The notes below the pieces were generated by a model that was not told the DNA's origin, did no database searches, and was given only the letters and a program-made list of their open reading frames with translations. From IMG/VR virus record IMGVR_UViG_3300023184_000025, positions 186,001 through 250,000 of that record: a DNA stretch of 64,000 nt; one strand, given 5' to 3'. This document shows, piece by piece, positions 1-64,000 of the stretch. Each line of letters begins with the position of its first letter. Positions within the stretch are counted from its first letter, which is position 1. Made by a program: the position numbers and the translations under genes.

Positions 1-600
1 ATTGGTAGTTATAGTGGTATTTGCAATTAATATATTGCCAATTGTGGTATTTCCTGGTAGATTTGTAGTTCCAAGTAATCCTGAATATTGATAACCCGCT
101 ACATAAACCACATTTCCTGCTGTGAGTACTGTGGGAATAGTTTCGCCTATGAAGTTTAACACTCCGGATTGTGTATCAAGGTAATATTCACCCACACCAC
201 CAATACCAGCAGAAAATATCTGTGTACCAGTTGATTCAATATTGGCAGCGGCGCTGGGTCCAACAAATACTTTTGGCAGCCAGGTAGCGCCAAATTCTTG
301 TGGAATCCAGTACGTTTTGTTGGTTAACCAAGTGGGTCTGATGGCACCAATAGGCGGGACTGTGGTATCTGGAGTACATTCAATTGCTCCGCTATTTCTA
401 TAGGCAGTGGTAATTCCGGCAATTGCCTGGGCAGTATTTCCAATTTGATCAGACTGCACCCATACAATATCGCCACGCAACAAAGGTGGACTAGCAATAC
501 TTTCGTTTGACGCACTCTTGGTTGCGGAGTTGGCAGTTTTTGCAACGCCTTGCAGTTTCTTAAAGAGTAAGTCAACGTATTGTGCAATTGAGACTGCCAT
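1..600 (-). CDS. Putative virion structural protein, partial (runs off the window start; absent from the ORF track)
   Basis: ATG at 600 overlaps the TAA of the upstream gene (TAATG); reads MAVSIAQYVDLLFKKLQGVAKTANSATKSASNESIASPPLLRGDIVW... and stays open to the window edge. Confidence 0.8.
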   Translation of the reverse strand, partial: MAVSIAQYVDLLFKKLQGVAKTANSATKSASNESIASPPLLRGDIVWVQSDQIGNTAQAIAGITTAYRNSGAIECTPDTTVPPIGAIRPTWLTNKTYWIPQEFGATWLPKVFVGPSAAANIESTGTQIFSAGIGGVGEYYLDTQSGVLNFIGETIPTVLTAGNVVYVAGYQYSGLLGTTNLPGNTTIGNILIANTTITTN

Positions 601-2666
601 TAATTACTCGCCGCGTTAAGTGATAGGCCAGTTACTGACTGTCCAGATGCAAGAGCAATTCTCACATAGATTTCGTTTGTTGCTGTGCTTGAACTTGATA
701 CTGTTCCAAACGTGCAAGTCTTGTTTGTGCTTGCGGTGTTTACGTTGGGAACAACCACGCCTCCAAGGGCACAGCCGTTTGATCCGTTACCTGGACTATT
801 AACACCAGGGTAGCCAGCACCAGCATAAGCAGTGGTCATACTAATCCATCCGTTGGCACTAGAACTTGAATCAATAACCGATCCTGGTAGTGCTACCCAC
901 ATACCAGCAACATTACCAGCATAGGTAATATCAAATTTTGATACGTTGGTACGCACAAATTTAATTGTAAAGTATTGTGTGCCTGTGCGTCCAGCACTTA
1001 GATTAGGACCTGCAGGCAGGTATCCTGTTGAATAATTGGTTTGATCGTGCTTGAGAACACCGGCTGATCCTGATCCAACTACCGTGGCATCATATGTTTG
1101 TAAAGTACTTGATTGGCTGTTAAATGCTGCCTCACTGCCGGTGTATGTTGGATTATTCACTGATCCAGGATTGATAATTCTATATGCATTACCTGATCCG
1201 GTGCCAACACTGGTAACAATGACATTTCCTTCGTCAATGGCAGTGGCAGAGCCTGACTTGTACAGAACTATATTGCCCAGCGCCGAAGTCAAAGTCAGTG
1301 TGCCCGAGCTGTAGCTGTTGTTAACTGTAATACTTGGGCCAGTTGAACTGGCACCAAACCCAGTGGTCACTGTGGCAGTGGTTGAGAATGAAGCTGATGC
1401 AAATGAGTTTAGAACATTGCTGCCAATGTTGCTGGCATTGTAGTTGACTGATGCAGGTGCCGCAAAAGCGCCGCCTGATGATCCTGTGGCCAACACATTT
1501 GATGTTGGATAAGTGTTGCCACTGACATTGGCCACATTTGCAGAAATTGCAAATTGATTTGCATTGGTAAAGTGAGGAATAGTACTACTGTACAACAAAG
1601 TAGTTGACCCCGGAGGAGTCATTGTGGCTACACTAAAACTTGGGGTTGCAGGACTTGAGTTGTCATAGTACCAGCTGGGGGTGTTTGTGTTTCCTGTAGC
1701 AGAGTCTGCTATGTATATTTCGTTCCAGCCTGCTGGAGCAACTGTGCCTGAAATTGCTGACGAGAACACATACCAAAATCCAGCCGCAATGTTGGCATTG
1801 GCAGAATTATAATCAAAGTTGTTGGTAATAACCAAGTTGCCGCCGTAGGTGCCGTTGGCAGTTGGGCTGGCTCCTGCGTTCAGTGTCACTGTGCCCACAT
1901 TTGCACCGTTACGAACAGCAGTGATTATGCCAGTGTCGCCTGGCCCAACTGTGCTGATAGTGTTGGTAGCATATGTGGCAGCTCTACGCACTGATGTCAC
2001 TGTTGCACCAGCGGCTACAGATTTATTGGCGCCTGGCGTATTGTCCACCTGAGTGATGTTGGCCATGCGATATGTGGACAAGCTTGATATTGAAAGTGTC
2101 TGGCTGCCAGGAAAATTACTTGGAGATGCTGGTACTAGTTTGCCTAGTACTGTGTTGAGTTGTGCAATGCCGTCGGTCACTGTTGTGGTTGTAGTCATTG
2201 TCACTGCATTACTGGTCAGATTACCAAGACTAGGTGTGCCCAAATCAATGGTATTGCCTATCACACCTGTTAAGTTTCCTGGGTCACTCCAAAAAACATT
2301 TCCTGTACCGTCGGTTGTAAACAAATAATTTGCGGCACCACCAGTAATTTTTATATTGGCATTGGACCCTAAAGTTAATAATCCTGATTGGGCCGAGATG
2401 GCATTTGCTGATAAAGTCACACCGTTTCCGGTGATATTACCAGTACCGGTGATAATACCGTTGCCAAAATTTAAATTGCCAACACTGATATTGCCAGCTA
2501 TGTCAGTATTACCAACAACATTCAATGTGGCAGTTGGTGCATTGGTGTTGATGCCCAGGCGAGTGTTGGTAATGTCAAAAAATACCAAGTTCCCCTGTAC
2601 AGAAAGATTTGAGCCTCTCTGTAGGTTGTCTTGAAGTATATTACCAGAAATCTTATTGATAGACAT
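600..2666 (-). CDS. Putative tail fibre / virion structural protein (G/N/S/T-rich, 688 aa)
   Basis: RLGINTNAPTATLNVVGN fibre-type repeat; beta-rich low-charge composition; lies in a structural operon. Confidence 0.7.
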   Translation of the reverse strand: MSINKISGNILQDNLQRGSNLSVQGNLVFFDITNTRLGINTNAPTATLNVVGNTDIAGNISVGNLNFGNGIITGTGNITGNGVTLSANAISAQSGLLTLGSNANIKITGGAANYLFTTDGTGNVFWSDPGNLTGVIGNTIDLGTPSLGNLTSNAVTMTTTTTVTDGIAQLNTVLGKLVPASPSNFPGSQTLSISSLSTYRMANITQVDNTPGANKSVAAGATVTSVRRAATYATNTISTVGPGDTGIITAVRNGANVGTVTLNAGASPTANGTYGGNLVITNNFDYNSANANIAAGFWYVFSSAISGTVAPAGWNEIYIADSATGNTNTPSWYYDNSSPATPSFSVATMTPPGSTTLLYSSTIPHFTNANQFAISANVANVSGNTYPTSNVLATGSSGGAFAAPASVNYNASNIGSNVLNSFASASFSTTATVTTGFGASSTGPSITVNNSYSSGTLTLTSALGNIVLYKSGSATAIDEGNVIVTSVGTGSGNAYRIINPGSVNNPTYTGSEAAFNSQSSTLQTYDATVVGSGSAGVLKHDQTNYSTGYLPAGPNLSAGRTGTQYFTIKFVRTNVSKFDITYAGNVAGMWVALPGSVIDSSSSANGWISMTTAYAGAGYPGVNSPGNGSNGCALGGVVVPNVNTASTNKTCTFGTVSSSSTATNEIYVRIALASGQSVTGLSLNAASN

Positions 2667-2667
2667 A

Positions 2668-3069
2668 TTATATTGTAGTACTGTGAATTACAGAAATTGG
2701 TTCACCGTCTGGAGGAGGTGACGTGAACATAATATCATATCCACCATTTACTGTGTATGCACTGGTAGAATCTTGATAAATGCTGCCAACAAAAACAATA
2801 ATCTGCGAAGCTGAGCTTTCTTCAATGCTCATGGTAAAGATTGAAGTTGTTCCGTCGCCAACAAAAGAATCTACCACGTAGTCAACTTCTCCAGGAGCTG
2901 TTAAATTAATAAACTGTGTTCCGTTAAAAAATTCAATTGAGGCCAGGTCGGTATTGTATCTAATCAATCCAAATACCGGAGTTAGAGGTCTATTAATAGT
3001 ACTACCTGTTGGTAATACAACACCTGAACTACCTGACTGTAGTTGACGATTTTTAACAAATGTTCCCAT
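2668..3069 (-). CDS. Small virion structural protein
   Basis: LPTGSTINRP...GLIRYNTD motif, plus a GDGTTSIFT...IMFTSPPPDG module that recurs in the 4760-aa protein. Confidence 0.65.
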   Translation of the reverse strand: MGTFVKNRQLQSGSSGVVLPTGSTINRPLTPVFGLIRYNTDLASIEFFNGTQFINLTAPGEVDYVVDSFVGDGTTSIFTMSIEESSASQIIVFVGSIYQDSTSAYTVNGGYDIMFTSPPPDGEPISVIHSTTI

Positions 3070-3383
3070 TAAATTGTTGTGTAACTTACTACAATGTTTA
3101 ACGTTGTGTTAAGATTGGCAACAGCCTGAACAGTATCGCCTGTGTTTAACAGCAGTTTTTCACCGCCGGTATACAACTGGTAAGTGTCTCTGGCTGTGAT
3201 TTCTAAATTTGTTAAAATTTGATTTTGTGTATTGGCTGTGCCGCCTGACGGAACAACGTGTACATTGGCCAGTGCATTGCCAGACGTATAGTTGTTGATA
3301 GTTAACCAGGTGATAGCAGTATTTCCTGAGCTGGCATACACATTGCCAACTGTGTTTCCAACTAGTGATGTTGAGATTGTCAT
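3069..3383 (-). CDS. Small beta-rich virion protein
   Basis: 104-aa ORF with AAGGA RBS, coupled to the next gene; EKLLLNTGDTVQA motif typical of phage fibre-associated proteins. Confidence 0.6.
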   Translation of the reverse strand: MTISTSLVGNTVGNVYASSGNTAITWLTINNYTSGNALANVHVVPSGGTANTQNQILTNLEITARDTYQLYTGGEKLLLNTGDTVQAVANLNTTLNIVVSYTTI

Positions 3384-3392
3384 TTTGATTCC

Positions 3393-4004
3393 TTAAAATA
3401 TAATAGCATATACAATGGCTTTGCCTTTGCTGACTAGTTCGTCATCAACAGTTGAGCTTTTGACATACAACCCAGTACCGCCGCCACCTTCGGCTTTGTT
3501 ATAAACAGCTACTGAATTGGCCACCGATGATGGGCTTGTGCCAATATTGCCATAAATTTGATGTCCTTGAATTGTCAACTTTGATGTTGCATAATCATAG
3601 GTAAGTTTTACATTGGCACCAAAATTATTATTGTCATTGAACTGTATCTGAGTGTTTGAACCAGCTGCCGTGCTTACAACATTACCTGTGGCAATGTTGG
3701 TCCAGGTAGTGTTATCTGGAGATGTCTGCCAGGTTCCAGAAGTAGTGTTCCAGCGTAGGCCAGCGTAGGTGTTTGATGTTTTTTGGGCAATGATACCAAT
3801 ATTGGAATATGCTCCACTGTTGTTGGCCGCTAGTGTAATGAATGGATCTGTAATGTCAAGTTCAGTGGTATCAATGTAGGTAATATTACCCACAACATCA
3901 AGGTTACCTTGTATTTTAACTGTGTTAGTTTGAATATGTACATTGTCATCTGAGTTTACAGTAACAATGTAATAATCACCATCTGAGCGTTTGTAAGTAG
4001 ACAT
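3393..4004 (-). CDS. Putative fibre/virion protein
   Basis: IQGNLDVVGNITYIDTTELDITDPFITL and AAGSNTQIQFND fibre-type motifs; TAAATA box at 4022-4027. Confidence 0.65.
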   Translation of the reverse strand: MSTYKRSDGDYYIVTVNSDDNVHIQTNTVKIQGNLDVVGNITYIDTTELDITDPFITLAANNSGAYSNIGIIAQKTSNTYAGLRWNTTSGTWQTSPDNTTWTNIATGNVVSTAAGSNTQIQFNDNNNFGANVKLTYDYATSKLTIQGHQIYGNIGTSPSSVANSVAVYNKAEGGGGTGLYVKSSTVDDELVSKGKAIVYAIIF

Positions 4005-4589
4005 TTAGAGATCCTTTGGATTATTTATTCGGGTTACAAAGTCTGTAAACGGTAGATGAGTCAGGTTTGGCAAGTTATCAAACTCCTTGATCGGCGAAGT
4101 TGTATCTCCTTGAACTCTGTAAAAGGTTACATTTTTATACTCTCTCATTATGGATGCCATTTGCTTGGCCCAATTGCCTGTAAACGTTGGATACCCGTCA
4201 GATTTCTTATAAAACTCAGTGTTAGCATACAGGTTATTAAACTTGCCTGCTTCAGACGGACCCATGTCAAATCCCAGCAAATATATTGGATTATTAAAAT
4301 CTTCTGCCGCTATGGACATGGCAATGGGCCCTGAGCTAAATCCGTAATATTTTTTCTGAATTTGAATTGCACCAAGGCTGGGAATTGGTTTACGTGTATA
4401 AAATCTATGTTTGGCACTATAACCCGATTCTTGTATTAGCTGACTGATTGGTGTGTCTGTAGCAACCAAAACTGTGGGTGTATCTGTGCGATACAATGCA
4501 TTGCATCCGTAGACAGGACCCAGCGTTGTTAGATACTTTACATCAATCGGGCGTCTACTTACACCATTGCCTAAAACAAATGCGGCCAT
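4005..4589 (-). CDS. MptE/Maf/Cst-like (sialyltransferase-fold) protein
   Basis: N-terminal FVLGNGVSR, YGCNALYR and IYLLGFD motifs of this Rossmann-like family. Confidence 0.55.
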   Translation of the reverse strand: MAAFVLGNGVSRRPIDVKYLTTLGPVYGCNALYRTDTPTVLVATDTPISQLIQESGYSAKHRFYTRKPIPSLGAIQIQKKYYGFSSGPIAMSIAAEDFNNPIYLLGFDMGPSEAGKFNNLYANTEFYKKSDGYPTFTGNWAKQMASIMREYKNVTFYRVQGDTTSPIKEFDNLPNLTHLPFTDFVTRINNPKDL

Positions 4590-4625
4590 AAAAAAATCCT
4601 CCTAACTATGTAGCTGGGAGGATTC
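4590..4625 (-). terminator. Hairpin plus U-tract that also contains the RBS of the 4005-4589 gene
   Basis: Minus strand AATCCTCCCAGCTACATAGTTAGGAGGATT followed by a T run and then ATG. Confidence 0.6.
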
Positions 4626-4640
4626 TGAACGGTTAACAAA

Positions 4641-5303
4641 TTAAGGTGTGTAATTCTCAACAACACCAAGCGGAAGAGTTACGCCAATTGTACCAGACTT
4701 GATCTGACTGCCTTCGTCGGTGAAGAAGTTAACTGCATATCGATTATCACTGTAATCCAATGCAAACTTGTTTGTTAATTTTGCAATGGTTACTGACGTG
4801 CTATCTCCGTATTCTAGAGCAATGCTCATAAAACCAGAGGCTGGAGTTGCATCATCAACCAACACACAAATACCAACAAGGTATACAACACCAGTAGTTC
4901 CTAGGCCGGCGCCACTCACTGTGGCTGTAAAAACATCGCCACTTTGTGCATTTGCTGGACCACCAAGAGCTCGCCAATTGGTGTTACCAGCTGAGTTGAT
5001 GTAGTAAGTGTTACCAGCAACAATATCTTCATCTTGAATTGCTGTAGGAGCAGCCACCATGTACTTTGTGTTGCCCTTTTGACGAATAATAAATGCGCTA
5101 CGATATTGGCTGTCACCAGGGATATAAGCTGTACATTTAACAACAGGGTATGCTGCCGACGATACATCACTTGAACCGCCAACAACACCCAAGAACTGGT
5201 CACTGTTAAAAGTAGATGAGTACACAGGATCAGTCAACGCTGACCACATGTTAAAACCAATATCTTTGGTTGTTGATTTTTTAGTTTTTAGAGGACGACC
5301 CAT
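4641..5303 (-). CDS. Putative virion structural protein (MGRPL-start type)
   Basis: 220-aa ORF, strong AAGGAG RBS, late box at 5400-5405, IIRQKG motif. Confidence 0.6.
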   Translation of the reverse strand: MGRPLKTKKSTTKDIGFNMWSALTDPVYSSTFNSDQFLGVVGGSSDVSSAAYPVVKCTAYIPGDSQYRSAFIIRQKGNTKYMVAAPTAIQDEDIVAGNTYYINSAGNTNWRALGGPANAQSGDVFTATVSGAGLGTTGVVYLVGICVLVDDATPASGFMSIALEYGDSTSVTIAKLTNKFALDYSDNRYAVNFFTDEGSQIKSGTIGVTLPLGVVENYTP

Positions 5304-5399
5304 TTTGTTTTCTCCTTAAAGAAGTCCGATGCGGGTTCTAGCCGCTACGCTGTTGGGTATTAATCATCAGCATAAAACGCAGAATTGCGTTGTGTCTAA
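5304..5399 (-). promoter_or_regulatory. Structured 5' leader downstream of a late TAAATA box
   Basis: Minus-strand stems AACGCA/TGCGTT, TATGCTG/CAGCGTA, GCGG/CCGC and CTTCT/AGGAG (the last covers the RBS). Confidence 0.5.
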
Positions 5400-5407
5400 T
5401 ATTTATG

Positions 5408-6070
5408 TTAAACTTCTATTTCCCAACTCATGCTATATGTGTACACAAATATAGGTTGAGCAATTGCATTAGATTGATATTCTCTATTGGAATTATTGCT
5501 GGTTGTGCTGTGTTCGCATCTGCAGGAAAATTCGCGAGTGGTAAATGTGTCTTGGGCACCGCCGGTGACATTGGCTCCTTGAATTACATAAGTTGCATCT
5601 GGGGAGTTATAGTTCAACAAGTACGGATCCATATCCCTGTCTCCGAGATCGGTAGTGGTTAAGCCTTTATAAAAAACTCCTATTGAGTTCCATGAGTTGC
5701 TGTTTGGTTGACGATTGACTTGCCAGTGTCCTGTTACTAGAATTCTACATTGGCTGGCTGGATATGTTTGGCTGGTGTCTGGATTGGTGTATGACTGTAG
5801 AGAATTACCAATTACTGCTATAGGCCAGTTTATTCCTTTAACATGTAATATCCCTGAAGATTCAGGTTTGATCTTTTGTGCTGGTTGACCGTAGCTGAAT
5901 TCTCCCACAGCTTTATCGGGCCAACTAAGGCTAACACCAAAAGTTGCTCCGTCGTTGTATCCTTGTTCACTGAAACGCCAGCGAGCTTGATTTTCAATTG
6001 CAAGACCGTTTGATGCTGTTAGTTGGGCAGTACCTGAGTATCCCGGGGGTGTATAAAATATTTTGGCCAC
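5408..6070 (-). CDS. Hypothetical protein, probably late/virion
   Basis: 220-aa ORF, GTG start 5 nt after the TAAATA box at 6076-6081. Confidence 0.6.
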   Translation of the reverse strand: MAKIFYTPPGYSGTAQLTASNGLAIENQARWRFSEQGYNDGATFGVSLSWPDKAVGEFSYGQPAQKIKPESSGILHVKGINWPIAVIGNSLQSYTNPDTSQTYPASQCRILVTGHWQVNRQPNSNSWNSIGVFYKGLTTTDLGDRDMDPYLLNYNSPDATYVIQGANVTGGAQDTFTTREFSCRCEHSTTSNNSNREYQSNAIAQPIFVYTYSMSWEIEV

Positions 6071-6091
6071 AACACTATTTAACCAAAATTA

Positions 6092-6120
6092 TTGACAATA
6101 TTGCCTAAATAGTTTACACT
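6092..6120 (+). promoter_or_regulatory. Host sigma70-type (early) promoter
   Basis: TTGACA (6092-6097), 17-nt spacer, TACACT (6115-6120), upstream of ATG 6138. Confidence 0.7.
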
Positions 6121-6137
6121 AAACAAAAGGATTTTAA

Positions 6138-6788
6138 ATGCAAGACCTTGCAAGAATACTTGCACAAAATATACGTACTGGTTCAGGAAATCATGGCCTT
6201 ACTGAAGAACAATTATATCAAGTTTTTACTCACTGTGATAACGTAAATCAACTGGCCTACAGTTTGTTTAAGTGTGCTGAGATCAGCGGCAAGTCTGCAT
6301 TTACTGCACAGGTAACTGCAACATCAAAGCCCTGCCTAACAGAATTTACAACCTGGCATCAAATTGACGAATCCTGGAGTGAGTCTTGGGGGTTTGACAA
6401 ATCTCATCCGGGCTGTTACATATACGGAATTTTTGAAAATGGTGCGCCGGTTGGTTCAGCTGATCTACTAGATCCAGCAGTGATTTATATTGGAGAAAGC
6501 AGAGCTACCAGCAGAAACAGCATGCTCGGTAGGCGTACAGACTTTAAAGGAACAGTAAGAAATCCAAGACTCAGTCCATATGGTTGTGGTACGGTGTTTA
6601 AAGAAAAATTTAGTCTAGATAAAATTGATCACGTTTATCAATCTTATCTTCCTATGCATCCCAGCTATTGTAAAGAAATAGAATTAGATTTGTTAGTAGA
6701 ATTTTACAAGAAATACAATGCAATACCTGCTTGTAATCCCAGTCTGGATCTGGTCAAAGTTAAAAAAATTTTAAAGATTGATGTATGA
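6138..6788 (+). CDS. Protein with a GIY-YIG-like nuclease domain
   Basis: PGCYIYG...VIYIGES motif pair, downstream Arg (GRR), Glu (KEIELDL) and C-terminal PACN. Confidence 0.5.
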   Translation: MQDLARILAQNIRTGSGNHGLTEEQLYQVFTHCDNVNQLAYSLFKCAEISGKSAFTAQVTATSKPCLTEFTTWHQIDESWSESWGFDKSHPGCYIYGIFENGAPVGSADLLDPAVIYIGESRATSRNSMLGRRTDFKGTVRNPRLSPYGCGTVFKEKFSLDKIDHVYQSYLPMHPSYCKEIELDLLVEFYKKYNAIPACNPSLDLVKVKKILKIDV

Positions 6789-7117
6789 ACAAAAATATTA
6801 AAGCAGGCAGTGATATTCACGCAGGTGACGGTGACTATTCAGAAGGCACACAAGAAGAATATGAGAATTTTGTAAAGATACGCAATCAATCATTGCTCAA
6901 GACAAGACTTCAAAAATTTGAAAAAGACAGTGGACTTGACATATACAGTATTGGAGCAAAAAGAGACATGTGGGATTCTAGACTTGAAAAGTTTGCTCAG
7001 TTGATTGCACAGGATTGTGCTGGCGTTTGTGACCTATATGCCATGCCCGACGGCACCAGTGAAACAGCAGTAATTTTATCTCTTGCAATAAAACACAGAT
7101 ATAGTGCCAAAGGGTGA
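6785..7117 (+). CDS. Hypothetical phage protein
   Basis: 110 aa, ATGA overlap with the upstream gene; LEKFAQLIAQDCA motif common in phage early proteins. Confidence 0.6.
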   Translation: MNKNIKAGSDIHAGDGDYSEGTQEEYENFVKIRNQSLLKTRLQKFEKDSGLDIYSIGAKRDMWDSRLEKFAQLIAQDCAGVCDLYAMPDGTSETAVILSLAIKHRYSAKG

Positions 7118-7190
7118 TAGGTCGTTAAATTTAATTATTGTCTAGGCCTCTACTGTTTGACCAACAATATGTGCTAGAATTTTTAGTAGT

Positions 7191-7220
7191 AAAGAAAAAG
7201 GGCCTTTCGGCCCTTTTCCT
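7191..7220 (-). terminator. Rho-independent terminator after the major capsid gene (possibly bidirectional)
   Basis: Minus strand AAAAGGGCC-GAAA-GGCCCTTTT followed by TCTTT; lies between convergent genes. Confidence 0.85.
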
Positions 7221-7247
7221 TCTTCCCATCCCTGGGTAGTTCTCTGA

Positions 7248-8465
7248 TTAGGAGAATGATAGGTTTGATACAGCAATCTCGCCAACATAGTCACCAGCGT
7301 TACCGAAAGAACTTGCTGTGTTAGTAAGTTCAATGTAACCGTAACGTGTCATGAATGACACGACTGGTTCGAATGTTGATGGATCAAGCACAACACCACT
7401 GCTCATCAACGGAATGTATGGGCAGTAGAATGCGGCTGCGTCAGCTTCTGAAGAACCTTTGTAACCAACCAACACAGGTGTTGAGTCAGATGCATAAGAG
7501 TCAACGAACACACGCATTGCGCCGTTCAATGTACCAACAAACTTGGTGTTTGTAGGTGCTTAAAATGTGCCTTCTGTAGTACGAGCAAACGCACTAGTTG
7601 TAGCAGACTGAAGAACAGTCAAACTAGCTGGAGATACAACAGCCCAGTTACCAGCACCACGACGTGTGCGTTGAGCGATCAAGTTAGCAACACGGTTGAT
7701 CAGAACTGCCAATGCGGCATGCTCGTCACCAACGAATGTAGCTGTACCTGATACAGTAGCTTGGTTGTATGTGAACTCAGTAGAAGCCAGTGAGCGCAAG
7801 CTCAATAGGATCTCTTGGTCAATCTCAGCTGTAATTTCTTGTGCAAGAGCTGCCATAATTTCGGCTTCAACATCAATACCGTGCATAGCTTGTGCATCTT
7901 GAGCTGCCTCAAATGTCCAACGAGCTTGCAATTTACGTGTTTTGGCTTCAACGGCTTGTTTCAAGATCTGAACGCTGATCTGACGACCACCGTTGCCTTC
8001 AAGGGTTGATGTTGGAGCACCAGCATAACCTTGAGCGGCTGTTTGTGTTGTTGCGGCGTTATCAGCACCGCGAGCGCCTGCAGAGTATGCAACAGCAATC
8101 TTGAATGGTGATAATGCTTCTTCACCAGCAACTACAGAAGTAGCGGCTGCTGATTGGTCAGTCATTGTAGACGCATAGCGTACACGCAGAGTGTGGATTT
8201 GACCAACTGGTCCTGTCATTGGTTGTACACCAACCAACTCGTTAGCAATAACTGTTGGCATGACACGACGGATAACTGGAAGAATCACACGGTTAAGTGT
8301 GGCAATGTTACCTGCTGATGTTGAACCAGCACTTGCGTTTTCTTTCAGGTACTTACGTGTATTCTCTAGGATCACGTTCATCGAGTTGCGACGATTACCT
8401 TTTAGACCTTCGAGCAGGGCTTCTTTAGTCTCGTCCCAACGACCTTCTAATAATTCTTGTGACAT
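7248..8465 (-). CDS. gp23: Major capsid protein (T4 gp23-like), interrupted by an in-frame TAA at 7560-7562
   Basis: VGVQPMTGPVG, KTRKLQARWTFEAAQD, EITAEIDQEI and C-terminal FYCPYIPL...FMTRYG motifs; ORFs 7560-8465 and 7248-7529 are in one frame: ...TTEGTF*APTNTKFVGTLNG... (405 codons in total). Confidence 0.93.
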
Positions 8466-8484
8466 TTAAGTCTCCTTAATTTTC

Positions 8485-9573
8485 TTAATTCAGTCCTGCT
8501 AAACGCTTGATATCGATAACATTGTTTTTATCTTGTTCAATTGTTCTGACTGTTTTATCACCAGTTACAACACTAACACTCTCACTAATCACCTTTTTAG
8601 CTTTTGGTGTAGAATTAGCTAGTACAGCTGGTAAGTACTTTTCGTAGGCGTTTGTCAAACGGTTAGTTTGGACGCTTTCCAGTAAGTTTTTCATGACTTC
8701 ACGCTTCTCTTCGTTTAGAGGAGAAAGCAATTCCTCCATAGTACCTTGACGTACATTGGATTCTTTGATCATTCGAACTTCACGCTCTTTGGATTCAACT
8801 AAAACTTTAGCATCCTTGGCGATTCTTGTGGCTTCCGCCAGTTGACGTTCTTTTTCTGCGATTACATTGTGCAGTTTACGCATTTCAACTTTCTCATTTA
8901 AATGAGTGTTGCTGAATTCGGCTGCATACGCTTCAAAGATTTTACGTCCAAAGTTATTCTCGCGAGCAACTTTGATATCTTCATTTAACTGTGATAGTTC
9001 AGCTTTTAGATGATGACTAACAGCTTGGCTCATCTTAGCGGCACTTTCTTTTACGAAACGTGACTTTAAGCTTTCCAATTTTGCACGAGCTTCGCGGACC
9101 AACCGAACTTTTGTTTCCACAACGTCCTGTTTATCTTTTGCAAACTCCTGGATCTCTTCTGCAAGAGCCATAACAATGAATTTTTCTAGTTTTTCTAGTC
9201 CTTCATTGTGTGCTTTACGGTCTTTACGTAGTTCGCCAATTTCTTCAGCAAGTTTAGAAACCATAAAGTTGTTGAACTTTGTGGCGCTTTCTTTCATCTT
9301 ACCTTGGAACTTAACGCGATCTTCAGCAAGACTACGCTTTTCAGCGGACACTTGCTCAAGTTCTACTTTGAGACCTTCTGTTACCATGCGATCTAGAGCT
9401 TCTACCATTACAGTCTTATCATGCTCATAGCGTTGTGCAAACTCTTCACGTAGTTCTGCACGTACCATCTCACGTGTCTCATTTAGCTTGGCTTCCCAAG
9501 CTTCAGAGATCTCGCTACGAGTTTCCTCGTTGATCAGGTCGCTATCTAATAACGGTTTAATAGCATCTAGCAT
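8485..9573 (-). CDS. gp22: Prohead core scaffolding protein (gp22-like)
   Basis: Coiled-coil E/K-rich protein between protease and capsid genes; GRKIFEAY motif. Confidence 0.85.
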   Translation of the reverse strand: MLDAIKPLLDSDLINEETRSEISEAWEAKLNETREMVRAELREEFAQRYEHDKTVMVEALDRMVTEGLKVELEQVSAEKRSLAEDRVKFQGKMKESATKFNNFMVSKLAEEIGELRKDRKAHNEGLEKLEKFIVMALAEEIQEFAKDKQDVVETKVRLVREARAKLESLKSRFVKESAAKMSQAVSHHLKAELSQLNEDIKVARENNFGRKIFEAYAAEFSNTHLNEKVEMRKLHNVIAEKERQLAEATRIAKDAKVLVESKEREVRMIKESNVRQGTMEELLSPLNEEKREVMKNLLESVQTNRLTNAYEKYLPAVLANSTPKAKKVISESVSVVTGDKTVRTIEQDKNNVIDIKRLAGLN

Positions 9574-9583
9574 GCGATTCTCC

Positions 9584-10210
9584 TCAAATCTTGAGATCTT
9601 TGATGAGCTTAGTAATTTCGCCCTTCAAATATCTCTGTACTTTGTTGTCCTGGCCAGCGTCACGTGCTATTTCTAGCACACGATGTCCGTATTTCATATT
9701 CATCAAGCCTTCATAGATGGCTTTTGGATATGCGTTAGGCGCACTGGGTTGGGCAACCACATCTACAGTAACTATTTCAAAGTCACTGACATGTCCGTTG
9801 GCCTCGTTTACGTTTCCGGAACCGCGGCTCGAAACTCCTAATTTAACACCACTTTCCAACATAGTTTTAACTAGTTGACCCATTGGTGTTGGTAAAATTT
9901 TTAACTTTCCGAATCCGTTTGGACCATCCATCCACATAGATGTGATCATATGGCTAACTCGGTCAAGATTAATTTTAAGATCGTCTGGGTGATCTACTTC
10001 ACCCATAACAGAATAGCCATTGGTAATCTGTTCATTTAACGTGCCAACAGCACGTTCAATTTCGTTAACTGGGTACACACGTTCGTTGGCGTTTTTAACT
10101 CCGCCCTGAATGCAGATTCCTACCATGTGGAGATCCTTACCTTCACCCGAGCCTTCAACAATAATGTTGGCCTGGTTAAAGGTAAGATTTTCTCTAAGGT
10201 AAAGAGCCAT
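9584..10210 (-). CDS. gp21: Prohead protease (gp21-like)
   Basis: NANERVYP, GEVDHP, VSH, GVSSRGSG and DVVAQPSAPNAY motifs. Confidence 0.95.
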   Translation of the reverse strand: MALYLRENLTFNQANIIVEGSGEGKDLHMVGICIQGGVKNANERVYPVNEIERAVGTLNEQITNGYSVMGEVDHPDDLKINLDRVSHMITSMWMDGPNGFGKLKILPTPMGQLVKTMLESGVKLGVSSRGSGNVNEANGHVSDFEIVTVDVVAQPSAPNAYPKAIYEGLMNMKYGHRVLEIARDAGQDNKVQRYLKGEITKLIKDLKI

Positions 10211-10222
10211 TACCTGTTGTCC

Positions 10223-11038
10223 TTACTTGCCAATTACTGGCTTAGTATTAACACCAGCGGCTTGGCCTAATTGTGGCTTTGTAGCTGGAGTTGGTCTTTG
10301 AGTTGATTGTGCTGGTGTGTTACCAACTTTACCAATCAAGTCTTTAGTGGCGTTTTTGTATGCGGCTGTGTCGTGATGACCACCTTCGTTAGCACCGGCA
10401 TGCACTGGCTTGGCCATTGCACCACGTGCGCCACTGTTGGCAGCTACTACACTTTTCTTGTTGTTAGCTTCTTCACTGTTGTTTGGTTTTGCAACAGCTT
10501 TTAAAGTAACAGCTTCCTGGAACATACCTTCAGTTTCAAACTCGTCATCAACAACTTCTTCGTCGCTCATGCCGTCGTCACCCATGTCGTCCATTCCGCC
10601 CATGTCATCCATGTCATCCATGTCATCACTGCCTTCGTCGTCACCCATTAGGCTTTCAAATTCGGCCATTAGTTCGTCTAGTTTGTCTTCAAGGTTAACC
10701 ACACGGTCTTCAAGATTTTCTGCAGACTCTTCGTCTTCCATGCCTTCTTCGCCGTCGTCTTCGCCTTCAAAGCTTAAACCTTCTTCTTCAACTTCAATAT
10801 CATCAATCAGATCGTCGGCTTGATCACCGCCCATGTCGGCTTCGTCAAGTTCTTCTTCTGATTCATCTAATTCTTCGCCATCGGACTCTTCGTCTTTAGC
10901 TTCTTCAAGGTCCTCTTCTTCCATCATTTCTTCATAGATGGCACGACTTTTTTCTACAACAATGTTGTGGAAAAGCTCGCGAGCTTTGTCAGTTTCGTCA
11001 TTAATGACGTATTCAATTAATTGTTCAAATTTACTCAT
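10223..11038 (-). CDS. Acidic prohead core/internal protein
   Basis: ATG at 11038 with a GGAGG RBS (preferred over TTG 11050); very D/E-rich; several L-x-E sites matching the gp21 cleavage consensus; lies between portal and protease. Confidence 0.7.
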   Translation of the reverse strand: MSKFEQLIEYVINDETDKARELFHNIVVEKSRAIYEEMMEEEDLEEAKDEESDGEELDESEEELDEADMGGDQADDLIDDIEVEEEGLSFEGEDDGEEGMEDEESAENLEDRVVNLEDKLDELMAEFESLMGDDEGSDDMDDMDDMGGMDDMGDDGMSDEEVVDDEFETEGMFQEAVTLKAVAKPNNSEEANNKKSVVAANSGARGAMAKPVHAGANEGGHHDTAAYKNATKDLIGKVGNTPAQSTQRPTPATKPQLGQAAGVNTKPVIGK

Positions 11039-11150
11039 AAGATCCTCCAATGTAAATGGCTCTGTGCTTTATTTAAGACAGATGCAATAAACTGGGCAGT
11101 TATATAGTAAATTTTTGCACTTTTTGACAGAAATATTAAAATTTTGTCAA

Positions 11151-11369
11151 TTATGCCATTGGTTGCGCCGGAGGGGCATATTGTTGCTGAACTTTTTTAA
11201 GTTTTTCTTTGAACTCATAGGTACGAACATCGTTCATACGTCGAAGCTTATTAATCTGTCGTAGAGTTAACTTAGTCTTGCGAAGGTCTCCTAATTTGGG
11301 TTGGGAGTTGTCTTGTGCAAGGTCTTGATAAGCGTCTGGGCTACGTTGATAAACTTCATTTAATATCAT
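11151..11369 (-). CDS. Small conserved head-module protein
   Basis: 72 aa, starts MILNE, RKTKLTLRQINKLR motif; TAAATA box at 11375-11380. Confidence 0.7.
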   Translation of the reverse strand: MILNEVYQRSPDAYQDLAQDNSQPKLGDLRKTKLTLRQINKLRRMNDVRTYEFKEKLKKVQQQYAPPAQPMA

Positions 11370-11377
11370 AATGATAT

Positions 11378-13147
11378 TTATCCTGCTGGTGTAGGACCAG
11401 GTGGTGTGATACCTGCGGCAGGCTGAGATCCAGGGGCCAGGCCAGCTTCTGCACCAAGATCTGGAGTTGCTTGCGCATCAGCCATTTCTTCACCGGTTTG
11501 AATATCAGTTTCAAAATCAGCTGGTGTAACGCCCACACTACGTAGATCCTGACCAGTTGAGCCCGGAGCATCAGGTTGTGCTCGCTCTTGATGCCAGAGT
11601 TCTTCATTTTCTGCAATTTCTTCTTCGGACAAGCCAAGGTAACGTTTTAATAAGAAACGTTTTGCTAGATAAGGAACTTGTTCTAATGCACCAAACGTGC
11701 TGACTCTTGTGGTATCTAATTCAGCTTCGCGGTAACTGGCAAAGTTCTGTGGCGGATTAAACTCAATACTGAATAGCCCTGAGTCAATATTAAATCCTCT
11801 CCAACGCATGAACATTTTGAATTCATCGTCAAGTTTTTCTACAACTAAACGCTGTAGTCGTTCACAGTACTGGTTAAAACGGTATTCTTGTATGAGCGCA
11901 GTACCCACACGACCATCATTCATTGGACGGTCGCTGTCGTCAGGACCAGTGGGTAAGTAACTGCTGGGCACACGCAACCCACGACACATCTTGTTGTTAA
12001 AATACTTTAAATCGTCAATTTCGCCAAGATTTGAACCACCAGGTAATGTATCTACGCTACTGCCACGACCGTCTGCTGTTTGTGGAAAGAAGTAATCTTC
12101 GTTGATACTCAACGGGTTATAGCTCGAATCCATGACATTTTGTCCGCCACCGGTATGACTAGGAATTCTACGTTGGTGAATTTCGTTTTTAACTCGTTCA
12201 ACAAAGGCCATAGCCATGTGACTTGGCATGTTACCCACATCAATTTTAAAAATTCTACGTTCTGGTGCACGACTCACACGATAGATCAGCACTGAATCTT
12301 CTAGCAGTTCTTTTTGCTTGAACACACGGAAAATTGTTTCCAGTACACTCATACCAAACGGCCAATAAAAGTCTAGGCCTTCACTTAAACTCAGGTGTAC
12401 TACATGTTTTGCATCAATAACTGTTTCGTTCATTGCGGCACTAAATCTATTACCGCCCGACCCGCCCGCACCAGCATTGGGTGCTGAATAGTTGTAAGGT
12501 GCTGTGTATCCAGTTGACGGTGGATTACTCTGAAAATCTGTTGTGGTTTTAACTGCTATTGAAAGATTTTGAAAGTTGGGATTGATGTCGCGAATTACAT
12601 ACTGTTCGGGTCGTTTGCCTTCGCTTTCGTTCACAATCACACGAGCCACTTTGGTCATGTCTACCCAGTACATTTCAAATGTTTCTGGATCGCGCACAAA
12701 CACTTGATCTCCGTATTTTAATGTGTTACGGAAAATACGGAACATGCGCTGATCTAACTTATTGAGCTTGACCCATTGCTGAAGCTGTTGCTTGATAATA
12801 CTAATTTCATTGTCTGTGGGAGTTTCGTTGTACTGTACTTCAAAAGGAGTTGAGTTGTTTTCGTTCTTTTGAGTAGAAAATTCTGCCAGAATATCAAGAC
12901 AAGCATTGATTTCACTGTCACTGTCCATGTTTTCGTATTGGTTATAACGCTCAACACGATTTGGATGGCCAGTGTAGACTTCTGGTAATCTGCTGGCATA
13001 GTTTCTATAAACAATGTCAGCATGTCCTTTCATGGGATCTTGACCATTGTTACGACCGTAGCCAGGAAGTCCATCTGAACCTTTTCCTGATAGAGGACTT
13101 AGTTCACCATTTGAGTTAGCAACTTTAAAATATTTTTTCCAAGACAT
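11378..13147 (-). CDS. gp20: Portal protein (gp20-like)
   Basis: LLEDSVLIYRVSRAPERRIFKIDVGNMP, EDYFFP, TLPGGSNLGEIDDLKYF motifs. Confidence 0.96.
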   Translation of the reverse strand: MSWKKYFKVANSNGELSPLSGKGSDGLPGYGRNNGQDPMKGHADIVYRNYASRLPEVYTGHPNRVERYNQYENMDSDSEINACLDILAEFSTQKNENNSTPFEVQYNETPTDNEISIIKQQLQQWVKLNKLDQRMFRIFRNTLKYGDQVFVRDPETFEMYWVDMTKVARVIVNESEGKRPEQYVIRDINPNFQNLSIAVKTTTDFQSNPPSTGYTAPYNYSAPNAGAGGSGGNRFSAAMNETVIDAKHVVHLSLSEGLDFYWPFGMSVLETIFRVFKQKELLEDSVLIYRVSRAPERRIFKIDVGNMPSHMAMAFVERVKNEIHQRRIPSHTGGGQNVMDSSYNPLSINEDYFFPQTADGRGSSVDTLPGGSNLGEIDDLKYFNNKMCRGLRVPSSYLPTGPDDSDRPMNDGRVGTALIQEYRFNQYCERLQRLVVEKLDDEFKMFMRWRGFNIDSGLFSIEFNPPQNFASYREAELDTTRVSTFGALEQVPYLAKRFLLKRYLGLSEEEIAENEELWHQERAQPDAPGSTGQDLRSVGVTPADFETDIQTGEEMADAQATPDLGAEAGLAPGSQPAAGITPPGPTPAG

Positions 13148-13163
13148 AGTGTTATATTTACCG

Positions 13164-16100
13164 TTAGTTTTGACTTACTTGAAGTATTTTACTACTGATA
13201 TTAACATTGTCTCGTTGAGCCTGTACCATTTCTTGGATGGCACCAATCAACTCAGGTGTCACTGCATTGCCTTGAGTAGACTGTTGGGTGAACATTTCTT
13301 TAAAAGAATTTGTAAACTTTTCTAGTATTCCTGTAACTTTATCTTCTGTGGCAGTCTGTGTATTTTCCTGCAGACCTTTGACTAGTTCTGTGATTACTTT
13401 TGAATTTTCATCAAATAAGTTTTGCTTGCCAACTTCGCCTGTTTGCCAATCTCCAGTGCCCCAGCCTGTTCTAATCTGTTGCCGTTTGACATAATCTTCA
13501 GCTAACACTTCCATTCTAGACAACGGGTCTTCAATACTGCCGCCGGCCATTTTTCCAGCCTTGATTGCGGCACTATCCTGTTGTCTAATCATTTCTCTGA
13601 TTAGATCGTACTGGCCTCTCAGTGCTTTTGATTCTTCGGTTTGTGGGCCGTTTAGTCCTTGCACACCAATGTCGTTTTGTGCTGAAAATACTTTTCCTTC
13701 CGGTGTTGCCAACATGGCCCGCATGAAATCGCCAGGTTCCATTTTGCCATAGTTGAACTGTTTTTTCATCTCTGGCATGGCAGCAAACATTTCGTCTACT
13801 GCCATACTGAGCTTATCAGCAACACTTCCTAATTCAATAGCAAGGCCACCGCTTTGCTTGTCTACAGTCATTCCGGGGATTAATGTTCTAAATGCATCTC
13901 CGTATGTTTCGACTAATTGTTGTATGCTAGGCGGTTCAAATTTAACTGGTTCAATTGACAACGACTTGGACATGTCCCTGATTGCACTGGTAATTTGATC
14001 ACCAATGGTGTTTCTGTCAGGTGCCAGTGATGTAGTCATTTCATCAACAATATTAGATATGTCAATGCTGTCTGATTTTGACGGGTTCAAAGTTTTGAAC
14101 ATGTCTTTGTATGCTTCAATCAACTGCTGTCTATCCGGCTTGTCAAATTTAACTGGTATGCTCTTACCATCTGACATTGGAATAACTGCTTCTGTGCCGT
14201 GCAATGTTGCAGGATATCCTTTTGTTGGTCCTGAAAATACACCACCATCTGCCGCAGATACAATTTTTCCAGTTTTAAATCCTTCAACTCTGCTGATGGC
14301 TTCTAGCATCTGTTGACGCTGACCTGAATCAAGTTGATTTAATATAGTACTAGGATCAACGCCAACTGCACCCGCTACAGATTTAATATAAGCCGCTGTG
14401 TTGTTTTCATTGGGAGGTGCATATCTGCTAAGGGCATCAGTAATGCTTAAATTAGCATATTTTGATTTTAATCCAAACAGCAACTCTTCTTTGGCTTTGG
14501 TTCCATCGGCTAGTGTTGGAAATACTGCAAAGCGTCCGTCAGACCCAACTGCGCCAAACGACCGTGCAAATGCACCCATTTCTAGGTTGCCAGGATTATT
14601 GTTTCTCCAGTTACGTACACCTTCTCTGCGTTGCTTTTCGTCGTCTGTGGCTTGTACTTCTGTGAATCCTGGACCTGATCCTGTTACTGCTTTAATAGGT
14701 TTGTCTGTAGTAGCTTTGCCACCCATTGATCTGGTTTCAGGTCCGGTGCCTCCGCCAGGCTTACCTTGTGCCCCTGGCCCTACTGGTTCTCCACCACTAT
14801 AACCACTGCCGCGGCCTGCACCGGCGGTGCTAGTTCCTGGAGGACCAGCAGGTGCTGCCTGACCACCGCCTAAATATTTCTTAGTACCGGCATCGCCACG
14901 CCCAGTTTTTTCTAGTTCTGCAGTATCTGATGCAACACGTTCTTCTTTGGCTGCTCCGGCAATGCCTTTAATACGTGAACCTACGCTTTTAACCCCAACC
15001 AAACTAACTACATCACCCAGTGCATCGCCAAGATTTTCAATTGCTTTTGCAGTGGCAATACTAGCTTTTTCTGTTAGTTTGGCTTTTTCCCAATTGGCAT
15101 CGTCTTGCTTTGCAACTAGTTCTGCTCGTGATTTTTGATCAGCTAACAATTTGTCAGGATTCACTGCTAGGTCCGCCGCGGACACCGCGGTATCAGCCGC
15201 TGTTCGTCCAGGTCCTGCGCCGTCAGATGCACCACCAGCACCACCAGCAATTCCCGGAATTTCTATTCCTGTGGTCTTAGAAACAAATTTTAAGAATTCA
15301 TTTAATGAAGTTGTAAATCCAGAAATAGCAGTGGCCGCTGCCGGCATCAGTGTGAAGCCTAGATTTTGAATCTGCCGACTCATCTGCTCCATGTTTTTCT
15401 GAGCTTCAACTGTTTTGTTAGTTAACTCGTCTTGTCCAGCAACCTGTGCATCCTGCGCTTTTTTAGCTTTTAATACACCGTCAGCCATTGTGGCATTGTT
15501 TAGGTCACTGAGTTCTGAATATTTTAAGAACGTGCCTGTGCCGTCACCTAATGCCTTGGAATAATCTCGCTGAGTTTGAACGTTGTCTCGTGTGGCATTC
15601 TGTAACTCTTGTATAGCTTGATCTCTAGTGATTTCCCCAGCTTTTAGTCGTTCAATGATATCTGGCAGTTGACCTGCGGTGCTGTTAAATCCTTTTATTG
15701 CGGCATCGCTATTTGTCATGCCCGTTGATTGGTCACGAATTGCCTGCCCTAGTTCAGGAGCAATTTTACTAATCTGAGTTTGGAAGTCTAACAGTTCTTT
15801 GGCAGCGTCTTCTTGACCATTGGCCACCATTTCGTCATACTGAGCACGGAATCTACCTTCGCTGAGTGCCGCATCCTGTTGAGCTTGAATTTCTTTTCTG
15901 CTCATGCCAGTTAACTTGGTCAACTGATCTAGTTCTTTGGCGTATTCTACAGCACCTTGTGATAGTTGCTTTTGTGTCTTGTTCTGTGCTAGACCAAGTC
16001 GTGTTTGCTGTGCAACATAAGCAGCCGATGCTTCGCCTATTGTATCTGCACTAAAACCAATTCTACGTAGTTCGTCGCCGGCTTTGCTGTCAACAATACC

Positions 16101-16652
16101 ACCAACAATCTTGCTAAATTCATCAGCACCATCAGCAGTTAGCCCACGGAATCTGGCTAAGGAAGCTGAATTTTCTTTGATTGATTTTTGGAAGCCGTTT
16201 AGGCTCATGCCAGAACGTAGGAACTGCTCCTGAACGCCGGACATGCCTTTGGCAGTTACTGCACCTACGTCACTTAAATCTTGGAATGTTTGAGTAGTTT
16301 TCTGTAACTGCTCAATGACAAATTTTGTACTTTCAGCGGTGACTTTTACAGCCGCGCTCATTGCTTCGCCAGCAAACGGTATGGCTTTGGCCATACCTCC
16401 CAGTGCATTACTAACCGAATCAATTAAGGGATTTAACTGTGTAAATCCTTTTGATCCATCTCCTATATCAGCGGTGAATCGGCCCAGTGATTTGGTTACT
16501 TCTTTTGAACCTTCTTTCAGCGCCAATTTAAATTGATCTAAATTTTTACTAGATCCGTTTAGAGCCGTGTTTAATTTTTTCAACTCTTCATCGGTGAGCT
16601 GGGCACCAGATCTAAGTTTGTCAAAGAGGGCTTGTAATTCTTGTTCGTCCAT
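13164..16652 (-). CDS. Tape-measure-like tail protein with a putative peptidoglycan hydrolase domain
   Basis: Long helical A/Q/K-rich protein; RNWRNNNPGNL...YAPPNENNTAAY lysozyme-like domain; ADGGVFSGP...LHGTEAVIP motif. Confidence 0.75.
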   Translation of the reverse strand: MDEQELQALFDKLRSGAQLTDEELKKLNTALNGSSKNLDQFKLALKEGSKEVTKSLGRFTADIGDGSKGFTQLNPLIDSVSNALGGMAKAIPFAGEAMSAAVKVTAESTKFVIEQLQKTTQTFQDLSDVGAVTAKGMSGVQEQFLRSGMSLNGFQKSIKENSASLARFRGLTADGADEFSKIVGGIVDSKAGDELRRIGFSADTIGEASAAYVAQQTRLGLAQNKTQKQLSQGAVEYAKELDQLTKLTGMSRKEIQAQQDAALSEGRFRAQYDEMVANGQEDAAKELLDFQTQISKIAPELGQAIRDQSTGMTNSDAAIKGFNSTAGQLPDIIERLKAGEITRDQAIQELQNATRDNVQTQRDYSKALGDGTGTFLKYSELSDLNNATMADGVLKAKKAQDAQVAGQDELTNKTVEAQKNMEQMSRQIQNLGFTLMPAAATAISGFTTSLNEFLKFVSKTTGIEIPGIAGGAGGASDGAGPGRTAADTAVSAADLAVNPDKLLADQKSRAELVAKQDDANWEKAKLTEKASIATAKAIENLGDALGDVVSLVGVKSVGSRIKGIAGAAKEERVASDTAELEKTGRGDAGTKKYLGGGQAAPAGPPGTSTAGAGRGSGYSGGEPVGPGAQGKPGGGTGPETRSMGGKATTDKPIKAVTGSGPGFTEVQATDDEKQRREGVRNWRNNNPGNLEMGAFARSFGAVGSDGRFAVFPTLADGTKAKEELLFGLKSKYANLSITDALSRYAPPNENNTAAYIKSVAGAVGVDPSTILNQLDSGQRQQMLEAISRVEGFKTGKIVSAADGGVFSGPTKGYPATLHGTEAVIPMSDGKSIPVKFDKPDRQQLIEAYKDMFKTLNPSKSDSIDISNIVDEMTTSLAPDRNTIGDQITSAIRDMSKSLSIEPVKFEPPSIQQLVETYGDAFRTLIPGMTVDKQSGGLAIELGSVADKLSMAVDEMFAAMPEMKKQFNYGKMEPGDFMRAMLATPEGKVFSAQNDIGVQGLNGPQTEESKALRGQYDLIREMIRQQDSAAIKAGKMAGGSIEDPLSRMEVLAEDYVKRQQIRTGWGTGDWQTGEVGKQNLFDENSKVITELVKGLQENTQTATEDKVTGILEKFTNSFKEMFTQQSTQGNAVTPELIGAIQEMVQAQRDNVNISSKILQVSQN

Positions 16653-16662
16653 AATGTAGGTG

Positions 16663-16682
16663 TATAAGTACTGATATATTTA
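16663..16682. promoter_or_regulatory. Divergent late promoter pair
   Basis: TATAAGTA (+, 16663-16670) and TAAATA (-, 16677-16682) in a 42-nt gap between divergent tail genes. Confidence 0.55.
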
Positions 16683-16694
16683 TGGTACCCAAAC

Positions 16695-17537
16695 ATGACA
16701 CAAACAGCTAACCCACTAAAGCAATACTTTAGACAACCGGCAATCTATATTAGATTGCCATCAAAAGGTAAATTCTGGAATAGTGAAGCAATTACTATTC
16801 CGCCCAATCAGGAAATTCCCATTTACCCAATGACCGCAGTTGATGAAATCACTACCAGAACACCCGATGCTTTGTTCAACGGGTCTGCCATGGTTAAGAT
16901 TTTTGAAAGTTGTTGTCCAAACATTAAAGATGCATGGCAGGTACCTAGTCTAGACGTTGATACGTTATTGGTAGCAATACGTATTGCCACTTACGGTCAT
17001 GGCATGGACATAGGTACCAAATGCCCCAGTTGTGAAAACGAAGATGAATATCAAATTGATCTTCGAGTAGTACTTGAAAATATTAATTCTCCTGACTATG
17101 ATGTTCCAGTCAAAATTGGAGACTTAGAAGTGTATTTTAAACCAATGACCTATCAGGAATTAAATTCAAATAGTCAGATTCAATTTGAAGATCAAAAACT
17201 AGTAGCAATGTTTCAGAATGCAGAAATACCCGAAGAAGAAAAACTAAAGCAGTTGGGCGAAGCATTTTTAAAAATTACCAGTCTTACAATTAGAAGCATT
17301 GCTCAGAGTATTGGCGTAATTAAAACACCAGGTGCTCAGGTCAACGAACAAGAATTTATTGTTGAGTTTTTGAACAACTGTGAAAAATCTGCGTTTGGTG
17401 CAATACGTGACCGTGCAATTCAACTCAAACAAGAAGCTGAACTAAAACCAATTAAAATTAAATGTACCAATTGTAGTAATGAGTATGATCAAAACTTTAC
17501 ATTGGATATGTCAAATTTTTTCGATTCCAACTCTTGA
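16695..17537 (+). CDS. gp26: Baseplate hub / tail assembly chaperone (gp26-like)
   Basis: YIRLPSKG, PMTAVDEI, LLVAIRIATYG, two CxxC motifs (CPSC, CTNC), ending DMSNFF. Confidence 0.8.
   Translation: MTQTANPLKQYFRQPAIYIRLPSKGKFWNSEAITIPPNQEIPIYPMTAVDEITTRTPDALFNGSAMVKIFESCCPNIKDAWQVPSLDVDTLLVAIRIATYGHGMDIGTKCPSCENEDEYQIDLRVVLENINSPDYDVPVKIGDLEVYFKPMTYQELNSNSQIQFEDQKLVAMFQNAEIPEEEKLKQLGEAFLKITSLTIRSIAQSIGVIKTPGAQVNEQEFIVEFLNNCEKSAFGAIRDRAIQLKQEAELKPIKIKCTNCSNEYDQNFTLDMSNFFDSNS
17516..17522 (+). promoter_or_regulatory. Candidate -1 ribosomal frameshift site T TTT TTC
   Basis: X XXY YYZ heptamer in the correct phase at codons 275-276 of the gp26-like gene; the -1 frame is open into ORF 17534-17752. 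Confidence 0.6.
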
Positions 17538-17752
17538 GCCTGGACTCTGACCGCGTCATCAAGCTTGTTGACCGGATGGAAAAAGAGTGTGATCAAATAC
17601 GTGAAGAGTCCATAAAGTTTGCATGGTACATGCGCGGCGGCCTGTCCTATGAGGATGCCATGTCGTTGGCACCAAACGAAAGAAAAATTATCAATAATTT
17701 GATTAAAGATAATTTAGACACTACTAAAAAATCTGGATTACCTTTCTTCTAA
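17534..17752 (+). CDS. Tail chaperone extension / gp51-like small ORF (probably the C-terminus of a frameshift fusion)
   Basis: WYMRGGLSYEDAMSLAPNER motif; weak TTG start; lies in the -1 frame overlapping the gp26-like gene end. Confidence 0.6.
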   Translation: MSLDSDRVIKLVDRMEKECDQIREESIKFAWYMRGGLSYEDAMSLAPNERKIINNLIKDNLDTTKKSGLPFF

Positions 17753-18258
17753 TGGAACTAGAACAAGTCAGACAAGATATAGAACTGTGGATTACAAACT
17801 TCTTAGAAGTTCCACATCCTGCATTAGGGGGATTTTCTCCTTGTCCTTATGCACGGTCAGCACGAGTAAAGAACAGCTATGCAGTTTATCTTGGAGCCGA
17901 TCCTTACTACGATCTTAAAAATTGTGGGCGTCAAGGCATGGGCAACCGAGAAGTTATTATCTATGTGTACGATCCAACAGAATGGTCACACGATATGCTT
18001 GCTGGTAGTATTGAATTGGTTAACAAGGAAGTACTGTTACCTAGAGACATGCTGGCACTAGAAGATCACCCAGATGATGTTGAAATGATCAATGGTGTGT
18101 GCATGAATCAAGGCACGTATGCATTAGCATTGGTACAAAGTCTAAGTGATTTAAACATCAAAGCCAAGCAAATGGCTGACAAAGGATTTTATCACAACTG
18201 GCCCGAAGACTATCTACAAGGCCTGTTTCACCACAGACAAGATCCAAGGAACCCATAA
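17752..18258 (+). CDS. DUF1415-like protein
   Basis: W...GGFSPCPYAR and LEDHPD motifs resemble the DUF1415 CPFA/FHP motifs. Confidence 0.5.
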   Translation: MELEQVRQDIELWITNFLEVPHPALGGFSPCPYARSARVKNSYAVYLGADPYYDLKNCGRQGMGNREVIIYVYDPTEWSHDMLAGSIELVNKEVLLPRDMLALEDHPDDVEMINGVCMNQGTYALALVQSLSDLNIKAKQMADKGFYHNWPEDYLQGLFHHRQDPRNP

Positions 18259-19487
18259 TGTATAGTGTACATCAACCCTGGGATCCGTTGCAAGTTTGTG
18301 TAGTGGGCAAAAGTTATCCTCCTGAGTTTTATAGCTTTATAAAAAATACACGATTACGCAGTTTGTTTGAACGTATTGCTACCGAAACCGAAGAAGACTT
18401 TGTAAATCTTGTGACATTGCTTGAAAAGTTCAATGTAAAGGTTGTAAGACCAAATGTACCCACAGTACAACTAGATCGGTTACTGACACAAAACCGACGG
18501 ATACCCGGTCCTGTTAGTATGATTCCAAGAGATCAAATGATCATGATTGGATCTGACTTTTTTGTGTTTCCATACGACAACATCAGCATAAAATCGTCCG
18601 GTCGAAGTATCATGCCTCCTAGTAATTGGACTAAAAAAAATTACAACAATTTCAAAGGGCCAGATTGGCCACAAGAATTTACTCCATTTGATCAGCTGCC
18701 AGTTTGGATACAAGAAGAATGTAAAAACTTTTTTCAGTTTGAGTTCAAGCCTGGTGACAATTCTGACGAAATTATATCCAAAGCCAGTGAGTTCGACTGG
18801 TGGGAACCAGTTACCAATCTTGTGAAGTCAGCCGGTAATCCAATAATTGAAAATCAATATCATGATATATTAAATCAAATTCCAACTAATGGAATCACCC
18901 GTATTGGAAAAGATTTATTTTTTGGGATATCTGAATCTGCCGATATCGACAAAATCAAAAAACTAACTGAACATTTTTTTCCAGACTTTAGAAATCATAT
19001 TGTGACCACTGGTGGACATATCGACGGTTGTTTTACTCCTGTTAAGCCTGGTCTTATTGTGAGTATAGAAGATATGCCTACCTATGCAGATACATTTCCT
19101 GGATGGGAAGTTGTATACCTAAGCGGAGAAGGCTGGAACAAAGTGAGATCATTTTTGGACCTTAAAGAAAAAAATCAAGGGCGTTGGTGGATCAAGGGTA
19201 GTGAATACGATGACGAACTGATTGAATATGTAGAAACATGGTTACAAGATTGGGTAGGGTATGTTGAGGAAAGTGTGTTTGATGTAAATATCCTTGTGAT
19301 CAATCAACAAAACGTGATTGTCAACAGCTACAATGAAAAAGCATTTGATGCTTTTGAACGTCACAATATAACTCCTCACATTTGCCCTTTAAGACACAGA
19401 TACTTCTGGGACGGTGGTGTACATTGTGTTACCTTGGACCTGGACCGAAAAGGTATCCAGCAAGATTTTTTTCCGGATAGAATATGA
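18258..19487 (+). CDS. Amidinotransferase (glycine/inosamine-phosphate amidinotransferase, pentein fold)
   Basis: WDPLQVCVVG, PRD, GGHIDG (His/Asp), FDVNILVI and GGVHCVTLDL (catalytic Cys). Confidence 0.88.
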   Translation: MYSVHQPWDPLQVCVVGKSYPPEFYSFIKNTRLRSLFERIATETEEDFVNLVTLLEKFNVKVVRPNVPTVQLDRLLTQNRRIPGPVSMIPRDQMIMIGSDFFVFPYDNISIKSSGRSIMPPSNWTKKNYNNFKGPDWPQEFTPFDQLPVWIQEECKNFFQFEFKPGDNSDEIISKASEFDWWEPVTNLVKSAGNPIIENQYHDILNQIPTNGITRIGKDLFFGISESADIDKIKKLTEHFFPDFRNHIVTTGGHIDGCFTPVKPGLIVSIEDMPTYADTFPGWEVVYLSGEGWNKVRSFLDLKEKNQGRWWIKGSEYDDELIEYVETWLQDWVGYVEESVFDVNILVINQQNVIVNSYNEKAFDAFERHNITPHICPLRHRYFWDGGVHCVTLDLDRKGIQQDFFPDRI

Positions 19488-19927
19488 CTTATCAATTTGC
19501 CAGAATTGACCTAGATAAAACCAATTACCTACCCACTGTTGGTTGGAATTACATCACTGATCGTGATGAAACCACACTCAACAAGCTAGATGAAATATAC
19601 AAGTACTACTGTACCTACAAACATTTTTCATCAGTAATGCCTATATTTCACAGTCGCTATCAAGATCCAATGGCTGACATCATTGGCTACTACGACAACG
19701 CTGAACTGGTTGCATTTAGCCTGATACGTAGATTTGATCAGTATAACGCACAATGTGACCAATTTGCTTGGACCTATCATCGACCCAAAATGCGCCTGGG
19801 AATTGAAACAATGAAAACAGAATGTGCTATCTATAAACAGCGTGGTTTTAAATTTTTATACTTAGAGCAAGCACATTTATACAAACAAGATATTGATGGC
19901 TTTGAGATATTAGGTCCGTTGGTGTAA
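19484..19927 (+). CDS. Arginyl/aminoacyl-tRNA-protein transferase-like protein (ATE1/Bpt C-terminal GNAT domain only)
   Basis: EIYKYYCTYKH, GYYDNAELVAFS and RLGIETMKTECAIYKQRGFKFLYL parallel the ATE_C pattern (LY..Y...H; LVAV; SLG...L.EI......Y.YL). Confidence 0.6.
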   Translation: MTYQFARIDLDKTNYLPTVGWNYITDRDETTLNKLDEIYKYYCTYKHFSSVMPIFHSRYQDPMADIIGYYDNAELVAFSLIRRFDQYNAQCDQFAWTYHRPKMRLGIETMKTECAIYKQRGFKFLYLEQAHLYKQDIDGFEILGPLV

Positions 19928-20898
19928 TGTATCAGATTAACAGCGAATGGCATAGACTAAAAACCTGTGTGGTTGGACGTAGTTGGAGTCCTGAGTTTTA
20001 TAGTTGGGTCAAAAACGTTGAGATTCGAAATTATTTTGAAACAATTGCCAGTGAAACCAATCAAGACCTAGATACACTGGCAGTTAATCTGAATGCCTTT
20101 GGAGTACACACGCTTAGGCCAACAGCAGATGTTGTTGATGTTGATGTTAACAATCTACCAAAAGCGCCGTTGGCTCCTAGAGATCATTTGTTGATGCTGG
20201 GGAATAAACTTGTTAAATCATTTTACAATAACACAAATCCAGATTTTTATAAAAACATTTCAGATCATGTGATTGATCAGGGTAATCAAGAAATAGAAGT
20301 TAATCTGCCATCAGTGTGTGGTGCCACTGTTTATCAATTGACCGATCGCGTATTTTTTTCTAATAATAAATCAGCTCATGAGTTTTTACACAATAAAATC
20401 AACAATAAAAAACTAACAGCTTTTCATCAGGAAGGACACATAGATGGATGGTTTTGTCCAGTAACGCCAGGATTGATTATAGCCAATGATGATCCGGTAA
20501 ATCATGAACTGCTAGAATTATTTTTTAAAATGTATTTCAATAACTGGGAAATAGTTTATATCAGACCTAGCTTAGAAAAATTACCATCATTTAAAAATTG
20601 GCAAGCAAGGCATACTGGATCTTGGTGGTTGCCAGGGCAAGAAAGCAATATCAAACTTATTGAGTTTGTTGATTGTTACTTTAAAAATTCGTTGGGTTAT
20701 GTAGCAGAAACTGTGTTTGAATTAAACATGTTGATCATTGACGATAAAAATGCAGTGATCAGTGGCTACAATCAACAAATATTTGATGCACTCAAAAGGC
20801 ATCAAGTTACTCCGCATGTTTCACAATTTAGACACAAGTGTTTTTGGGACAATGGTCTACATTGTGTAACTAGCGATCTTCACAGAGAGAAAATATAA
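19927..20898 (+). CDS. Second amidinotransferase paralogue
   Basis: WHRLKTCVVG, PRD, EGHIDG, FELNMLII and NGLHCVTSDL. Confidence 0.87.
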   Translation: MYQINSEWHRLKTCVVGRSWSPEFYSWVKNVEIRNYFETIASETNQDLDTLAVNLNAFGVHTLRPTADVVDVDVNNLPKAPLAPRDHLLMLGNKLVKSFYNNTNPDFYKNISDHVIDQGNQEIEVNLPSVCGATVYQLTDRVFFSNNKSAHEFLHNKINNKKLTAFHQEGHIDGWFCPVTPGLIIANDDPVNHELLELFFKMYFNNWEIVYIRPSLEKLPSFKNWQARHTGSWWLPGQESNIKLIEFVDCYFKNSLGYVAETVFELNMLIIDDKNAVISGYNQQIFDALKRHQVTPHVSQFRHKCFWDNGLHCVTSDLHREKI

Positions 20899-20899
20899 A

Positions 20900-21235
20900 A
20901 TGGATTTGTATACAATTTGGGCAGATAAAGAAGGCGACATCTCAGACCTAGACTGGGTCAACGGAATGAAGAGTTTTTTTGATCATTTGATTACAGAAGG
21001 TAAAATGGAGAGCTATAGAATTACTCGTTGTAAAATGGGATTCCGTAGTATTGCCGATATGCCAGAATGGATGATACTTATGGAGTTCCGAGACATGGGA
21101 CAAATGGACAATGCTTTCAAACGAGTAGCACCACTCAAAGGAGAACTCGAAGAGAAACATAGAAGTTTTAATCAGTTTGTTAGTGGCACTATTCAACACG
21201 CATTGTTTAGAGATTGGCCAGATACTAACTTATAA
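20900..21235 (+). CDS. DUF6614-like dimeric alpha/beta barrel protein
   Basis: YTIWAD...HLITEGKMESYRITRCKMG...EWMILMEFRDMGQMDNAF pattern. Confidence 0.55.
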   Translation: MDLYTIWADKEGDISDLDWVNGMKSFFDHLITEGKMESYRITRCKMGFRSIADMPEWMILMEFRDMGQMDNAFKRVAPLKGELEEKHRSFNQFVSGTIQHALFRDWPDTNL

Positions 21236-21245
21236 CGGCTTTATG

Positions 21246-21318
21246 AGAACTTCGTTGAAGTTCTATTGATTTCGCTATCGCTCATCAATATTATTATAAA
21301 CATCGAACGAAGTGAGAT
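21246..21318. other. Cluster of three hairpins (terminator- or ssDNA-signal-like)
   Basis: AGAACTTC/GAAGTTCT (21246-21264), TATTGAT/ATCAATA (21264-21290), ATC-GA-AC-GAA-GT-GA-GAT (21302-21318). Confidence 0.5.
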
Positions 21319-21324
21319 TACAGT

Positions 21325-21687
21325 TATTATCCAGATTCTTTGGTCACACTTTGCCCGCACAGGGCAAAGATTGAAAGCATTATCCGAGTTCGAATAGCCA
21401 CATAGCGTTACAACATTACAGAGGCGGTTGTCCGGTACCTCGAGTTGTGTCTTTATACAACGGCAATTAATATAATATACGCTAACATACTATATTAACC
21501 TGCTACATCACTGTAGCGTCTTTTTAGCCTTTAAATTCTTTTCAAACAATCAAACCGCGGCAATTAGCGATCGTCGTCCTGTCAAGGATAGTGATTGAGT
21601 GCTTGCTAGAGCGGCAAGACTTCCGTCCCTGCGATCCGAGATCCAGGTCTAGGGCACATGAAATTGACCTGTGCAAGTCGTAACTAC
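21325..21687 (-). ncRNA. Putative large structured non-coding RNA, family unassigned (3' boundary uncertain)
   Basis: No ORF of 60 aa or more in 21236-21687; about ten stems; G-U pairs and a GUGA tetraloop favour the minus strand; possible pseudoknot and long-range closing helix. Confidence 0.65.
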
Positions 21688-22116
21688 TTAAATTTTGTTT
21701 AAAATATGGGAGCCGTGTACTCTAACTTGTATGTGGCCATTGTAATAATCTTTTGATTCTAATACTCGTCTACTGAATTGTTCTCTTGCCTCAATGTAAC
21801 TACATTCCGATTTGGAGTTGCAATAATAAAGTATTTCTCTGGTGAAGTTTTCGGTGCCTAGTTTGATTACGTCTGCGGTTAATTCTGGGCTTGACCCGTA
21901 GTACTCTCTCCAATCTGAGTCGACCTTTGATCGTATCTTCTTCCGCTTTTTAATGCCGTTTTTTTGTGTTACTGTTTTGTATGTGGTTTTTGAAAATTTT
22001 GCGAGTTTTTTGCCTATGTACTTGCGACCAGTGAGATTACATGTGATCAAGTAAACAAATCCAACACACTCTTCGGGCAATGTCTCAACTGGGGTGTCTT
22101 GAAATAGCCATGTCAT
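21688..22116 (-). CDS. Stand-alone GIY-YIG (Seg-like) nuclease domain protein
   Basis: GFVYLIT...RKYIGKK motif, DWREYYGSS, FTREIL, YIEAREQ (Glu) and YYNG (Asn); basic KNGIKKRKKIRSK insert; no C-terminal DNA-binding domain. Confidence 0.75.
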   Translation of the reverse strand: MTWLFQDTPVETLPEECVGFVYLITCNLTGRKYIGKKLAKFSKTTYKTVTQKNGIKKRKKIRSKVDSDWREYYGSSPELTADVIKLGTENFTREILYYCNSKSECSYIEAREQFSRRVLESKDYYNGHIQVRVHGSHILNKI

Positions 22117-22178
22117 ATGTTGTATGTGATTTATCCTTGCTGTATAGTTATCATCTCCGTTGATCTTAGTGTAAAAAT

Positions 22179-23756
22179 TTAGTGGAAATCTAATAAGGTT
22201 TCTAAGTTTTCAAAATCCTGAGTATTGATGACATTCTTGTCAAGGTTTTGTAAAATATTATATAAAATTTGTAACTCTTCTCTGTTACGAGTCTGTGGCC
22301 ATCCTAGTTTTACACTTACTTCGTGTAATTCTAATCGACGACGTATGCGTTCTTTTAGTGTTAGTGTTGGGTTCAATTCATTTACCCATCCAAATCCTAG
22401 TGCAATGTCACGAAGACCCTGTGGTAGATTGTGAAACCGTTTGGCAAAGTCTGGATCAGTGATTAGTTTTACTTTTGAATCACCGGCTAGCTTGCCTTCT
22501 TCTCGGAACATACCGGTGTACCCCCAACGTACCATGTGAATCACTCCTGCTCGAGCATATTTTTGATACCGGTGTAAAAACTCAATGTTGTAGTTGTGAT
22601 CTTCCAATGTCTCAACAGGATACCCAACAAACATTAAACAAACATTTTTAATTCCATAGTATGCAGACTGTGCAAAATGGAAATCAATATCTGCATTGCT
22701 ATGATTTTTACCCATGTGTTTTCTAACATGTGGACTGTAAGATTCAAATCCAGTGACCAGCATATTACAACCGGCCTTGGCCATTAACTCCCAGTCTTTT
22801 TCAGTTTGATCAAATCTTGTTCTACAAATAAACTGTCCAAGATATTTTATTGGTTCTAAACTTGCATCTTGTTTTTTAGCCTCTACCAATTGACGATTTA
22901 CTTCTCTCCACATTTTCATATTACCGTTGATTAGACTGTCGGTAAAGTGAAAGAGATTAACATTATATTTTTTCTTTCCGTTGATAATTTCTTTTACAAT
23001 ATCATCGGCACTACGAGAAGTATATGTTGGCCACATGTCAGAAATACTACAAAATTTACAATTCCTAACACACCCTCTTGATGCAGTGATATAAATTCCT
23101 GGCTCAGATGTGTAATAGTAATTTGATGGGTCAATGCCTTCATATTCAGGATGCGGCAGCTTGTCTAATTTACGAATTTGAACTGCTGGGTTTCCGTTAA
23201 CTCCGTTAGAATTATCGTTACCATTTAATAATTCAATGATGGCCTGTTCACCTTCTCCTTGGATATAGTAATCAACCAATCCGGTCTTTAGTGCATAGTC
23301 AGCAAACGTTGTAGAATCCAATGCCAGCGGGTTCTCGGTTAAATTTGGCAAACTTCCTGGCCAAGCATAGCTACCTGCTCCGCCTATGACAATTTTACAG
23401 TTTAATTGATCTCGTACCTTCTGCAACATCACACTGGCAGGAATAACACTAAATCTAGTAAACACAGAAATCCCAACCATGTCAGGATTAAACTTGTCTA
23501 CAGTTGTTAAAAATTGATCAATTGTATCATTTAATATTTGTTGAGTTGCAGGTTCTAGTGTATATTTTTTGCAACGCCAGTATTGTTCAAGTTCAACCCA
23601 CACATCTGTGCTTACATTGCTGTGTAAAAACAAATTAAAATCATACACGTTACATTCCCAACCAGCACTACGTACACAAGCACTTATGGCCGCGGCGGCG
23701 GCTGGTGGTCTTTCTAACTCTTGACTTGGTACGTTGATGAATGCAAATCGTTTCAT
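22179..23756 (-). CDS. B12-binding radical SAM protein (class B methyltransferase-like)
   Basis: N-terminal cobalamin-binding Rossmann domain (KIVIGG, GEGEQAI); SRGCVRNCKFC CxxxCxxC; GFES; FVGYPVET. Confidence 0.88.
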   Translation of the reverse strand: MKRFAFINVPSQELERPPAAAAAISACVRSAGWECNVYDFNLFLHSNVSTDVWVELEQYWRCKKYTLEPATQQILNDTIDQFLTTVDKFNPDMVGISVFTRFSVIPASVMLQKVRDQLNCKIVIGGAGSYAWPGSLPNLTENPLALDSTTFADYALKTGLVDYYIQGEGEQAIIELLNGNDNSNGVNGNPAVQIRKLDKLPHPEYEGIDPSNYYYTSEPGIYITASRGCVRNCKFCSISDMWPTYTSRSADDIVKEIINGKKKYNVNLFHFTDSLINGNMKMWREVNRQLVEAKKQDASLEPIKYLGQFICRTRFDQTEKDWELMAKAGCNMLVTGFESYSPHVRKHMGKNHSNADIDFHFAQSAYYGIKNVCLMFVGYPVETLEDHNYNIEFLHRYQKYARAGVIHMVRWGYTGMFREEGKLAGDSKVKLITDPDFAKRFHNLPQGLRDIALGFGWVNELNPTLTLKERIRRRLELHEVSVKLGWPQTRNREELQILYNILQNLDKNVINTQDFENLETLLDFH

Positions 23757-24292
23757 AGCTGTATTAGTTCTTTTATTTTTTCTACTAGATCCTCACAGGG
23801 ATCTAAACTGCCACGAAACTTCCAAACACGATCAGGATCTTTTTCTAAGAAACCAATGACTTCTCGTTTATTTTTTTCTTCAAAATACCAATCCCAAAAA
23901 TTAGAAACCCAATTAAATTCTATTGTTCCGGGAAAATTATATTGATATGGGCTAGTAATAGTTATCGGAGAGTCTGGAAACTGTTGTAGATACCCGCTAA
24001 AGTAATCAGGGTAATAAACAAAATCAGTTAGTATCCAAGGTTCTAGTTTGATTTGATTGCATCTAATATTAAGGATTCTAAATTCTGTATCAGCAACAAT
24101 ATTACCATCACTGTCTATTACCGTATCGTTTTCTGTCTTGCCGCCAAACACAAGTTTTAATTGTCCTAGGTCTTGAATAATAAATTTAACATACATCAAT
24201 GGATCTAACAGGTGTGTCTTCTGGTCGTCAACCTGTAGGTACCCTGGCGTGCGACCTTGCGATGATGCTAGTTCCAATTCAAATTCAAGCAT
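23753..24292 (-). CDS. Hypothetical protein coupled to the radical SAM gene
   Basis: 179-aa ORF with ATGA overlap. Confidence 0.65.
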   Translation of the reverse strand: MLEFELELASSQGRTPGYLQVDDQKTHLLDPLMYVKFIIQDLGQLKLVFGGKTENDTVIDSDGNIVADTEFRILNIRCNQIKLEPWILTDFVYYPDYFSGYLQQFPDSPITITSPYQYNFPGTIEFNWVSNFWDWYFEEKNKREVIGFLEKDPDRVWKFRGSLDPCEDLVEKIKELIQL

Positions 24293-24296
24293 ACTG

Positions 24297-26060
24297 TTAT
24301 TCTAGCTCTGTGTCATTGTTGTAGGATGTAAATCCGTTTTCTTTTACAACACGTAAAATATTCTCTACACGACCAGCAAGCTCATCTCTGTGACTTACTA
24401 ACCAAATACTTTTATGACGTTCTCTACTCATCTTTTTAAGTAGTGCAAGACTGTTTTCAACACCCTGGGTATCCATACCTGAATCAACAAGTTCGTCAAT
24501 GAATAATACATTGATTGGATGATATAAACTTTCCCAAACGTCTCGGAATGCCCACGACATGGACAATATAAGTCGATTGCGCTCACCACGCGACAAATTA
24601 TCAAAGTCTAGATCACGACCCAGTTCGGTAATCTCAACACTGAGATCATTTTGAAATACAACCTGATGCGGCAATCCAATTTTATCTAGATAGTGTGTGA
24701 GTCGAGCATTTAAATAACTTAAATTTTGCTCAATAATCTTTTTACGAATAAAACTATCTTTTGAAGTCAACAACTTCAACAAGAAGTCTTGATGTTCTTG
24801 CATTCTAGTTAGATCATTTAATCCAACATAGTCAACAACCTGCAATGCTTGTTCTTGCATGTCGGTAATTTGTTCAGCATACGGATCTTGTTCTTGTTGC
24901 TTGCTATCAATCTGTGTTTGTAGGTTGGCCAATGTAGCACGATGATGAATAGCATCTTCTTCGTTGTCATAGAACATGGTCGGAGGTTTGCCAACTGCGC
25001 CAATGTCATTTAACTCGTTTTGAATTTCACTAACTTCGGTAGTTTGCTCGGTGCATCGTGTTCTTGCATCAGCTAAGTCAGTGCGTTTATTAGTCAACAC
25101 TTGCTCGTGTTTCTCATCATGAAATGCCTGTCCGCAGGTGTGACAGGTATGTGCTTCTAATGATACAATCTCATCAGACAATTTTTTAATTGTTTTTTCT
25201 TCGCGTTGAACTTCTAGTTTTGCTCGACTTAACTTAGACTGTAAGTCGTTGAATGTTTTTCTTCTGTTATCCCAGGCAGTATGTTCACGATGTGCAGTAA
25301 TTTCTGCATCGATGTCAATCTCTTGTAGTGCTTCCAATGCCGTTTGTAGTTTAGTAAGTTCTTCAGCTCGCTTGGTAATCCACAATGTTTGTCTACGCTT
25401 CAAACTGTCAATTTGTTCTTCAATCCTTTTGTTTGCTTCTTGAACTGCACGTATTCTAAACTCTTCCTGACTGATAGAGTCCTTGGTTTCTCTGTTTAAT
25501 TCTTTAATGCGTTCAGCCTTTTCACTCAGCAACGTTATTCCCAACAACTGTTCAATCAAGGTTCGCTGATCGTTGGCTTTGAGACTTAAAAAAGGTTCAG
25601 TATAAGTGTTAAGTGCTAGAATATGTCTAAACATATCGTGACTCATACCAAGTATGTGTTCAATGGCATCCTGTGTTTCTCTGCTGTCTCCTTGACTGTC
25701 GTCGGTGATTTCTTGTTCTTGGCTGTTTACATAAAACTTCAATACGTTGGGTTTTCGTCCGCGCTCAATTCGATAATCTTTACCACTCACTTCAAAATCT
25801 AAACTAACCAACATATTTTTGCCATTGGTCTTGTTTACAAGATTGTCTTTGCGAATATTAGTTAATGCTTGCCCATATAGAGAATAGCTGAGAGCATTGA
25901 TAATAGTAGTTTTGCCTGTGCCATTACGACTGCCGTCACCACCTAGATCAAGATTCTCACCTAGCACAAGTGTAAGATCTTTACGATCAAAATCAACATC
26001 CTGAGTAGAATTACCCACGCTCATAAAGTTTTTAACAGTCAAAGTTTTAATATTAATCAC
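24297..26060 (-). CDS. gp46: Recombination ATPase gp46 (Rad50/SbcC-like)
   Basis: Walker A NGTGKTT, zinc hook CHTC, signature LSRGE, Walker B FIDE, H-loop VSH. Confidence 0.95.
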   Translation of the reverse strand: MINIKTLTVKNFMSVGNSTQDVDFDRKDLTLVLGENLDLGGDGSRNGTGKTTIINALSYSLYGQALTNIRKDNLVNKTNGKNMLVSLDFEVSGKDYRIERGRKPNVLKFYVNSQEQEITDDSQGDSRETQDAIEHILGMSHDMFRHILALNTYTEPFLSLKANDQRTLIEQLLGITLLSEKAERIKELNRETKDSISQEEFRIRAVQEANKRIEEQIDSLKRRQTLWITKRAEELTKLQTALEALQEIDIDAEITAHREHTAWDNRRKTFNDLQSKLSRAKLEVQREEKTIKKLSDEIVSLEAHTCHTCGQAFHDEKHEQVLTNKRTDLADARTRCTEQTTEVSEIQNELNDIGAVGKPPTMFYDNEEDAIHHRATLANLQTQIDSKQQEQDPYAEQITDMQEQALQVVDYVGLNDLTRMQEHQDFLLKLLTSKDSFIRKKIIEQNLSYLNARLTHYLDKIGLPHQVVFQNDLSVEITELGRDLDFDNLSRGERNRLILSMSWAFRDVWESLYHPINVLFIDELVDSGMDTQGVENSLALLKKMSRERHKSIWLVSHRDELAGRVENILRVVKENGFTSYNNDTELE

Positions 26061-26066
26061 AGTTGT

Positions 26067-26095
26067 ATTATACAGTATTTTAAGAGAAAAGCCAA
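26067..26095 (-). promoter_or_regulatory. Sigma70-like promoter for gp46
   Basis: Minus strand TTGGCT, 17-nt spacer, TATAAT just upstream of the GTG start. Confidence 0.5.
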
Positions 26096-26130
26096 TGATC
26101 TAATAACCAGTGGCATGTTGATTGGCAAAA

Positions 26131-27084
26131 TTATTTGACTTCAAGTTTAAAGTTGTCAATGCCCTGGTGAATCCTTGTTTGTTCACCGCGCATAAATCTA
26201 GCAACCTTCTCGGCATTTAAATCCTCAACGGTACTATACAATAAAAAAGAACGAGCAGTTTTTACCTTGCTACTGGTGTTATAAACCTTAATTAAATCCT
26301 GTTGAATGGTATTAATCCTTGACTGTGATATCGACCGGTCAATAAAAAACCCAACCCATGCGGTGTGATTACCAACTACATCCTTACCAGTTAGCTCTTT
26401 TAGTGTTGGTAAGTTTGGATAATCGGAATTTCTTTTATTTGACAACACAGCATGGTATTTAATTTTACCACCTTTTTCAAGTTCTTTTGTTGATCCAAAT
26501 GTGGCAAAAGAAAATGTTAATGTTTGGGTAGATACATCAACAAACCAATTTCCGTATTGTACATATGGTGCATGAATAGATTTACTGCCAACGCTAGTTA
26601 CAAGTTCCATGCCTGCAATTTGTGGCGGAGAACCAATGCTCCAACTTCCAAATGTTGGATTTTGTTTAATTGCGGATTGTAGATCAGCAAATGTTTCGTA
26701 TTTTGGAGAACTAAACAATACTAACTCGCTTAGTCCGTCAAATGATAATGGAAATAACTGATCGACCACAGCAGTATTTTTACTCAGATGTGGAAAAGAA
26801 AGATAGTTGTCAATTGGTAATAGTGCAATACTGTTTTCTTTATCATGGAAGTGTGCATTAGCGGCCACAATACCGTTGCCACCTGGTCGGTTGTCAACCA
26901 GGACTGAAGTTTTCCAAAGAGCTGACAATTCTTCAGCATATTCTCTAACAACCTTGTCTGGACCTGATCCTGCTGGCACAGCCACAATAATCTTAAAGGG
27001 TGCCCGTGGAGGATCGTTTTGAGCATGTGCAGAGTTAAATACTAATCCAATGGATAAAAGAATAGTTCCTAATATGTTTTTCAT
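26131..27084 (-). CDS. Tripartite tricarboxylate transporter substrate-binding protein (TctC/Bug family)
   Basis: Signal peptide ending SAHA; KIIVAVPAGSGPD, VLVDNRPGGNG, HAPY and PNLPTLKE motifs. Confidence 0.85.
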   Translation of the reverse strand: MKNILGTILLSIGLVFNSAHAQNDPPRAPFKIIVAVPAGSGPDKVVREYAEELSALWKTSVLVDNRPGGNGIVAANAHFHDKENSIALLPIDNYLSFPHLSKNTAVVDQLFPLSFDGLSELVLFSSPKYETFADLQSAIKQNPTFGSWSIGSPPQIAGMELVTSVGSKSIHAPYVQYGNWFVDVSTQTLTFSFATFGSTKELEKGGKIKYHAVLSNKRNSDYPNLPTLKELTGKDVVGNHTAWVGFFIDRSISQSRINTIQQDLIKVYNTSSKVKTARSFLLYSTVEDLNAEKVARFMRGEQTRIHQGIDNFKLEVK

Positions 27085-28541
27085 TTTTTTAAATTCCTAA
27101 AATAATTTCGTAACACCGACATATTAACTTTAAATCCGCTATAATTATCTTTGTGCAATTTAGCATAGTTGTTAAACTGTAAATGTCGAAACTTCTGTCT
27201 CATTGTTAAATTTAGTTTTTCAAATTCAACATCGCCGCTCCAGACAGCAAGATACAATTTTTGATTTGATGCATCAACGCAAATATCAAAGTCTCCATCA
27301 CAATAAGGAACAACAGTTTCATGTAGTTCAGGGATTGTAAAATATATTTCGTTGATTCTAAATAAATTTTCTCGACCCTTGTGTATGTAACCTGTGATGT
27401 TATCTCCAATTAGCGTATCTTCGACAACTATATCTTTGATATCAATTGACTTAGCAGTGACAGAAATCCTATTCTCTACACTGGAGATTGTAAAAAAATC
27501 TCCATCTGTCGGTGGATACCAATCAGGGCGATAGTTGGAAAGATCTTGATCTTTTTTAATGTGCTTGACAAATAACGGCCCAAATGTTTCGTTAGTTCCA
27601 AATAAACTTACAATATTTTGAATGTTTGTTTTGTTGGCCAGTGTAATATACTCAGGCTTTACGTGAAACCCTCCCACAATAAAATCAACATTGTGATCAA
27701 ACTGAATATTTTTATTAGTCATAGATAATAAAATTTCATCCAATAGTCCTTTGTATGACAATGCAATTTTGCTAATTTTTTCTTGTCTAACCAGATCAAT
27801 AAACTCATCAATATTATCCCATCTTCCTAAAGGAAAGCTATAATGCTTTGATGATCCTATCATTGCTGGAAGAAAATGAGTCAATAAAATAAAAGAATGA
27901 TGTAGGTTTCTAGTATGACAAACAGAATTGTTACGATACTCCATTACATCAATATTTCGAACAGAAATGCGATAAAGTTGTTTATGCGTATACTTTAATA
28001 TTTTTGGTTCGCCTGTGGTACCGCTAGTAGTTGTTTGAACAAGAACAGAATCGGGCGTGGCAAGAATGTTTGTTGACAGGTGCTTGTATAATTCGTGATC
28101 TTTAATTTTGTAATCAAAAAATATCTTTTCGTTTAGAATTTTTTTACAGTAACGCTTGCCCATTGCAACTATTTTTGGTTGCTCCATATTGATATCATCA
28201 AATATCGCAAGATCAAATAACCCAGACTCTTTAGTCATAACTTCAAGATGTTCAACATATCCAGTGTTGTTGTATGCTTTTTCTGGAGGTGTTATCATTT
28301 CTATTCCAAGTTCTGCAGCCGCAAAAAAAAGACTAGAATATAAGAACCCCACAGTTGAATCATAGATGCACATTGTATTTCCGGAACGCAATCCATAACC
28401 TTCATATAAAACAATTTTCCAAAAATTAATAGCATCATTGAACTTATTAAAGTCATAACTTGTTAATTCTTTAGAATGCAATTCTGCAAATTGGATATTG
28501 GGGTGAATAAAACTTCTGGTAATTAAATCGATATGGTTCAT
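27081..28541 (-). CDS. AMP-binding (ANL superfamily) adenylation-like enzyme
   Basis: A3 loop TTTSGTTGEPK, FGTNETFG, HKGRENLFRIN. Confidence 0.75.
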   Translation of the reverse strand: MNHIDLITRSFIHPNIQFAELHSKELTSYDFNKFNDAINFWKIVLYEGYGLRSGNTMCIYDSTVGFLYSSLFFAAAELGIEMITPPEKAYNNTGYVEHLEVMTKESGLFDLAIFDDINMEQPKIVAMGKRYCKKILNEKIFFDYKIKDHELYKHLSTNILATPDSVLVQTTTSGTTGEPKILKYTHKQLYRISVRNIDVMEYRNNSVCHTRNLHHSFILLTHFLPAMIGSSKHYSFPLGRWDNIDEFIDLVRQEKISKIALSYKGLLDEILLSMTNKNIQFDHNVDFIVGGFHVKPEYITLANKTNIQNIVSLFGTNETFGPLFVKHIKKDQDLSNYRPDWYPPTDGDFFTISSVENRISVTAKSIDIKDIVVEDTLIGDNITGYIHKGRENLFRINEIYFTIPELHETVVPYCDGDFDICVDASNQKLYLAVWSGDVEFEKLNLTMRQKFRHLQFNNYAKLHKDNYSGFKVNMSVLRNYFRNLKK

Positions 28542-28542
28542 A

Positions 28543-29559
28543 TTAAAGACTCTGGTAAATGTTCAGCAGTAACTTGGAATCGTAAAATTCAGATTCAATG
28601 TCAGTGATCTGCTGTGTGACAATTTGATCAACACTTTCAAACTTAATTTCACCAGGCGCAAGGTCCAGAGTTAAATCTTGATTTTTAACTGAGATTAGGC
28701 CAATTTCTCTAATGGCATGTTTTTGCATGAACGTTTCTTTGATGAAGTTAGCTTCTTCGTAGCTGATATCAATGTCAAGCTGAATACGCACATGCATGTT
28801 ATCACCAAGCAAGGTGTTATTTTCATCCAGCAGTTCACTGAGTTTGTAAACACGATACCTTGGTTGATTACTCCATGCATGATATTCTACAGGTTTGCCC
28901 CATTCTAAAATAGCACATCCACGTTTGTCATCGCCTGCATCGGCAAAATTATGTGGGAAACAGTTGCCGATGTAATTGATGTTTTGTCTTTTTTGTCTTA
29001 GGTGAAAATGACCGCTGTATACTTCTTCAACACCTGTAAAGTGTTCTGCCTGTAGTTCGCCATGATCAGGCATCTCTACCATGGCATTCATTTTAAAATG
29101 TGGTAATTCAAAATGTCCGAAAACATATTTAGCTGACAGTTTTGAAATGCGCTTGTGATCGTCTCCCACCAACCACGGAGCAATAACTACATCGCCTTGC
29201 TTGAACCAATCGTTGACAATCTGTATGTTGGGTAGATGCTTGGCCCATTCAGCGCCGTGAATGTCTCGCTTGTCTCTGTAGTATAGGTCGTGATTGCCTG
29301 GAATAAAATAAAACTGATCAAATGCTTTGGATAGTTTTTCCAACGCTCGTAGACTAAAGTTTAGGGTCTGTAGATTAATACTGGCTCTGTGATGATGCCA
29401 ATCTCCAAGGAACATGCCAGTTTCACAACCTTGTTCCTTGGCTTTGGCAATAAACCAGTCAATAAAATTTTCACAGTCTTGGTTGTGAGCCAGACTATTT
29501 GACTTTAGTCCAAAATGAATATCAGTACAAATAGCCGTTTTACGAAATAGATTAGTCAT
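28543..29559 (-). CDS. gp47: Recombination endonuclease gp47 (Mre11/SbcD-like)
   Basis: Phosphoesterase motifs TDIHFG, LGDWHH, GNHD, GHFE and SGHFH. Confidence 0.95.
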   Translation of the reverse strand: MTNLFRKTAICTDIHFGLKSNSLAHNQDCENFIDWFIAKAKEQGCETGMFLGDWHHHRASINLQTLNFSLRALEKLSKAFDQFYFIPGNHDLYYRDKRDIHGAEWAKHLPNIQIVNDWFKQGDVVIAPWLVGDDHKRISKLSAKYVFGHFELPHFKMNAMVEMPDHGELQAEHFTGVEEVYSGHFHLRQKRQNINYIGNCFPHNFADAGDDKRGCAILEWGKPVEYHAWSNQPRYRVYKLSELLDENNTLLGDNMHVRIQLDIDISYEEANFIKETFMQKHAIREIGLISVKNQDLTLDLAPGEIKFESVDQIVTQQITDIESEFYDSKLLLNIYQSL

Positions 29560-29571
29560 CTATTGATTATA

Positions 29572-30522
29572 CTACTCATCTTGGCTAGATACAACCAGTT
29601 CGGACAATGCAGCCGTGCCAGCTTCATCTAGACTAGATACAACCGGACCGGACAATGCAGCCATGCCAGCCTTGCCAGAATTTTGTCGAGTCCAACTTGG
29701 GTTTAGTCCGTTGATTTCTAAAATATCATCACGGATGTTCTGCATTTTTTTCTCAATGTTCAAGACACGAGTAAAGCTATTAGTGATAGCGGCAGTATAA
29801 TACGCAAAAGGGTTCTGCGATTTTGATTCATCAAATTGCAGTCCAATTTGACTGAGTTGTAACAGGGCTTGTCCCCGCATTTCTTCGTTGTAGGTGTACC
29901 CACGCCAGTTGCTCCTTGTTGCATATCTTTCACATAACTTCATAAACATTGTGGCCAGCTTACGAGTCATAGTACCGTGATCACGACTGTATTCTCCAGT
30001 TTCAAAATCCCCCTTCCAGTGGCTTCGACCCACAACGTAAGGTATTTTTTGATCTGTGAGTCGATAATGCCAAAACGGTGGAAAATTAACACGAACATGT
30101 GTTGGATCACCCACAGGCTCAACTTCTGCAATTTCATCAGGCACAGAGTCAACTATGTCTTCTTGTAAATCTAAAATATCTTCAAGCTTGCGTTTTTTTT
30201 GCTGGCTTTTTGGAATCTTCTTGGGAGCCATTGGTATGTGATCCCAACAGGTGATTCTGAACACAAGATCAGTATTGGGAATTTTCTTTTGGTCAATGAC
30301 CTCACCTGTTTCACGTTTGATACGATCTGCACGATTTTTACGTGCATCGACTATGGTGCGCTGATTGATCTTGTCTACGCTGGGCAAGATAACATCATAC
30401 TGATGGTCGGTTACTGGATCTAAATAACTACAGTAAGTGTTTTTGCTTAAATGGATTTCTTTTAAAATATCTCTGTTGTTGAGATAGTTAACCTTTGCAG
30501 GGGGTTTAACAATTAAAGTCAT
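29572..30522 (-). CDS. gp55: Late-transcription sigma factor (gp55-like)
   Basis: YLNNRDILKEI, NWRGYTYNEEM and FDESKSQNPFAYYT...SFTRVLNIEKK motifs; adjacent to gp47 as in T4. Confidence 0.88.
   Translation of the reverse strand: MTLIVKPPAKVNYLNNRDILKEIHLSKNTYCSYLDPVTDHQYDVILPSVDKINQRTIVDARKNRADRIKRETGEVIDQKKIPNTDLVFRITCWDHIPMAPKKIPKSQQKKRKLEDILDLQEDIVDSVPDEIAEVEPVGDPTHVRVNFPPFWHYRLTDQKIPYVVGRSHWKGDFETGEYSRDHGTMTRKLATMFMKLCERYATRSNWRGYTYNEEMRGQALLQLSQIGLQFDESKSQNPFAYYTAAITNSFTRVLNIEKKMQNIRDDILEINGLNPSWTRQNSGKAGMAALSGPVVSSLDEAGTAALSELVVSSQDE
29575..29670 (-). repeat. Two-copy 48-nt tandem repeat at the gp55 C-terminus
   Basis: Encodes AGMAALSGPVVSSLDE and AGTAALSELVVSSQDE. Confidence 0.85.
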
Positions 30523-30546
30523 TTTGTTGGTATACTCCTAAGAATG

Positions 30547-30580
30547 TATTTAATTGTAGCACAAATACAACAGTTGTCAA
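30547..30580 (-). promoter_or_regulatory. Overlapping sigma70-type and late promoters for gp55
   Basis: Minus strand TTGACA, 16 nt, TACAAT (with TGn extension), immediately followed by TAAATA (30547-30552). Confidence 0.65.
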
Positions 30581-30591
30581 CCATTATCTTT

Positions 30592-30620
30592 AACTACGCC
30601 GTTTTTATTTACGGTAAATA
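30592..30620. promoter_or_regulatory. Palindromic divergent late promoters with an upstream AACTAC element
   Basis: TATTTA-CGG-TAAATA at 30606-30620; AACTACGCCGTTT at 30592. Confidence 0.6.
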
Positions 30621-30638
30621 TGTTTATAGGATAACAAT

Positions 30639-32399
30639 ATGTCTGACAATCTCATTAATGCCTCTAACAAAGCACAGTTGGCCGCACAACAACAGGCTAA
30701 AGATACCAACTCTTTAAATGCTCAACAGGCCGGGTTGCTTCTTGCCTCTACAAAAGTGCTGGCACAAAGTAGCAATGAGTTTGCCACGATTCCACAAGGT
30801 CTAGCTAACGCAATTGACAACGCAAAAGCAGACCCAGCAGTATGGAATTCGTTTACAACAGAAGAAAAAGCCCAACTATTAGTTGACCGTGAAGATTATT
30901 TAAAACAGGCTGCTACTTTTAGAGAACAATCGGTTGTGATAAACAAGGAAGTTGCGCAGTTAGAAGCTGAACTAACTCAGATGACTTTTAACGGCGAAAA
31001 ACTAGATACTAACATTCAGCTGACCGAAGACACTCTCAGAGCAAATGCGGGTGTTCCTGCAGATTTTACAATATCCTCTGCTAGTACAATTGACGATACG
31101 GCCAGCGAAGCAGATCCTTTGATCCCTCCTCCTTTGGGACAAGTAAACTCAGAGTTTACAGAACTAACTGAGGCTGAAACTGCGGCACTATTTGAATCAG
31201 GGGACCCGGCAGCAGTAGATCAAAATTTTATTGATGCCAACGCAGAACCAGAGAACTTTGATCCTCAAGACGTAGACGAATTTGATGGAATTGATACACA
31301 AATTGCCGCAAACGAAAATGCACTACAAGAACCCGATCAGTTGTCTCCAGATGAAGTCGAAGAGTACCTTGCCACAGTCAACAATGAAGAAGTTGAAAAC
31401 GCAGAACCGGACGCTGTGGATGAATTTGATGGTATCGACGAACAAATTCGTGCAAATGAAAACGCACTCGAAGAACCACCATTGCTGTCACCAGAAGAAG
31501 TTGATGCTGAACTAGATGCTGCCGCGGCCGCAGGTGACCTTGAATTTCCAAATGTTGACCCCAATGATTTTGATGGCGAGCGTGAGTATGCCACACGATC
31601 TCTTGCGCAAAAACAAGCAACACTACAAGCCCAGAGAAAACAGGCCAATGATGGTGATTGGCGTGTAAAACTCAGACTAGCACCAAGTGCCAGTTATTTG
31701 TACAAAGCAGAAGAGCCAGGAATCCTACAACCACTGGCAGTCACAGATGGAGTGGTGTTTCCTTACACTCCACAGATCAACACCAACTACCAGGCCAACT
31801 ATTCAACTTACGATTTAACACACAGCAACTATCGCGGATACTTTTATCAAAACAGCTACGTTGGCGAGATTGCTATACAAGCAACTTTCACAGCACAAGA
31901 CACTTACGAAGCAAATTACCTGCTGGCAGTGATACATTTTTTCCGTAGCGTTACCAAAATGTTCTATGGTCAAGATGCTGAACGAGGGGCACCTCCTCCA
32001 CTGGTATATCTACAAGGTCTGGGCCAATACCAATTTAACCTGGCACCTTGTGTGGTCAGTCAGTTTACATATAATTTACCCACTGATGTTGACTACATTC
32101 GCGCAGGCAGCACAAACATCAACGGCACTGATTTACAGTTTCGCAGAGACAGACAAAACCTGCCAACAAACCCATTTTCATCAGCCTGGCAGAGATTGAC
32201 CACTGCTGGATTGAGCAAAGGCGGATTGTTTAGTCCTCCGGCACCAGCAACTCTGGGCACAGATAGACCAACGTATGTTCCAACCAAAATTGATCTAAGC
32301 CTCACGCTATTGCCAATGCAGAGTAGAGAACAAGTCAGTAAACAGTTTAGTCTCAAGCAATTTGCCAATGGCGATTTACTAAAAGGAGGATTCTGGTAA
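30639..32399 (+). CDS. Baseplate/tail-tube junction protein (gp48/gp54-like C-terminal domain, long acidic N-terminus)
   Basis: FPYTPQI, THSNY, HFFRSVTKMFYG, PPPLVYLQGLG and PCVVSQF tube-fold motifs; first gene of the baseplate operon. Confidence 0.65.
   Translation: MSDNLINASNKAQLAAQQQAKDTNSLNAQQAGLLLASTKVLAQSSNEFATIPQGLANAIDNAKADPAVWNSFTTEEKAQLLVDREDYLKQAATFREQSVVINKEVAQLEAELTQMTFNGEKLDTNIQLTEDTLRANAGVPADFTISSASTIDDTASEADPLIPPPLGQVNSEFTELTEAETAALFESGDPAAVDQNFIDANAEPENFDPQDVDEFDGIDTQIAANENALQEPDQLSPDEVEEYLATVNNEEVENAEPDAVDEFDGIDEQIRANENALEEPPLLSPEEVDAELDAAAAAGDLEFPNVDPNDFDGEREYATRSLAQKQATLQAQRKQANDGDWRVKLRLAPSASYLYKAEEPGILQPLAVTDGVVFPYTPQINTNYQANYSTYDLTHSNYRGYFYQNSYVGEIAIQATFTAQDTYEANYLLAVIHFFRSVTKMFYGQDAERGAPPPLVYLQGLGQYQFNLAPCVVSQFTYNLPTDVDYIRAGSTNINGTDLQFRRDRQNLPTNPFSSAWQRLTTAGLSKGGLFSPPAPATLGTDRPTYVPTKIDLSLTLLPMQSREQVSKQFSLKQFANGDLLKGGFW
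31238..31512 (+). repeat. Imperfect intragenic direct repeat (two acidic units)
   Basis: VDEFDGIDTQIAANENALQEPDQLSPDEV versus VDEFDGIDEQIRANENALEEPPLLSPEEV. Confidence 0.75.
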
Positions 32400-32698
32400 T
32401 GGCTGTTTACGACGCAACCAGTCCGTACTTTAACACAAAGTATACGCAATTCTATCTGGACATGATGGCTAATAGATCATTGCCAAAAGAAAATGACGAC
32501 AAACTATTTCGCATAAATCAAACATATCAGTACAGACCAGATTTGCTGGCCTTTGACTTGTATGAAAACGCTGGCCTTTGGTGGGTTTTCTATCAACGTA
32601 ACCCAAACACACTACAAGCCCCACCCTGGGACTTTGAAGCAGGAAAAAAGATTTACGTTCCTAAAATTACTACCTTACGTGCCGCACTAGGATTTTAA
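32399..32698 (+). CDS. gp53: Baseplate wedge protein gp53-like (LysM-like)
   Basis: YRPDLLAFDLY...LWWVF...N motif. Confidence 0.8.
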   Translation: MAVYDATSPYFNTKYTQFYLDMMANRSLPKENDDKLFRINQTYQYRPDLLAFDLYENAGLWWVFYQRNPNTLQAPPWDFEAGKKIYVPKITTLRAALGF

Positions 32699-35632
32699 AT
32701 GGCAACTATACCACCAGACGATGGTCCGGATAGCGCCGGACAAATTATTATTAATGCACAAGTCGCACAAGACGACGGCGCCAACTTTACTCAACCTAAC
32801 ACAACTGTCAGTTACCTAAACAATGAAGGGGAAATTGTTCCAGGGCCAGAAGATCTAACAGATACCAATGCTGACAGTTACAATGATGACGCAGACTTTG
32901 GCACTGATGCTAACACCAGAGAAATAAGCGACACCCAGACTATACCTCCTCCCACTGCTGAACCTTCCATGCCTGAAGAAGGGTTACAAGGAGAAAACAA
33001 CGAGGAAGCAGCCAATGGCACACTTGCTGAAGACATAGCAGGCCGTCCAGTACCGTCAAGATCATTAGGACCATTTGCTGCCGGTGACGACCAAACAAAC
33101 CCAACACGAGCAACACTAAACAATTTATTTGGCGCCAATAAAATTACACCCAAGCCCAACGAACTCAGTAAGTTTGTTTCTTATACTTATAGTATCAGCA
33201 TGTATCTTCTGGGTCCTGACGAGTTTAAAAATATGGTGCGCACCAAGCGTAAAACAGTTCCCGGTCACCAACTGCTGATACAAAGTGGAGGAGCACCTGT
33301 GTCATCAGGCCTTACTACCACATCAAGTGTCCCACTGTCTTTTGACGTTGAAGAAATGACCAGTGCATTGTTAAATCCTCAACAGGCATCGCTGGGCAGA
33401 AATCAATTTTTTCCTTTGGATTTTTATATTGAAGACGTAAAGCTTGAGGGCGTGTTAAATGGCAAAGGCACCAACTCTGCACACAATACCACCAAGATGA
33501 TGTTTAAAATTCTTGAACCCAATGGTATCAGTTTACTAGACAATTTATATGCGGCAACTCAACAGTATGTTGGAAAAAAGACCGGCGGCAAACAAAACTA
33601 TTCAGCACAGAACTTTTTAATGGTAATTCGTTTTTATGGTTATGACAGTAACGGAACACTAGTCAAAGGATCAGGTAACAAGAGTCCAGATGGATATACT
33701 GATTCTAATGCCATCATTGAAAAGTTTATTCCTTTTCAGTTTACCGGAATTAAATTTCGTATTGCCAACAAATTAACCGAGTACGAATGCGAAGCAGTTT
33801 GCCCACAAAATTTAATTGCTTCTGGCCAGGCTCGTGGAGTAATACCTTATAATGTTGAATTAACATCAACGTCTTTAAAAGAACTGTTAGTCGGCAATGC
33901 CAGCTACTCAACCATAAATCAAACAGGCGGCACCAATGGTCGTGAGCCAAACTCTGATACTGGCCCTCAATATTCTGCAGGGGCAGGCCGCGGAAGCACA
34001 GCTGGTCTACCACAAGCACAACCCGAAGAAGGTGTAATGGTTGTTGGAGAAAACGGAGTTGAAGGAACCAGCACAGTAAATGCAGGAACTAGCTCAACTC
34101 AAAATTCAGCTCCGCCAAAAGCCAGCGCCGCTCCTAACCCAACTATTGTGTCCGGGCTAGTTAATGCATTAAACAAATACGAACAAGAAAAAGTTAAAAA
34201 AGGAATTTTTGATGTTCCTGACCAATACGAAATTATAATCACTAATTCAATTCTAGAAAGTGCTAAAGTTATCCCGCCCGGTCAAACCAATAAAAAGAAT
34301 ACTCCAATGGTACAAGCAACCACTGCTGATCAACAAGCACTGGGCGAAAAACAAAGTATGAATACCACTGGAAAAACAACCAGTATTCTAGCAGGTAAAA
34401 GCATTGTGCAGTTTATAGATGAAGTGGCAAGAACTAGCAGTTACATCACTGACCAACAGACCAAGATCATTGATCCAGTTACAGACAAAGAAAAACCACA
34501 AGGTGTACCTGGTAAGATCATGGGATGGTATCGCATTGGCCTTGAAGCCACACCAATCAAGTACGACGAAAAACGCCGAGACTATGCTTATAAAATTACC
34601 TACCAACTGAGCCCTTATGCTGTGTCTGATGTTAAAAGTGATTACTTTCCAACTAGTGCATTTAAAGGAACACACAAAAAATACAGCTATTGGTTCACTG
34701 GTGAGAACAACGAAATACTAGATTTTAATCAAGACTACAACTATCTCTATTACATTGTTTCTAACACTAAACAAAAACCACCTACTAGATTAGTTGATTA
34801 TCGTGAATACGAAAAACGTGCATTTCAGCCTCGAAGCAATCAGACTGATCAAGGCATTGAAGGTCGTGTGAATGAACCAGGCGCCAACGCTGCCGATTAC
34901 CTGTATAGTCCAGCTGACCTAAGCAGAGCACGATTAACCATTGTTGGAGACCCAGCATGGATTCAACAAGGAGAATTGTGGTCAGGTGTTGCCGGCCTAA
35001 GATTTAACTACGGACCTTTCCTGGCTGATGGAACTATCAATACAGAGAGTCAAGAAGCATTGTTTGAAGTTTCGTTTAACAAGCCAGTTGACTATAATTT
35101 AAACACAGGTATTATGGATCCAGGTTCACAGAACTACAATGCAAATCGCAGTATTGGACGAGCTGGAGACGCAAGACACAGTTATGTTTACAAAGCAGTT
35201 AAAATTGTCAGTAACTTTAACCGCGGCCGGTTTACACAAGATTTAGAAGGTGTGTTGGTTACGTTTCCTGTGCCTGACGGTCTGGCACAACAGATTGCTG
35301 AACAAAATGCTGAAGCAAACCAGCAGGCAAGATCTACATCAGCAGGAACATCTCGCACAAGAAGTATGTCTGGAGCAAACTCTGAAGAAGTTGACAACTC
35401 AGCAGAAGAGTATGATGACACTTACAATGAGTCAATAAGTGATGACACCGCCGGGGATGAATTGGACACTGGCAGTGAATATTACGATGACCAAGAACCT
35501 GATTATGCCGAAGCAGATCAGCCTCCAGATTCAGGTGGCGAAGATGTAGGTGTACCTCAAGATTTTCAAGCTGAGGAAGAAGACGGAAATGTCACAGAAA
35601 CGCCGTCACAAATTATGGATAGAGAGTACTAA
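32699..35632 (+). CDS. Baseplate hub protein (gp27/GPD-like)
   Basis: Between gp53 and gp5; KILEPNG, LTIVGDPAW and terminal NFNRGRFTQDL motifs; acidic termini. Confidence 0.6.
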   Translation: MATIPPDDGPDSAGQIIINAQVAQDDGANFTQPNTTVSYLNNEGEIVPGPEDLTDTNADSYNDDADFGTDANTREISDTQTIPPPTAEPSMPEEGLQGENNEEAANGTLAEDIAGRPVPSRSLGPFAAGDDQTNPTRATLNNLFGANKITPKPNELSKFVSYTYSISMYLLGPDEFKNMVRTKRKTVPGHQLLIQSGGAPVSSGLTTTSSVPLSFDVEEMTSALLNPQQASLGRNQFFPLDFYIEDVKLEGVLNGKGTNSAHNTTKMMFKILEPNGISLLDNLYAATQQYVGKKTGGKQNYSAQNFLMVIRFYGYDSNGTLVKGSGNKSPDGYTDSNAIIEKFIPFQFTGIKFRIANKLTEYECEAVCPQNLIASGQARGVIPYNVELTSTSLKELLVGNASYSTINQTGGTNGREPNSDTGPQYSAGAGRGSTAGLPQAQPEEGVMVVGENGVEGTSTVNAGTSSTQNSAPPKASAAPNPTIVSGLVNALNKYEQEKVKKGIFDVPDQYEIIITNSILESAKVIPPGQTNKKNTPMVQATTADQQALGEKQSMNTTGKTTSILAGKSIVQFIDEVARTSSYITDQQTKIIDPVTDKEKPQGVPGKIMGWYRIGLEATPIKYDEKRRDYAYKITYQLSPYAVSDVKSDYFPTSAFKGTHKKYSYWFTGENNEILDFNQDYNYLYYIVSNTKQKPPTRLVDYREYEKRAFQPRSNQTDQGIEGRVNEPGANAADYLYSPADLSRARLTIVGDPAWIQQGELWSGVAGLRFNYGPFLADGTINTESQEALFEVSFNKPVDYNLNTGIMDPGSQNYNANRSIGRAGDARHSYVYKAVKIVSNFNRGRFTQDLEGVLVTFPVPDGLAQQIAEQNAEANQQARSTSAGTSRTRSMSGANSEEVDNSAEEYDDTYNESISDDTAGDELDTGSEYYDDQEPDYAEADQPPDSGGEDVGVPQDFQAEEEDGNVTETPSQIMDREY

Positions 35633-37872
35633 TGGCTGATAATATTCAACGTACCAAAGGCCGCGGAGAAGGCTATAAGTTTGATCGCGGCGGTACCCCT
35701 GCTGAGTTTGGGCCGTACATTGGCAGGATCATGAACAACGTGGACCCTACCAGGTCTGGACGACTGCAAGTTTATATTGAACAGTTTGGCGGAAGTAACC
35801 CTAAAGATAAAAGTCTTTGGCGTACGGTAAGTTATGTCCCACCATTTTACGGAGTTACTCCTCACACAGGAACCAATGTTGGAACTGGAACATTTACTGG
35901 TAATCAACAGAGTTATGGCATGTGGTTTACTCCTCCAGACGTTGGTACCAGAGTCATTTGTATATTTGTTGCCGGCGATCCAAACCAAGGATATTATATT
36001 GGTTGTGTTCCTGAAGAAGGAATTACCCACATGCTGCCAGCAATTGGTTCTAGTAAAAAATTTCAATTGTCGGACAGTCAGAAAGCATTGCTTGGATCAG
36101 CTACACAGTTACCAGTGACAGAAATCAACAATACCAATTTAAAAATTTCTGAAAATCCACGATTCTTTGATCAAGCCAAGCCAGTACACTCAGTTGTTGC
36201 CGCAGAAATGCTACAACAAGGATTAATTAATGATACAGTACGTGGACCAATTAATAGCAATAGCCAGAGAGAAAGCCCGTCAAGCGCCTACGGTATAACA
36301 ACTCCGGGTCGACCGATTTATCAAGGTGGACTTGCTGAGTCTGATATTAAACAAAAATTACAAAGTGGTGCAGTAAAACCACAAGACTTAAAAATAATTG
36401 CTCGTCGTGGTGGTCATAGCATTGTCATGGATGACGGAGACCTTGAAGGTAAAGATAACTTAGTTCGTATTCGTACCAGCAAAGGTCACCAAATCACAAT
36501 GAGTGACGACGGCAACTGTTTTTATATTGTGCATGCCAACGGCCAAACCTGGATTGAGCTAGGGGTTGAAGGCACAGTTGATGTGTACGCTACAAATTCT
36601 GTAAATGTGCGAACACAAGGAACAATTAACCTTCATGCAGACAAAGATGTTAACATCTATGCCAAAGAAAACTTCAACGTTAAAGCCAGCGCAATTAAAA
36701 TTGAAGGGGACAAGTCTTTTGACTTGTTGTCAACTAGTGCTATCAAGATGTACAGCAAAGCCGATATTGGAATCACAGCTGACGGCTCGTTGGTACTTAA
36801 AAATGGCAGTTCAGGTGGATGGGATGCTGGTGATAGTTTGGTATTGGTAGCAGGCACAATTGATTTAAATGGTGGTACTGCACCTTCTCCTCCAGAAAAT
36901 CCAAAACCGTTTACAGAATACGAGCTGCCTGATACCTCGTTTGGTTCTTCAGGATGGACATCAACTCCAGGCAAGCTTAAAACAATTGTTACCAGAGCAC
37001 CTACACACGAACCTTGGCCTGCACACAATACAGGGGTATCTGCTGATGTGAGTTTTGATGGCGAAGGCGGAGATGGCGGTAATGTTGTTGAAACAGTAGC
37101 AGATGTTGCTGGTGGCGGAACAGTTGAAACACCAGCAGAAATGACTGTGACCGAAACTGATAATCAGTTGATTTCAAACCCAATCAACTCAGCTGACTTC
37201 TTAAGTCAAGCACCTGCAGAAATTAGCCTAGGTAGCCTGGATAAAAGCCAGGTTACTGGATTGTTGGCATCAGCATCAGGATCAACTGGACTTAAATTAG
37301 ACTCAGTCGATCCTACAAAAGGAATTGGCAAATACGGTCTAAGTCCTAAACAACTAGAGGATTCAGGATTTTTAAAGCCAGGAACAGTACAGCAATATCT
37401 GTCAGATCCTGCTAAACTGCAATCAGTGTTGGCTAGTCCAACAGTTTGGACCGGCAAAGGCGGAGTAGGTAACTTGAGTAAGTTGTTGTCCAGCGATAAC
37501 ATACAAAACATGGCACAGCAAGAACTCATGACAGGTGCGCTAGCCGGACTTAAATCCTCTGGACTGGCCACAGGTAAAGAAAGCCCAGCACAATTAGCAG
37601 CCTTGGTACAAAGCACAACAAAGTTTGGTATTGATGCTACCAAAGCCTGGAGCACAGGCAATGCACCGGCAGCCATTGCTTCTGAATTTAATAATCTGGC
37701 CAAGAGTGCTAGTCAAGCCGCGTCATTTGTTACTGCCAAAGCTGGTGAGCTTGGCGCAGTTGGGCAACAGGTTGTAAATGCAGTTGGTACGGTAAAACGT
37801 GCTGGTCTTGACAAAGCACTGACAAGCATACTTGGTGATCCAAAAATCCCAACACCAGGATTTGGTGGATGA
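35632..37872 (+). CDS. gp5: Baseplate central spike gp5/VgrG-like
   Basis: OB fold DPTRSGRLQVYI...PPDVGTRVICIF; GGHSIVMDD beta-helix repeats; PTHEPW; C-terminal lysozyme-like region (GKYGL...WTGKGG). Confidence 0.8.
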   Translation: MADNIQRTKGRGEGYKFDRGGTPAEFGPYIGRIMNNVDPTRSGRLQVYIEQFGGSNPKDKSLWRTVSYVPPFYGVTPHTGTNVGTGTFTGNQQSYGMWFTPPDVGTRVICIFVAGDPNQGYYIGCVPEEGITHMLPAIGSSKKFQLSDSQKALLGSATQLPVTEINNTNLKISENPRFFDQAKPVHSVVAAEMLQQGLINDTVRGPINSNSQRESPSSAYGITTPGRPIYQGGLAESDIKQKLQSGAVKPQDLKIIARRGGHSIVMDDGDLEGKDNLVRIRTSKGHQITMSDDGNCFYIVHANGQTWIELGVEGTVDVYATNSVNVRTQGTINLHADKDVNIYAKENFNVKASAIKIEGDKSFDLLSTSAIKMYSKADIGITADGSLVLKNGSSGGWDAGDSLVLVAGTIDLNGGTAPSPPENPKPFTEYELPDTSFGSSGWTSTPGKLKTIVTRAPTHEPWPAHNTGVSADVSFDGEGGDGGNVVETVADVAGGGTVETPAEMTVTETDNQLISNPINSADFLSQAPAEISLGSLDKSQVTGLLASASGSTGLKLDSVDPTKGIGKYGLSPKQLEDSGFLKPGTVQQYLSDPAKLQSVLASPTVWTGKGGVGNLSKLLSSDNIQNMAQQELMTGALAGLKSSGLATGKESPAQLAALVQSTTKFGIDATKAWSTGNAPAAIASEFNNLAKSASQAASFVTAKAGELGAVGQQVVNAVGTVKRAGLDKALTSILGDPKIPTPGFGG

Positions 37873-37908
37873 TTTCTAAGATCCACCAACCCCACGAAAA
37901 ATAACCAA

Positions 37909-37914
37909 TAAATA
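37909..37914 (+). promoter_or_regulatory. Late promoter box TAAATA
   Basis: 5 nt upstream of ATG 37920. Confidence 0.6.
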
Positions 37915-37919
37915 ATAGC

Positions 37920-38294
37920 ATGCCTACATTTATTGGTTTCAGTACTATCAATCAGTATAAAAAATTTACTCTGGTCGACTTTGAGTTAATCAAACGAGAC
38001 CTTGCAAATGCTCTTAACATTCAGCAAGGCGAGTTGCCCGGACGTCCAGGTTATGGTACCACAATCTGGAGTTTTATATTTGAAAATCAAACCCCCGAAA
38101 CTGAACGCGGTATTCTTGCTGAATTACAACGTGTAGCAGGTGGTGACCCAAGAATTTATCTATCAGATGCATCAGTTTACCCACAGCTTAATGGGTTACT
38201 AATTGAAGTTGCAGTACAAGTAGTAGGGAGTTCAACAGCAGAAAGATTGGCCATATTCTTTGACCAAGAAACTCGTAGAGCAAGTTTTGTCTAA
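37920..38294 (+). CDS. gp25: Baseplate wedge protein gp25-like
   Basis: LIKRDLAN...GELPGRPGYGTTIWSFIFE...DPRI motif. Confidence 0.88.
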   Translation: MPTFIGFSTINQYKKFTLVDFELIKRDLANALNIQQGELPGRPGYGTTIWSFIFENQTPETERGILAELQRVAGGDPRIYLSDASVYPQLNGLLIEVAVQVVGSSTAERLAIFFDQETRRASFV

Positions 38295-38323
38295 AACTAC
38301 CCAGTTTATACAAACCATAAATA
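38295..38323 (+). promoter_or_regulatory. Late promoter with upstream AACTACCCAGTTT element
   Basis: AACTACCCAGTTT at 38295; TAAATA at 38318-38323. Confidence 0.6.
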
Positions 38324-38341
38324 TGAAAACAGTGAGAGAAT

Positions 38342-41300
38342 ATGGCAAAGACAGCAAGACAAACAGCAATATTTGGAGTTGAGGACTGGAAGAGATTATA
38401 CCAGACCTACCGCGAGGCCGACTTTCAAAGCTACGACTTTGAAACACTACGCAAGAGCTTTGTTGACTACCTGAGACTTTATTATCCAGAAACCTTCAAT
38501 GACTACATTGAAAGTTCAGAATTTATTGCATTACTCGACGTTATGGCCTTTATGGGACAGAGTCTTGCATTCCGTAATGATCTAAACACTCGCGAAAACT
38601 TTATGGACACCGCTGAACGTCGTGACAGCGTTGTTCGTCTTGCCAATCTTATAAGTTATACCCCAAAGCGTAACGAAGCCGCTCAGGGATTTTTAAAAGT
38701 ATTCTCTGTGTCAACCACAGAAAATGTTGTTGACTACAACGGAATTAATCTTTCAAATGTTACCATTGACTGGAACGACCCGACAAACCCAAATTGGTTT
38801 GAACAACTAACACTGATCATCAATGCCAGTCTAGTAGACAGTCAGAAATACGGACGTCCAGGCAACAAGCAAACACTACTAGGTATTGACACTTCTGAAT
38901 ATGCAATTAATCTAGTGCCTGGGTTTTTACCTGTTATTCCTTATACCACCCCAGTAGATGGCGTTAACATGCCTTTTGAAGCAGTAAGCGGAACCAGTCA
39001 AGGCAAAGACTACATCTATGAACCAGCACCTCGACCAAATGGTGTATTTAATGTTGTGTACCGCAACGACTCACTGGGATATGGCAGCGAAAACACTGGA
39101 TTCTTTTTCTTGTTCAAACAAGGTGTATTACAAAACCAAGACTTTAACCTAGCCGAAGCACTTCCTAACCGCACAGTCAATATCAATATTGAAGGTATCA
39201 ATAATCAAGACTATTGGCTATATCAACTGGACAATATTGGTTCTATTGCCACTGAGTGGAAATATGTTGAAAGTGTCTATGCTGCCGCACTTGAACAGCT
39301 TGCACCCGATCAACGCAAAATTTATTCTATTACAAGTCGAACCAATGATCAGATCACACTGACATTTGGTGACGGAGTGTTTAGCGAAGTCCCTGTTGGA
39401 TTTTATCGTACCTATGTTCGTGCCAGCAATGGATTAAAATATATTATTAATCCTGAGGAAATGCAGAGCATTTCTTTGCCTATCAGTTATATTAGCCGTA
39501 CAGGAAGACTAGAAACTATCACATTCACATGTGGTATCACTACCCCAGTGAGCAATGCCGCTCCTCGAGAAACCATTGACGAAATTAAACAACGTGCGCC
39601 TGCTCGTTACTACACACAGAACCGTATGGTCAACGGCGAAGATTATAATAACTTTCCGTTTACTCTGTATAATAGCATTATCAAAAGCAAGGCAGTGGCA
39701 CGTTCTAGTACAGGCACCAGCAGATATGTAGATTTCACTGATATCACCGGCAAGTACAGTTCCACTAACATTTTTGCATCTGATGGCGTATTATATCGTC
39801 AGAACGTATTGCCAAGCTTTGATTTTGCATGGATTAATCGCAACGACATTGTTGATACTATTGCCAACAGCATAGAACCTATACTACCTAGTCGTAGTAT
39901 GCAACAGTTTTACTATGAAAACTATCCTCGTCCAAGTTTATCTGTTTTAAATTTTGCGTGGAATCAAAGTACCACCGTGGTTAAAGAAACCACAGGATAT
40001 TTTTATGTTGGCACACCTGCTGCCCCACAGTCTATTGGTAGCTATGCCAGCAACAATGCCAAATACCTAACACAAGGGTCACTGATTAAATTTGTTGCAC
40101 CTACTGGTTATTTCTTTGACACAAACAACAAGTTAGTTGTTGGAGTTCCAGTACGTGGTGATGAAAAATTAGTTATTTGGGCAACAATCATGGCAGTGGT
40201 GTTAGACGGAACTAACCAGGGCCTGGGCAACTTTCCTGATGGAACTGGACCAGTTATTTTAAACAATTTTGTACCCACTGGCGCACTTGCAGTTGAAGTA
40301 ATTCCTAAATTCATTGACGATTTACCAAGCACAATTCGACAACAGATGTTACAACAAATTGAGTTGTTTAGAAACTTTGGGTTGGGTTATAACAACTTAA
40401 CAGCAACGTGGTACTTAATTACCAGCTCAAATCTACACCAAGATGCTCCGTTTAGCCTTTCGTATGCACAAAACACCGAAGGACTAAATCTTGATGCTTC
40501 CTGGCTAATTCAATTTATTACCAACGGTGTTTCTTATACTGTGGTTTCTCGTGGCCTGGATTATATTTTTGCCAGTGTATTACAAACACGTTTTACTTTT
40601 GATGGCAATGAAAACATCTATGACAGCCGCACTGGATTAGTAATTAATGATTTTATAAGAGTATTAAAAACAAACTCAAAACCAGACAGTAACCAACCGT
40701 TGACCAGTGATATAACCATGGACATTATTGCACAACCAGTGCAGAGCGACGGCTATGCCAACGACTACGAAGTTGTTGTTAGCTATGTTGATTCTGATGC
40801 TGACGGAGTTGCAGATAACCCAGACTTCTTTGATGAGATTGTTGCACCTGATGTTGACCCTAATTCAAAATTGGTATTTTTAAAACAAACAGTTGACTTT
40901 GATAATCTAGAAAGATATCTGCCGGTTGAGCCGGGTATTGTAAATTCCCAATATGCAACCAAAGATGATATTGAAGTGGTTAAAACTCAATTCATTAGCG
41001 GACAAGTATTTTATGCGTATACAGAAAAAGTTTTTTACGAGTTAGTCTTTACAGTAGTAAATGGAAATGTACAACGTACATTGGTCCAGTCAAATATCTA
41101 CAGAGCTAGAATTGGCAGACAAACACTTGGGTTTCAATATAGACATAATAGTCCATTGACTAACATTATTGATCCAGGAACAACAAATATTATTGACTTA
41201 TATTTGGTAGTTGAAGAGTATTATATTGCTTATCAAAATTATATTAAAGATACTACTGGTACTGTTCCTGAACCAAACCCGCCAACAATTTCAGAGCTGT

Positions 41301-41815
41301 CAACCGCCTACGCTAAACTAGATGACTATAAGATGATTTCAGACAATCTGGTTCCTAACACAGTGATCTTTAAGCCATTATTTGGTCCCAAAGCCGCCAC
41401 ACAATTACAAGCAACAATTAAAGTTGTTAAAGCACCAAAAGTAACAGCCACAGTCAGCGAAATTAAGAGTCAAGTTGTTGCAAATGTAAACAATTATTTT
41501 ACCATTGATAAATGGGATTTTGGCGATAGCTTTTACTTCTCTGAATTGGCTGCATACCTACATAAACAAATGGGTTCTATTATTAGTTCTGTGGTTCTTG
41601 TCCCACTAAACCCATTAAAGAGTTTTGGTGATTTATATGAAATTAGATCAGCGCCAAATGAAATTTTTGTGAATGGTGCTACAGTGGCTGACGTTCAAGT
41701 GATTGATGCACTAACACAAAGTAACATTCAAAGTCAAACTCCGGTATCAGGGTTATACCCTGTCAGCACCACTGGAAGATTAAACAGCACACTAAGTCAG
41801 ACGGGTGAATATTAA
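38342..41815 (+). CDS. gp6: Baseplate wedge protein gp6-like
   Basis: YDFETLR, ENFMDTAERRDSVVRLA...YTPKR, FGDGVF and ETIDEIKQRAP...QNRMVNGEDY motifs. Confidence 0.88.
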   Translation: MAKTARQTAIFGVEDWKRLYQTYREADFQSYDFETLRKSFVDYLRLYYPETFNDYIESSEFIALLDVMAFMGQSLAFRNDLNTRENFMDTAERRDSVVRLANLISYTPKRNEAAQGFLKVFSVSTTENVVDYNGINLSNVTIDWNDPTNPNWFEQLTLIINASLVDSQKYGRPGNKQTLLGIDTSEYAINLVPGFLPVIPYTTPVDGVNMPFEAVSGTSQGKDYIYEPAPRPNGVFNVVYRNDSLGYGSENTGFFFLFKQGVLQNQDFNLAEALPNRTVNINIEGINNQDYWLYQLDNIGSIATEWKYVESVYAAALEQLAPDQRKIYSITSRTNDQITLTFGDGVFSEVPVGFYRTYVRASNGLKYIINPEEMQSISLPISYISRTGRLETITFTCGITTPVSNAAPRETIDEIKQRAPARYYTQNRMVNGEDYNNFPFTLYNSIIKSKAVARSSTGTSRYVDFTDITGKYSSTNIFASDGVLYRQNVLPSFDFAWINRNDIVDTIANSIEPILPSRSMQQFYYENYPRPSLSVLNFAWNQSTTVVKETTGYFYVGTPAAPQSIGSYASNNAKYLTQGSLIKFVAPTGYFFDTNNKLVVGVPVRGDEKLVIWATIMAVVLDGTNQGLGNFPDGTGPVILNNFVPTGALAVEVIPKFIDDLPSTIRQQMLQQIELFRNFGLGYNNLTATWYLITSSNLHQDAPFSLSYAQNTEGLNLDASWLIQFITNGVSYTVVSRGLDYIFASVLQTRFTFDGNENIYDSRTGLVINDFIRVLKTNSKPDSNQPLTSDITMDIIAQPVQSDGYANDYEVVVSYVDSDADGVADNPDFFDEIVAPDVDPNSKLVFLKQTVDFDNLERYLPVEPGIVNSQYATKDDIEVVKTQFISGQVFYAYTEKVFYELVFTVVNGNVQRTLVQSNIYRARIGRQTLGFQYRHNSPLTNIIDPGTTNIIDLYLVVEEYYIAYQNYIKDTTGTVPEPNPPTISELSTAYAKLDDYKMISDNLVPNTVIFKPLFGPKAATQLQATIKVVKAPKVTATVSEIKSQVVANVNNYFTIDKWDFGDSFYFSELAAYLHKQMGSIISSVVLVPLNPLKSFGDLYEIRSAPNEIFVNGATVADVQVIDALTQSNIQSQTPVSGLYPVSTTGRLNSTLSQTGEY

Positions 41816-44800
41816 TGGCAATACGCAGACGTACAATTGACCTTCTACCAGAGATTTTTCGCACAGACACAAACCGAAAGTTTTTGTCTGCTACGTTAGA
41901 TCAACTGACACAAGAACCTATCACAAAGAAAACACAAGGTTATGTAGGCCGTCGTGTTGGCCCTGGGGTGAACCCTGCAGATTATTATGTCACAGAGCCA
42001 ACGGCCATAAGAACAAATTATCAGCTCGAACCAGGTATTATTTTCTTAAAACCTGATACTAGCACAGCCATTGACGCAATCACATATCCAGGCATGGTTG
42101 ATGCATTAGAGTTACAAAATGCCAATGTTACCAAACAAGATAGACTCTTTGAAAGCCAGTATTATTCTTGGGATCCTTTCTGCGACTTTGATAAGTTTTC
42201 AAATTATAGTCAGTACTACTGGCTACCACAAGGGGTAGACAGCGTTGACATCAGCACAACTGAAGTTCCACTAACTGACACTTGGGAAGTAACTCGCGGA
42301 ACTGACGATTACACATTTAGCGACGTTCGGGGCAAAGATCCAATCATTACCGTTGCACGTGGCGGCAGTTATCAATTCACAGTGAATCAACCTGGTAGTA
42401 ATTTCTGGATTCAAGCTGAGCCAGGCATTAATGGCCGGTTATCAGCAACTCCAAATATTAGCAGTAGAGGTGTACTCGGTGTAGTCAACAATGGTGAAGA
42501 CCAGGGCACAGTCACTTTTAATGTTCCGTTGAAAACTGCTCAGGACTTTTACTACAACTTAAATGATATCGGCAGCGTTGACCTTGTAACAACCTTAAAC
42601 TTTAATCAGATTAATAACATCTCTGTTGCGCAGTTCTTGCAACAATTTCCAAATGGAATTGACGGTACCACCAACCTCAATAACAAAACTGTTATTTTTC
42701 TAAACAGGAATTCAGATGCTGAATCGGGCGGCTGGCAATTAACTACACCATTTGACCCATTGGTTCGTACAGTACCTAATCAGGTTGGTACATCTATTAG
42801 CTACGATATAAACGGAGAGCCCTATGATTATGTTCCCTATGAAACACTTACGGATATAATTGTCAGTGGTGAACCTGATCCATTAGATGGCCAGCCAGGC
42901 AGCTACGACAGCATTTTATTTGATCAGACAACAGATATCACATCACAAGCACAGCGTTATAGTGTTTGGCAAATTCAATATATTTCCGAAACTGGACTAG
43001 ATCCATATATTCGTCTGTCCAGTATACTGCCTGTGAATAATCTCAGTAAGTTTAAAATCTTGTTCGGAGAAACTTATAGCAGTACTTCATGGTATAAGAA
43101 TGCATCGGGCTATTTTGAGCAAATTCCTTTACTGACAGCAGTACTCAACACGCTGTGGTATCAAGACAGTACTAATCCTGAAATTTTTGGACAAATACGA
43201 CTAATTGATGCCGAGCAAGTAGAACCAATTGATATCAATGACATCATTGGCGCTAAAAATTACATTAGTCAAAATGGTGTTGAGTTTACCAATGGATTAA
43301 AAGTTCAATTTCGTGGACCCACAATCCCTGCTGGCTATCAGGATCTAGAATACTATGTTGAAGGTGTTGGCACCGGACCGGGCATTTCTGCTCGAGTTGG
43401 ATTTATTGACGGAGAAGCTTATTTTGGTGCCTGGCATCTTAAAGGTAATCAAAAAATCACAGGAACAATACGTCAGACTGACGTGTATCAACAATATATC
43501 TATGATACCGTGGAAGAAAGTCTGCTCAATATTGGCACCGGTGAAACAACTGGTACACCATTGGCAACCAGTGGCGTAGCAGGAGCACCAAGAGGCAATG
43601 GTATTATTTTAATTCCAGTTAGCGAACTAGTAACTCCAGAAACATATACCAAAAGTGAAACTATTCCTTATGATTTTACATCATACGATTCTACTCCCTG
43701 GGATGCTAGTTTAAATGCGCCAACGGTGCCTGATTACATTACAATAAATCGTGCAAGCCAGGATAGAAATGCCTGGAGTCGTAGCAATCGTTGGTTCCAC
43801 AAAGATGTTATTAATGCCACTGCTGAATACAATAATCAGGTGGCAGTTATAGATAATAATTATAGAGCAAAACGCCCAATTATTGAATTCCGTGCCAACA
43901 TTGATTTATACAATAACGGAACACAGGCCAAACCACCAGTTAACATTGTTGACTTTGCCATCACAGATGCATTCAGCAATATCAACGGCCAACGAGGCTA
44001 TAGCACTGATGGGTATACATTTATTGATGGAAGCCTTGTGATTTTTGCCAACGATTCAGATGCAACTGTACGCAATAGAATCTACAAAGTTAAGTTTATT
44101 GATACCACAGGCACGGGAGCTAAAATTATTGACTTAATCCCAGTTATCAACAGTCAAGCATTGGTAAATCAAACTGTTGTTTGTCTAAGCGGCAATACAC
44201 AGCAAGGAAAAAGCTATTGGTTTGACGGAGTATCTTGGTACGAAGCACAGGAAAAAATTGGAGTTAACCAACCACCGTTGTTTGATGTGTTTGACCCTGA
44301 TGGAGTAAGTTTTGGCAATCGTGCAGTTTACCCTAGTTCAACATTTACAGGGTCAAGATTGTTTGGATACGGAGTAGGAACCACATCGTCAGTAGACGTT
44401 GTGCTTGGTTTTTCTTTAAAATATTTGAATATTAATAATCTTGGTGACATTGTATTTGAAAATTACTTGTACAACGATACTTTTATCTATGTCAAAGATA
44501 ACATAAGTTCAGAATTAAAAGTAAGCACTGGGTTTGTTAGAGAATATATTGACCGTGTATCGTTTACCGAAGTGATCGGCTGGCAAAAAGCGGCAGCAGA
44601 AAACCGCAGCCGCCAAATATTTAGATTTACATACAACGGTGAAAACTTAAAACTAGATGTGCCCGTGACAACTACATCAGTGTTCCCAGCAGTACAGATG
44701 TTTATTGAAGGTGTGTTTGTTGACCCAACCAAGTATTCAGTTACTATTAATGGGCAAAATACCATAATTGAATTGGCCACTACTCCTGCACTTGGCACAA

Positions 44801-47800
44801 TAATTGAACTACAAGTACTGAGCAACTATGCAAGTAAAGTCGGATTCTATGAAGTTCCGTTAAATCTTGAAAATAATCCTCTTAACGAAAACAGCGGATC
44901 GTATACTCTTGGCACAATCAGAACCCACTATGAAAGTATTGGGCAAAATCTTAAAAATATTGTCGGACCAATCAATGGCGCAAATAACACTCGAGATCTT
45001 GGAGATTTAATTCCGTACGGTGACAACATCGTGCAACACTCTGCTCCACTGGCACTAACAGGTGTATTCCTTAGAGAACAACAATACGAGTTGTTTAATT
45101 CTTTAAGATTTAACAGTCAAGAATACACAAAATATAAATCATTGTTGCTGGACTTGGCTGCCAAAGGAAATTACATTAACTTAACACCAACTCAGGTGTT
45201 GGATTCTGTACTACAAGAAATTTCAATAGGCCGATCAAATCTGTCTCCATTCTACTGGAGTGACATGATTCCCAGCGGAGAAACATACGCTGAAATAACA
45301 TACACATATTCGTTTACCAGCGACAGTACATTTGATCTATCAACAATTTATAATTTTACATCTTCAAACTACCACAGCGTATTAGTTTACTTAAACGGAA
45401 ATATACTAACTCGTGAGTATGATTATACAGTATCTGCAGATTCTCCTACAATGACAATCACAGCAACTTTAGCCGTTGGGGATGTCATTAAAATTCGCGA
45501 ATATAACACAACCTATGGTAGTTACGTTCCAAACACACCAACAAAAATTGGATTATATCCAGCATTCAAGCCATCTATGTTTGTGTCAGACACCTATGTT
45601 AATTCAACAGAAGTAATACAAGGACATGACGGCAGTATTACTGTAGCATTTGGAGATTTCCGAGATCAAGTGTTATTAGAATTCGAAACACGAATCTTTA
45701 ATAACTTAAAAATTATCAGTGAAATTCCAATAACCCTAGACGACGTCATGCCCGGACAATTTAGAACCACTGAATATTCTCTTACTGAAATTAACAATAT
45801 TCTCAGCGAAGATTTTTTAAGCTGGGTAGGATGGAATAAACTTGACTACAATACTCAGTTTTATGTACCATTAAATCCGTTCACATATAATTACAGCCAG
45901 AGTGCAAACAAGTTAGATAATCAACCACTGTTGGGTAACTGGCGCGGCAATTACTTGTATTTTTACGATACAATTACTCCTAATACAACCCCCTGGGAAA
46001 TGCTTGGATTTAGTCAGCAACCATATTGGTGGGAAGCAGAATACGGTCCTGCGCCATACACATCAGGAAACTTGGTATTATGGGATGATCTTGAAAAGGG
46101 CCTAATCAAAGACCCAGTCGGTTACTATGTTGACCCACGATATGTACGTCCTGGGCTAACTCAGGTTATCCCGTCAGGGTCGGAAGGAGAGTTAACCAGC
46201 CCATTTAATTCAATAGTTGGAAATTTTGACCAAACCAGTTTCAGACGTAGTTGGGTGTTTGGCGATGATGGCCCAGTAGAGTCAGCCTGGCGCACCAGTA
46301 GCGCCTGGGCATTTGCTGTAATGCGATTATTGGCATTAACTAAACCCGCTAAGTTTTTTGCATTATTTGCCGACAGAGATCGTTATGTATATGATTCTGC
46401 ACATGAGCAATATCTATGGGACAATCGTTACCGTCTTGATGCTAAAAATCTAGAACCGTTATATGGTAACGGTGTCAGCAAAGCCAGCTATATTGACTGG
46501 ATCATTGACTACAATCGTCAGCGAGGTATTAATAGTACAACAGGATTAACTGATTCATTATATAACATTGATGTACGGCTCTGCTGGAGAATGGCTGCAT
46601 TTAGCGATAAAAATTATTTAAAAATTTATACTGAACGCTCTACACCAAACAGTTTAAATGCAAGTTTAATGTTGCCCGATGAGAGCTATCAATTATTACT
46701 ATATAAAAACCAACCTTTCTCAAAGATTGTCTACAGCTCTATTGTTGTACAAAGCTCTGAGGACGGTTGGGCTGTGTATGGCTACAGTAACAATGCTCCT
46801 TACTTTAATATATTAGTATCAAAACCAAGCGGAAAGACCCTCACCATTTCTGCCAACGGCGTTAATATCAGTGTTCCAGTTGAATATTCAGACACAGTGG
46901 CCGAAGTTCCATACGGATATGCATTTACTAACAAGGCCGCAGTCTGCGATTTTATTTTAAGCTATGGTAAACTTCTTGAAACTCAGGGTTTGATTTTTGA
47001 AAATAGAGAAAACGGTTCTGCTCTTAACTGGCAACAAATGGCTCAAGAATTTGTGTACTGGAGCAATCAGGGATGGGCACCAGGTGCAATTATCAATCTT
47101 AACCCAGCGGCAACATCAATTTCTGTTACACGGCCAGGCGCAGTGGTAGAAAGCCTAGTGCCAGTTACTATCGATAACATTATTTTAAATCAAAATCGTA
47201 CACCTGTTCCTGGAACTGATCTACAAATTGATCGTTTTGGTAATACATTTAAAGTTTCTAGTTTAACTTCAAACACTATTAACTTTTTAAATTTAAAATT
47301 TACTGCCTACGAACACCTTGCAATTCTTGACAATACCAGCATTTTTGCTGACTTGATATATCAACCGGTGACCGGCGCACGTCAAAGTCGAGTTCGAGTT
47401 TTTGGCACACTAAGTGGTGACTGGAACGGTACAGTTGATGCCCCAGGGTTTGTGTTAAACCAGGACAACATTGTGGCCTGGATACCAAATAAAAAATACG
47501 CCAAGGGTGAAATTGTATTATTTAAAAATGAATACTGGAGTGCAAGTACAATAATTCAGCCGTCACAGGAATTCAATTATTCTGTTTGGATTAAAAGTGA
47601 TTATGGACAAATACAAAAAGGCCTGCTGCCAAATGCCGCCAATGACAGCAACCAGCTGGCACAAGCATACAGCATTTATAGCGCAAACTTAGAACGTGAT
47701 GTTGATTTATTCAGTTATGGGTTGATTGGTTTCCGTCCTCGCGAATACATGCAGGCCCTTAATCTTACCGATGTAAGTCAGGTTAACCTATACCAGTCGT

Positions 47801-50800
47801 TCTTGGGAACAAAAGGTACTCCACGTGCCGCAGAAATTTTTAGCTTTGCCAATCTAGGCAAAGAAATTGCACAGTATGACATTTATGAATACTGGGCCGT
47901 GCAACGCAGTACCTACGGTGCCAATGCCAATCGTAGCTATTTTGAGTTATTATTGAATCAGGCATTGTTGCCCAGCGATCCTTCGTTGATTGAAATTATT
48001 TTACCAACACAAGAATCGCCTGCGGATCAAACAGTACTTTTGCAAAATATCTGGAAAGAAAGTTACAAACTAACATCCACAGACATTTTGCCAACAACTA
48101 CAGACAATTTTAGTGTTACTCGTTTGCCAATTGCTGGCTACGTAAATTTTGATGATGCAGATATTACCTGCTTCAGCTTAGAAAATCCTCAGACCATTGC
48201 TGACAGCTTGCCATCTATTGGAGTTGGTACAACAATTTGGGTTGCTAAAACCAATTCCTATGATTGGAACATATATCGTGTTGGTAAAGTTCCAGGAACA
48301 ATTACCACAGTCACAGATAACTTAAACGATCGTGCCGCAGTTACATTTACTAAAGAACACAATTTGTCTGTGGGTGATTTTATAATTATCAAAGGGTTTG
48401 ATGTAGCAATTGACGGAGTTTACAACATATTAGCTGTTCCTACCCTGACCACAGTATTAATTTATTATACTTTTACTGGAGGGTTGACTACACTAACTGG
48501 TACAGGAATTCCATTTACACTAGTAAGTTCACGATTTAAACAAGCATCAGACTTGGCCAATAATCCAATATCGTCTCAATTGGTACCTGGTGCTATGGCC
48601 TGGATTGATGACAACGGAATTGAAAACAAGTGGTCAGTGATTGAAAAAACAAGCCCGTTTGAACTCAAAACAATTTTAACGCCAGCAATTAGCGTTGAAA
48701 ATTCACGATTTGGTGCCAGTGTAAGCCAAGGTTTTGAAAATATTGGTGCGCTGGTTGGTGCTCCAGGATACAATCCCAACAACGATGTTAATGTTCCCGG
48801 CGGAGTTTATAGTTATGTTAAAGCTGAAAATGATCAATACGTTCAAAACATACTGCTTCAACTAGGGGCTACCAATACTGTTGGCTACGGAAATGCCATT
48901 GATATTGGTGGACAAAATTGGGCCGCTGCCGGTGCCAGCGAAAGCAATAACAAGCAAGGCTATGTTGGTGTAATTTATCAATATCCTTCTAGCAATGTAT
49001 TTGAACAACGTCAACTGTTAGTTTCTCCTGATCAGGATTTTGGTCAAGGAGAGTTTGGTTACAGCGTTGCAGTCAGTGCCAATGATCAATGGATGTACAT
49101 TGGCGCACCAGGCAACAATAAAGTATATGCGTTTACTCAAGTTGATATACCAGAACAAAGAGTCAGATACATCACCGACGGTGTGAGCTATGTTTACAAC
49201 TATAATAATAGTATTATTATCAACAGCGACGAACAAATAACAGTAACGCTGGGTGATGAGATTTTAGTATACGGTGCTGATTATACAGTCACACTAGAAA
49301 ATGTAGTTCTTGGTACTGTTCCAACCGCTGGTCTTCCGCTGGTTATTACACGTAACAGTTCAGTTAATCTTGATCAACAGGTTTATTATAATGTTACACA
49401 AGACGTAACATCAGGGTCGGGGTCAGGAGCTGAATTTACCATCTGGAGAAATCGTGGTGTATACTATGTGACATTAACTTCACCGGGCACAGCCTATGCA
49501 GTTGGTAACACAATTGTCATTGATGCCACAACCATTGGTGGTGGTACAAGTCCTGCCAATGACTTAACAATTACAGTGACTGCTGTAGTGTCGGGTGGCA
49601 TAGTTTCATTCACACAGTCCGGCAGTGGAGTTTCAAATACTTCAGTATTTCCACTTGATCCTTACTTGTACACCGCCACAGATATCTTTTCATTCAGTGT
49701 CACAGTTAACGGACAACTGTACAGACCGTTTATTGACTATGATTTCAACAGTGACAGCGCACTAAGCTCACTGGATTTGGTGTTTAACACCATTCCACCT
49801 GCAGACTCATCAATCACAGCAACAAGTAAAAGTTACTATACATTTGTAACTGCTCTTACTGTTCCAGGATTGGTCAACACAGCAAGGTTTGGTCAGAGTG
49901 TGGTTACACCAAAGACCGGTGGTACTGTGATCATTGGAGCACCAAATGCAACCGAGGCCGGACAAGCCTATGTGTTTGATCGAGTAGTAGAAAGATTTAT
50001 TGTTACAGATTCAACAGTTACTTCTTATACAACTACAGACACTCTTGTTGGTCCAACCACAGTTACTTTAAATGGTGCGTTTTTATTAAACACCGACGGA
50101 AACATTGACGGAACATTCTCAGTAGCTGGAAATACTGTAACAATTACAACCGCTTTAAATGTTGGTGACATCATAGAAATTAATGTAAATCAATTTAATC
50201 TAATCCAAACTGTAGAAGATGAAGATCAAACAGCATTTGCTAATTTTGGATATACAATCGAACAATGTTTAAGTGGTTGTAATTTGTTTGTGGGATCACC
50301 ACTTGATGGTGACCGTAGTCCACAGGGTGGCGCAGTTGATTATTACATTAATCAGAGCGGAATGTACGGAACTACCACTACTACTGTGGCCAATCCAACA
50401 TTGGCCCCCGGAGATTCTATACGTATTAACAATACTGTGGTTGAGTGCTCAGGAACAACTGTTGCAGAGTTGGCTGCTGATATCACTGCCGCTAATATTC
50501 CAAACGTAACAGTTTCAATTATTCCCAATGTTGAATTATTTGGGGATGGAACAACAAAAATATTTGATGTTGGGAACATATATTCAAACGCATATTCGTA
50601 CACTCCGGTAGTGTATGTAAGAAATGTATTTCAAACGTTGAATGTTAACTACACTTATAGCAGTGATAGCAAACAAATTACATTTATGCTTGCCCCTGGG
50701 GTATACGATCCCATCAGAGTTGTAGCAGGAAGATTAACCATTGGAGTTAAAAACTTTGAAGCATCAACGCCTTCTTACAGACTAACAGTATTACCATGTG

Positions 50801-53800
50801 TTGGTCCTTTATTTGATGCTCTTGGAATTAATACGTATGTCTGGTTGCAAGATATCTACCCGCCAGTGATACAAGATTATGCTAATTTTGGCAAGGCAAT
50901 TTCTATCAACACAGAAAGTACAATGTTAATCATTGGCGCACCAAATGGATCAATTGTTGCACCAACAACATTTGATAATGGCACCACGTACTTTGATGAT
51001 TACAGCAGTAATTTCTTTGATCCTGTTAAACAAAGTGGAGTGGTCTACGAGTATGATTTCTTACCGTCGGCCAACCCAAGTGCCACAAATCCTGGAAGAT
51101 GGGTATTTGGTCAGCAGTTATTTGAAGATACAATTGAATCACTGGATGCGCTAGGAGCGGCAGTTGATTACACATCAGGACATATCTTTGTTGGTGCACC
51201 CGGTGCAGACCTAGGCGATAGCCAGGTTAACTATGGCAAAGTATTGCAGATTGAAAACCCAACAAGATCACAGTCCTGGACAGTTAAACATATTCAACAA
51301 CCAATGGTTGATATAGCATCAATGAACACAGTATTCATGTATGATCGTGTGACTGGTGCTGCCAAAAACTATTTTGACTTCTTTAATCCATTGCAAGGTC
51401 GAATGCTAGGCGTGATTGAACAAAACGTTGATTACACAGGTGCAGTTGATCCTGCCGCATATAATGTTGGCACAGTGAATAACTATGGAAGTAGCTGGGC
51501 TCAGGAACGTGTTGGAAAAATCTGGTGGGACACAACCAATGTTCGATTCATTGACCCCAACCAAAACGATATTGTATATGCAAGTCGGCGCTGGGGACAG
51601 ATTTTCCCAGGTAGCTCTGTTGATGTTTACCAGTGGACTGCCACAGATGTAGCACCAGTTAACTATACAGGACCAGGAACGGTGTATGCCACTGACCAAT
51701 ATGTAGTTACTTCTTCGTTGAATGAACAAGGTGTGTTTGTCACCACTTACTACTTTTGGGTAAAAGGAATTACCACAGTTAGTAAGACTGCAAGAAAAAC
51801 ATTAAGTCCTGAAGCAATCACACGATACATTGAAAATCCACGTGCTAGTGGAATTCCATACATTGCTCCAATTAATGCAAGCACTATTGCAATTTACAAC
51901 GGCCTAGGTTTTATTTCAGCCCAGGATACTGTGCTACACACTGAATTTGACAGAGAACAAACCGAAAACGAAGTTCACGTTGAGTACCAGTTGATTCCTC
52001 AGGACCGCCCTGACGGATTCTTGATTGATTCATTGTATCGTAAACTACAAGACAGTTTCTGTGGAGAAGACACAGCAGGTAGTCCTGTACCTGATCCGTT
52101 TTTAAGTCCGAGCGAAAAATACGGTGTACAGTTCCGTCCACGCCAAAGTATGTTTGTCAACAGATTTTTGGCTTTACAAAACTATCTGCAACGTAGTAAC
52201 ACAATTTTAGTTCAGTATCCAATTGCAGAAAACAGAAATTTATCTTTGTTAAACAGCGAAGAACCACAGCCGTCGGTGGCTTCTGGCGCCTGGGATAAAC
52301 GTGTTGCCAATATTGAAGAACTAAGCTATCAGAATCTAGCCGAGGTGCCATTTGGATACACGTATCTAGTAGAAAGCGACAGTACCAACAATGGTTTATG
52401 GACAATCTACGAAACAACTCCGGGATTTATTCCTGGAGAGAAAGTGTTATCGTTGATCCGTGTACAAAGTTATAATACTAAAAAGTATTGGAACTATATC
52501 AACTGGTATCGCCCAGGTTATAACCCACTAACTAGAATTTTAATGGAAATTCCAACATATTCTGCGTTAACAACAATCTCAGTTCCCAACGGAAGTAGTA
52601 TTAAAATTACTGCAAATGCCCAAGGCAAATGGGAAATTTATTTGCTTGAAAGTGGAGTGTGGAATAGGGTTGGATTACAAGACGGAACAATTGAATTTTC
52701 TGCCACACTATGGAATTACTCAATTGGACGGTTTGGATTTGATGTTGAGGTTTTTGATGCTCAATATTACGACCAGGAACCAGTAACTGAAACACGCAAA
52801 ATTATACAGAGTATAAATCAAGAATTATTTGTTGGTGATTTATTAATTGAACGTAATCGACTATTGATATTGATGTTCAATTATATATTGTCCGAACAAG
52901 AAGCACCAGTATGGATAACCAAGACCAGCTTAATTGATGTTGATCATACCGTGCGCAATCTTGAGCCATACCAAATTTATCGTGCAGACAATCAAGACTT
53001 TGTGCTGAACTATATTCAAGAAGTAAAACCTTACCATACACAGATCAGAGAGTTTAATCTGCGTTATCAAGGAAACGATATTTTCCAGGGAAGTTTAACT
53101 GACTTTGATGTCCCGGCATACTATAACACAACTCAGAATAAATTTATCAGCCCAATACTTGAGTACAACGGACTAATTTATTCTGACTCAGACTCACTGG
53201 CTCCTGTTACTGACCCAGTGTGGTCAACTTGGCCGTTTACTCAGTGGGTTAATAATTATCTATTAAGCATAGAAAATGTTACCATTGTCAATGGCGGCTC
53301 CGGTTATACTATTGCACCCGATGTGATTGTTACCGGTGATTGTCAGACGCCAGCAGTGATGACAGCATTAATTAATAGTGCTGGTAAAGTAGTTGCAATT
53401 GAAATTATCAACCCAGGTGTTGGTTATCAGACCACTGCAATCGTTACCTTATCTGGTGGCAACGGATCTGGCGCCACAGTAGTTGCTGTAATGGGCAATG
53501 CAATGGTGCGTGAGTTAACCACCACAATTAAATACGATCGTTGTCAATACAGCAGTATAGTTGTTGATTGGGAACCCAACGTTAATTACAGCAACGGCAC
53601 ATTAGTGCGTTATGATAATCGTGTTTGGATAGCTGATTCAAGCGACAGCACTGGGGTGCAAAGCAGTACATTTGACCCATCACAGTGGGAAATAAGACCA
53701 GCCGGTGAGTTGCAAGGCGCTGACCGTACCATGGGATATTATGTTCCAACTGCCAACGAACCAGGACTTGATCTTGGACTATTAATCTCTGGGGTAACGT

Positions 53801-56097
53801 ATCCTGGAGTACAGGTTGCCGCGCCCAGCTTTGCATCAAACACCGGCTACGATGTTGGTAATTATGATATCAATCCGTTTGATAACATCTCAGTTGGACC
53901 CGACGGCCAACCAAGCTACGATCCTGCTATACTTGATGCAATCTATGAAAGCGAATTTATAGACAGTTATCTGGGTATTCGCCCAACTGATGTCAATGTA
54001 GTTGGCGGAGAATTCATTGACACTTATTCGAGTTATGCCCCAGAAGAATTAGTACCAGGTGCAATTTTTGATACTCTGGATATTCGTGTGGTAACTACGC
54101 CCGGATCTGACTGGGACCATAATGGTCATGGATTCCCAATAGTTGTTGTGGCGTACACATATGACGGAATCGACAATGACTTCAGCTTTGCTGGTCTAGT
54201 TGATTATCCTGATCAAGTACGTGTGTGGAATGCAACAACTGGGCAACAATTAGTTCTTGGAGACCATTACATTGTTAATTGGGTAGCAAGAACAATAACA
54301 GTTACATCGAATATTTCCACAGGCGATAATGTTTCTATCAGCGTGTACGGCATTGGTGGCGGCAATCAATTGTACAAATATGCATTTAATGGTGCAGTGG
54401 TCAATGACGGAATTATAATTCCAATTGGTTATGATTTAATAGCTACATTTGCAATTTTTGTCAATGGAGAATTAGACACAGACTTTACATTTACACCCAC
54501 AGACGATGTTCGCGGCCTGCCATCAACATTGTTGACATTGAACAATACCTATCAAGTGTCTGATCTTGTGGTAGTAACTGCAATGGGGTACACAGCCGGT
54601 ACTACAAATTATACGTATCAATGGAGCACTCCACTGACACAATACATTGTGGCCGATGGAACAACGTTATCGTTCACACTATCTGAGAGTTTGTCAGGAA
54701 CTAATCCAGCAAACATCATTGTTGAGAAAAATGGTAATCGAGTTCGACCAGCTGAAAGTGCTGAATATATTTCTGATGGATCAAGTCTAGAGTACTACTT
54801 GCCAAATAGAGGAGCATATAGTCAATCACTAGTGGCTGACAATGATGTTGCAGTTTACATTGATACTGTGCCATTAATTCTTGGTGTTGGTTATGTAGTT
54901 AATCCGTATGTTGCTGGTAACGATAGAACCATCACTCTGAGTGCATTGCCTAGTATTGGATCAACGGTGTTGATCTCGGTGAGAACTGCATCTCCATACT
55001 ATCTCAGCGGCAACCAATTGATCTTTAGACCCGCTGGCGGAGTTATTCCAGTAGCAGGAGATATAATCAGTGTTACAACATTTAACGATACAGCACAACA
55101 AGAATTGTTAACTCAGGTGTTTGTTGGTCCTGAAACACAAGGCACGGTAATAACAGAAAGCTATGACGAAACAGTCTATGATTTAGGAACAATTAATAAT
55201 GACCCAGGATCTTATGATTATAGCGAAGGTATTTTGATTCAAACTAATAAATTTGATACTGGTAGACCTATTGCCAACGGCGCCCGCGTGATTGTAACAC
55301 TCAACGGAAGATACTTGTTTGAAAACAATGATTATTATGTTGACGGACAATATATTATCATTGCAGGACCACCAATTGGAGCTGCCGCAGTTGTGACCAT
55401 TGCTAGTTATACAGACAGCGTTATTCCAGGTGGCATTGAATTCCGTATATTCCAAGACATGCGAGGCCTACAAACTACCTATAGAGTCACCACCGACACA
55501 TCGACTGTGCTGGTACAGCCAGTACAAGAAAACGACGACATAATTTATGTCGACGATGCCACACATCTAGGTGATCCAGATTTACCAAATGGTATTTTTG
55601 GTATTGTGGTAATTGACGGTGAACGAATTACCTATCGATATAAAGACACAGGGTTGAATACTATCAGCGGTCTGCGTCGAGGCACGGCCGGTACCGCTGT
55701 TGCCAATCACCAGGTTGGTGATTCTGTAATTAATTCAGGATTCTCAAATGCCCTACCATCTGAATATCAAGATAAAATAGTTTATCAGAATTATCTGTCA
55801 GGCGGCGATCAAACTGTTTTTGTTGCTGAAAATATCAGTTTAACTGGCGATATAAACACTCTTGAAAATACTGTACAAGTGTATATTGCCGGAACACTAC
55901 AACATGGTGGGTACACAGTAAATTCTATTGCTCCAGTAACAGTCGAGTTTGATACTGCACCAGTACAAAATTATCAAGTTTCTATACAGGTACGTCAAGG
56001 AAAGAGTTGGTACGAACCTGGGGAAAGTACTGCAAGCAACGGGCAAGCACTACAAGTCACCGATACCCAGGCAGCAAGGTTTATCATGGGCGAATAA
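41815..56097 (+). CDS. Giant (4760 aa) baseplate/virion protein, gp7-like position, with FG-GAP repeats
   Basis: Coupled to gp6; FGYSVAVS...IGAPG-type FG-GAP repeats; YIQEVKPYHT; IVNGGSGY repeats; repeated GDGTT...F modules. Confidence 0.8.
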   Translation: MAIRRRTIDLLPEIFRTDTNRKFLSATLDQLTQEPITKKTQGYVGRRVGPGVNPADYYVTEPTAIRTNYQLEPGIIFLKPDTSTAIDAITYPGMVDALELQNANVTKQDRLFESQYYSWDPFCDFDKFSNYSQYYWLPQGVDSVDISTTEVPLTDTWEVTRGTDDYTFSDVRGKDPIITVARGGSYQFTVNQPGSNFWIQAEPGINGRLSATPNISSRGVLGVVNNGEDQGTVTFNVPLKTAQDFYYNLNDIGSVDLVTTLNFNQINNISVAQFLQQFPNGIDGTTNLNNKTVIFLNRNSDAESGGWQLTTPFDPLVRTVPNQVGTSISYDINGEPYDYVPYETLTDIIVSGEPDPLDGQPGSYDSILFDQTTDITSQAQRYSVWQIQYISETGLDPYIRLSSILPVNNLSKFKILFGETYSSTSWYKNASGYFEQIPLLTAVLNTLWYQDSTNPEIFGQIRLIDAEQVEPIDINDIIGAKNYISQNGVEFTNGLKVQFRGPTIPAGYQDLEYYVEGVGTGPGISARVGFIDGEAYFGAWHLKGNQKITGTIRQTDVYQQYIYDTVEESLLNIGTGETTGTPLATSGVAGAPRGNGIILIPVSELVTPETYTKSETIPYDFTSYDSTPWDASLNAPTVPDYITINRASQDRNAWSRSNRWFHKDVINATAEYNNQVAVIDNNYRAKRPIIEFRANIDLYNNGTQAKPPVNIVDFAITDAFSNINGQRGYSTDGYTFIDGSLVIFANDSDATVRNRIYKVKFIDTTGTGAKIIDLIPVINSQALVNQTVVCLSGNTQQGKSYWFDGVSWYEAQEKIGVNQPPLFDVFDPDGVSFGNRAVYPSSTFTGSRLFGYGVGTTSSVDVVLGFSLKYLNINNLGDIVFENYLYNDTFIYVKDNISSELKVSTGFVREYIDRVSFTEVIGWQKAAAENRSRQIFRFTYNGENLKLDVPVTTTSVFPAVQMFIEGVFVDPTKYSVTINGQNTIIELATTPALGTIIELQVLSNYASKVGFYEVPLNLENNPLNENSGSYTLGTIRTHYESIGQNLKNIVGPINGANNTRDLGDLIPYGDNIVQHSAPLALTGVFLREQQYELFNSLRFNSQEYTKYKSLLLDLAAKGNYINLTPTQVLDSVLQEISIGRSNLSPFYWSDMIPSGETYAEITYTYSFTSDSTFDLSTIYNFTSSNYHSVLVYLNGNILTREYDYTVSADSPTMTITATLAVGDVIKIREYNTTYGSYVPNTPTKIGLYPAFKPSMFVSDTYVNSTEVIQGHDGSITVAFGDFRDQVLLEFETRIFNNLKIISEIPITLDDVMPGQFRTTEYSLTEINNILSEDFLSWVGWNKLDYNTQFYVPLNPFTYNYSQSANKLDNQPLLGNWRGNYLYFYDTITPNTTPWEMLGFSQQPYWWEAEYGPAPYTSGNLVLWDDLEKGLIKDPVGYYVDPRYVRPGLTQVIPSGSEGELTSPFNSIVGNFDQTSFRRSWVFGDDGPVESAWRTSSAWAFAVMRLLALTKPAKFFALFADRDRYVYDSAHEQYLWDNRYRLDAKNLEPLYGNGVSKASYIDWIIDYNRQRGINSTTGLTDSLYNIDVRLCWRMAAFSDKNYLKIYTERSTPNSLNASLMLPDESYQLLLYKNQPFSKIVYSSIVVQSSEDGWAVYGYSNNAPYFNILVSKPSGKTLTISANGVNISVPVEYSDTVAEVPYGYAFTNKAAVCDFILSYGKLLETQGLIFENRENGSALNWQQMAQEFVYWSNQGWAPGAIINLNPAATSISVTRPGAVVESLVPVTIDNIILNQNRTPVPGTDLQIDRFGNTFKVSSLTSNTINFLNLKFTAYEHLAILDNTSIFADLIYQPVTGARQSRVRVFGTLSGDWNGTVDAPGFVLNQDNIVAWIPNKKYAKGEIVLFKNEYWSASTIIQPSQEFNYSVWIKSDYGQIQKGLLPNAANDSNQLAQAYSIYSANLERDVDLFSYGLIGFRPREYMQALNLTDVSQVNLYQSFLGTKGTPRAAEIFSFANLGKEIAQYDIYEYWAVQRSTYGANANRSYFELLLNQALLPSDPSLIEIILPTQESPADQTVLLQNIWKESYKLTSTDILPTTTDNFSVTRLPIAGYVNFDDADITCFSLENPQTIADSLPSIGVGTTIWVAKTNSYDWNIYRVGKVPGTITTVTDNLNDRAAVTFTKEHNLSVGDFIIIKGFDVAIDGVYNILAVPTLTTVLIYYTFTGGLTTLTGTGIPFTLVSSRFKQASDLANNPISSQLVPGAMAWIDDNGIENKWSVIEKTSPFELKTILTPAISVENSRFGASVSQGFENIGALVGAPGYNPNNDVNVPGGVYSYVKAENDQYVQNILLQLGATNTVGYGNAIDIGGQNWAAAGASESNNKQGYVGVIYQYPSSNVFEQRQLLVSPDQDFGQGEFGYSVAVSANDQWMYIGAPGNNKVYAFTQVDIPEQRVRYITDGVSYVYNYNNSIIINSDEQITVTLGDEILVYGADYTVTLENVVLGTVPTAGLPLVITRNSSVNLDQQVYYNVTQDVTSGSGSGAEFTIWRNRGVYYVTLTSPGTAYAVGNTIVIDATTIGGGTSPANDLTITVTAVVSGGIVSFTQSGSGVSNTSVFPLDPYLYTATDIFSFSVTVNGQLYRPFIDYDFNSDSALSSLDLVFNTIPPADSSITATSKSYYTFVTALTVPGLVNTARFGQSVVTPKTGGTVIIGAPNATEAGQAYVFDRVVERFIVTDSTVTSYTTTDTLVGPTTVTLNGAFLLNTDGNIDGTFSVAGNTVTITTALNVGDIIEINVNQFNLIQTVEDEDQTAFANFGYTIEQCLSGCNLFVGSPLDGDRSPQGGAVDYYINQSGMYGTTTTTVANPTLAPGDSIRINNTVVECSGTTVAELAADITAANIPNVTVSIIPNVELFGDGTTKIFDVGNIYSNAYSYTPVVYVRNVFQTLNVNYTYSSDSKQITFMLAPGVYDPIRVVAGRLTIGVKNFEASTPSYRLTVLPCVGPLFDALGINTYVWLQDIYPPVIQDYANFGKAISINTESTMLIIGAPNGSIVAPTTFDNGTTYFDDYSSNFFDPVKQSGVVYEYDFLPSANPSATNPGRWVFGQQLFEDTIESLDALGAAVDYTSGHIFVGAPGADLGDSQVNYGKVLQIENPTRSQSWTVKHIQQPMVDIASMNTVFMYDRVTGAAKNYFDFFNPLQGRMLGVIEQNVDYTGAVDPAAYNVGTVNNYGSSWAQERVGKIWWDTTNVRFIDPNQNDIVYASRRWGQIFPGSSVDVYQWTATDVAPVNYTGPGTVYATDQYVVTSSLNEQGVFVTTYYFWVKGITTVSKTARKTLSPEAITRYIENPRASGIPYIAPINASTIAIYNGLGFISAQDTVLHTEFDREQTENEVHVEYQLIPQDRPDGFLIDSLYRKLQDSFCGEDTAGSPVPDPFLSPSEKYGVQFRPRQSMFVNRFLALQNYLQRSNTILVQYPIAENRNLSLLNSEEPQPSVASGAWDKRVANIEELSYQNLAEVPFGYTYLVESDSTNNGLWTIYETTPGFIPGEKVLSLIRVQSYNTKKYWNYINWYRPGYNPLTRILMEIPTYSALTTISVPNGSSIKITANAQGKWEIYLLESGVWNRVGLQDGTIEFSATLWNYSIGRFGFDVEVFDAQYYDQEPVTETRKIIQSINQELFVGDLLIERNRLLILMFNYILSEQEAPVWITKTSLIDVDHTVRNLEPYQIYRADNQDFVLNYIQEVKPYHTQIREFNLRYQGNDIFQGSLTDFDVPAYYNTTQNKFISPILEYNGLIYSDSDSLAPVTDPVWSTWPFTQWVNNYLLSIENVTIVNGGSGYTIAPDVIVTGDCQTPAVMTALINSAGKVVAIEIINPGVGYQTTAIVTLSGGNGSGATVVAVMGNAMVRELTTTIKYDRCQYSSIVVDWEPNVNYSNGTLVRYDNRVWIADSSDSTGVQSSTFDPSQWEIRPAGELQGADRTMGYYVPTANEPGLDLGLLISGVTYPGVQVAAPSFASNTGYDVGNYDINPFDNISVGPDGQPSYDPAILDAIYESEFIDSYLGIRPTDVNVVGGEFIDTYSSYAPEELVPGAIFDTLDIRVVTTPGSDWDHNGHGFPIVVVAYTYDGIDNDFSFAGLVDYPDQVRVWNATTGQQLVLGDHYIVNWVARTITVTSNISTGDNVSISVYGIGGGNQLYKYAFNGAVVNDGIIIPIGYDLIATFAIFVNGELDTDFTFTPTDDVRGLPSTLLTLNNTYQVSDLVVVTAMGYTAGTTNYTYQWSTPLTQYIVADGTTLSFTLSESLSGTNPANIIVEKNGNRVRPAESAEYISDGSSLEYYLPNRGAYSQSLVADNDVAVYIDTVPLILGVGYVVNPYVAGNDRTITLSALPSIGSTVLISVRTASPYYLSGNQLIFRPAGGVIPVAGDIISVTTFNDTAQQELLTQVFVGPETQGTVITESYDETVYDLGTINNDPGSYDYSEGILIQTNKFDTGRPIANGARVIVTLNGRYLFENNDYYVDGQYIIIAGPPIGAAAVVTIASYTDSVIPGGIEFRIFQDMRGLQTTYRVTTDTSTVLVQPVQENDDIIYVDDATHLGDPDLPNGIFGIVVIDGERITYRYKDTGLNTISGLRRGTAGTAVANHQVGDSVINSGFSNALPSEYQDKIVYQNYLSGGDQTVFVAENISLTGDINTLENTVQVYIAGTLQHGGYTVNSIAPVTVEFDTAPVQNYQVSIQVRQGKSWYEPGESTASNGQALQVTDTQAARFIMGE

Positions 56098-56113
56098 ACG
56101 TGGTAAATAAAGT

Positions 56114-56266
56114 ATGATTCAACAAACGCAACCAACTAAACCCGCTGGCCAGCAGGCGCAAAATCCTGCTCCAAAACCCAACGAAACCGGGGCGTTCAGC
56201 ATAGAAGGTCATATCAAAATATTTGACCCGACCACTAAAGAAACTTTTGTGGAGAAACGAGCATGA
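56114..56266 (+). CDS. Small 50-aa ORF below the track cut-off
   Basis: MIQQTQPTKP...PNETGAFSIEGHIKIFDPTTKETFVEKRA; TAAATA at 56104-56109; ATGA overlap with the next gene. Confidence 0.7.
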   Translation: MIQQTQPTKPAGQQAQNPAPKPNETGAFSIEGHIKIFDPTTKETFVEKRA

Positions 56267-56868
56267 TGTCTTTGGGTCCTGTTTTGGTCGAGGGATTTTT
56301 AAAAATCCACGATCCTAATTCTAAAGAAATATTTGTAGACAAGCATAATGCTATTCATTATGAAAATATGAGTATTGCGCTGGCACAGAGCATTGCCAAT
56401 AAAAATCTTGGTTTCATTTATGCTATGGCATTTGGTAACGGTGGAGCATCAGTAGACCCCACAGGTGTAATTACATATTTGCCGCCAAATACCACTGGTC
56501 AGAATGCTGACTTATATAATCAAACATACCTAAAAGTAGTAGATGATAATTCTCCTGCTAATACTGATCCAACAAGAAACAATTTAACAGTTTTACATAC
56601 ATCTGGCAAAGTTTACACCGACGTTTTAGTAACTTGTTTACTAGACTATGGCGAGCCAGCTGGACAACAGGCCTTTGATAATTCAACTAATTTCAACGGC
56701 GAATTTGTGTTTGACGAGCTAGGATTAAAAGCCTGGGAAGGTGCAAATGATAATTTGATGTTAATTACTCATGTTATTTTTCACCCAGTACAAAAGAGTT
56801 TGAATAGGCAGATTCAAATTGACTATACTGTACGAATCCAGACTCTAACTAACTTGAGTTCAGCATAA
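56263..56868 (+). CDS. Virion/baseplate structural protein
   Basis: 201 aa; MAFGNGG, CLLDYGEP, FDELGL and THVIFHPVQKSLNR motifs. Confidence 0.65.
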   Translation: MMSLGPVLVEGFLKIHDPNSKEIFVDKHNAIHYENMSIALAQSIANKNLGFIYAMAFGNGGASVDPTGVITYLPPNTTGQNADLYNQTYLKVVDDNSPANTDPTRNNLTVLHTSGKVYTDVLVTCLLDYGEPAGQQAFDNSTNFNGEFVFDELGLKAWEGANDNLMLITHVIFHPVQKSLNRQIQIDYTVRIQTLTNLSSA

Positions 56869-56888
56869 ATATGAGTAGAGAATTCTGC

Positions 56889-56896
56889 TATAAATA
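56889..56896 (+). promoter_or_regulatory. Canonical T4-type late promoter TATAAATA
   Basis: Exact T4 late consensus upstream of the GGAG RBS and ATG 56921; a second TAAATA at 56866-56871. Confidence 0.75.
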
Positions 56897-56920
56897 CTAT
56901 CAGGATGGAGTGAATTAAAC

Positions 56921-58351
56921 ATGGCATATACAATCAATTTAACTGATGGATCAATCTTTGCAACAATTGCAGATGGTACCATCAATACTAGTTCTAGCAT
57001 GACCCTAGTGGGTAAAAACTACGCTGGTTACGGTGAGTTTTTAGACGAAAACTTTGTACACTTGTTAGAAAATGGAGCAAATACTGTTGCACCTGGTGCA
57101 CCTTTAACTGGACAACTTTGGTGGGATAAAACTACTGCCACAATGAAAGTGTACAACGGTACAACATTCAAAGTTATTTCGGCTTCAACTGCAAGTTCTA
57201 CAGCACCAACTAGTAACGTAGCTGGAGATTTATGGTTTGACACAGTAAATCAACAACTCAAAGCCTACAACGGTAGCGCCTTTATTTTAATTGGTCCAGC
57301 ATCAACTGCTGGGCAAGGAACGTCAGGAGCTGTGGTCGAAACAGTAACAGATAACGTTTCAATAGACCACGTGGTTGTTAAACTATACGTTGAAGATACT
57401 GTGGTTGGTATTGTTTCAAAAGATGCAACATTCACTCCACAAGTTGCAATCACTGGATTCAGCACAGTTGGCCCAGGCATACAACTAAGCACCACTGTTT
57501 CAAGTGCATTGTTCCGTGGAAGTGCTACTAATGCACAAACACTAGATGGGCTTGACAGCACAGACTTTTTAAGTGCCGTCAGCAATGATACAACTTCAGG
57601 AACACTGGGCATCTTAAATGACACAGGATTAACTGTTGGCGCTGATCAGGATGCAAAACTTTCTGTAACAACAGCCACTTCAGAAGTTGTTCTTCAAAAT
57701 CAAACACAAGATGCCAACCTAACACTCAAAGTCAATGACGGCGGTGTAGTAACCACAGTTCTGGCAGTAAACGGTGCAACGTCAGCTGTGTCTATTCCAA
57801 CTACTCTTGCAGTAACAGGTAATGTCACTGGTGGAAACCTAAGTGTAACCACTGGTTCTGTGACACTTGGTAGCATTGTAAATGCTGCCGGCAACGGTGT
57901 TGGTAACATTGGTTCAACCAGTGGTTACTTTAATACTGTATTTGCCAAGGCAACTTCAGCTCAATATGCCGACGTTGCTGAACGTTTTGCGTCAGACACT
58001 ACCTATCCAGCTGGAACAGTTGTTGAGCTTGGCGGCATTGCCGAAATCACTGTTTCTCTTACTGAATTGTCAGAAAATGTGTTTGGCGTTATAAGTACAC
58101 AAGCAGCCTATCTAATGAATTCGGCTGCTGGAACAGACGAAACACATCCACCAATTGCAATGACAGGTAGAGTTCCGGTTCGTGTGGTTGGTATGGTTCG
58201 TAAAGGCGACAGATTAGTTTCAGCAGGTTTTGGGTCGGCTCGTTCAGCCAAACCTGGAGAAGCTTCGGCATTTAATGTCATCGGTCGTTCTTTAGAAGAC
58301 AAATTAGACATCAACGAAGGCACAGTAGAAGCCATTGTTGCAACCAAATAA
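56921..58351 (+). CDS. Tail fibre protein with a C-terminal intramolecular-chaperone (peptidase G2-like) domain
   Basis: LVGKNYAGYG...ENFVHLLEN...GQLWWD N-terminus; C-terminal YADVAERF...GTVV...IAMTGRVPVRV...KGDRLVS. Confidence 0.7.
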   Translation: MAYTINLTDGSIFATIADGTINTSSSMTLVGKNYAGYGEFLDENFVHLLENGANTVAPGAPLTGQLWWDKTTATMKVYNGTTFKVISASTASSTAPTSNVAGDLWFDTVNQQLKAYNGSAFILIGPASTAGQGTSGAVVETVTDNVSIDHVVVKLYVEDTVVGIVSKDATFTPQVAITGFSTVGPGIQLSTTVSSALFRGSATNAQTLDGLDSTDFLSAVSNDTTSGTLGILNDTGLTVGADQDAKLSVTTATSEVVLQNQTQDANLTLKVNDGGVVTTVLAVNGATSAVSIPTTLAVTGNVTGGNLSVTTGSVTLGSIVNAAGNGVGNIGSTSGYFNTVFAKATSAQYADVAERFASDTTYPAGTVVELGGIAEITVSLTELSENVFGVISTQAAYLMNSAAGTDETHPPIAMTGRVPVRVVGMVRKGDRLVSAGFGSARSAKPGEASAFNVIGRSLEDKLDINEGTVEAIVATK

Positions 58352-58372
58352 AAATAACTAGGACAACAGAAA

Positions 58373-59359
58373 ATGACGTACTCATCAGGTCAACTAATTC
58401 AAGCAACCGATTATAACGGTTTTGTTAGCACCACAGCAGGTGCCAACGTTAACGATCTTTGGGCGGCAGGGTCAACTGACAAGGGATACGGTCAGAGTTC
58501 TTTGTCAACAGTGAGCGCCCTTGGAACAGTCACAGCTACTCAGTGGGCAACACTGGTCAACACCATATCAAGTATGGCTAGCCACACGGGCACAGGAATT
58601 ACATCAAGATCAGCCCCTACTGCTGGTAATACAATTAACATCTTATCAAATTTAAACACAGATTTGACCAACTTGACCACCAACAGAGGTAATGCAGTTG
58701 GCAGTGGAACTCAGTATACTGCCTGGACAGGCACAAGTGCAAAAACTTCAGGAACTGGTTCGGGTGCGTCTGCTTGGACAATCACATTTACACATACTGT
58801 TCAATTTGCATCAGCAGATGCCGCACGTTACTTTTGGAATGCAGGCGGCCTAGTCAAATGGCAAGTTGGCAAGTCATCAACTGGCACAGTAGCCGATACT
58901 GAATGGAATGACTTGGCCAGCACATTGACTGGTAGCATCTTTATCTCTGGACGAGTCAACAGCACCTCACAGACCATTAATGGTACAAGTTATACTGGCA
59001 CCACAAAATCAGGTGGATCAGGATCACCCAACGTGTTAGCAACCACCACTGGATGGTATCAATTATCAACCGGCGATACCACAATATACAGACAGTATGC
59101 TGATACTGCACCGTATACCAATCAATACATTCAGCTCAATGCTAGAACAGCTGGATCAGGAACACAGTTGGTATTAACAACAACCTGGGTTGATCCAGGC
59201 AGTGGTTTTGGACCTGATAACATCAGTGGCGGGTCAGACAGCTCTGGTGTATCTTTTGGCTCTGCTCCAGCTACACTTGTATCATATATTCCACCATCAA
59301 CAACCTATCTTACTTCAGCCTCCTGGGGAACCCCAACTGTGGCTGCCACAGTATCTTAA
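58373..59359 (+). CDS. S/T/G-rich virion structural (fibre-associated) protein
   Basis: YSSGQLIQATDYN, VTATQWATL and ARYFWNAGG motifs; followed by a terminator. Confidence 0.65.
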   Translation: MTYSSGQLIQATDYNGFVSTTAGANVNDLWAAGSTDKGYGQSSLSTVSALGTVTATQWATLVNTISSMASHTGTGITSRSAPTAGNTINILSNLNTDLTNLTTNRGNAVGSGTQYTAWTGTSAKTSGTGSGASAWTITFTHTVQFASADAARYFWNAGGLVKWQVGKSSTGTVADTEWNDLASTLTGSIFISGRVNSTSQTINGTSYTGTTKSGGSGSPNVLATTTGWYQLSTGDTTIYRQYADTAPYTNQYIQLNARTAGSGTQLVLTTTWVDPGSGFGPDNISGGSDSSGVSFGSAPATLVSYIPPSTTYLTSASWGTPTVAATVS

Positions 59360-59377
59360 TATTGTAACGATCTTACC

Positions 59378-59407
59378 AAAAGGGCCTCCGGGCCCTTTAC
59401 TTTTTTC
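59378..59407 (+). terminator. Rho-independent terminator closing the tail operon
   Basis: AAAGGGCC-TCC-GGGCCCTTT followed by ACTTTTTT. Confidence 0.75.
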
Positions 59408-59424
59408 AATATATCCTGTATAAT
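59396..59424 (+). promoter_or_regulatory. Sigma70-like promoter for the glycosyltransferase cluster
   Basis: TTTACT (59396-59401), 17-nt spacer, TATAAT (59419-59424). Confidence 0.5.
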
Positions 59425-59431
59425 TGACTGT

Positions 59432-59740
59432 ATGAATAATGACAACTTGATTGCACATTCACGTGCTCGCTTTGACCATGCAGCCGCAAAACGTATCCTT
59501 AAAGAAAAGTACCAGAGCAAAATGATATTTGCCTATAACGGTGGAATGTGGCAAGCAGGTCCTGAGCTATTGACATTGATACATGCCTGCCCAGTCGACG
59601 ATGATATTGTAATTTTAGATTTATATGGTAATCCTGTAAAAATTAACCCAACAGAATTACAACACTTGGCTCTTGGTCGTTGGCAAGAACAAATGAATGC
59701 ATGGTTGATTGAGCATGAAGAATTAGGCAAAAAAAGATGA
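59432..59740 (+). CDS. Hypothetical protein
   Basis: 102 aa, coupled to the downstream GT-like gene; AYNGGMW...ILDLYGNPVKI. Confidence 0.65.
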   Translation: MNNDNLIAHSRARFDHAAAKRILKEKYQSKMIFAYNGGMWQAGPELLTLIHACPVDDDIVILDLYGNPVKINPTELQHLALGRWQEQMNAWLIEHEELGKKR

Positions 59741-60543
59741 CAACCGGGGCGTTGATATTTGCATTCAACAACAGCGATATTGATTATCTTGCTCTGGCAG
59801 CCTGGTCAGCTGACAATATAAAACGTCACCTGGGTATTCCTGTGGCAGTAGTAACTGATGTTTTAGAATCAGACCATCTTGACAAATTTGATCATGTGAT
59901 CACTGCATCAACTGATGCTGGCGGCCATCGTTTCTTTGATGATATTGGCAAGTCTGTGCCCTGGTTTAATTCTAATAGAACTGATGCATACAGCCTAAGC
60001 CCTTGGGATAACACATTGGTACTTGATGCCGATTATGTAGTAGCTAGTAATCAATTAAAATGTGTATTAAATACAACTCAAAACTTTTTATGTCATCGTT
60101 GGTCATACGATCTTACAGGCACACAAGACTTTGAAGATTTAAATTACTTTGGTCGATACAAAATGCCCATGTGGTGGGCCACAGTGATGTATTTTAAACG
60201 CGGCCAAGAATCACAGTTGATTTTTGAATCAATGACAATGATTAAACAAAATTGGCAACATTATAAAAATATCTATGGAACAGGTAGGTCTGTTTATCGT
60301 AACGACCATGCACTAAGTATTTCTCTTTGCATGTTAAATGGACACACAATCGATCATTCAACCATTCCTTGGAGTTTGGCCAGCGTGACGCCTTCGCACA
60401 AACTGTCAGAGATTGGTCGAGACTATTATAAGATTGATTTTAAAAACAGTGAGGGGAAACCTCGTTGGGTGGATATTAAAAACTGTGATTTTCATGCCAT
60501 GGGTAAACAACAACTGGGAGTTATTGTTGCCAATCCTTGCTGA
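59737..60543 (+). CDS. GT-A fold glycosyltransferase-like protein
   Basis: VAVVTD, SPWDNTLVLDADY (DxD), WATVMYF and RNDHALS motifs. Confidence 0.65.
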   Translation: MTTGALIFAFNNSDIDYLALAAWSADNIKRHLGIPVAVVTDVLESDHLDKFDHVITASTDAGGHRFFDDIGKSVPWFNSNRTDAYSLSPWDNTLVLDADYVVASNQLKCVLNTTQNFLCHRWSYDLTGTQDFEDLNYFGRYKMPMWWATVMYFKRGQESQLIFESMTMIKQNWQHYKNIYGTGRSVYRNDHALSISLCMLNGHTIDHSTIPWSLASVTPSHKLSEIGRDYYKIDFKNSEGKPRWVDIKNCDFHAMGKQQLGVIVANPC

Positions 60544-61306
60544 ACGTGGTTATCTTATTCCGGCAATTGACACTGACTCTGTTGACTATTTGAGTTGTGC
60601 TGTACAACTTGCTAGATCTATTCGCCAGTGGCATCCAGATGCCAATATATCTGTGCTGTCAGTAAAACGATGTAGTGACCCTGTGTTTGATCATGTGATT
60701 CCGTTGCCACATGGTGACCTAGGAGGATATGCCAACGACTGGCAAGTATTTGCCGCTAGCCCTTATAGACAAACTATTAAACTAGAAGCAGACATGATTG
60801 CCGCCAGCCCAATTGACCATTGGTGGACCTTGTTTGAACACCAAGATGTAGCAATTAGTCAAGGCTGTAGAGATTTTTACGGACAGATAAGTAAGTCAAG
60901 ATATTACAGAAAAGTTTTTGATTCTAACAACTTACCTGATGTTTACAATGCTATAACTTACTGGCGTGTAAGCCAAACAGCCAGAGAATTTTTTGATTTA
61001 GTAAGGGCAATATTTTCTGACTGGGATTCCTTTAAAAAATTATTGAAATTCCCTGATACTACCCCCACAACTGATTTAGTATATGCTATGGCCGCCAAAA
61101 TAGTTGGTATTGAGCATTGTACACTACCAATAAACTTTGGTCCTAAAATTGTTCATATGAAGCGTTACATCATACCCACGCATACCAGTGATTGGAGCAA
61201 AGAATTAATCTGGGAAAATGCCAATCCAGGACTAAGGATACATACAATTACACAAAGTGGATTTTTTCATTATCACATAAAAGATTGGGTCACAGCCGTT
61301 GAATGA
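60527..61306 (+). CDS. Second GT-A-like paralogue
   Basis: TTG start at 60527 after GGAG; SPYRQTIKLEADM (ExD), PDVYNAITYW, TTDLVYA and VHMK motifs. Confidence 0.6.
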   Translation: MPILAERGYLIPAIDTDSVDYLSCAVQLARSIRQWHPDANISVLSVKRCSDPVFDHVIPLPHGDLGGYANDWQVFAASPYRQTIKLEADMIAASPIDHWWTLFEHQDVAISQGCRDFYGQISKSRYYRKVFDSNNLPDVYNAITYWRVSQTAREFFDLVRAIFSDWDSFKKLLKFPDTTPTTDLVYAMAAKIVGIEHCTLPINFGPKIVHMKRYIIPTHTSDWSKELIWENANPGLRIHTITQSGFFHYHIKDWVTAVE

Positions 61307-61646
61307 AACTACAGAAAATTTTTGGAAAGCATTCAATGAATGGGATCCACCGCCACCAAAACCAATATTTCATCGGTTATATCATGATGATGCAGGTCTT
61401 CCTTTATTTTATAGCATGGAGGATGTGCCAGGTAATTATATTGAAATTGACAGAGAAACATTTTCCTCGTTGCCAAGTAATGTTCGAGTAGTCGACAATA
61501 AATTAACCTACATAAAACACACTATCACTAATAAATTGGTTCCTGGAGACACAGGAACACCCTGTGATCCTAGAGATATCTGTGTTGTTGTAGATAATTC
61601 TATACCTAATATAAAATGGAGTTTAAGAACCAATGAAACAAGTTGA
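61299..61646 (+). CDS. Hypothetical protein
   Basis: 115 aa, overlaps both neighbours in the GT cluster. Confidence 0.6.
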   Translation: MNETTENFWKAFNEWDPPPPKPIFHRLYHDDAGLPLFYSMEDVPGNYIEIDRETFSSLPSNVRVVDNKLTYIKHTITNKLVPGDTGTPCDPRDICVVVDNSIPNIKWSLRTNETS

Positions 61647-62559
61647 TATTGCTGATCTTGATGTGATTTACCTCAGCTATGATGAGCCACTCAAAGAAGA
61701 ATTCTGGGTTAAGATTAAGAACATGGTTCCTTGGGCAAAACGTGTTGATGGGGTCAACGGTTCGGATGCCGCACACAAAGCCGCCGGCGACGCCAGCGAA
61801 ACAGAACGATTTATTTTGATCGACGGCGACAATTTACCCGATTCAAGATTTTTTAATCTAACATTAGATTTAAAAGATTGCAATGAACCTAATTCAGTGT
61901 TTCGTTGGAGAGCACGTAATCATATCAACGGATTAATGTACGGCAATGGCGGATTAAGTTCCTGGACTCGAGAATTTGTGTGGAATATGAAAACTCACGA
62001 AAACACTGATGGTCGAGATGAGAGTCTTGTTGAGTTTTGCTTTGAACCCAATTATTTTGCCATGTACGATTGTTACAGTACCACCTATCCAAACGGAACG
62101 TCGTTTCAGGCCTGGCGAGCAGGATTTAGAGAAGGCGTCAAGATGTGCCTGGACAAAGGTCATAAACCATCAGTGGCTGAATTTAGAGATCGTGTACATA
62201 AACGTAATTTTGATCATCTTACAATTTGGCATAATGTAGGAACCGATGCTGAAAACGGCGCCTGGGCCATTGCTGGCAGTAGAATGGGTACTTACATGAC
62301 TATGCTAACTGATTGGGATTATCGGCTAGTTCAAAATTTTGATGCGTTAGCAACCTTGTGGGATACTGTTAAAGACCACACTCCGGAAATTGTGTTTGAT
62401 AGAATTGCCAACGAATTAAATCAACAATTAGATTTACCTGTTATTGTTTTGGGTCGAGAAGAAAGTGAATTTTTTAAACATCATTACCTAAGCAATTGGC
62501 ACAATCGCGGCGTTATGGTACGAGAAATTGATGTTATTCGAAGTCAAGAAGGCTGGTAA
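61633..62559 (+). CDS. Glycosyltransferase-like protein
   Basis: DVIYLSYDEP, GSDAAHKAA, ILIDGDN (DxD), NGLMYGNGG and QAWRAGFREGVKM motifs. Confidence 0.6.
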   Translation: MKQVDIADLDVIYLSYDEPLKEEFWVKIKNMVPWAKRVDGVNGSDAAHKAAGDASETERFILIDGDNLPDSRFFNLTLDLKDCNEPNSVFRWRARNHINGLMYGNGGLSSWTREFVWNMKTHENTDGRDESLVEFCFEPNYFAMYDCYSTTYPNGTSFQAWRAGFREGVKMCLDKGHKPSVAEFRDRVHKRNFDHLTIWHNVGTDAENGAWAIAGSRMGTYMTMLTDWDYRLVQNFDALATLWDTVKDHTPEIVFDRIANELNQQLDLPVIVLGREESEFFKHHYLSNWHNRGVMVREIDVIRSQEGW

Positions 62560-63244
62560 TAGCGTTGGCCAGGTCTTGATGTGCTTGCGGCCCGTAGTGA
62601 AAGTTATCTCTTGCTTTATCTGATTGAGTTAATGGCGGGATTACATTATCTCCTAATACATCGTAGTCAACTGCCTGGTCATGCCAATTTGGGATGAAGC
62701 TATGTACTAATTTGATATTTTTAGCTAACAAACATATTTTTTTAAAATTTGTAAACCAATTACTAAAGTTTTCTTCTGAAGAATAAAATGGCTCGCACTC
62801 TGTCCGTTCGTCATCAAACCAGGCAGATTCAGGTCGCTCTCTGCGATGACTAAATGTATAATGTACAATTATAGCACTAGGGTGAAACAATGTTAGTAAC
62901 TGTTGAAGTTTTCTTGCAATCCAGTCATTACTTGCTCCGTTTAAGCTAAAATTTAAAACTTGATGTGATAGATGTTGCTCAATGAGATCAGCATACCGTT
63001 TGTTATTATTAACACCTAGTCCTAGAGTAAAACTATCACCTAGTACCAGTATTGCATTAGGATTAAAGGTTGAAACATTGTGTGTTCTAAATCCTATTTC
63101 GTTAAATTGATAAGTTACAGATGGATGTTGCTTGAATACTTGACGATTTGGGCAATGTTCTAAACTGTCTAATCCTAGCTCTGTAGCATGCATGCCAGTA
63201 TAAAAAGGAATATTGATATATTGTTTGACAAGATCTGCATACAT
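62534..63244 (-). CDS. SGNH/GDSL hydrolase-like protein
   Basis: YQFNEIGFR, VLGDSFTLG, NFSLNGASND and C-terminal RDNFHYG (DxxH); ATG 63244 preferred over TTG 63259. Confidence 0.65.
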   Translation of the reverse strand: MYADLVKQYINIPFYTGMHATELGLDSLEHCPNRQVFKQHPSVTYQFNEIGFRTHNVSTFNPNAILVLGDSFTLGLGVNNNKRYADLIEQHLSHQVLNFSLNGASNDWIARKLQQLLTLFHPSAIIVHYTFSHRRERPESAWFDDERTECEPFYSSEENFSNWFTNFKKICLLAKNIKLVHSFIPNWHDQAVDYDVLGDNVIPPLTQSDKARDNFHYGPQAHQDLANAITSLLDFE

Positions 63245-63258
63245 AAATATTTTTCTCA

Positions 63259-64000
63259 ATGAACGTTCTAATACTTACCCCCGATCGAGTAGGCTCTACT
63301 TTATTACAAAGATTGATAACAATCTACGCTAATGTCAATGAAAATTATGAGCCATTGACTATTAATTTACATGAGTTAACTAATGGCTTAGTGAGATACG
63401 ACCATGAAACATTTAATAGAAAAGTACTGGGCAAAAAAGCTGATGGTTGGGGATACCATCAAACTCTGCAGACTATTTCAGGATTAATTGACAATTGCGG
63501 CCATGATGTAGTAAGCCGTTTAGCTCACTATCATTTAAAAAATCGTAAAGATAACACAAGTGATCAATTGGCATTTTACAAATATCTCAATGAAAATTTT
63601 TATATTATTGCGGCCCGTCGAGAAAATTTATTTGAGCATGCAATGAGCTGGTGCATTGCGGTTGAGTCTAAAAAATTAAATGTATACTCGTTTGATGAAA
63701 AGTTTAAGACCTACAATGATATATTAAAAAATCCAGTTACCGTACAGGCTGAAATGATCAAGAAGTACCTAACACAGTACAGAGAATACATGGACTGGGT
63801 AGACAACCATTTTCAAGTCAACAGTTATTTTGAGTACGAACGTAATTTACCCAATATTGAAGAGTACATATTTAATTTAAGAGTTTTTCAAAAATATACA
63901 AAACCTCTTACCTGGGCCGACCGTTGGGACATATCCTGGAAGGATTGGAATCAAATGCATTACCTGTTAAGCTTAGTGCCGTTTGATCATAAATTTTCTC
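63259..64000 (+). CDS. P-loop sulfotransferase-like protein, partial (runs off the window end; absent from the ORF track)
   Basis: MNVLILTPDRVGSTLLQRL... (5'-PSB-like RxGSTLL) and IIAARRENLFEHAMSW (3'-PB-like R...S); TAAATA at 63244-63249. Confidence 0.6.
   Translation, partial: MNVLILTPDRVGSTLLQRLITIYANVNENYEPLTINLHELTNGLVRYDHETFNRKVLGKKADGWGYHQTLQTISGLIDNCGHDVVSRLAHYHLKNRKDNTSDQLAFYKYLNENFYIIAARRENLFEHAMSWCIAVESKKLNVYSFDEKFKTYNDILKNPVTVQAEMIKKYLTQYREYMDWVDNHFQVNSYFEYERNLPNIEEYIFNLRVFQKYTKPLTWADRWDISWKDWNQMHYLLSLVPFDHKFS

What the first reader, a model, noticed from the sequence alone, without database searches (positions are those of the whole stretch)
16695..17752. Lambda G/GT-style programmed -1 frameshift in the gp26-like gene of a T4-like phage
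Seen: the gene ends ...ATG TCA AAT TTT TTC GAT TCC AAC TCT TGA. T TTT TTC (17516-17522) is a correctly phased slippery heptamer. The -1 frame reads CGA TTC CAA CTC TTG AGC... straight into the 72-aa ORF, which has only a TTG start without a clear RBS. Predicted products are 280 aa and a 352-aa fusion. The pair is adjacent (divergent) to the tape-measure-like gene. Known: tail assembly chaperones of lambda, P2 and Mu are made as G and GT by such frameshifts. Inference: these 'baseplate hub' genes are the G/GT chaperones of this large-myovirus group.
Basis: partly seen in the sequence, partly recalled or inferred. Interest (0 to 1): 0.68.

Follow-up and report, generated by a model that had tools for sequence, protein, structure and literature searches.

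The report
Conserved frameshift in phage hub-chaperone gene
A freshwater giant phage very probably makes a short and a long form of its gp26/gp51-type baseplate-hub assembly protein from one gene by a ribosome slip at T TTT TTC, a signal kept letter for letter in about 130 distant relatives, which may explain why T4 was thought to lack the tail-chaperone frameshift of other long-tailed phages.

Summary
ORF 16695..17537 (280 aa) belongs to PF12322, the family of T4 gp26 and gp51. It carries a correctly phased T_TTT_TTC at 17516-17522. The -1 frame is open from there to 17752, giving a predicted 352-aa fusion.

It is far more than chance. All 55 distinct relatives in jumbo-phage contigs, 9 cultured jumbo phages and 68 distinct T4-like cyanophage genes keep the heptamer in phase; two of the cultured phages, and CM1, have T_TTT_TTT. 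Every synonymous position is fixed. The 0-frame stop lies 1 to 11 codons further on, and the -1 peptide is conserved from its first codon. Four relatives have no ATG, GTG or TTG in the first 32-36 codons of the -1 ORF.

T4 has two paralogues. gp26 stops 3 residues after the FF, and gp51 reads on in frame. A profile of cyanophage fusions aligns with gp51 through the junction. Genomes with the heptamer have one PF12322 gene; T4 has two. In three Gram-positive myoviruses the pair lies between the tube and tape-measure genes.

I conclude a programmed -1 frameshift (0.85). A G/GT-like chaperone role is plausible but unproven, with no homology to known chaperone families. I found no prior description.

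The parts
16695..17537 (+). 0-frame ORF, 280 aa: gp26/gp51-family (PF12322) body with two CxxC pairs (Zn ribbon). This is the short product.
   Evidence: All 40 aligned relatives hit PF12322. AlphaFold model has pLDDT 88.9. BFVD fold matches are only gp26/gp51-like hub assembly proteins.
17516..17522 (+). Slippery heptamer T_TTT_TTC, phased X_XXY_YYZ. It sits at the end of the PF12322 domain, on the conserved FF.
   Evidence: Phase checked by hand. It is invariant in 55 jumbo and 68 cyanophage distinct ORFs.
17523..17523 (+). G that follows the heptamer. It makes the invariant first -1 codon CGN (Arg).
   Evidence: Invariant in alignment A1 and in 68/68 cyanophage genes. PA5oct has A here; Xoo-sp13 and CM1 also differ.
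17535..17537 (+). 0-frame stop TGA, four codons after the heptamer.
   Evidence: The distance from heptamer to stop varies from 1 to 11 codons among relatives.
17522..17752 (+). -1 frame extension of 76 codons plus TAA. It is a small helical domain with the WYMRGG and P-x-E-R motifs and ends in LPFF. It forms the C-terminal part of the 352-aa long product.
   Evidence: Model has pLDDT 85 and three helices. There are 834 unannotated homologues in metagenomes.
17534..17536 (+). TTG (Leu5 of the extension), the only canonical start near the 5' end of the -1 ORF. It overlaps the stop as TTGA. This is the rival start codon.
   Evidence: It is replaced by TTA or other non-start codons in several relatives.
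16653..16694 (.). 42-nt divergent intergenic region between the putative tape-measure gene and the hub-chaperone gene. It contains TATAAGTA at 16663-16670.
   Evidence: The promoter reading is an inference and was not tested.
13164..16652 (-). Divergent neighbour, 1162 aa: a putative tape-measure or virion protein with a lysin-like stretch.
   Evidence: phrog_2276 at 4e-21, phrog_873 at 1.9e-27, phrog_14121. Its counterparts in CBB and PA5oct were found in virions by MS. No similarity to T4 gp29.

Best explanation
The single PF12322 (T4 gp26/gp51 family) gene of this 345-kb freshwater phage is decoded in two ways. Most ribosomes read to the TGA at 17535 and make a 280-aa protein. A fraction slips back one base on U_UUU_UUC (17516-17522). 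Both tRNA-Phe re-pair, UUU to UUU in the P site and UUC to UUU in the A site. These ribosomes continue in the -1 frame to 17752 and make a 352-aa protein: the same body plus a 76-residue helical C-terminal domain.

The two forms correspond to the two separate paralogous genes of T4. gp26 stops just after the FF motif. gp51 carries a C-terminal extension in frame. Both T4 proteins are non-virion hub assembly factors.

Status of each step:
- Shown by comparison: the signal and the -1 coding are under selection.
- Shown: T4 gp51 is colinear with the cyanophage fusion.
- Inferred: the slip is ribosomal.
- Inferred: the ratio of the two forms matters.
- Inferred: the pair acts like lambda G/GT on the tape measure and hub during tail initiation.
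For: 1. The heptamer is phased and present in every complete relative. That covers 69 of 69 complete loci fetched up to that point (66 IMG/VR, 3 cultured), giving 51 distinct junctions. It also covers K64-1, GAP32, PA5oct, SCTP-2, fHe-Yen9-04, Phosso, Atu_ph07 and PBECO4, with T_TTT_TTT in Xoo-sp13 and CM1, and 68 of 68 distinct cyanophage ORFs.
2. Synonymous sites are frozen. Among 52 columns with a conserved degenerate residue, the top codon holds 30-87% everywhere except the two Phe codons. Those are TTT 55/55 and TTC 55/55, although TTC is only 29% of Phe codons in these genes. The preceding residue varies (N, S, H, D, R; A or S in cyanophages), but its codon always ends in T. Median pairwise protein identity is 42%.
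3. The -1 peptide is conserved from its first codon: R1 is invariant and L4 is over 90% conserved. Meanwhile the 0-frame tail varies in length from 1 to 11 codons.
4. L013, L024, L046 and L068 have no ATG, GTG or TTG in the first 32-36 codons of the -1 ORF.
5. T4 gp26 (residues 1-206) and gp51 (1-201) both match PF12322 over its full length and are paralogues.
6. The HMM of cyanophage fusions aligns with gp51 residues 123-244 across the junction. The score rises from 10.1 to 21.9 bits. With gp26 the alignment ends at the junction and the score does not change.
7. The cyanophage extension hits phrog_634 at 6.7e-28, as does the gp51 C-terminus at 1.2e-23. The cyanophage extension HMM scores 18.2 bits on gp51 residues 199-249, against a maximum of 10.0 in 1000 shuffles.
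8. There is one PF12322 copy in this genome, in two complete cyanophage genomes, in a 354-kb relative and in PBECO4. T4 has two.
9. U_UU.Y is the second most shift-prone class of tetramer in E. coli, and homogeneous heptamers are favoured (PMC4066793).
Against: - There is no direct evidence of the fusion protein: no MS, reporter or ribosome profiling data.
- No conserved stimulatory RNA structure was found. RNAalifold gave 0 pairs. The window's own fold has z = -0.23. A hand-picked hairpin was 57% paired against 53% in shuffles.
- Many relatives do have an ATG or TTG overlapping the stop, so coupled re-initiation could co-exist.
- FF is an ancient amino-acid motif (T4 gp26 has EFF, encoded TTC TTT), so part of the conservation is at the protein level.
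- Homology of this window's extension to the gp51 C-terminus is only marginal: hhalign E 0.03-0.45, and an HMM score of 4.6 bits that equals the best of 1000 shuffles.
- The chaperone role has no homology support: no tail-assembly-chaperone Pfam hit and no PDB fold match.
Confidence: 0.85

Rival explanations
1. There is no recoding. The small ORF is a separate gene translated by coupled termination and re-initiation, at TTG 17534 (TTGA overlap) or ATG 17576. The T-run merely encodes a conserved Phe-Phe at the C-terminus of the body.
For: - TTGA, ATGA or TAATG overlaps of stop and start occur in the window, Phosso, Atu_ph07, PBECO4 and about a dozen metagenomic loci.
- All databases annotate two genes.
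- FF is conserved as protein even in T4 gp26 and gp51.
Against: - It does not explain why the codon before FF always ends in T whatever the residue.
- It does not explain why TTT-TTC is used 55/55 and 68/68 times, when other FF dipeptides in the same genes use all four codon pairs.
- The -1 frame is conserved as protein from the base after the heptamer, up to 11 codons before the 0-frame stop.
- Four relatives lack any canonical start for 32-36 codons.
- The TTG is TTA in many relatives.
- T4 gp51 has the two parts in one frame.
Confidence: 0.06
2. The fusion is made, but by transcriptional slippage. RNA polymerase adds one U in the U6 run, and ribosomes then read the edited mRNA normally.
For: - The conserved element is a homopolymer run.
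- SP-15 has the same T6 run, but its extension is in the +1 frame. That is easy to explain by loss of one U.
- No stimulatory RNA structure was found.
Against: - The run is only 6 long, below the 7-9 usually needed by bacterial polymerases (own knowledge).
- Selection keeps the seventh base C in 123 of 123 distinct genes of the two metagenomic sets rather than lengthening the run. Only Xoo-sp13 and CM1 have T7.
- The strict codon phase matters for ribosomes, not for polymerase.
- HSE3 and BRock have the extension in +1 with no long T-run.
- A contig from an RNA library across the site shows the unedited T6 (record 3). Contigs cannot show minor forms, so this is weak evidence.
Confidence: 0.07
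3. The frameshift is real, but the proteins have nothing to do with the tape measure. Both forms act only on the hub (gp5/gp27-like proteins), as catalysts of hub assembly. The G/GT resemblance is only in gene expression.
For: - T4 gp26 and gp51 are described as hub assembly chaperones or catalysts (PMC3004832).
- There is no homology or fold similarity to known tail assembly chaperones.
- In the window the gene is not between the tube and tape-measure genes.
Against: - In SP-15, HSE3 and BRock the PF12322 gene and its small ORF occupy exactly the slot between the tube and tape-measure genes.
- In the jumbo phages it is next to the putative tape measure in 7 of 8 cultured genomes looked at. 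Atu_ph07 is the exception.
- In T4 the tape measure gp29 is itself a hub component.
Confidence: 0.35

Closest known systems
Lambda gpG/gpGT, P2 gpE/E+E' and Mu tail assembly chaperone frameshift (Levin 1993; Xu, Hendrix, Duda 2004; reviewed in PMC5009743)
   Same: [quoted passage not shown]
- A short abundant form and a rarer C-terminally extended form.
- No obligatory RNA stimulator.
- The P2 site, T_TTT_TTG (from memory), differs by one base.
- The T4 homologues are assembly factors absent from virions.
- In Gram-positive relatives the pair lies between the tube and tape-measure genes.
   Different: - The protein family is unrelated: PF12322, about 280 aa with a Zn ribbon, against about 140 aa for gpG.
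- The extension is only 62-80 aa.
- In this phage the gene is divergent from the putative tape measure, and the tube gene lies about 40 kb away in the genome.
- Binding partners are unknown.
- The review states that the G-T frameshift is conserved in long-tailed phages 'except T4'.
T4 gp26 and gp51 (baseplate hub assembly chaperone and catalyst), PF12322 / phrog_150 / phrog_634
   Same: - The body is a member of the same Pfam family.
- gp26 ends 3 residues after the FF where the heptamer sits.
- gp51 continues in frame with KLLVNPDEI...MIPAERGFVLKLIEKD, which mirrors RxxLL..PEEI...P-x-E-R of the -1 extensions.
- The T4 genes are adjacent and divergent.
   Different: - T4 uses two genes and no recoding. 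Its gene 26 has GAG TTC TTT GAG, which is not slippery.
- Similarity of this window's extension to the gp51 C-terminus is marginal. It is solid only for the cyanophage extension.
'gp51 baseplate hub assembly catalyst' mini-ORFs of T4-like cyanophages (e.g. S-RIM4 RW110999_010)
   Same: - The architecture is identical: PF12322 body, NNT TTT TTC GNN stop, then a -1 ORF.
- The first -1 residue is Arg, followed by x-x-L.
   Different: - They are annotated as an independent 43-aa gene starting at an internal ATG.
- The extension is 62-68 aa, and its sequence family (phrog_634) is distinct from that of the jumbo phages (phrog_18291, or none).
E. coli dnaX tau/gamma -1 frameshift
   Same: One gene gives two products with a common N-terminal body through a homopolymeric heptamer.
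   Different: In dnaX the frameshift product is the shorter one, and the shift needs an upstream SD-like element and a downstream hairpin. Neither element was seen here.

Membership tests
Programmed -1 ribosomal frameshift site (X_XXY_YYZ type) | A heptamer X_XXY_YYZ in the 0-frame phase that allows both tRNAs to re-pair | tested here: met
   T_TTT_TTC at 17516-17522, phase checked against ATG 16695.
Programmed -1 ribosomal frameshift site (X_XXY_YYZ type) | A -1 ORF open from the heptamer that encodes a conserved peptide | tested here: met
   76 codons are open. R1 is invariant, and L4, W35, R38 and G39 are conserved in 40 sequences.
Programmed -1 ribosomal frameshift site (X_XXY_YYZ type) | Conservation of the site at synonymous positions across diverged homologues | tested here: met
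   55/55 and 68/68 distinct ORFs keep the site. The control was 50 other conserved columns, with a top codon share of 30-87%.
Programmed -1 ribosomal frameshift site (X_XXY_YYZ type) | A stimulatory element (downstream hairpin or pseudoknot, or upstream SD). This is common but not obligatory. | tested here: not met
   RNAalifold gave 0 pairs. The fold z-score is -0.23. A candidate hairpin did no better than shuffles. No SD-like run is seen in the 12 nt upstream in A1.
Programmed -1 ribosomal frameshift site (X_XXY_YYZ type) | The trans-frame protein is observed | not testable with these tools
   No proteomic data are on hand. RNA-library contigs show only the unedited template.
PF12322 T4_baseplate (T4 gp26/gp51) | A match above Pfam's gathering score over most of the model | tested here: met
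   57.8 bits against a cut-off of 24.5, model positions 15-218 of 219. All 40 of 40 relatives match.
PF12322 T4_baseplate (T4 gp26/gp51) | Two CxxC pairs (Zn ribbon) and a C-terminal FF | tested here: met
   C110, C113, C257 and C260 are at least 90% conserved, and F275 and F276 are invariant. T4 gp26 has CTCG and CPECG followed by EFF.
T4 gp51 long form | The C-terminal extension is homologous to gp51 residues about 202-249 | tested here: inconclusive
   Cyanophage extension: yes (phrog_634 at 6.7e-28; 18.2 bits against a shuffle maximum of 10.0). This window's extension: hhalign E 0.03-0.45 in the same register, and 4.6 bits, equal to the best of 1000 shuffles.
Lambda-type tail assembly chaperones (G/GT, Pfam Phage_TAC families) | Sequence or fold membership in a known tail assembly chaperone family | tested here: not met
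   No such family appears among the Pfam hits at E up to 1 for 40 bodies and 40 extensions. There is no PDB fold match. BFVD neighbours are all gp26/gp51-like.
Lambda-type tail assembly chaperones (G/GT, Pfam Phage_TAC families) | The gene pair lies between the tube (major tail) gene and the tape-measure gene, on the same strand | tested here: not met
   In the window it is divergent from the putative tape measure, and the tube gene is at G000 position about 161.8 kb against about 202.7 kb. The feature is met in the distant PF12322 relatives SP-15, HSE3 and BRock.
Lambda-type tail assembly chaperones (G/GT, Pfam Phage_TAC families) | The body binds the tape measure, the extension binds the tube protein, and both are absent from virions | not testable with these tools
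   The complex prediction of extension plus tube protein gave no verdict. The body is not listed in the CBB virion MS table and carries no MS note in PA5oct, while the neighbour is detected in both. This is only a hint.

The most novel reading that the evidence does not exclude
PF12322 proteins with their small C-terminal domain are the missing tail-assembly-chaperone pair of the T4 supergroup and of many other large myoviruses. On this reading the ancestral state is one gene read in two frames. That state survives as a -1 shift at T_TTT_TTC in jumbo phages and T4-like cyanophages, and probably as a +1 shift at TTT_C in Gram-positive myoviruses. T4 and its close kin resolved the recoding into two paralogous genes, with 26 as the G-like short form and 51 as the GT-like long form. 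That would make T4 only an apparent exception to the otherwise universal G/GT rule.
Probability: 0.4. Interest if true: 0.85.

Novelty: new variant of a known kind. Interest (0 to 1): 0.78.

Why it matters
The G/GT frameshift is one of the most conserved recoding events known, and T4 is quoted as the exception (PMC5009743). If the reading here is right, four things follow.
1. A whole supergroup gains a recoding event that is missing from every annotation I saw. The group comprises Rak2-like, PA5oct-like and Atu_ph07-like jumbo phages, hundreds of freshwater and marine contigs, and the abundant T4-like cyanophages.
2. The puzzling mini 'gp51' of cyanophages, and 834 unannotated small ORFs, are explained as the C-terminal domain of a fusion protein.
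3. The roles of T4 gp26 and gp51, unclear since the 1970s, get a concrete and testable model: short and long forms of one chaperone.
4. It gives a natural example of a frameshift replaced by gene duplication, or the reverse.

It also matters for annotation pipelines, which should join these ORFs.

Tried and rejected
- **DNA-level search of cultured phages:** no match. Only protein-level relatives exist, at about 30% identity.
- **Downstream stimulatory RNA:** RNAalifold on 46 junctions gave no pairs. The window's single-sequence fold is no better than shuffles. A hairpin I saw by eye in several sequences (A1 columns 43-47 with 56-60) is paired in 57% of cells against 53% in shuffles, and it lies 23 nt from the heptamer. 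I rejected it.
- **Fold searches:** neither the body nor the extension has a PDB match with Foldseek. VIA-align matched only the helical hairpin 148-219, at Z of 8.2 or less, which is background for helices.
- **Pfam and PHROG scans of the extension:** nothing for the window's own extension.
- **Window extension profile against T4 gp51:** the best hhalign hit was to gp51 residues 33-65 (probability 3-4%). I treat it as noise.
- **Complex prediction of the extension with the phage's tail tube protein (L081:1426-2040:-):** no verdict, so it is evidence neither way.
- **Putative tape measure against T4 gp29:** no similarity. This is uninformative, because tape measures diverge fast.
- **Reads:** only assembled contigs were available, two of them from RNA libraries. 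They show the template sequence without indels and cannot reveal minor slipped transcripts.
- **Literature:** ten full-text searches found no paper describing a frameshift in gp26/gp51-type genes. The library lacks most subscription journals, so a prior description cannot be excluded.
- **Not done:**
  - The large representative protein search, which was not needed.
  - A fold of the fused 352-aa protein.
Full report
**1. The observation**

- ORF 16695..17537 (+, 280 aa) ends ATG TCA AAT TTT TTC GAT TCC AAC TCT TGA.
- Codons begin at positions divisible by three, so T_TTT_TTC (17516-17522) has the X_XXY_YYZ phase.
- After a -1 slip the reading continues CGA TTC CAA CTC TTG AGC ... to the TAA at 17750-17752. 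This is the frame of the 72-aa ORF listed at 17534..17752.
- The predicted products are 280 aa and 276 + 76 = 352 aa, with the junction ...DMSNFF|RFQLLSLDSDR.

The body is a PF12322 'T4_baseplate' protein (1.7e-15) and falls in phrog_150 'baseplate hub'.

The divergent neighbour (13164..16652, 1162 aa) hits a tape-measure PHROG, but only over a lysin-like stretch. It has no similarity to T4 gp29. 'Tape-measure-like' is therefore plausible, not shown.

The window is bases 186001-250000 of a 345,154-bp virus record judged 99% complete. It comes from lake and freshwater metagenomes. It also encodes T4-type portal, head, gp5-, gp6-, gp46/47- and gp55-like genes.

**2. The heptamer is under selection at the nucleotide level**

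Protein-level searches found about 100 cultured jumbo phages at roughly 30% identity. They include Phosso, Atu_ph07, PBECO4/121Q, K64-1, GAP32, CBB, PA5oct, SCTP-2, fHe-Yen9-04 and Xoo-sp13. A further 70 IMG/VR loci have 35-50% identity.
- Every locus whose gene is complete ends NNT TTT TTC in phase.
- Xoo-sp13 and CM1 have T_TTT_TTT.
- In a nucleotide alignment of 46 junctions the only invariant run is TTTTTTCG.

Among 55 distinct ORFs the median pairwise protein identity is 42%. I looked at all 52 columns where one degenerate amino acid is kept in at least 85% of sequences.
- In 50 of them the commonest codon holds 30-87%.
- The two Phe codons of the heptamer are TTT 55/55 and TTC 55/55, although TTC makes up only 29% of Phe codons in these genes.
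- Other FF dipeptides in the same genes use all four codon pairs.
- The residue before FF varies (N, S, H, D, R), but its codon always ends in T.

Treating the sequences as independent gives about 1e-52. That figure overstates the case because the sequences are related. The internal control of the 50 other columns does not have this weakness.

**3. The -1 frame is read from the heptamer, not from a later start**

- The 0-frame stop lies 1, 3, 4, 6, 10 or 11 codons after the heptamer in different phages, and the 0-frame tail is not conserved.
- The -1 peptide is colinear and conserved from its first codon: R1 is invariant and L4 is over 90% conserved, followed by ...WYMRGG...P-x-E-R....
- The TTG at 17534, which could serve as a start in the window, is TTA or another codon in many relatives.
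- L013, L024, L046 and L068 have no ATG, GTG or TTG in the first 32-36 codons of the -1 ORF.
- The ATG at 17576 is not conserved.
- Database annotations start the small ORF at whatever internal ATG is present, or omit it.

**4. The same signal in T4-like cyanophages, and the link to T4 gp51**

Cyanophage S-RIM4 has a PF12322 gene annotated 'baseplate hub assembly chaperone' that ends GCT TTT TTC GAG TAG. The annotated 43-aa 'baseplate hub assembly catalyst (gp51)' lies in its -1 frame, which is open from the heptamer. Among 80 related IMG/VR loci, all 68 distinct ORFs have NNT TTT TTC G NN stop. The preceding codon is TCT, AGT or GCT, although GCA is the commonest Ala codon.

The cyanophage extension hits phrog_634 at 6.7e-28. 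The C-terminus of T4 gp51 hits the same profile at 1.2e-23, and gp51 as a whole is phrog_150, like the window's body.

Pfam places both T4 gp26 (residues 1-206 of 208) and T4 gp51 (1-201 of 249) on the full PF12322 model. The two are paralogues (BLASTP 2e-6).
- gp26 ends ...EFFELL. Its DNA there is GAG TTC TTT GAG, which is not slippery.
- gp51 reads ...DVF KLLVNPDEI...KMIPAERGFVLKLIEKDKQ in one frame.

An HMM built from cyanophage fusion sequences aligns with gp51 residues 123-244 straight through the junction. It scores 21.9 bits, against 10.1 for the body alone. The extension HMM alone scores 18.2 bits on gp51 residues 199-249, against at most 10.0 in 1000 shuffles.

So T4 gp51 has the architecture of the frameshift product and gp26 that of the 0-frame product. 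Genomes with the heptamer carry one PF12322 gene: this genome, two complete cyanophages, a 354-kb relative and PBECO4. T4 carries two, adjacent and divergent.

**5. How far this holds for the window's own extension**

The positional equivalence is exact. The heptamer is the same, it sits at the same domain boundary, Arg comes first, L-L follows at +4/+5, and a P-x-E-[RK] helix lies in the same register.

Sequence tests are only marginal.
- hhalign of jumbo against cyanophage extension profiles gives E 0.03-0.45 in the expected register.
- The jumbo fusion HMM gains a median 6.7 bits on cyanophage fusions over cyanophage bodies.
- 8 of 32 cyanophage extensions exceed the 99th percentile of shuffles, and gp51 residues 199-249 score no better than the best of 1000 shuffles.
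- The extensions of HSE3, SP-15 and LR756508 score above all 800 shuffles with the jumbo profile. HSE3 and BRock also score 9-10 bits with the cyanophage profile, which suggests one diverged family.

I treat homology of the window's extension with the gp51 C-terminus as likely but not demonstrated.

**6. Mechanism**

U_UUU_UUC lets the P-site tRNA-Phe move from UUU to UUU and the A-site tRNA-Phe from UUC to UUU. In E. coli the U_UU.Y tetramers are second only to A_AA.G, and homogeneous heptamers are favoured (PMC4066793).

I found no conserved downstream structure and no upstream SD. This is like the lambda G/GT site, which to my knowledge needs no stimulator. A low efficiency of a few percent is therefore my expectation. 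That is an inference, not a result.

Transcriptional slippage on the U6 run would give the same protein. I rate it unlikely, because the run is short, its phase is fixed and its seventh base is kept as C. SP-15, which has the same T6 run but a +1 extension, keeps the possibility alive. The only RNA-library data are contigs, which show the template form.

**7. Function**

[quoted passage not shown] The T4 hub contains the tape measure gp29.

In SP-15, HSE3 and BRock the gene order is sheath, tube, PF12322 gene, small overlapping ORF, then tape measure (in BRock followed by the gpD-like gene). That is the slot of G/GT or E/E+E'. The bodies are confirmed as PF12322 members.

In the jumbo phages the gene is next to a large virion protein that may be the tape measure. 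The body is absent from the CBB virion MS table and carries no MS note in PA5oct, while the neighbour is detected in both.

Against membership in the known chaperone families:
- There is no Pfam chaperone hit.
- There is no PDB fold match.
- The fold is found only among gp26/gp51-like proteins.
- The protein has a Zn ribbon.
- The extension is small, three helices at pLDDT 85.

A complex prediction of the extension with the tube protein gave no verdict. I therefore say it works like G/GT in how it is expressed, and probably in its role. It is not a member of the G/GT protein families.

**8. Known or new**

[quoted passage not shown] None of the jumbo-phage genome papers that mention the hub gene mentions a frameshift. 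No searchable paper combines gp26 or gp51 with a frameshift in this sense. All GenBank records I saw annotate two genes, or fewer.

Within the limits of the library, which lacks most subscription journals, this appears to be undescribed.

**9. Verdict**

| Question | Result | Confidence |
|---|---|---|
| Is the observation correct? | Confirmed | - |
| Is there a programmed -1 frameshift? | Strongly supported by comparative evidence, untested experimentally | 0.85 |
| Is there a G/GT-like chaperone role, with T4 26/51 as the split version? | Attractive and testable | about 0.4-0.5 |

Noticed in passing
L084 (SP-15) 2185-2413; L166 (HSE3) 4680-4901; L167 (BRock) 4480-4715: In three Gram-positive myoviruses the small ORF after the PF12322 gene is in the +1 frame. 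All three have TTT_C at the conserved FF position: GAA TTT TTT CAC, TTC TTT CGT and CTG TTT CGC. The HSE3 motif matches the influenza PA-X +1 site UUU_CGU (from memory). This may be a +1 programmed frameshift. The small ORFs also have their own ATG.
   Followed up: partly
L082 (LR756508, 484-kb uncultured phage) 2234-2533: The PF12322 gene ends ...NFLFPTE* without any T-run. The extension-like ORF (YYSNGGYSW...) is in the +1 frame, with an ATG 11 codons before the 0-frame stop. It scores 13.5 bits with the jumbo extension profile.
   Followed up: partly
L063 (IMGVR_UViG_3300046092_000083) about 1825-1830: The PF12322 ORF has an in-frame TAA at codon 109, yet it keeps the same heptamer and extension as L042. 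This could be a sequencing error, a pseudogene or something else.
   Followed up: no
window 17735-17749 and 17514-17534: Both predicted products end in a Phe-Phe-type motif: the body in ...NFF(DSNS) and the extension in ...GLPFF. T4 gp26 ends ...EFFELL. This may be a shared C-terminal docking motif. It is unexplained.
   Followed up: no
window 16663-16670: TATAAGTA lies 25 nt before ATG 16695 and differs by one base from the T4 late promoter TATAAATA. The window encodes a gp55-like late sigma factor at 29572..30522 (-).
   Followed up: no
window 41815..56097 (+): A single 4760-aa ORF lies directly after the gp6-like wedge gene (38342..41815). It was not examined.
   Followed up: no
L002 3445-3567; L075; L079 1189-2064: Public annotations of this locus are poor.
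- The Atu_ph07 small ORF is called from an internal ATG (123 nt).
- K64-1 has neither gene annotated.
- The fHe-Yen9-04 body is named a P-type ATPase.
- The WPEC5 body is named a portal protein.
   Followed up: no
L081 276-2040 (G000 about 160.6-162.4 kb): Next to the 205-aa tail tube gene (phrog_4542) lies a 379-aa tube-like paralogue (phrog_13438). It may be a tube initiator or a second tube protein.
   Followed up: no
window 16500-18000 in runs X9, X6, X19: Related strains occur in river and lake metagenomes of at least 12 studies. A contig of run X9 differs at 17 of 1501 positions, but at none between 17476 and 17622.
   Followed up: partly

Follow-up and report, generated by a model that had tools for sequence, protein, structure and literature searches.

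A 64,000-nucleotide stretch of a lake phage (IMG/VR record IMGVR_UViG_3300023184_000025), hereafter referred to as the window, carries five tightly packed genes, p168, p409, p147, p323 and p111, that follow a gp26-like baseplate-hub gene and a 72-aa gene (s72) and end at a hairpin (Table 1). Read directly, the gene junctions are TAATG (s72/p168, p168/p409 and p147/p323), ATGA (p409/p147) and TAA-A-ATG (p323/p111); the gp26-like gene and s72 are also overlapped. An earlier note, made from the sequence alone, had described a translationally coupled operon of two amidinotransferases flanking a tRNA-dependent transferase, with DUF1415-like and DUF6614-like genes; that observation is real, with the open reading frames lying exactly as described and both DUF assignments upheld.

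Table 1 Features of the cassette and its flanks, in window coordinates.
Feature	Position	Strand	Description
Promoter-like motifs	16663..16685	.	Back-to-back T4-late-promoter-like motifs in the 42-nt divergent intergenic region; TATAAGTA on + (16663-16670); TATATTTATGG (16675-16685) reads CCATAAATATA on the - strand; function inferred
gp26-like	16695..17537	+	Baseplate hub gene, first gene of the transcription unit (context)
s72	17534..17752	+	Conserved 72-aa protein of unknown function, TTG start; overlaps both neighbors
p168	17752..18258	+	DUF6875/DUF1415-fold protein (predicted); probable small thiolate-haem (cytochrome P422-like) oxygenase
p409	18258..19487	+	Amidinotransferase homologue of the 408-412 aa subfamily; optional
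p147	19484..19927	+	Stand-alone ATE_C-type GNAT domain; probable aminoacyl-tRNA-dependent transferase with a likely basic (Arg/Lys) donor
p323	19927..20898	+	Second amidinotransferase homologue, of the short 323-338 aa subfamily; optional
p111	20900..21235	+	DUF6614 protein with a predicted Dabb/EthD-like alpha+beta barrel
Hairpin	21246..21264	+	Terminator-like, 8-bp stem, 11 nt after the p111 stop codon; likely end of the transcription unit

The first gene of the unit matches the T4_baseplate family (PF12322, E=1.7e-15) and phrog_150 (baseplate hub), while s72 returned no family match but is conserved at 40–66% identity in related loci. The late promoter invoked in the earlier note is only a 7/8 match, and the exact TATAAATA is not present here. 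The element is conserved, however; ATATTTA is present upstream of the gp26-like gene in 62 of 64 related loci, and TATAAGT in 22 of 64. The hairpin rests on a consensus scan only, and such sites are not enriched over shuffles.

Both penteins are true amidinotransferase homologues. Searches against solved structures matched p409 to AGAT (E=6e-11), HsvA, SxtG and StrB1, and p323 to StrB1 (E=3e-5); the family profile matched AGAT at E=9e-18. Homology to these enzymes is full-length, though too low for any Pfam or NCBIfam model to fire. The PRD, GH.DG and C-terminal HC motifs are conserved family-wide, retaining the catalytic Cys and His and both guanidinium-binding Asp residues (D92, H254, D256 and C390 in p409; HC and H-x-D in p323), but the column of the AGAT triad Asp254 is occupied by Asn or another residue. 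The two proteins are 34–37% identical (BLASTP E=4e-43) and belong to deeply diverged subfamilies: the p409 clade (100/100), all members of which occupy the slot upstream of p147, and the p323 clade (100/99); p323 lacks an ~85-aa insert found in p409 and occupies the downstream slot.

The p147 protein is a single GNAT domain corresponding to only the C-terminal domain of Bpt (Asp/Glu leucyltransferase) and eukaryotic ATE1 arginyltransferase. Its family profile matched yeast ATE1 at E=2.8e-7, and longer homologues pass the Pfam ATE_C threshold. The AF2 model (pLDDT 94) returned Bpt for all of the top 30 Swiss-Prot model hits (TM 0.70–0.77), over Bpt residues ~60–230 only; hits in the PDB include MprF, FemX, ATE1 and Sba18. 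The signature motifs F.W.Y..P...LG, Y.YLG and YK are shared, and W96, E113, Y133 and K134 correspond to klAte1 W260, E277, Y303 and the catalytic K304; these residues are identical whether or not amidinotransferase genes are present. Conservation of the Arg-pocket Glu277, which is Gln in Bpt, strengthens the arginine theme of the earlier note. Relative to Bpt and ATE1 (~235–500 aa), the 147-aa viral protein lacks ATE_N and thus the Cys4 metal site and the acidic-N-terminus pocket (R80, Y25 and Y87 in ATE1).

For p168, the DUF6875 Pfam hit is sub-threshold (16.3 bits), although 27 of 32 family members hit that model. The AF2 model (pLDDT 93.5) matched DUF6875 and DUF1415 proteins in AFDB (TM 0.55–0.78, probability 1.00), with no fold match in the PDB. 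The DUF6875 fold was recently shown to comprise thiolate-haem cytochrome P422 tryptophan oxygenases (bioRxiv 10.64898/2025.12.11.692455). The predicted alpha/beta fold, with about 6–7 helices and a 4-stranded sheet, is the same in p168, as are an invariant Cys-Pro at the equivalent N-terminal loop and an M..G.[YF] motif on the last strand; P30-C31-P32, D105-H106-P107 and E111 are invariant. However, p168 is smaller and lacks both the Arg of the P422 RxGxVCP motif and the Trp-clamp motifs SBR1 and SBR2. It is probably a sister family (DUF1415-like) with another substrate, for which haem binding is only inferred. The p111 protein matches PF20319 (E=1e-21, 77.6 bits), and the structural neighbors of its cluster are DUF1330, Dabb, EthD and HapK. 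It is the most conserved protein of the cassette, at 75–95% identity in relatives where p168 is 41–74%, and 90% in L140 where p168 is 35% (L numbers denote individual loci).

We next queried how the gene set is distributed. The core cassette recurs in about 300 IMG/VR stretches, and each core protein has more than 2600 protein clusters at 90% identity. The order gp26-like, s72, p168, p147, p111 is found in nearly all of 80 IMG/VR loci, with a p168–p147 gap of 0–3 nt in the relatives. The obligate unit is p168 with p147, usually closed by p111; the amidinotransferases are optional inserts absent from about 60% of relatives, so the core chemistry does not need amidino transfer. The p168-like, p147-like and amidinotransferase genes also recur together in at least four unrelated phage contexts, including L111 (nrdB, MazG, glutaredoxin), L118 (divergent orientation, fatty-acid desaturase), L129, and L143/144 (dCMP deaminase, methyltransferase, phosphoribosyltransferase). 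Pairs without an amidinotransferase occur in L121 (nrdA–nrdB), L140 and L109.

These distributions bear on whether the genes share a pathway at all. That they are unrelated passengers, accumulating in a hyperplastic region between the hub genes and a homing-endonuclease gene, finds some support: a SegE-like GIY-YIG gene lies next door, metagenome contigs from the same lakes skip p409, and on the p147 tree the presence of amidinotransferase genes needs 21 changes among 69 loci (24 with the genes), as many as in five sampled label shuffles (18–22). We consider this very unlikely, as the same three protein families are adjacent in at least five different arrangements and neighborhoods, including opposite orientations, the core is fixed in hundreds of loci with overlapping reading frames, and the 27–49% identities between contexts argue against one recently transferred block. 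A shared pathway is therefore well supported, and we hold it with high confidence.

The recurrent placement beside RNR, MazG, glutaredoxin, dCMP deaminase and a phosphoribosyltransferase raises the possibility that the module decorates phage DNA or a nucleotide precursor with an aminoacyl or guanidino group to evade host restriction. Amidinotransferase homologues are also present in Campylobacter phages, some of which carry modified guanine. This reading is improbable; no hydroxymethylase, DpdA-like transglycosylase, kinase or glycosyltransferase typical of known DNA hypermodification pathways was seen next to the module in any locus, no ATE/Bpt-type enzyme is known to act on nucleic acid, and the neighbors are also just the usual auxiliary-metabolism block of marine and freshwater phages.

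Taken together, a model of one portable enzyme module emerges, which has not been described in the papers that could be searched. The comparative data establish the obligate, translationally coupled p168–p147 pair, the two optional amidinotransferase subfamilies each with its own slot, and the DUF6614 protein that usually closes the cassette; the mechanism that follows, including every activity, cofactor and product, is inferred from sequence and predicted structure. In this view, p168 would bind haem through its invariant Cys and, like cytochrome P422 enzymes, oxygenate or N-hydroxylate the acceptor or, alternatively, hold the acceptor for p147. Using Lys134, with Glu113 binding the side chain, p147 would then ligate a basic aminoacyl group, most likely Arg and possibly Lys, from aminoacyl-tRNA to an amine or hydroxylamine of the acceptor. 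Where present, p409 and p323 would use free L-arginine and a Cys-amidino intermediate to convert remaining free amino groups into guanidino groups, furnishing a strongly basic, guanidino-rich adduct. We regard these activities as only somewhat more likely than not.

Our best guess for the acceptor, and with it the model as a whole, is tentative: a small amine such as a polyamine or an amino-acid-like metabolite, rather than a virion protein. AGAT, StrB1, HsvA and SxtG, the four solved amidinotransferases matched here, all act on small amines, and the characterized P422s act on free Trp or a small thiol analogue. Optional tailoring genes and mostly metabolic neighbors are typical of metabolite pathways. 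GNAT-fold relatives such as Sba18/Sbb17 of streptothricin-type antibiotics, FemX and MprF transfer aminoacyl groups from tRNA to non-protein acceptors (an amine, lipid or hydroxylamine), and in valanimycin biosynthesis an N-hydroxylase acts just before the tRNA-dependent transferase VlmA. Those enzymes, however, have two GNAT lobes and belong to other sequence families; none is known to be viral or to occur with amidinotransferases or a P422-like partner. Also against this model, the nearest characterized relatives of p147, Bpt and ATE1, modify protein N-termini, not metabolites, and no ferredoxin or reductase partner was seen in the window.

Given the absence of ATE_N, we also considered that p168 is not an oxygenase but replaces that domain, completing the acceptor cleft of p147 and rendering transfer haem-, O2- or redox-dependent, with the amidinotransferases and DUF6614 as later additions. 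The ATE1 active site lies between ATE_N and the GNAT domain, ATE_N carries a Cys4 metal site, and ATE1 is regulated by hemin (PMC9351520); moreover, p147 is always paired and translationally coupled with p168, and in L118 the two genes stay adjacent even in convergent orientation. This split arginyltransferase with a haem sensor is nonetheless unlikely: p168 has no sequence or fold similarity to ATE_N, its relatives are stand-alone oxygenases or are fused to TDO or ATP-grasp enzymes, and p168-like genes also occur without p147, next to 2OG oxygenases or next to an amidinotransferase alone.

The interpretation in the earlier note is partly supported. Two outcomes that it had named as potentially refuting, a p147 without the ATE/GNAT fold and a lack of co-occurrence elsewhere, were examined and came out in its favor, as did the arginine theme. 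On the other hand, the two amidinotransferases are accessory, and the DUF1415-like protein is not a bystander but the obligate partner of p147, adding a putative oxygenase step that the note did not foresee. Its inference that late co-expression with tail genes points to virion modification is weak, because in other phage lineages the module sits beside RNR, MazG, glutaredoxin, dCMP deaminase, a phosphoribosyltransferase or a fatty-acid desaturase, not tail genes.

Protein modification remains possible, if unlikely, as the main rival: the module would arginylate or lysylate, and optionally amidinate, N-termini or side chains of phage virion or host proteins as a viral counterpart of Bpt/ATE1, with p168 oxidizing the target residue first, as Cys oxidation precedes arginylation in the eukaryotic Arg/N-degron pathway. 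The similarity of p147 to Bpt and ATE1 favors it, as do the window's lineage, in which the cassette is co-oriented and overlapped with the gp26-like hub gene behind the conserved late-promoter-like motif, and the position of p168-like genes just upstream of baseplate wedge genes in S-SCSM2R. Against it, the ATE_N pocket for acidic N-termini is absent, no amidinotransferase is known to act on proteins, and the neighbors in other lineages belong to nucleotide metabolism. The only relative with experimental data, ORF266 (“glycine amidinotransferase”) of the T4-like Synechococcus phage S-SCSM2R, is 31–35% identical to p323/p409 (E down to 5e-35) and was detected, together with a 2OG oxygenase, in CsCl-purified virions (PMC12801897), which favors a protein or virion target; as its authors say, however, this detection may reflect abundance or carry-over. 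A tblastn search found no p147 relative in any phage record. In S-SCSM2R, ORF266 sits among KdsA/B and 2OG-Fe(II) oxygenase genes, while the p168-like gene lies elsewhere in the genome, just upstream of baseplate wedge genes.

The window matches the 345-kb IMG/VR contig IMGVR_UViG_3300023184_000025 at 100% identity and is present in public runs from lake and freshwater metagenomes; its surroundings are T4-like, with a Gp23 capsid protein, an S77 prohead protease and the Gp20 portal. The Gp23 major-capsid match sits in a 300-aa ORF and covers only positions 1-271 of the 376-position profile; the capsid gene may be split, or this may be a shorter paralogue. A 1162-aa protein is encoded on the minus strand and is followed, divergently, by a gp26-like baseplate-hub gene (PF12322 E=1.7e-15; phrog_150), a 72-aa gene (s72) and the five cassette genes, named here by the lengths of their products. 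Direct reading of the cassette junctions identified three TAATG overlaps, one ATGA overlap and one 1-nt gap, and a terminator-like hairpin follows the last gene. The observation in the earlier note, a run of five translationally coupled genes with two amidinotransferases flanking a putative tRNA-dependent transferase, was correct in every particular that we could check. A megablast search of the locus against phage records returned no match, no tRNA genes were found in the window, and NCBIfam and PADLOC searches returned no hits for any of the five proteins.

Coordinates of the cassette, its surroundings and related features in other loci
Record	Coordinates	Strand	Feature
Window	7560-8465	-	300-aa ORF with the Gp23 major-capsid match
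Window	16663-16670	+	TATAAGTA, late-promoter-like element in the 42-nt divergent intergenic region
Window		-	CCATAAATATA, late-promoter-like element in the same intergenic region
Window	16695-17537		gp26-like baseplate-hub gene
Window			s72, 72-aa gene
Window	17752-18258		p168, DUF6875/DUF1415-like
Window	18258-19487		p409, amidinotransferase homologue
Window	19484-19927		p147, stand-alone ATE_C-type domain
Window	19927-20898		p323, amidinotransferase homologue
Window	20900-21235		p111, DUF6614
Window	21246-21264		Terminator-like hairpin
Window	21544-21679	-	Match to Rfam Polynucleobacter-1 RNA
Locus L142	7767-7901		Match to Rfam Polynucleobacter-1 RNA
Locus L054	7084-7229		Match to Rfam Polynucleobacter-1 RNA
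Window	22179-23756	-	B12-binding radical SAM enzyme
Loci L005/L006	9697-11923 and 15398-16444		Relatives carrying radical SAM/SPASM genes
Window	24297-26060		gp46-like gene
Window	26131-28541	-	TctC-like periplasmic binding protein gene and AMP-binding enzyme gene
Window	28543-29559	-	ORF that by position would be gp47
Window	41815-56097	+	4760-aa ORF
Locus L113 (phage S-SCSM2R)	3198-4468		p168-like gene near a 2OG-Fe(II) oxygenase gene
Locus L114 (Roseobacter phage CRP-810)	3435-4543		p168-like gene beside a 2OG-Fe(II) oxygenase gene
Locus L124 (NZ_KB235948.1)	4834-5489		Adjacent s72-like and p168-like genes

The two penteins were queried against solved amidinotransferases. p409 matched AGAT at E=6e-11 and also HsvA, SxtG and StrB1, while p323 matched the same set more weakly (StrB1 E=3e-5). 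A profile built from 18 family members matched AGAT at 9e-18 and StrB1 at 1e-16, over nearly the full length, and HsvA at 3e-16 and SxtG at 1e-13. In AGAT the catalytic residues are Cys407 and His303, and the guanidinium is bound by Asp170 and Asp305; the corresponding C390, H254, D92 (in the PRD motif) and D256 (in GH.DG) are invariant or at least 90% conserved in the family and align to the AGAT HID and HC motifs. For the third residue of the AGAT triad, Asp254, the profile alignment places AGAT F-D254-A-A-D against an I-N-x-A column of the family, that is, against Asn or another residue, with a register in p409 (PTNG) and p323 (CGA) that is uncertain without a structure. No Pfam or NCBIfam model reached its cut-off, the best being arginine deiminase (PF02274) at E=0.005 in two distant relatives; this is a remote branch. 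The two paralogues are only 34-37% identical and fall on a tree in separate, well-supported clades, each tied to a slot; the 408-412-aa type is always upstream of p147, and the 323-338-aa type is downstream. They are not a recent duplication and probably do different jobs. Amidinotransferase-like genes occur as multiple paralogues in other uncultured phages as well: the single-cell-derived Marine virus AG-345-D19 has three copies (loci L001-L003), locus L106 has a tandem pair, and the copy in L003 and a 488-aa copy in locus L107 have lost the catalytic Cys.

The 147-aa protein has 2976 homologue clusters at 90% identity. An exhaustive phmmer search linked it, at E 1e-20 to 4e-4, to proteins of 225-268 aa that pass the Pfam ATE_C gathering threshold, although p147 itself received no Pfam hit, and a family profile matched yeast ATE1 structures at E=2.8e-7. 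The AlphaFold model (pLDDT 94) is a single GNAT domain. In the PDB, it resembles both acetyltransferases and the aminoacyl-tRNA users MprF, FemX, ATE1 and Sba18; among Swiss-Prot models, the top 30 hits are all Bpt, with TM 0.70-0.77, and they cover only Bpt residues ~60-230. Residues studied in Kluyveromyces lactis Ate1 (PMC9351520) were mapped onto p147 through the profile alignment. The tRNA-binding Trp260 and Tyr303 correspond to W96 and Y133, the catalytic Lys304 (FemX K305) corresponds to K134, and Glu277, which binds the Arg side chain and is replaced by Gln189 in the Leu-specific Bpt, corresponds to E113. Across 80 homologues, the counts are W 80/80, Y 80/80, K 79/80 and E 79/80, whether or not amidinotransferase genes are present. 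The other pocket positions are T/S109 (Ser273), L125 (Tyr289; Leu in Bpt) and C91 (Ser255); the pocket is therefore mixed but keeps the charge, from which a basic donor is inferred. No ATE_N hit was found in p147 or in its longer homologues; in Ate1, that domain carries the Cys4 metal site and the acidic-N-terminus acceptor pocket (R80, Y25, Y87). The inference is therefore that p147 would work like an ATE-type transferase, probably with a basic donor, as a stand-alone catalytic domain rather than as a complete family member, and its acceptor cannot be inferred.

For the 168-aa protein, a weak DUF6875 hit (PF21780, 16.3 bits against a cut-off of 24.5) recurred in 27 of 32 family members, all below threshold; one more distant homologue, P0377, carries PF21780. 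The predicted structure (pLDDT 93.5) has no counterpart in the released PDB, and PDB sequence searches with the p168 profile and with P0377 found nothing, in a copy that apparently lacks entry 9X39. In the AFDB, the model matched DUF6875 and DUF1415 proteins with probability 1.00 and TM 0.55-0.78, including DUF6875 proteins and a tryptophan-dioxygenase (TDO)-DUF6875 fusion at E 2e-5 to 3e-4 and TM 0.55-0.58, and DUF1415 proteins at TM 0.56; a neighbouring Atlas cluster agreed. A December 2025 preprint renames DUF6875 ‘cytochrome P422’ and describes thiolate-ligated b-haem oxygenases with a novel fold, an axial Cys in an RxGxVCP motif, and N- or C-hydroxylation of tryptophan. The absence of a PDB match is consistent with the fold being described as unique. 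In the p168 family, P-C31-P is invariant within GG[WF]xPCP[YF]AR; Cys-Pro is kept, the Gly is shifted by one, the Arg at -5 is absent, and R35 and R38 after the Cys are conserved. An Asp-His-Pro is also invariant. Of the tryptophan-binding motifs SBR1 Rx(M/L)x3Dx2F, SBR2 Dx2(Q/H)x3K and SBR3 MxGxF, only an SBR3-like M118-N-Q-G121-T-Y123 is present, and SBR1 and SBR2 are not recognisable; a different substrate is expected. We read p168 as a member of a sister family and, by inference only, as probably a small haem-thiolate oxygenase. Two other identities were considered. A thioredoxin or glutaredoxin was suggested by the CP[YF]A motif and a DHP ‘cis-Pro’ loop, but was rejected because a Foldseek search of the PDB gave nothing (best TM 0.33) and the AFDB hits are DUF6875/DUF1415 proteins; a Cys-His-Asp hydrolase, considered because of the TDO fusions, was dropped in light of the P422 preprint. 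In cultured phages, p168-like genes sit beside a 2OG-Fe(II) oxygenase gene, directly after it in CRP-810 and one small ORF away in S-SCSM2R, which is a second recurrent pairing of the fold with an oxygenase.

The last protein, p111, is a clear DUF6614 member (PF20319, 77.6 bits against a cut-off of 25, covering 1-109 of 111 aa) with Dabb/EthD-like structural neighbours. Among homologues in loci L005-L142, it is far more conserved than its neighbours, being 75-95% identical where p147 is 59-82%, p168 41-74% and the gp26-like protein 41-58% identical, and 90% identical in locus L140, where p168 is only 35% identical. A preprint reports anti-Druantia type I activity for a DUF6614-annotated phage gene.

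The strongest result is the co-occurrence of these genes. Among 80 IMG/VR loci found with p147, essentially all carry gp26-like, s72, p168, p147 and p111 in that order, with a p168-p147 gap of 0-3 nt. A split, haem-regulated arginyltransferase formed by this pair remains conceivable, but we consider it unlikely. The amidinotransferases are optional. Close relatives on NCBI metagenome contigs lack them too, and contigs from the same lakes skip p409. When their presence was mapped onto the p147 tree, 21 changes were needed, as many as in five sampled label shuffles (18-22); as the quick tree of a 147-aa protein is poorly resolved, we read this distribution only as patchy.

Amidinotransferase genes in 79 distinct loci pooled from the p147- and p409-seeded scans; eight of those loci lack p111 or end too soon to score it
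Amidinotransferase genes	Loci
None	47
Upstream slot only	15
Downstream slot only	4 (one, L070, has a 676-nt gap with no amidinotransferase hit)
Both slots	3

Beyond this lineage, the families recur together in different arrangements. Locus L111 carries nrdB, p168-like, p147-like, amidinotransferase, MazG and glutaredoxin genes; L121 carries nrdA, nrdB, p168-like and p147-like genes; and L118 carries an amidinotransferase on the minus strand, a 235-aa ATE_C protein on the plus strand and a p168-like gene on the minus strand, near a fatty-acid desaturase. L129 has p168-like, p147-like and amidinotransferase genes, L126 has p168-like and amidinotransferase genes, and L140 has p168-like, p147-like and DUF6614 genes in a non-structural setting. 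In L142, both extra genes are downstream of p147; its 348-aa gene after DUF6614 sits on a very long branch and is not an amidinotransferase. L143/144 carry dCMP deaminase, methyltransferase-like, p168-like (PF21780) and p147-like genes, two small ORFs, an amidinotransferase and a PRTase. Modification of DNA or a nucleotide is, in our view, an improbable reading. Identities between these contexts are 27-49%, so the block was not transferred recently. A shared function for p168, p147 and the amidinotransferases is hard to avoid, and mere co-location is very unlikely.

Some of these loci hint at hosts. L122 and L123 carry the core cassette on large contigs (148 and 183 kb) binned into a ‘Haliscomenobacter sp.’ MAG, and L129 carries its triad on a short contig in another, uncultured Bacteroidetes bin; these are either mis-binned phage contigs or a hint that the hosts are freshwater Bacteroidota. 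The chromosome of a cultured cyanobacterium, Oscillatoria sp. PCC 10802 (locus L124), carries adjacent s72-like (36%) and p168-like (53% identity) genes without p147, which may be a phage-derived fragment and a host hint.

With respect to regulation, the earlier note had invoked a late promoter. The two elements in the divergent intergenic region, TATAAGTA and CCATAAATATA, are 7/8 matches to the T4 late promoter, and no exact copy lies here. The element is nonetheless conserved across relatives, with ATATTTA in 62/64 loci, many with a perfect TATAAATA on the minus strand. With no intergenic space inside the cassette, late co-transcription with the hub gene is plausible but unproven; the one metatranscriptome run examined holds only three short contigs, all on the gp26-like gene, and is uninformative in this regard.

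Taken together, we favor a tailoring module. In this model, p168 would oxygenate or hold an amine acceptor, p147 would ligate a basic aminoacyl group from aminoacyl-tRNA, and the optional amidinotransferases would convert free amino groups to guanidino groups at the expense of free arginine. The homologies, the conserved residues, the gene order and its recurrence are direct results of the analysis, and the folds rest on predicted structures, whereas haem binding and oxygenation by p168, aminoacyl transfer and donor choice by p147, Arg-dependent amidino transfer by p409 and p323, and the product itself are inferred. We lean, tentatively, to a small-molecule acceptor for three reasons: characterised amidinotransferases and P422 enzymes act on small molecules, the amidinotransferases behave as optional tailoring genes, and most neighbourhoods are metabolic. 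Modification of proteins is somewhat less likely but keeps real support, in that the nearest relatives of p147 modify protein N-termini, with ATE/Bpt enzymes transferring an amino acid from aminoacyl-tRNA to N-terminal Asp/Glu, the cassette rides in a hub operon in hundreds of phages, and an amidinotransferase homologue was found in purified virions of S-SCSM2R. The interpretation in the earlier note, an undescribed phage pathway for guanidino or arginyl groups with virion modification as the preferred outcome, is supported only in part. A far-reaching form of the protein reading, which we consider unlikely, is that phages encode their own tRNA-dependent protein arginylation system, in which a minimal ATE domain working with a haem-thiolate partner adds Arg to virion or host proteins, and optional amidinotransferases then turn protein amino groups into guanidino groups. 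Both would be modifications unknown in viruses, and protein amidination is unknown anywhere; such a system would alter tail or baseplate function or redirect host N-degron proteolysis, and would be of a categorically new kind.

The component superfamilies are known, as are tRNA-dependent tailoring cassettes; what differs here is the combination, in viruses, of a stand-alone ATE_C domain obligately paired with a protein of predicted P422 fold, together with slot-specific amidinotransferases and DUF6614. Full-text searches of the accessible literature on amidinotransferases in phages, arginyltransferases in bacteriophages, DUF1415, DUF6614, and aminoacyl-tRNA together with amidinotransferases found no description of this module, and tblastn found p147 and p111 in no record of the phage collection searched. 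Yet the core proteins each have more than 2600 clusters at 90% identity in public metagenomes, and about 300 IMG/VR loci carry the cassette in lake and marine T4-like phages. If the inferred activities hold, these would be the first viral ATE/Bpt-type transferases and would show that the catalytic domain can work without ATE_N; it would be the first viral use of the newly recognised P422 haem fold, and a new setting for amidinotransferases. Whatever the product is, be it a guanidino metabolite, a DNA counter-ion, a modified protein or modified DNA, the 3.5-kb cassette is a widespread and unrecognised piece of phage chemistry, small enough to be amenable to heterologous expression.

A full-length, high-scoring match to the Rfam ‘Polynucleobacter-1’ RNA (120 bits against a gathering score of 37, E=1e-26) lies, in the window and in L142, immediately 3' of the SegE-like GIY-YIG homing-endonuclease gene. 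It is present in only 2 of 12 relatives scanned, and it may travel with the endonuclease or may hint at a Polynucleobacter-type freshwater host. A B12-binding radical SAM enzyme, with its best match to RiPP and P-methyltransferase-type models, lies beside the cassette, and relatives carry two or three radical SAM/SPASM genes around the gp46/gp47 recombination nuclease genes. A TctC-like periplasmic binding protein gene and an AMP-binding (adenylate-forming) enzyme gene lie between the gp46-like gene and the next minus-strand ORF, which by position alone would be gp47; this insertion is unusual for a T4-like replication and recombination block. Further along, a single ORF of 4760 aa occupies part of the baseplate and fibre region.

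What the first reader, a model, noticed from the sequence alone, without database searches (positions are those of the whole stretch)
21325..22116. Ornate non-coding RNA starting at the stop codon of a minimal GIY-YIG nuclease: candidate RNA-associated or RNA-guided nuclease system
Seen: in a genome where most gaps are under 100 nt, 21236-21687 is ORF-free and packed with helices that begin a few nt after the TAA of the minus-strand GIY-YIG gene. Minus-strand stems (+ coordinates): GCACA/TGTGC (21654-21674), whose loop GGTC can pair with GACC (21646-21649) as a pseudoknot; CCTG-GATC-TCG-GATC-G-CAGG; CTTGC/GCAAG (21602-21618); CAATCA/TGATTG (21547-21597) enclosing two hairpins; GCTACA-GUGA-TGTAGC (21502-21517, GNRA loop); a 14-bp stem with three G-U pairs (21467-21498); GAGG..CGG-ACAA-CCG-CCTC (21421-21441); CTTTGCCC/GGGCAAAG (21349-21369); and a possible long-range GTTACGAC/GTTGTAAC helix (21677-21684 with 21407-21414). 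Most wobble pairs and the GNRA loop work only on the minus strand, the same strand as the nuclease. The 142-aa protein is a bare catalytic domain with a very basic insert. Known: homing GIY-YIGs such as I-TevI need appended DNA-binding domains, and TnpB/IscB get specificity from an adjacent ncRNA. Inference: protein and RNA may form an RNP. The RNA could instead be an independent large phage RNA of the ROOL/GOLLD kind.
Basis: partly seen in the sequence, partly recalled or inferred. Interest (0 to 1): 0.88.

Follow-up and report, generated by a model that had tools for sequence, protein, structure and literature searches.

The report
Large folded RNA beside phage nuclease
The gap holds a real, roughly 445-base, heavily folded non-coding RNA whose first third is an already catalogued motif (Polynucleobacter-1); it sits beside a small nuclease gene in a clade of giant freshwater phages but also occurs without that gene in bacteria, and it carries two short segments that are always identical to each other, with no partner found.

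Summary
The structured RNA is real and lies on the minus strand, about window 21244-21690. Its 5' 136 nt (21544-21679) are Rfam RF01718, Polynucleobacter-1 (120 bits against a cut-off of 37). Weinberg et al. (2010) already noted that this motif lies downstream of one gene family.

What I could not find described:
- The Rfam motif is only the 5' domain of a ~445-nt RNA with several pseudoknots.
- A ~220-nt 3' core is conserved in about 150 contigs of ~350-kb T4-like freshwater phages. It also occurs behind a different 5' domain, and in tRNA-integrated islands of bacterial chromosomes.
- Two 7-nt segments about 53 nt apart are identical to each other in 133 of 137 distinct homologues. They differ between homologues (14 variants), and I found no complementary partner.

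The RNA-guided-nuclease reading is not supported. Five RNA-bearing bacterial genomes have no SegE-type GIY-YIG gene. Eight isolated phages with GIY-YIG homologues lack the RNA. In about a dozen phage contigs, cargo genes separate the two.

The nuclease most resembles a domesticated Seg-type endonuclease parked beside a conserved RNA gene, as T4 SegB is beside tRNA genes. The RNA's function is unknown. My best guess is a trans-acting RNA that uses the twin segments as matched recognition elements.

The parts
21688..22116 (-). SegE-type GIY-YIG gene, 142 aa, catalytic domain only
   Evidence: Pfam PF19835 at 114 bits, residues 3-129. It is the only copy in the 345-kb genome. There are 77 distinct homologues of 141-148 aa, and the GxxY, YxGKK, W, R and E positions are invariant or nearly so.
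21244..21690 (-). Whole conserved non-coding RNA, about 445 nt
   Evidence: nhmmer conservation runs through the entire gap in about 90 loci. Supported by alignment A1, mutual information and pair counts.
21544..21679 (-). 5' domain = Rfam RF01718 Polynucleobacter-1 (helices P1, P2, P3, P4 with P4a/P4b)
   Evidence: cmscan gives 120.3 bits against a gathering score of 37, covering model positions 1-141.
21684..21688 (-). 5' leader strand of pseudoknot PK1, abutting or overlapping the upstream stop codon. It pairs with the P3 loop at 21607-21611.
   Evidence: Pairing is 93-96% in the core, with 2-4 pair types at two positions. This lies outside the Rfam model.
21519..21543 (-). A-rich linker between the two domains
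   Evidence: Alignment A1; no covarying pairs found.
21466..21499 (-). P6 long hairpin. Its loop 21479-21485 pairs with 21402-21408 (pseudoknot PK2).
   Evidence: P6 is 76-97% paired with up to 5 pair types. PK2 has 7 pairs at 94-100% pairing, and 5 of them covary.
21457..21461 (-). 5' strand of pseudoknot PK3, pairing with the P8 loop 21427-21431
   Evidence: Pairing is 91-100%, with compensatory changes at three pairs.
21410..21448 (-). P7 (21444-21448 with 21410-21414) enclosing hairpin P8 (21437-21441 with 21421-21425). Contains the near-invariant GGUAC..ACCGCC motif.
   Evidence: One P7 pair shows 5 pair types. P8 is 92-100% paired. Invariant columns are listed.
21379..21385 (-). Twin segment 1 (GGAUAAU here), preceded by the conserved AACUC
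   Evidence: Identical to twin segment 2 in 133 of 137 distinct homologues, with 14 variants.
21349..21369 (-). P9 hairpin between the twin segments, followed by the conserved UGUGAC (21343-21348)
   Evidence: Alignments A1 and A2. The stem sequence differs between type A and type B but stays a hairpin.
21326..21332 (-). Twin segment 2 (GGAUAAU here), preceded by the conserved AAUCU
   Evidence: Spacing to segment 1 is 47-65 nt, median 53.
21266..21288 (-). P11 hairpin with the conserved internal loop YGAG-CGN-NAG-CGAAR
   Evidence: Pairs 21285/21269 and 21284/21270 are 95-97% paired with 3-4 pair types.
21246..21264 (-). P12 terminal hairpin, taken as the 3' end of the RNA. In this window it also reads as a terminator for the convergent plus-strand gene ending at 21235.
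   Evidence: Six pairs are 90-96% paired with 2-5 pair types. Flagged terminator-like on the plus strand. In 27 of 73 other loci it is followed by TATAAATA and a same-strand gene.

Best explanation
**What it is (shown).** The gap encodes one ~445-nt non-coding RNA on the minus strand with several pseudoknots. Its 5' domain is the known Polynucleobacter-1 motif. Its ~220-nt 3' core (PK3, P8, P7, twin segment 1, P9, twin segment 2, P11, P12) is the more widely conserved part.

**How it is made (inferred).** In the phage it always begins within 26 nt of an upstream same-strand stop codon, with no promoter-like site in between. I therefore think it is made as the 3' extension of the upstream mRNA and ends at the P12 hairpin.

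**Relation to the nuclease (inferred from distribution).** The RNA is an autonomous element of mobile DNA: giant T4-like freshwater phages and tRNA-integrated bacterial islands. It does not need the GIY-YIG protein. The nuclease is a fixed, domesticated Seg-type endonuclease beside a conserved RNA gene in a hyper-variable cargo region, as T4/T6 SegB sits among tRNA genes.

**How it acts (weakest step).** The folded scaffold displays two unpaired, sequence-matched 7-nt segments, each with conserved flanks. They act as twin recognition elements for one trans partner: a nucleic acid with two equivalent sites, or a symmetric complex.
For: **Identity and structure**
- Rfam hit.
- The whole gap is conserved.
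- About 80 covariation-supported pairs, including three or four pseudoknots, with G-U far outnumbering A-C.

**Clade**
- 37 of 50 pattern-fetched virus records carry a full-length copy. CheckV completeness of these contigs implies genomes of about 350 kb.
- There is one copy per genome.

**Independence from the nuclease**
- 4 of 151 genomes in one bacterial family carry the RNA (RF01718 at 46-71 bits, plus the 3' core). They sit in chromosomal islands with tRNA, a P4-type integrase, MazEF, Doc and a TIR effector.
- SegE_GIY-YIG is absent from all five RNA-bearing bacterial genomes.
- Eight isolated phages have GIY-YIG homologues of at most 50% identity but no RNA.
- Cargo ORFs of 230-340 aa are inserted between the nuclease and the RNA in about 12 loci.
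- About 40 of 64 loci in the gp46-based sample keep only the 3' core, behind an unrelated 5' domain.

**Twin segments**
- 133 of 137 identical, 14 variants.
- The rule also holds in the bacterial copies.
- It holds in the Polynucleobacter chromosome copy in the 2010 raw alignment, where both are AGCGAAA.

**Seg precedent**
- SegB recognises DNA of the tRNA T-psi-C motif (PMC2330249). It is statistically co-located with tRNA genes and is described as repeatedly domesticated by myoviruses (PMC13096335).
Against: - No transcript ends or strand are shown. The metatranscriptome contigs cover both the nuclease gene and the RNA, carry no direction, and could include DNA carry-over.
- No target of the twin segments was found.
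- Co-inheritance of nuclease and RNA across the whole phage clade, down to 38% protein identity, is stronger than I would expect for mere neighbours.
- The bacterial genomes are incomplete MAGs.
- The core model R1 is almost a pure sequence profile (6 base pairs), so distant copies in other phages could have been missed.
- The 142-aa protein has no DNA-binding domain, which a classical Seg endonuclease has.
Confidence: 0.55

Rival explanations
1. RNA-guided or RNA-dependent nuclease. The bare GIY-YIG domain binds the adjacent RNA and takes its substrate specificity from it, with the matched 7-mers as guide-like elements.
For: - The RNA starts 0-56 nt after the nuclease stop in 83 of 90 loci.
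- Both are present in every well-covered locus of a gp46-based sample, including nuclease lineages at 38-42% identity.
- The protein has no DNA-binding domain.
- The twin segments are variable elements inside a conserved scaffold.
Against: - The RNA with intact twin segments occurs in five bacterial genomes that have no SegE-type GIY-YIG.
- Homologous 140-aa nucleases in 756 phage records include eight checked genomes without the RNA.
- Cargo genes separate the two in about 12 loci.
- The part next to the nuclease, the 5' domain, is the swappable part.
- Seven nucleotides and 14 variants are far short of known guides.
- No complement to the 7-mer was found in the nuclease mRNA (0 of 67), the flanks or the own genome.
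Confidence: 0.1
2. Homing or hot-spot reading. The nuclease is a Seg-type endonuclease that recognises DNA by protein alone. It targets or protects the DNA of the conserved RNA gene, and so promotes inheritance, recombination or amplification of the RNA and the neighbouring cargo genes. This is compatible with the best explanation for the RNA itself.
For: - SegB recognises the DNA of a conserved RNA motif and drives preferred inheritance and amplification of adjacent RNA genes (PMC2330249, PMC13096335).
- The region is hyper-variable on both sides of the nuclease: 0-4.8 kb of differing genes between gp46 and the nuclease, insertions between nuclease and RNA, and differing genes after the RNA.
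Against: - The gene is fixed rather than sporadic: present in 78 of 80 gp46-sampled loci, and the two exceptions have under 650 nt of downstream sequence.
- It has no DNA-binding domain.
- No empty allele was found to serve as a homing target.
Confidence: 0.2
3. A purely cis-acting 3' UTR that stabilises, terminates or translationally couples the upstream mRNA, with no function of its own.
For: - It always abuts an upstream stop codon.
- PK1 overlaps the stop region, so a terminating ribosome would melt it.
- It ends in a terminator-like hairpin.
Against: - About 445 nt with several pseudoknots, and more conserved than the flanking proteins, is far beyond what a stabiliser needs.
- In bacteria it stands alone, with the neighbouring gene divergent.
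- The upstream gene can be any of several unrelated cargo genes.
Confidence: 0.1
4. The twin segments work at the DNA level, as matched cores for a site-specific recombinase or as iterons for a DNA-binding protein. The identity requirement would then have nothing to do with RNA.
For: Recombination cores must match each other while being free to vary (established knowledge of tyrosine recombinases). The observed pattern is exactly that, in direct orientation and with conserved left flanks.
Against: - About 53 bp is very short for synapsis.
- No inverted-repeat arms surround the cores.
- The intervening and flanking sequence shows RNA-type covariation with G-U pairs.
- No recombinase is linked in the phage loci.
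Confidence: 0.05

Closest known systems
Polynucleobacter-1 RNA motif (Rfam RF01718; Weinberg et al. 2010, PMC2864571)
   Same: Window 21544-21679 is a full-length, high-scoring member. The 2010 supplement already says that most copies lie downstream of one gene family (GOS11034), possibly related to a P-SSM2 cyanophage gene.
   Different: - The family as defined covers only the 5' 136 nt.
- The 3' core, the extra pseudoknots, the twin segments, and the assignment to ~350-kb phage genomes and bacterial islands are not part of the description.
- The authors found no copy in any purified phage.
T4/T6 SegB, a free-standing GIY-YIG endonuclease in the tRNA gene cluster (PMC2330249, PMC13096335)
   Same: A Seg-family GIY-YIG gene lies directly beside structured-RNA genes in a T4-like myovirus, within a variable region that also holds anti-defence-type genes. 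The family is reported as repeatedly domesticated.
   Different: - SegB is longer and has a DNA-binding part. It is sporadic among relatives and its neighbours are tRNAs.
- Here the protein is a 142-aa domain, is fixed in the clade, and its neighbour is one large RNA.
IscB/HEARO and TnpB omega-RNA systems
   Same: A small nuclease gene has a large structured RNA immediately adjacent. HEARO came from the same 2010 survey.
   Different: Those RNAs are obligately linked to their nuclease and carry a guide of about 16-20 nt matching the flanking target. Here the linkage breaks in bacteria, and the only variable elements are two matched 7-mers with no target found.
GOLLD and ROOL large non-coding RNAs of phages and prophages
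   Same: A large, intricately folded RNA of unknown function, carried by phages and mobile DNA.
   Different: There is no Rfam match to either. This RNA is smaller and has a different architecture.
T4 gene 60 translational bypass element with mobA (bioRxiv 10.1101/2022.08.31.505936)
   Same: Two identical short segments lie about 50 nt apart. In most variants each reads as a sense codon followed by UAA or UGA, with a hairpin after the first, and the element sits next to a homing-endonuclease-type gene in a T4-like phage.
   Different: There is no conserved reading frame, start codon or ribosome-binding site leading into segment 1 (judged by eye on alignment A1). The identity spans 7 nt or more, not one codon.

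Membership tests
Polynucleobacter-1 RNA (RF01718) | Score at or above the curated gathering threshold of the covariance model, over its full length | tested here: met
   120.3 bits against 37, model positions 1-141 of 141. Related virus records score 89-121 bits.
Polynucleobacter-1 RNA (RF01718) | Location downstream of a GOS11034-family gene, as described in 2010 | not testable with these tools
The upstream gene is a SegE-type GIY-YIG in about 150 phage loci, which is probably that family.
GIY-YIG nuclease superfamily (Pfam SegE_GIY-YIG, PF19835) | Profile match above the cut-off, with the motif residues conserved | tested here: met
   114.4 bits against 25. The GxxY, YxGKK, R and E positions are invariant or at least 90% conserved in 77 homologues. 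Which residues are catalytic is taken from my own knowledge of I-TevI.
Free-standing Seg-type homing endonuclease | Catalytic domain joined to a C-terminal DNA-binding domain | tested here: not met
   The protein is 142 aa and the Pfam domain covers residues 3-129. Homologues are 141-148 aa.
Free-standing Seg-type homing endonuclease | Sporadic presence among close relatives, with empty target alleles | tested here: not met
   Present in 78 of 80 gp46-sampled loci. The two exceptions have under 650 nt of downstream sequence.
RNA-guided nuclease systems (IscB or TnpB kind) | Obligate co-occurrence of the nuclease and its RNA | tested here: not met
   The RNA occurs without the nuclease in five bacterial genomes. 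Nuclease homologues occur without the RNA in eight phages.
RNA-guided nuclease systems (IscB or TnpB kind) | A variable guide next to a conserved scaffold, complementary to a target | tested here: inconclusive
   Two matched 7-mers vary (14 variants) within a conserved scaffold. No complementary site was found in cis, in the flanks or in the own genome.
GOLLD / ROOL | Match to the Rfam models | tested here: not met
   No match up to E = 5 in 21100-22250.
tmRNA | tRNA-like domain plus a tag reading frame, detected by ARAGORN or Rfam | tested here: not met
   No tmRNA in the window. The genome has its own permuted tmRNA elsewhere, at genome position 287900-288233.
Translational bypass element (T4 gene 60 kind) | Matched take-off and landing codons inside an open reading frame | tested here: not met
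   Matched segments about 50 nt apart are present. The distance from the nearest conserved GUG or AUG to segment 1 changes frame between homologues, and no ORF of 45 aa or more covers the region.

The most novel reading that the evidence does not exclude
The ~220-nt 3' core is a scaffold of a new kind, carried by mobile DNA. It presents two identical, freely re-programmable short segments (7 nt or more, plus conserved flanks). These recognise, by base pairing, a two-fold or repeated nucleic-acid target not yet identified. Both copies must be changed together to switch specificity. That would explain why very close relatives differ at three of seven positions in both copies at once.
Probability: 0.25. 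Interest if true: 0.85.

Novelty: new variant of a known kind. Interest (0 to 1): 0.55.

Why it matters
**What changes for a known family**
- Polynucleobacter-1 has been an orphan motif since 2010, known from a handful of sequences and never placed in a sequenced phage.
- Here it turns out to be the optional 5' domain of a much larger RNA with several pseudoknots.
- That RNA is a hallmark of an abundant clade of ~350-kb freshwater phages and also rides on bacterial genomic islands.
- This gives the family a defined gene, boundaries, a deep alignment and carrier genomes in which to test it.

**The twin segments**
- The two segments must stay identical to each other but are free to change. This is an unusual evolutionary signature.
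- Known causes of such a signature are a shared pairing partner, re-pairing of one tRNA at two sites, or matched recombination cores. Each would be an interesting mechanism in a phage RNA.

**Caution for gene-neighbourhood reasoning**
- The nuclease-plus-RNA adjacency here looks like the SegB-tRNA pattern rather than a guide-RNA system.

Tried and rejected
1. **Cis partner for the twin segments.** Mutual information over all columns of A1 found none.
2. **Complement within 3 kb either side.** Exact and G-U-tolerant searches gave only two recurrent matches. One is a degenerate match about 200 nt before the gp46 stop, which I attribute by inspection to conserved coding sequence. The other is the invariant UUGUUU at the end of the 5' domain. 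That could pair by wobble but cannot explain the identity rule.
3. **Complement in the own genome.** Counts look unremarkable for a 7-mer in 345 kb (my estimate), and no phage tRNA carries an exact complement.
4. **Pairing with the start region of the downstream gene.** Own 7-mers pair no better than other loci's 7-mers.
5. **Pairing with the nuclease mRNA.** 0 of 67 loci.
6. **A helix joining the sequences before the two segments.** No better than shuffled controls, so I dropped it.
7. **Translational bypass or a mini-ORF.** No conserved frame leads into segment 1.
8. **tmRNA-like RNA.** No model match, and the genome has its own tmRNA.
9. **CsrA-type GGA sites.** About half of the variants lack GGA.
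10. **Weak Melnitz hit of model R1.** It lies antisense inside a coding gene, so it is spurious.
11. **Inserted ORFs between nuclease and RNA as further homing endonucleases.** They are 230-340 aa cargo proteins.
12. **Homology of the bacterial neighbour proteins to the phage downstream proteins.** Only the first ~15 residues look alike; tblastn and phmmer find nothing.
13. **RNAalifold.** On the full alignment it recovers only 67 pairs and misses the pseudoknots. On the core alignment it gave 6 pairs.
14. **Step omitted.** I did not run the count of structure pairs with a hand-written 755-column structure string. I counted pairs in a script instead.
Full report
**What is at the coordinates.** The window is part of a 345,154-bp virus record that CheckV rates 99% complete. 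On the minus strand a Rad50-like gp46 gene (24297-26060) is followed by a 179-aa ORF, a radical-SAM/B12-binding protein (22179-23756) and a 142-aa ORF (21688-22116). Pfam assigns that last ORF to SegE_GIY-YIG at 114 bits, covering residues 3-129. PHROGs files it under a family mislabelled 'NAD synthetase'. A DUF6614 gene converges from the plus strand and ends at 21235. The gap between them contains no ORF above 44 aa.

**A known family, but only for the 5' third.** cmscan places Rfam RF01718 (Polynucleobacter-1) at 21544-21679 on the minus strand. The score is 120.3 bits against a gathering score of 37, over the full model. Nothing else in Rfam matches the gap up to E = 5, and there is no tRNA or tmRNA in the window. 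The only paper in the library that names the motif is Weinberg et al. 2010. Its supplement says three things: most copies lie downstream of genes of family GOS11034, with possible homology to a P-SSM2 cyanophage gene; the 3' half is not always detected; and no copy was found in a purified phage. So the RNA-gene adjacency is not a new observation.

**Relatives.** A conserved-core DNA pattern fetched 119 viral contigs.
- 37 of the first 50 records carry a full-length RF01718 copy at 89-121 bits, one per record. CheckV completeness of these contigs implies genomes of about 350 kb.
- nhmmer and tblastn found the RNA in 92 loci and a GIY-YIG homologue (57-100% identity) in 91.
- The RNA starts 0-56 nt after the nuclease stop in 83 of 90 loci. 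In six loci, 0.7-1.0 kb is inserted between them.
- The conserved order is gp46, then a variable stretch, then the nuclease, then the RNA. Downstream genes vary.

**The RNA is much longer than the Rfam motif.** The 308 nt between the motif and the convergent gene are conserved in essentially every locus, with nhmmer E-values from 1e-9 to 1e-45. Three analyses of a 75-sequence alignment (A1) support a ~445-nt RNA: mutual information, RNAalifold (67 pairs, 44 with compensatory changes) and scripted pair counts.
- The Rfam helices P1-P4 are confirmed.
- A new pseudoknot joins the 5' leader to the P3 loop. The leader strand abuts the upstream stop codon.
- P5 and the long P6 hairpin follow. The P6 loop pairs with 21402-21408.
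- 21457-21461 pairs with the loop of P8.
- P7 encloses P8.
- P9, P11 and the terminal P12 hairpin complete the fold.
- G-U cells outnumber A-C cells 510 to 156, which fixes the strand as minus.
- Single-sequence folding is uninformative on strand: z = -2.9 against -2.7.

**An RNA-independent sample.** Eighty contigs were fetched by gp46 alone, at 61-100% identity.
- 78 have a GIY-YIG homologue (38-100% identity). The other two have under 650 nt of sequence after gp46.
- 56 of the 59 loci with at least 2.5 kb after gp46 have the RNA. In two of the three exceptions the contig ends right after the nuclease gene.
- Only 24 of the 64 RNA hits match the whole profile.
- About 40 match only the 3' half. 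These have about 140-370 nt (mostly 180-230) of unrelated but mutually conserved sequence between the nuclease and the core, which I call type B. Nine type-B loci gave no Rfam hit.
- So the 3' core is the constant part, and the Polynucleobacter-1 domain is one of at least two alternative 5' domains.

**Copies without the nuclease.** A 3'-core pattern scan of GTDB genomes returned mostly chance matches, but ten were real.
- Six look like phage contigs binned into freshwater MAGs, with the nuclease upstream; a seventh (L244) is a 1.7-kb fragment with no upstream sequence.
- Three, in Methylococcaceae-type MAGs, have the RNA and no nuclease.
- A profile of the core (R1) found it in 4 of 151 genomes of that family and in 1 of 151 Polynucleobacter genomes searched. 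That one is the MAG with the phage-like contig.
- The bacterial copies reach the Rfam threshold (46-71 bits). They lie in chromosomal islands next to a tRNA, a P4-type integrase, MazEF, Doc/Fic, a TIR effector and a type ISP restriction enzyme, beside housekeeping genes such as ftsH, glmM-like and carB.
- SegE_GIY-YIG is absent from all five of these genomes. The same search does find the gene in the window's own genome.

**Nuclease homologues without the RNA.** The nuclease has homologues of at most 50% identity in 756 isolated phage records. Four checked genomes (Melnitz, C48C1, V45v66, ACP17) lack RF01718, and these plus four more (P-SSM2, S-SRM01, BUCT-ZZ01, S-SSM7) lack the core. One weak Melnitz hit is antisense inside a coding gene.

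**The twin segments.**
- Two 7-mers, at 21379-21385 and 21326-21332 (both GGAUAAU here), follow the conserved AACUC and AAUCU respectively.
- They covary by identity, not by complementarity. Mutual information is 0.6-0.87 bits and the columns are 97-99% the same.
- Across 137 distinct cores they are identical in 133, with 14 different 7-mers. Spacing is 47-65 nt, median 53. Two independent draws from the observed pool would match only 17% of the time.
- The rule holds in type B and in the bacterial copies. It also holds in the Polynucleobacter chromosome copy printed in the 2010 raw alignment, where both segments are AGCGAAA.
- Close relatives can differ at three positions in both copies at once. 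The window has GGAUAAU; L092, whose nuclease is 91% identical, has AGAUGAA.
- I found no complementary partner. I checked the RNA itself, 3 kb of flank either side, the own genome, the phage tRNAs, the nuclease mRNA and the start of the downstream gene.

**Boundaries and neighbours.**
- No sigma-70-like site separates the nuclease gene from the RNA.
- Where cargo genes are inserted, the RNA still begins within 26 nt of the inserted gene's stop codon.
- In 27 of 73 distinct loci the P12 hairpin is followed by TATAAATA, against 0.6% of random windows. From my own knowledge this is the T4 late-promoter consensus.
- In 55 of 73 loci a same-strand gene follows. In 32 of those the product begins M-[KRN]-[IVT]-x-[EQD]-[ILVF]-[ILVA]. 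From memory, this resembles the capsid-targeting sequence of T4 internal proteins.
- The bacterial neighbours begin similarly (MRISELLNDDQLYEI), but no wider homology is detectable.

**Expression.** Freshwater, estuary and marine RNA-seq assemblies contain contigs of relatives over both the nuclease gene and the RNA. These contigs have no strand, and DNA carry-over cannot be excluded. This is inconclusive.

**Interpretation.**
- The RNA is a member of a known family whose true extent, clade and architecture were not described.
- The closest documented analogue of the adjacency is SegB. It is a Seg-family GIY-YIG endonuclease among tRNA genes that recognises the DNA of a conserved RNA motif. 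It drives inheritance and amplification of the neighbouring genes, and is reported as repeatedly domesticated in myoviruses.
- The most interesting open point is the identity rule between the twin segments.

Noticed in passing
window 5301-5392 (-): A second Rfam family, freshwater-2 (RF02980), scores 66 bits against 49.9. The match ends in AAGGAG...AUG, so it lies in the 5' leader of a minus-strand gene.
   Followed up: no
genome C1:287900-308000 (outside the window): The phage carries 28 tRNA genes in a cluster and a permuted tmRNA with the tag ANDEQFALAA.
   Followed up: no
window 22179-23756 (-): A 525-aa radical-SAM protein with a B12-binding domain lies between gp46 and the nuclease. Clear homologues in that position are only in the window's near relatives (L007 100%, L024 66%; L092 has only a 29% match), while elsewhere other cargo fills the slot.
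   Followed up: partly
window 18258-19487 (+) and 19927-20898 (+): Two neighbouring ORFs (409 and 323 aa) are clear paralogues. They share an N-terminus (..VCVVGKSYPPEFYSF.. and ..TCVVGRSWSPEFYSW..) and a C-terminus (..FWDGGVHCVTLDL.. and ..FWDNGLHCVTSDL..). Neither has a Pfam family; the 323-aa one matches phrog_25854 of unknown function.
   Followed up: no
L017, L039, L059, L061, L067, L128, L140, L144, L148, L175, L182: Unrelated same-strand cargo ORFs of 230-340 aa are inserted exactly between the nuclease stop and the RNA start. By eye, some carry a GCSxxxG motif typical of SGNH hydrolases.
   Followed up: partly
L338 (G051:C36) 1-2911 and L339 (G051:C30): A bacterial island reads tRNA, P4-type integrase, 77-aa protein, MazF, MazE, then the RNA. 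The matching contig end carries a TIR (CAP12/Pycsar-type) effector and a protein starting MRISELLNDDQLYEI.
   Followed up: partly
L345 2485-2937 (Melnitz phage MZ577098.1 45984-46436): The closest isolated phage by nuclease similarity has an annotated 453-nt tmRNA gene. This shows that large structured RNAs are common cargo in this phage group.
   Followed up: no
L336 12-85: A group II intron domain match (RF00029, 50.5 bits) lies on the same small bacterial contig as an RNA copy.
   Followed up: no
L130 (gp46-sampled contig): This is the only locus with about 1.8 kb of sequence after the nuclease gene and no RNA hit. It holds either a larger insertion or a divergent RNA.
   Followed up: no
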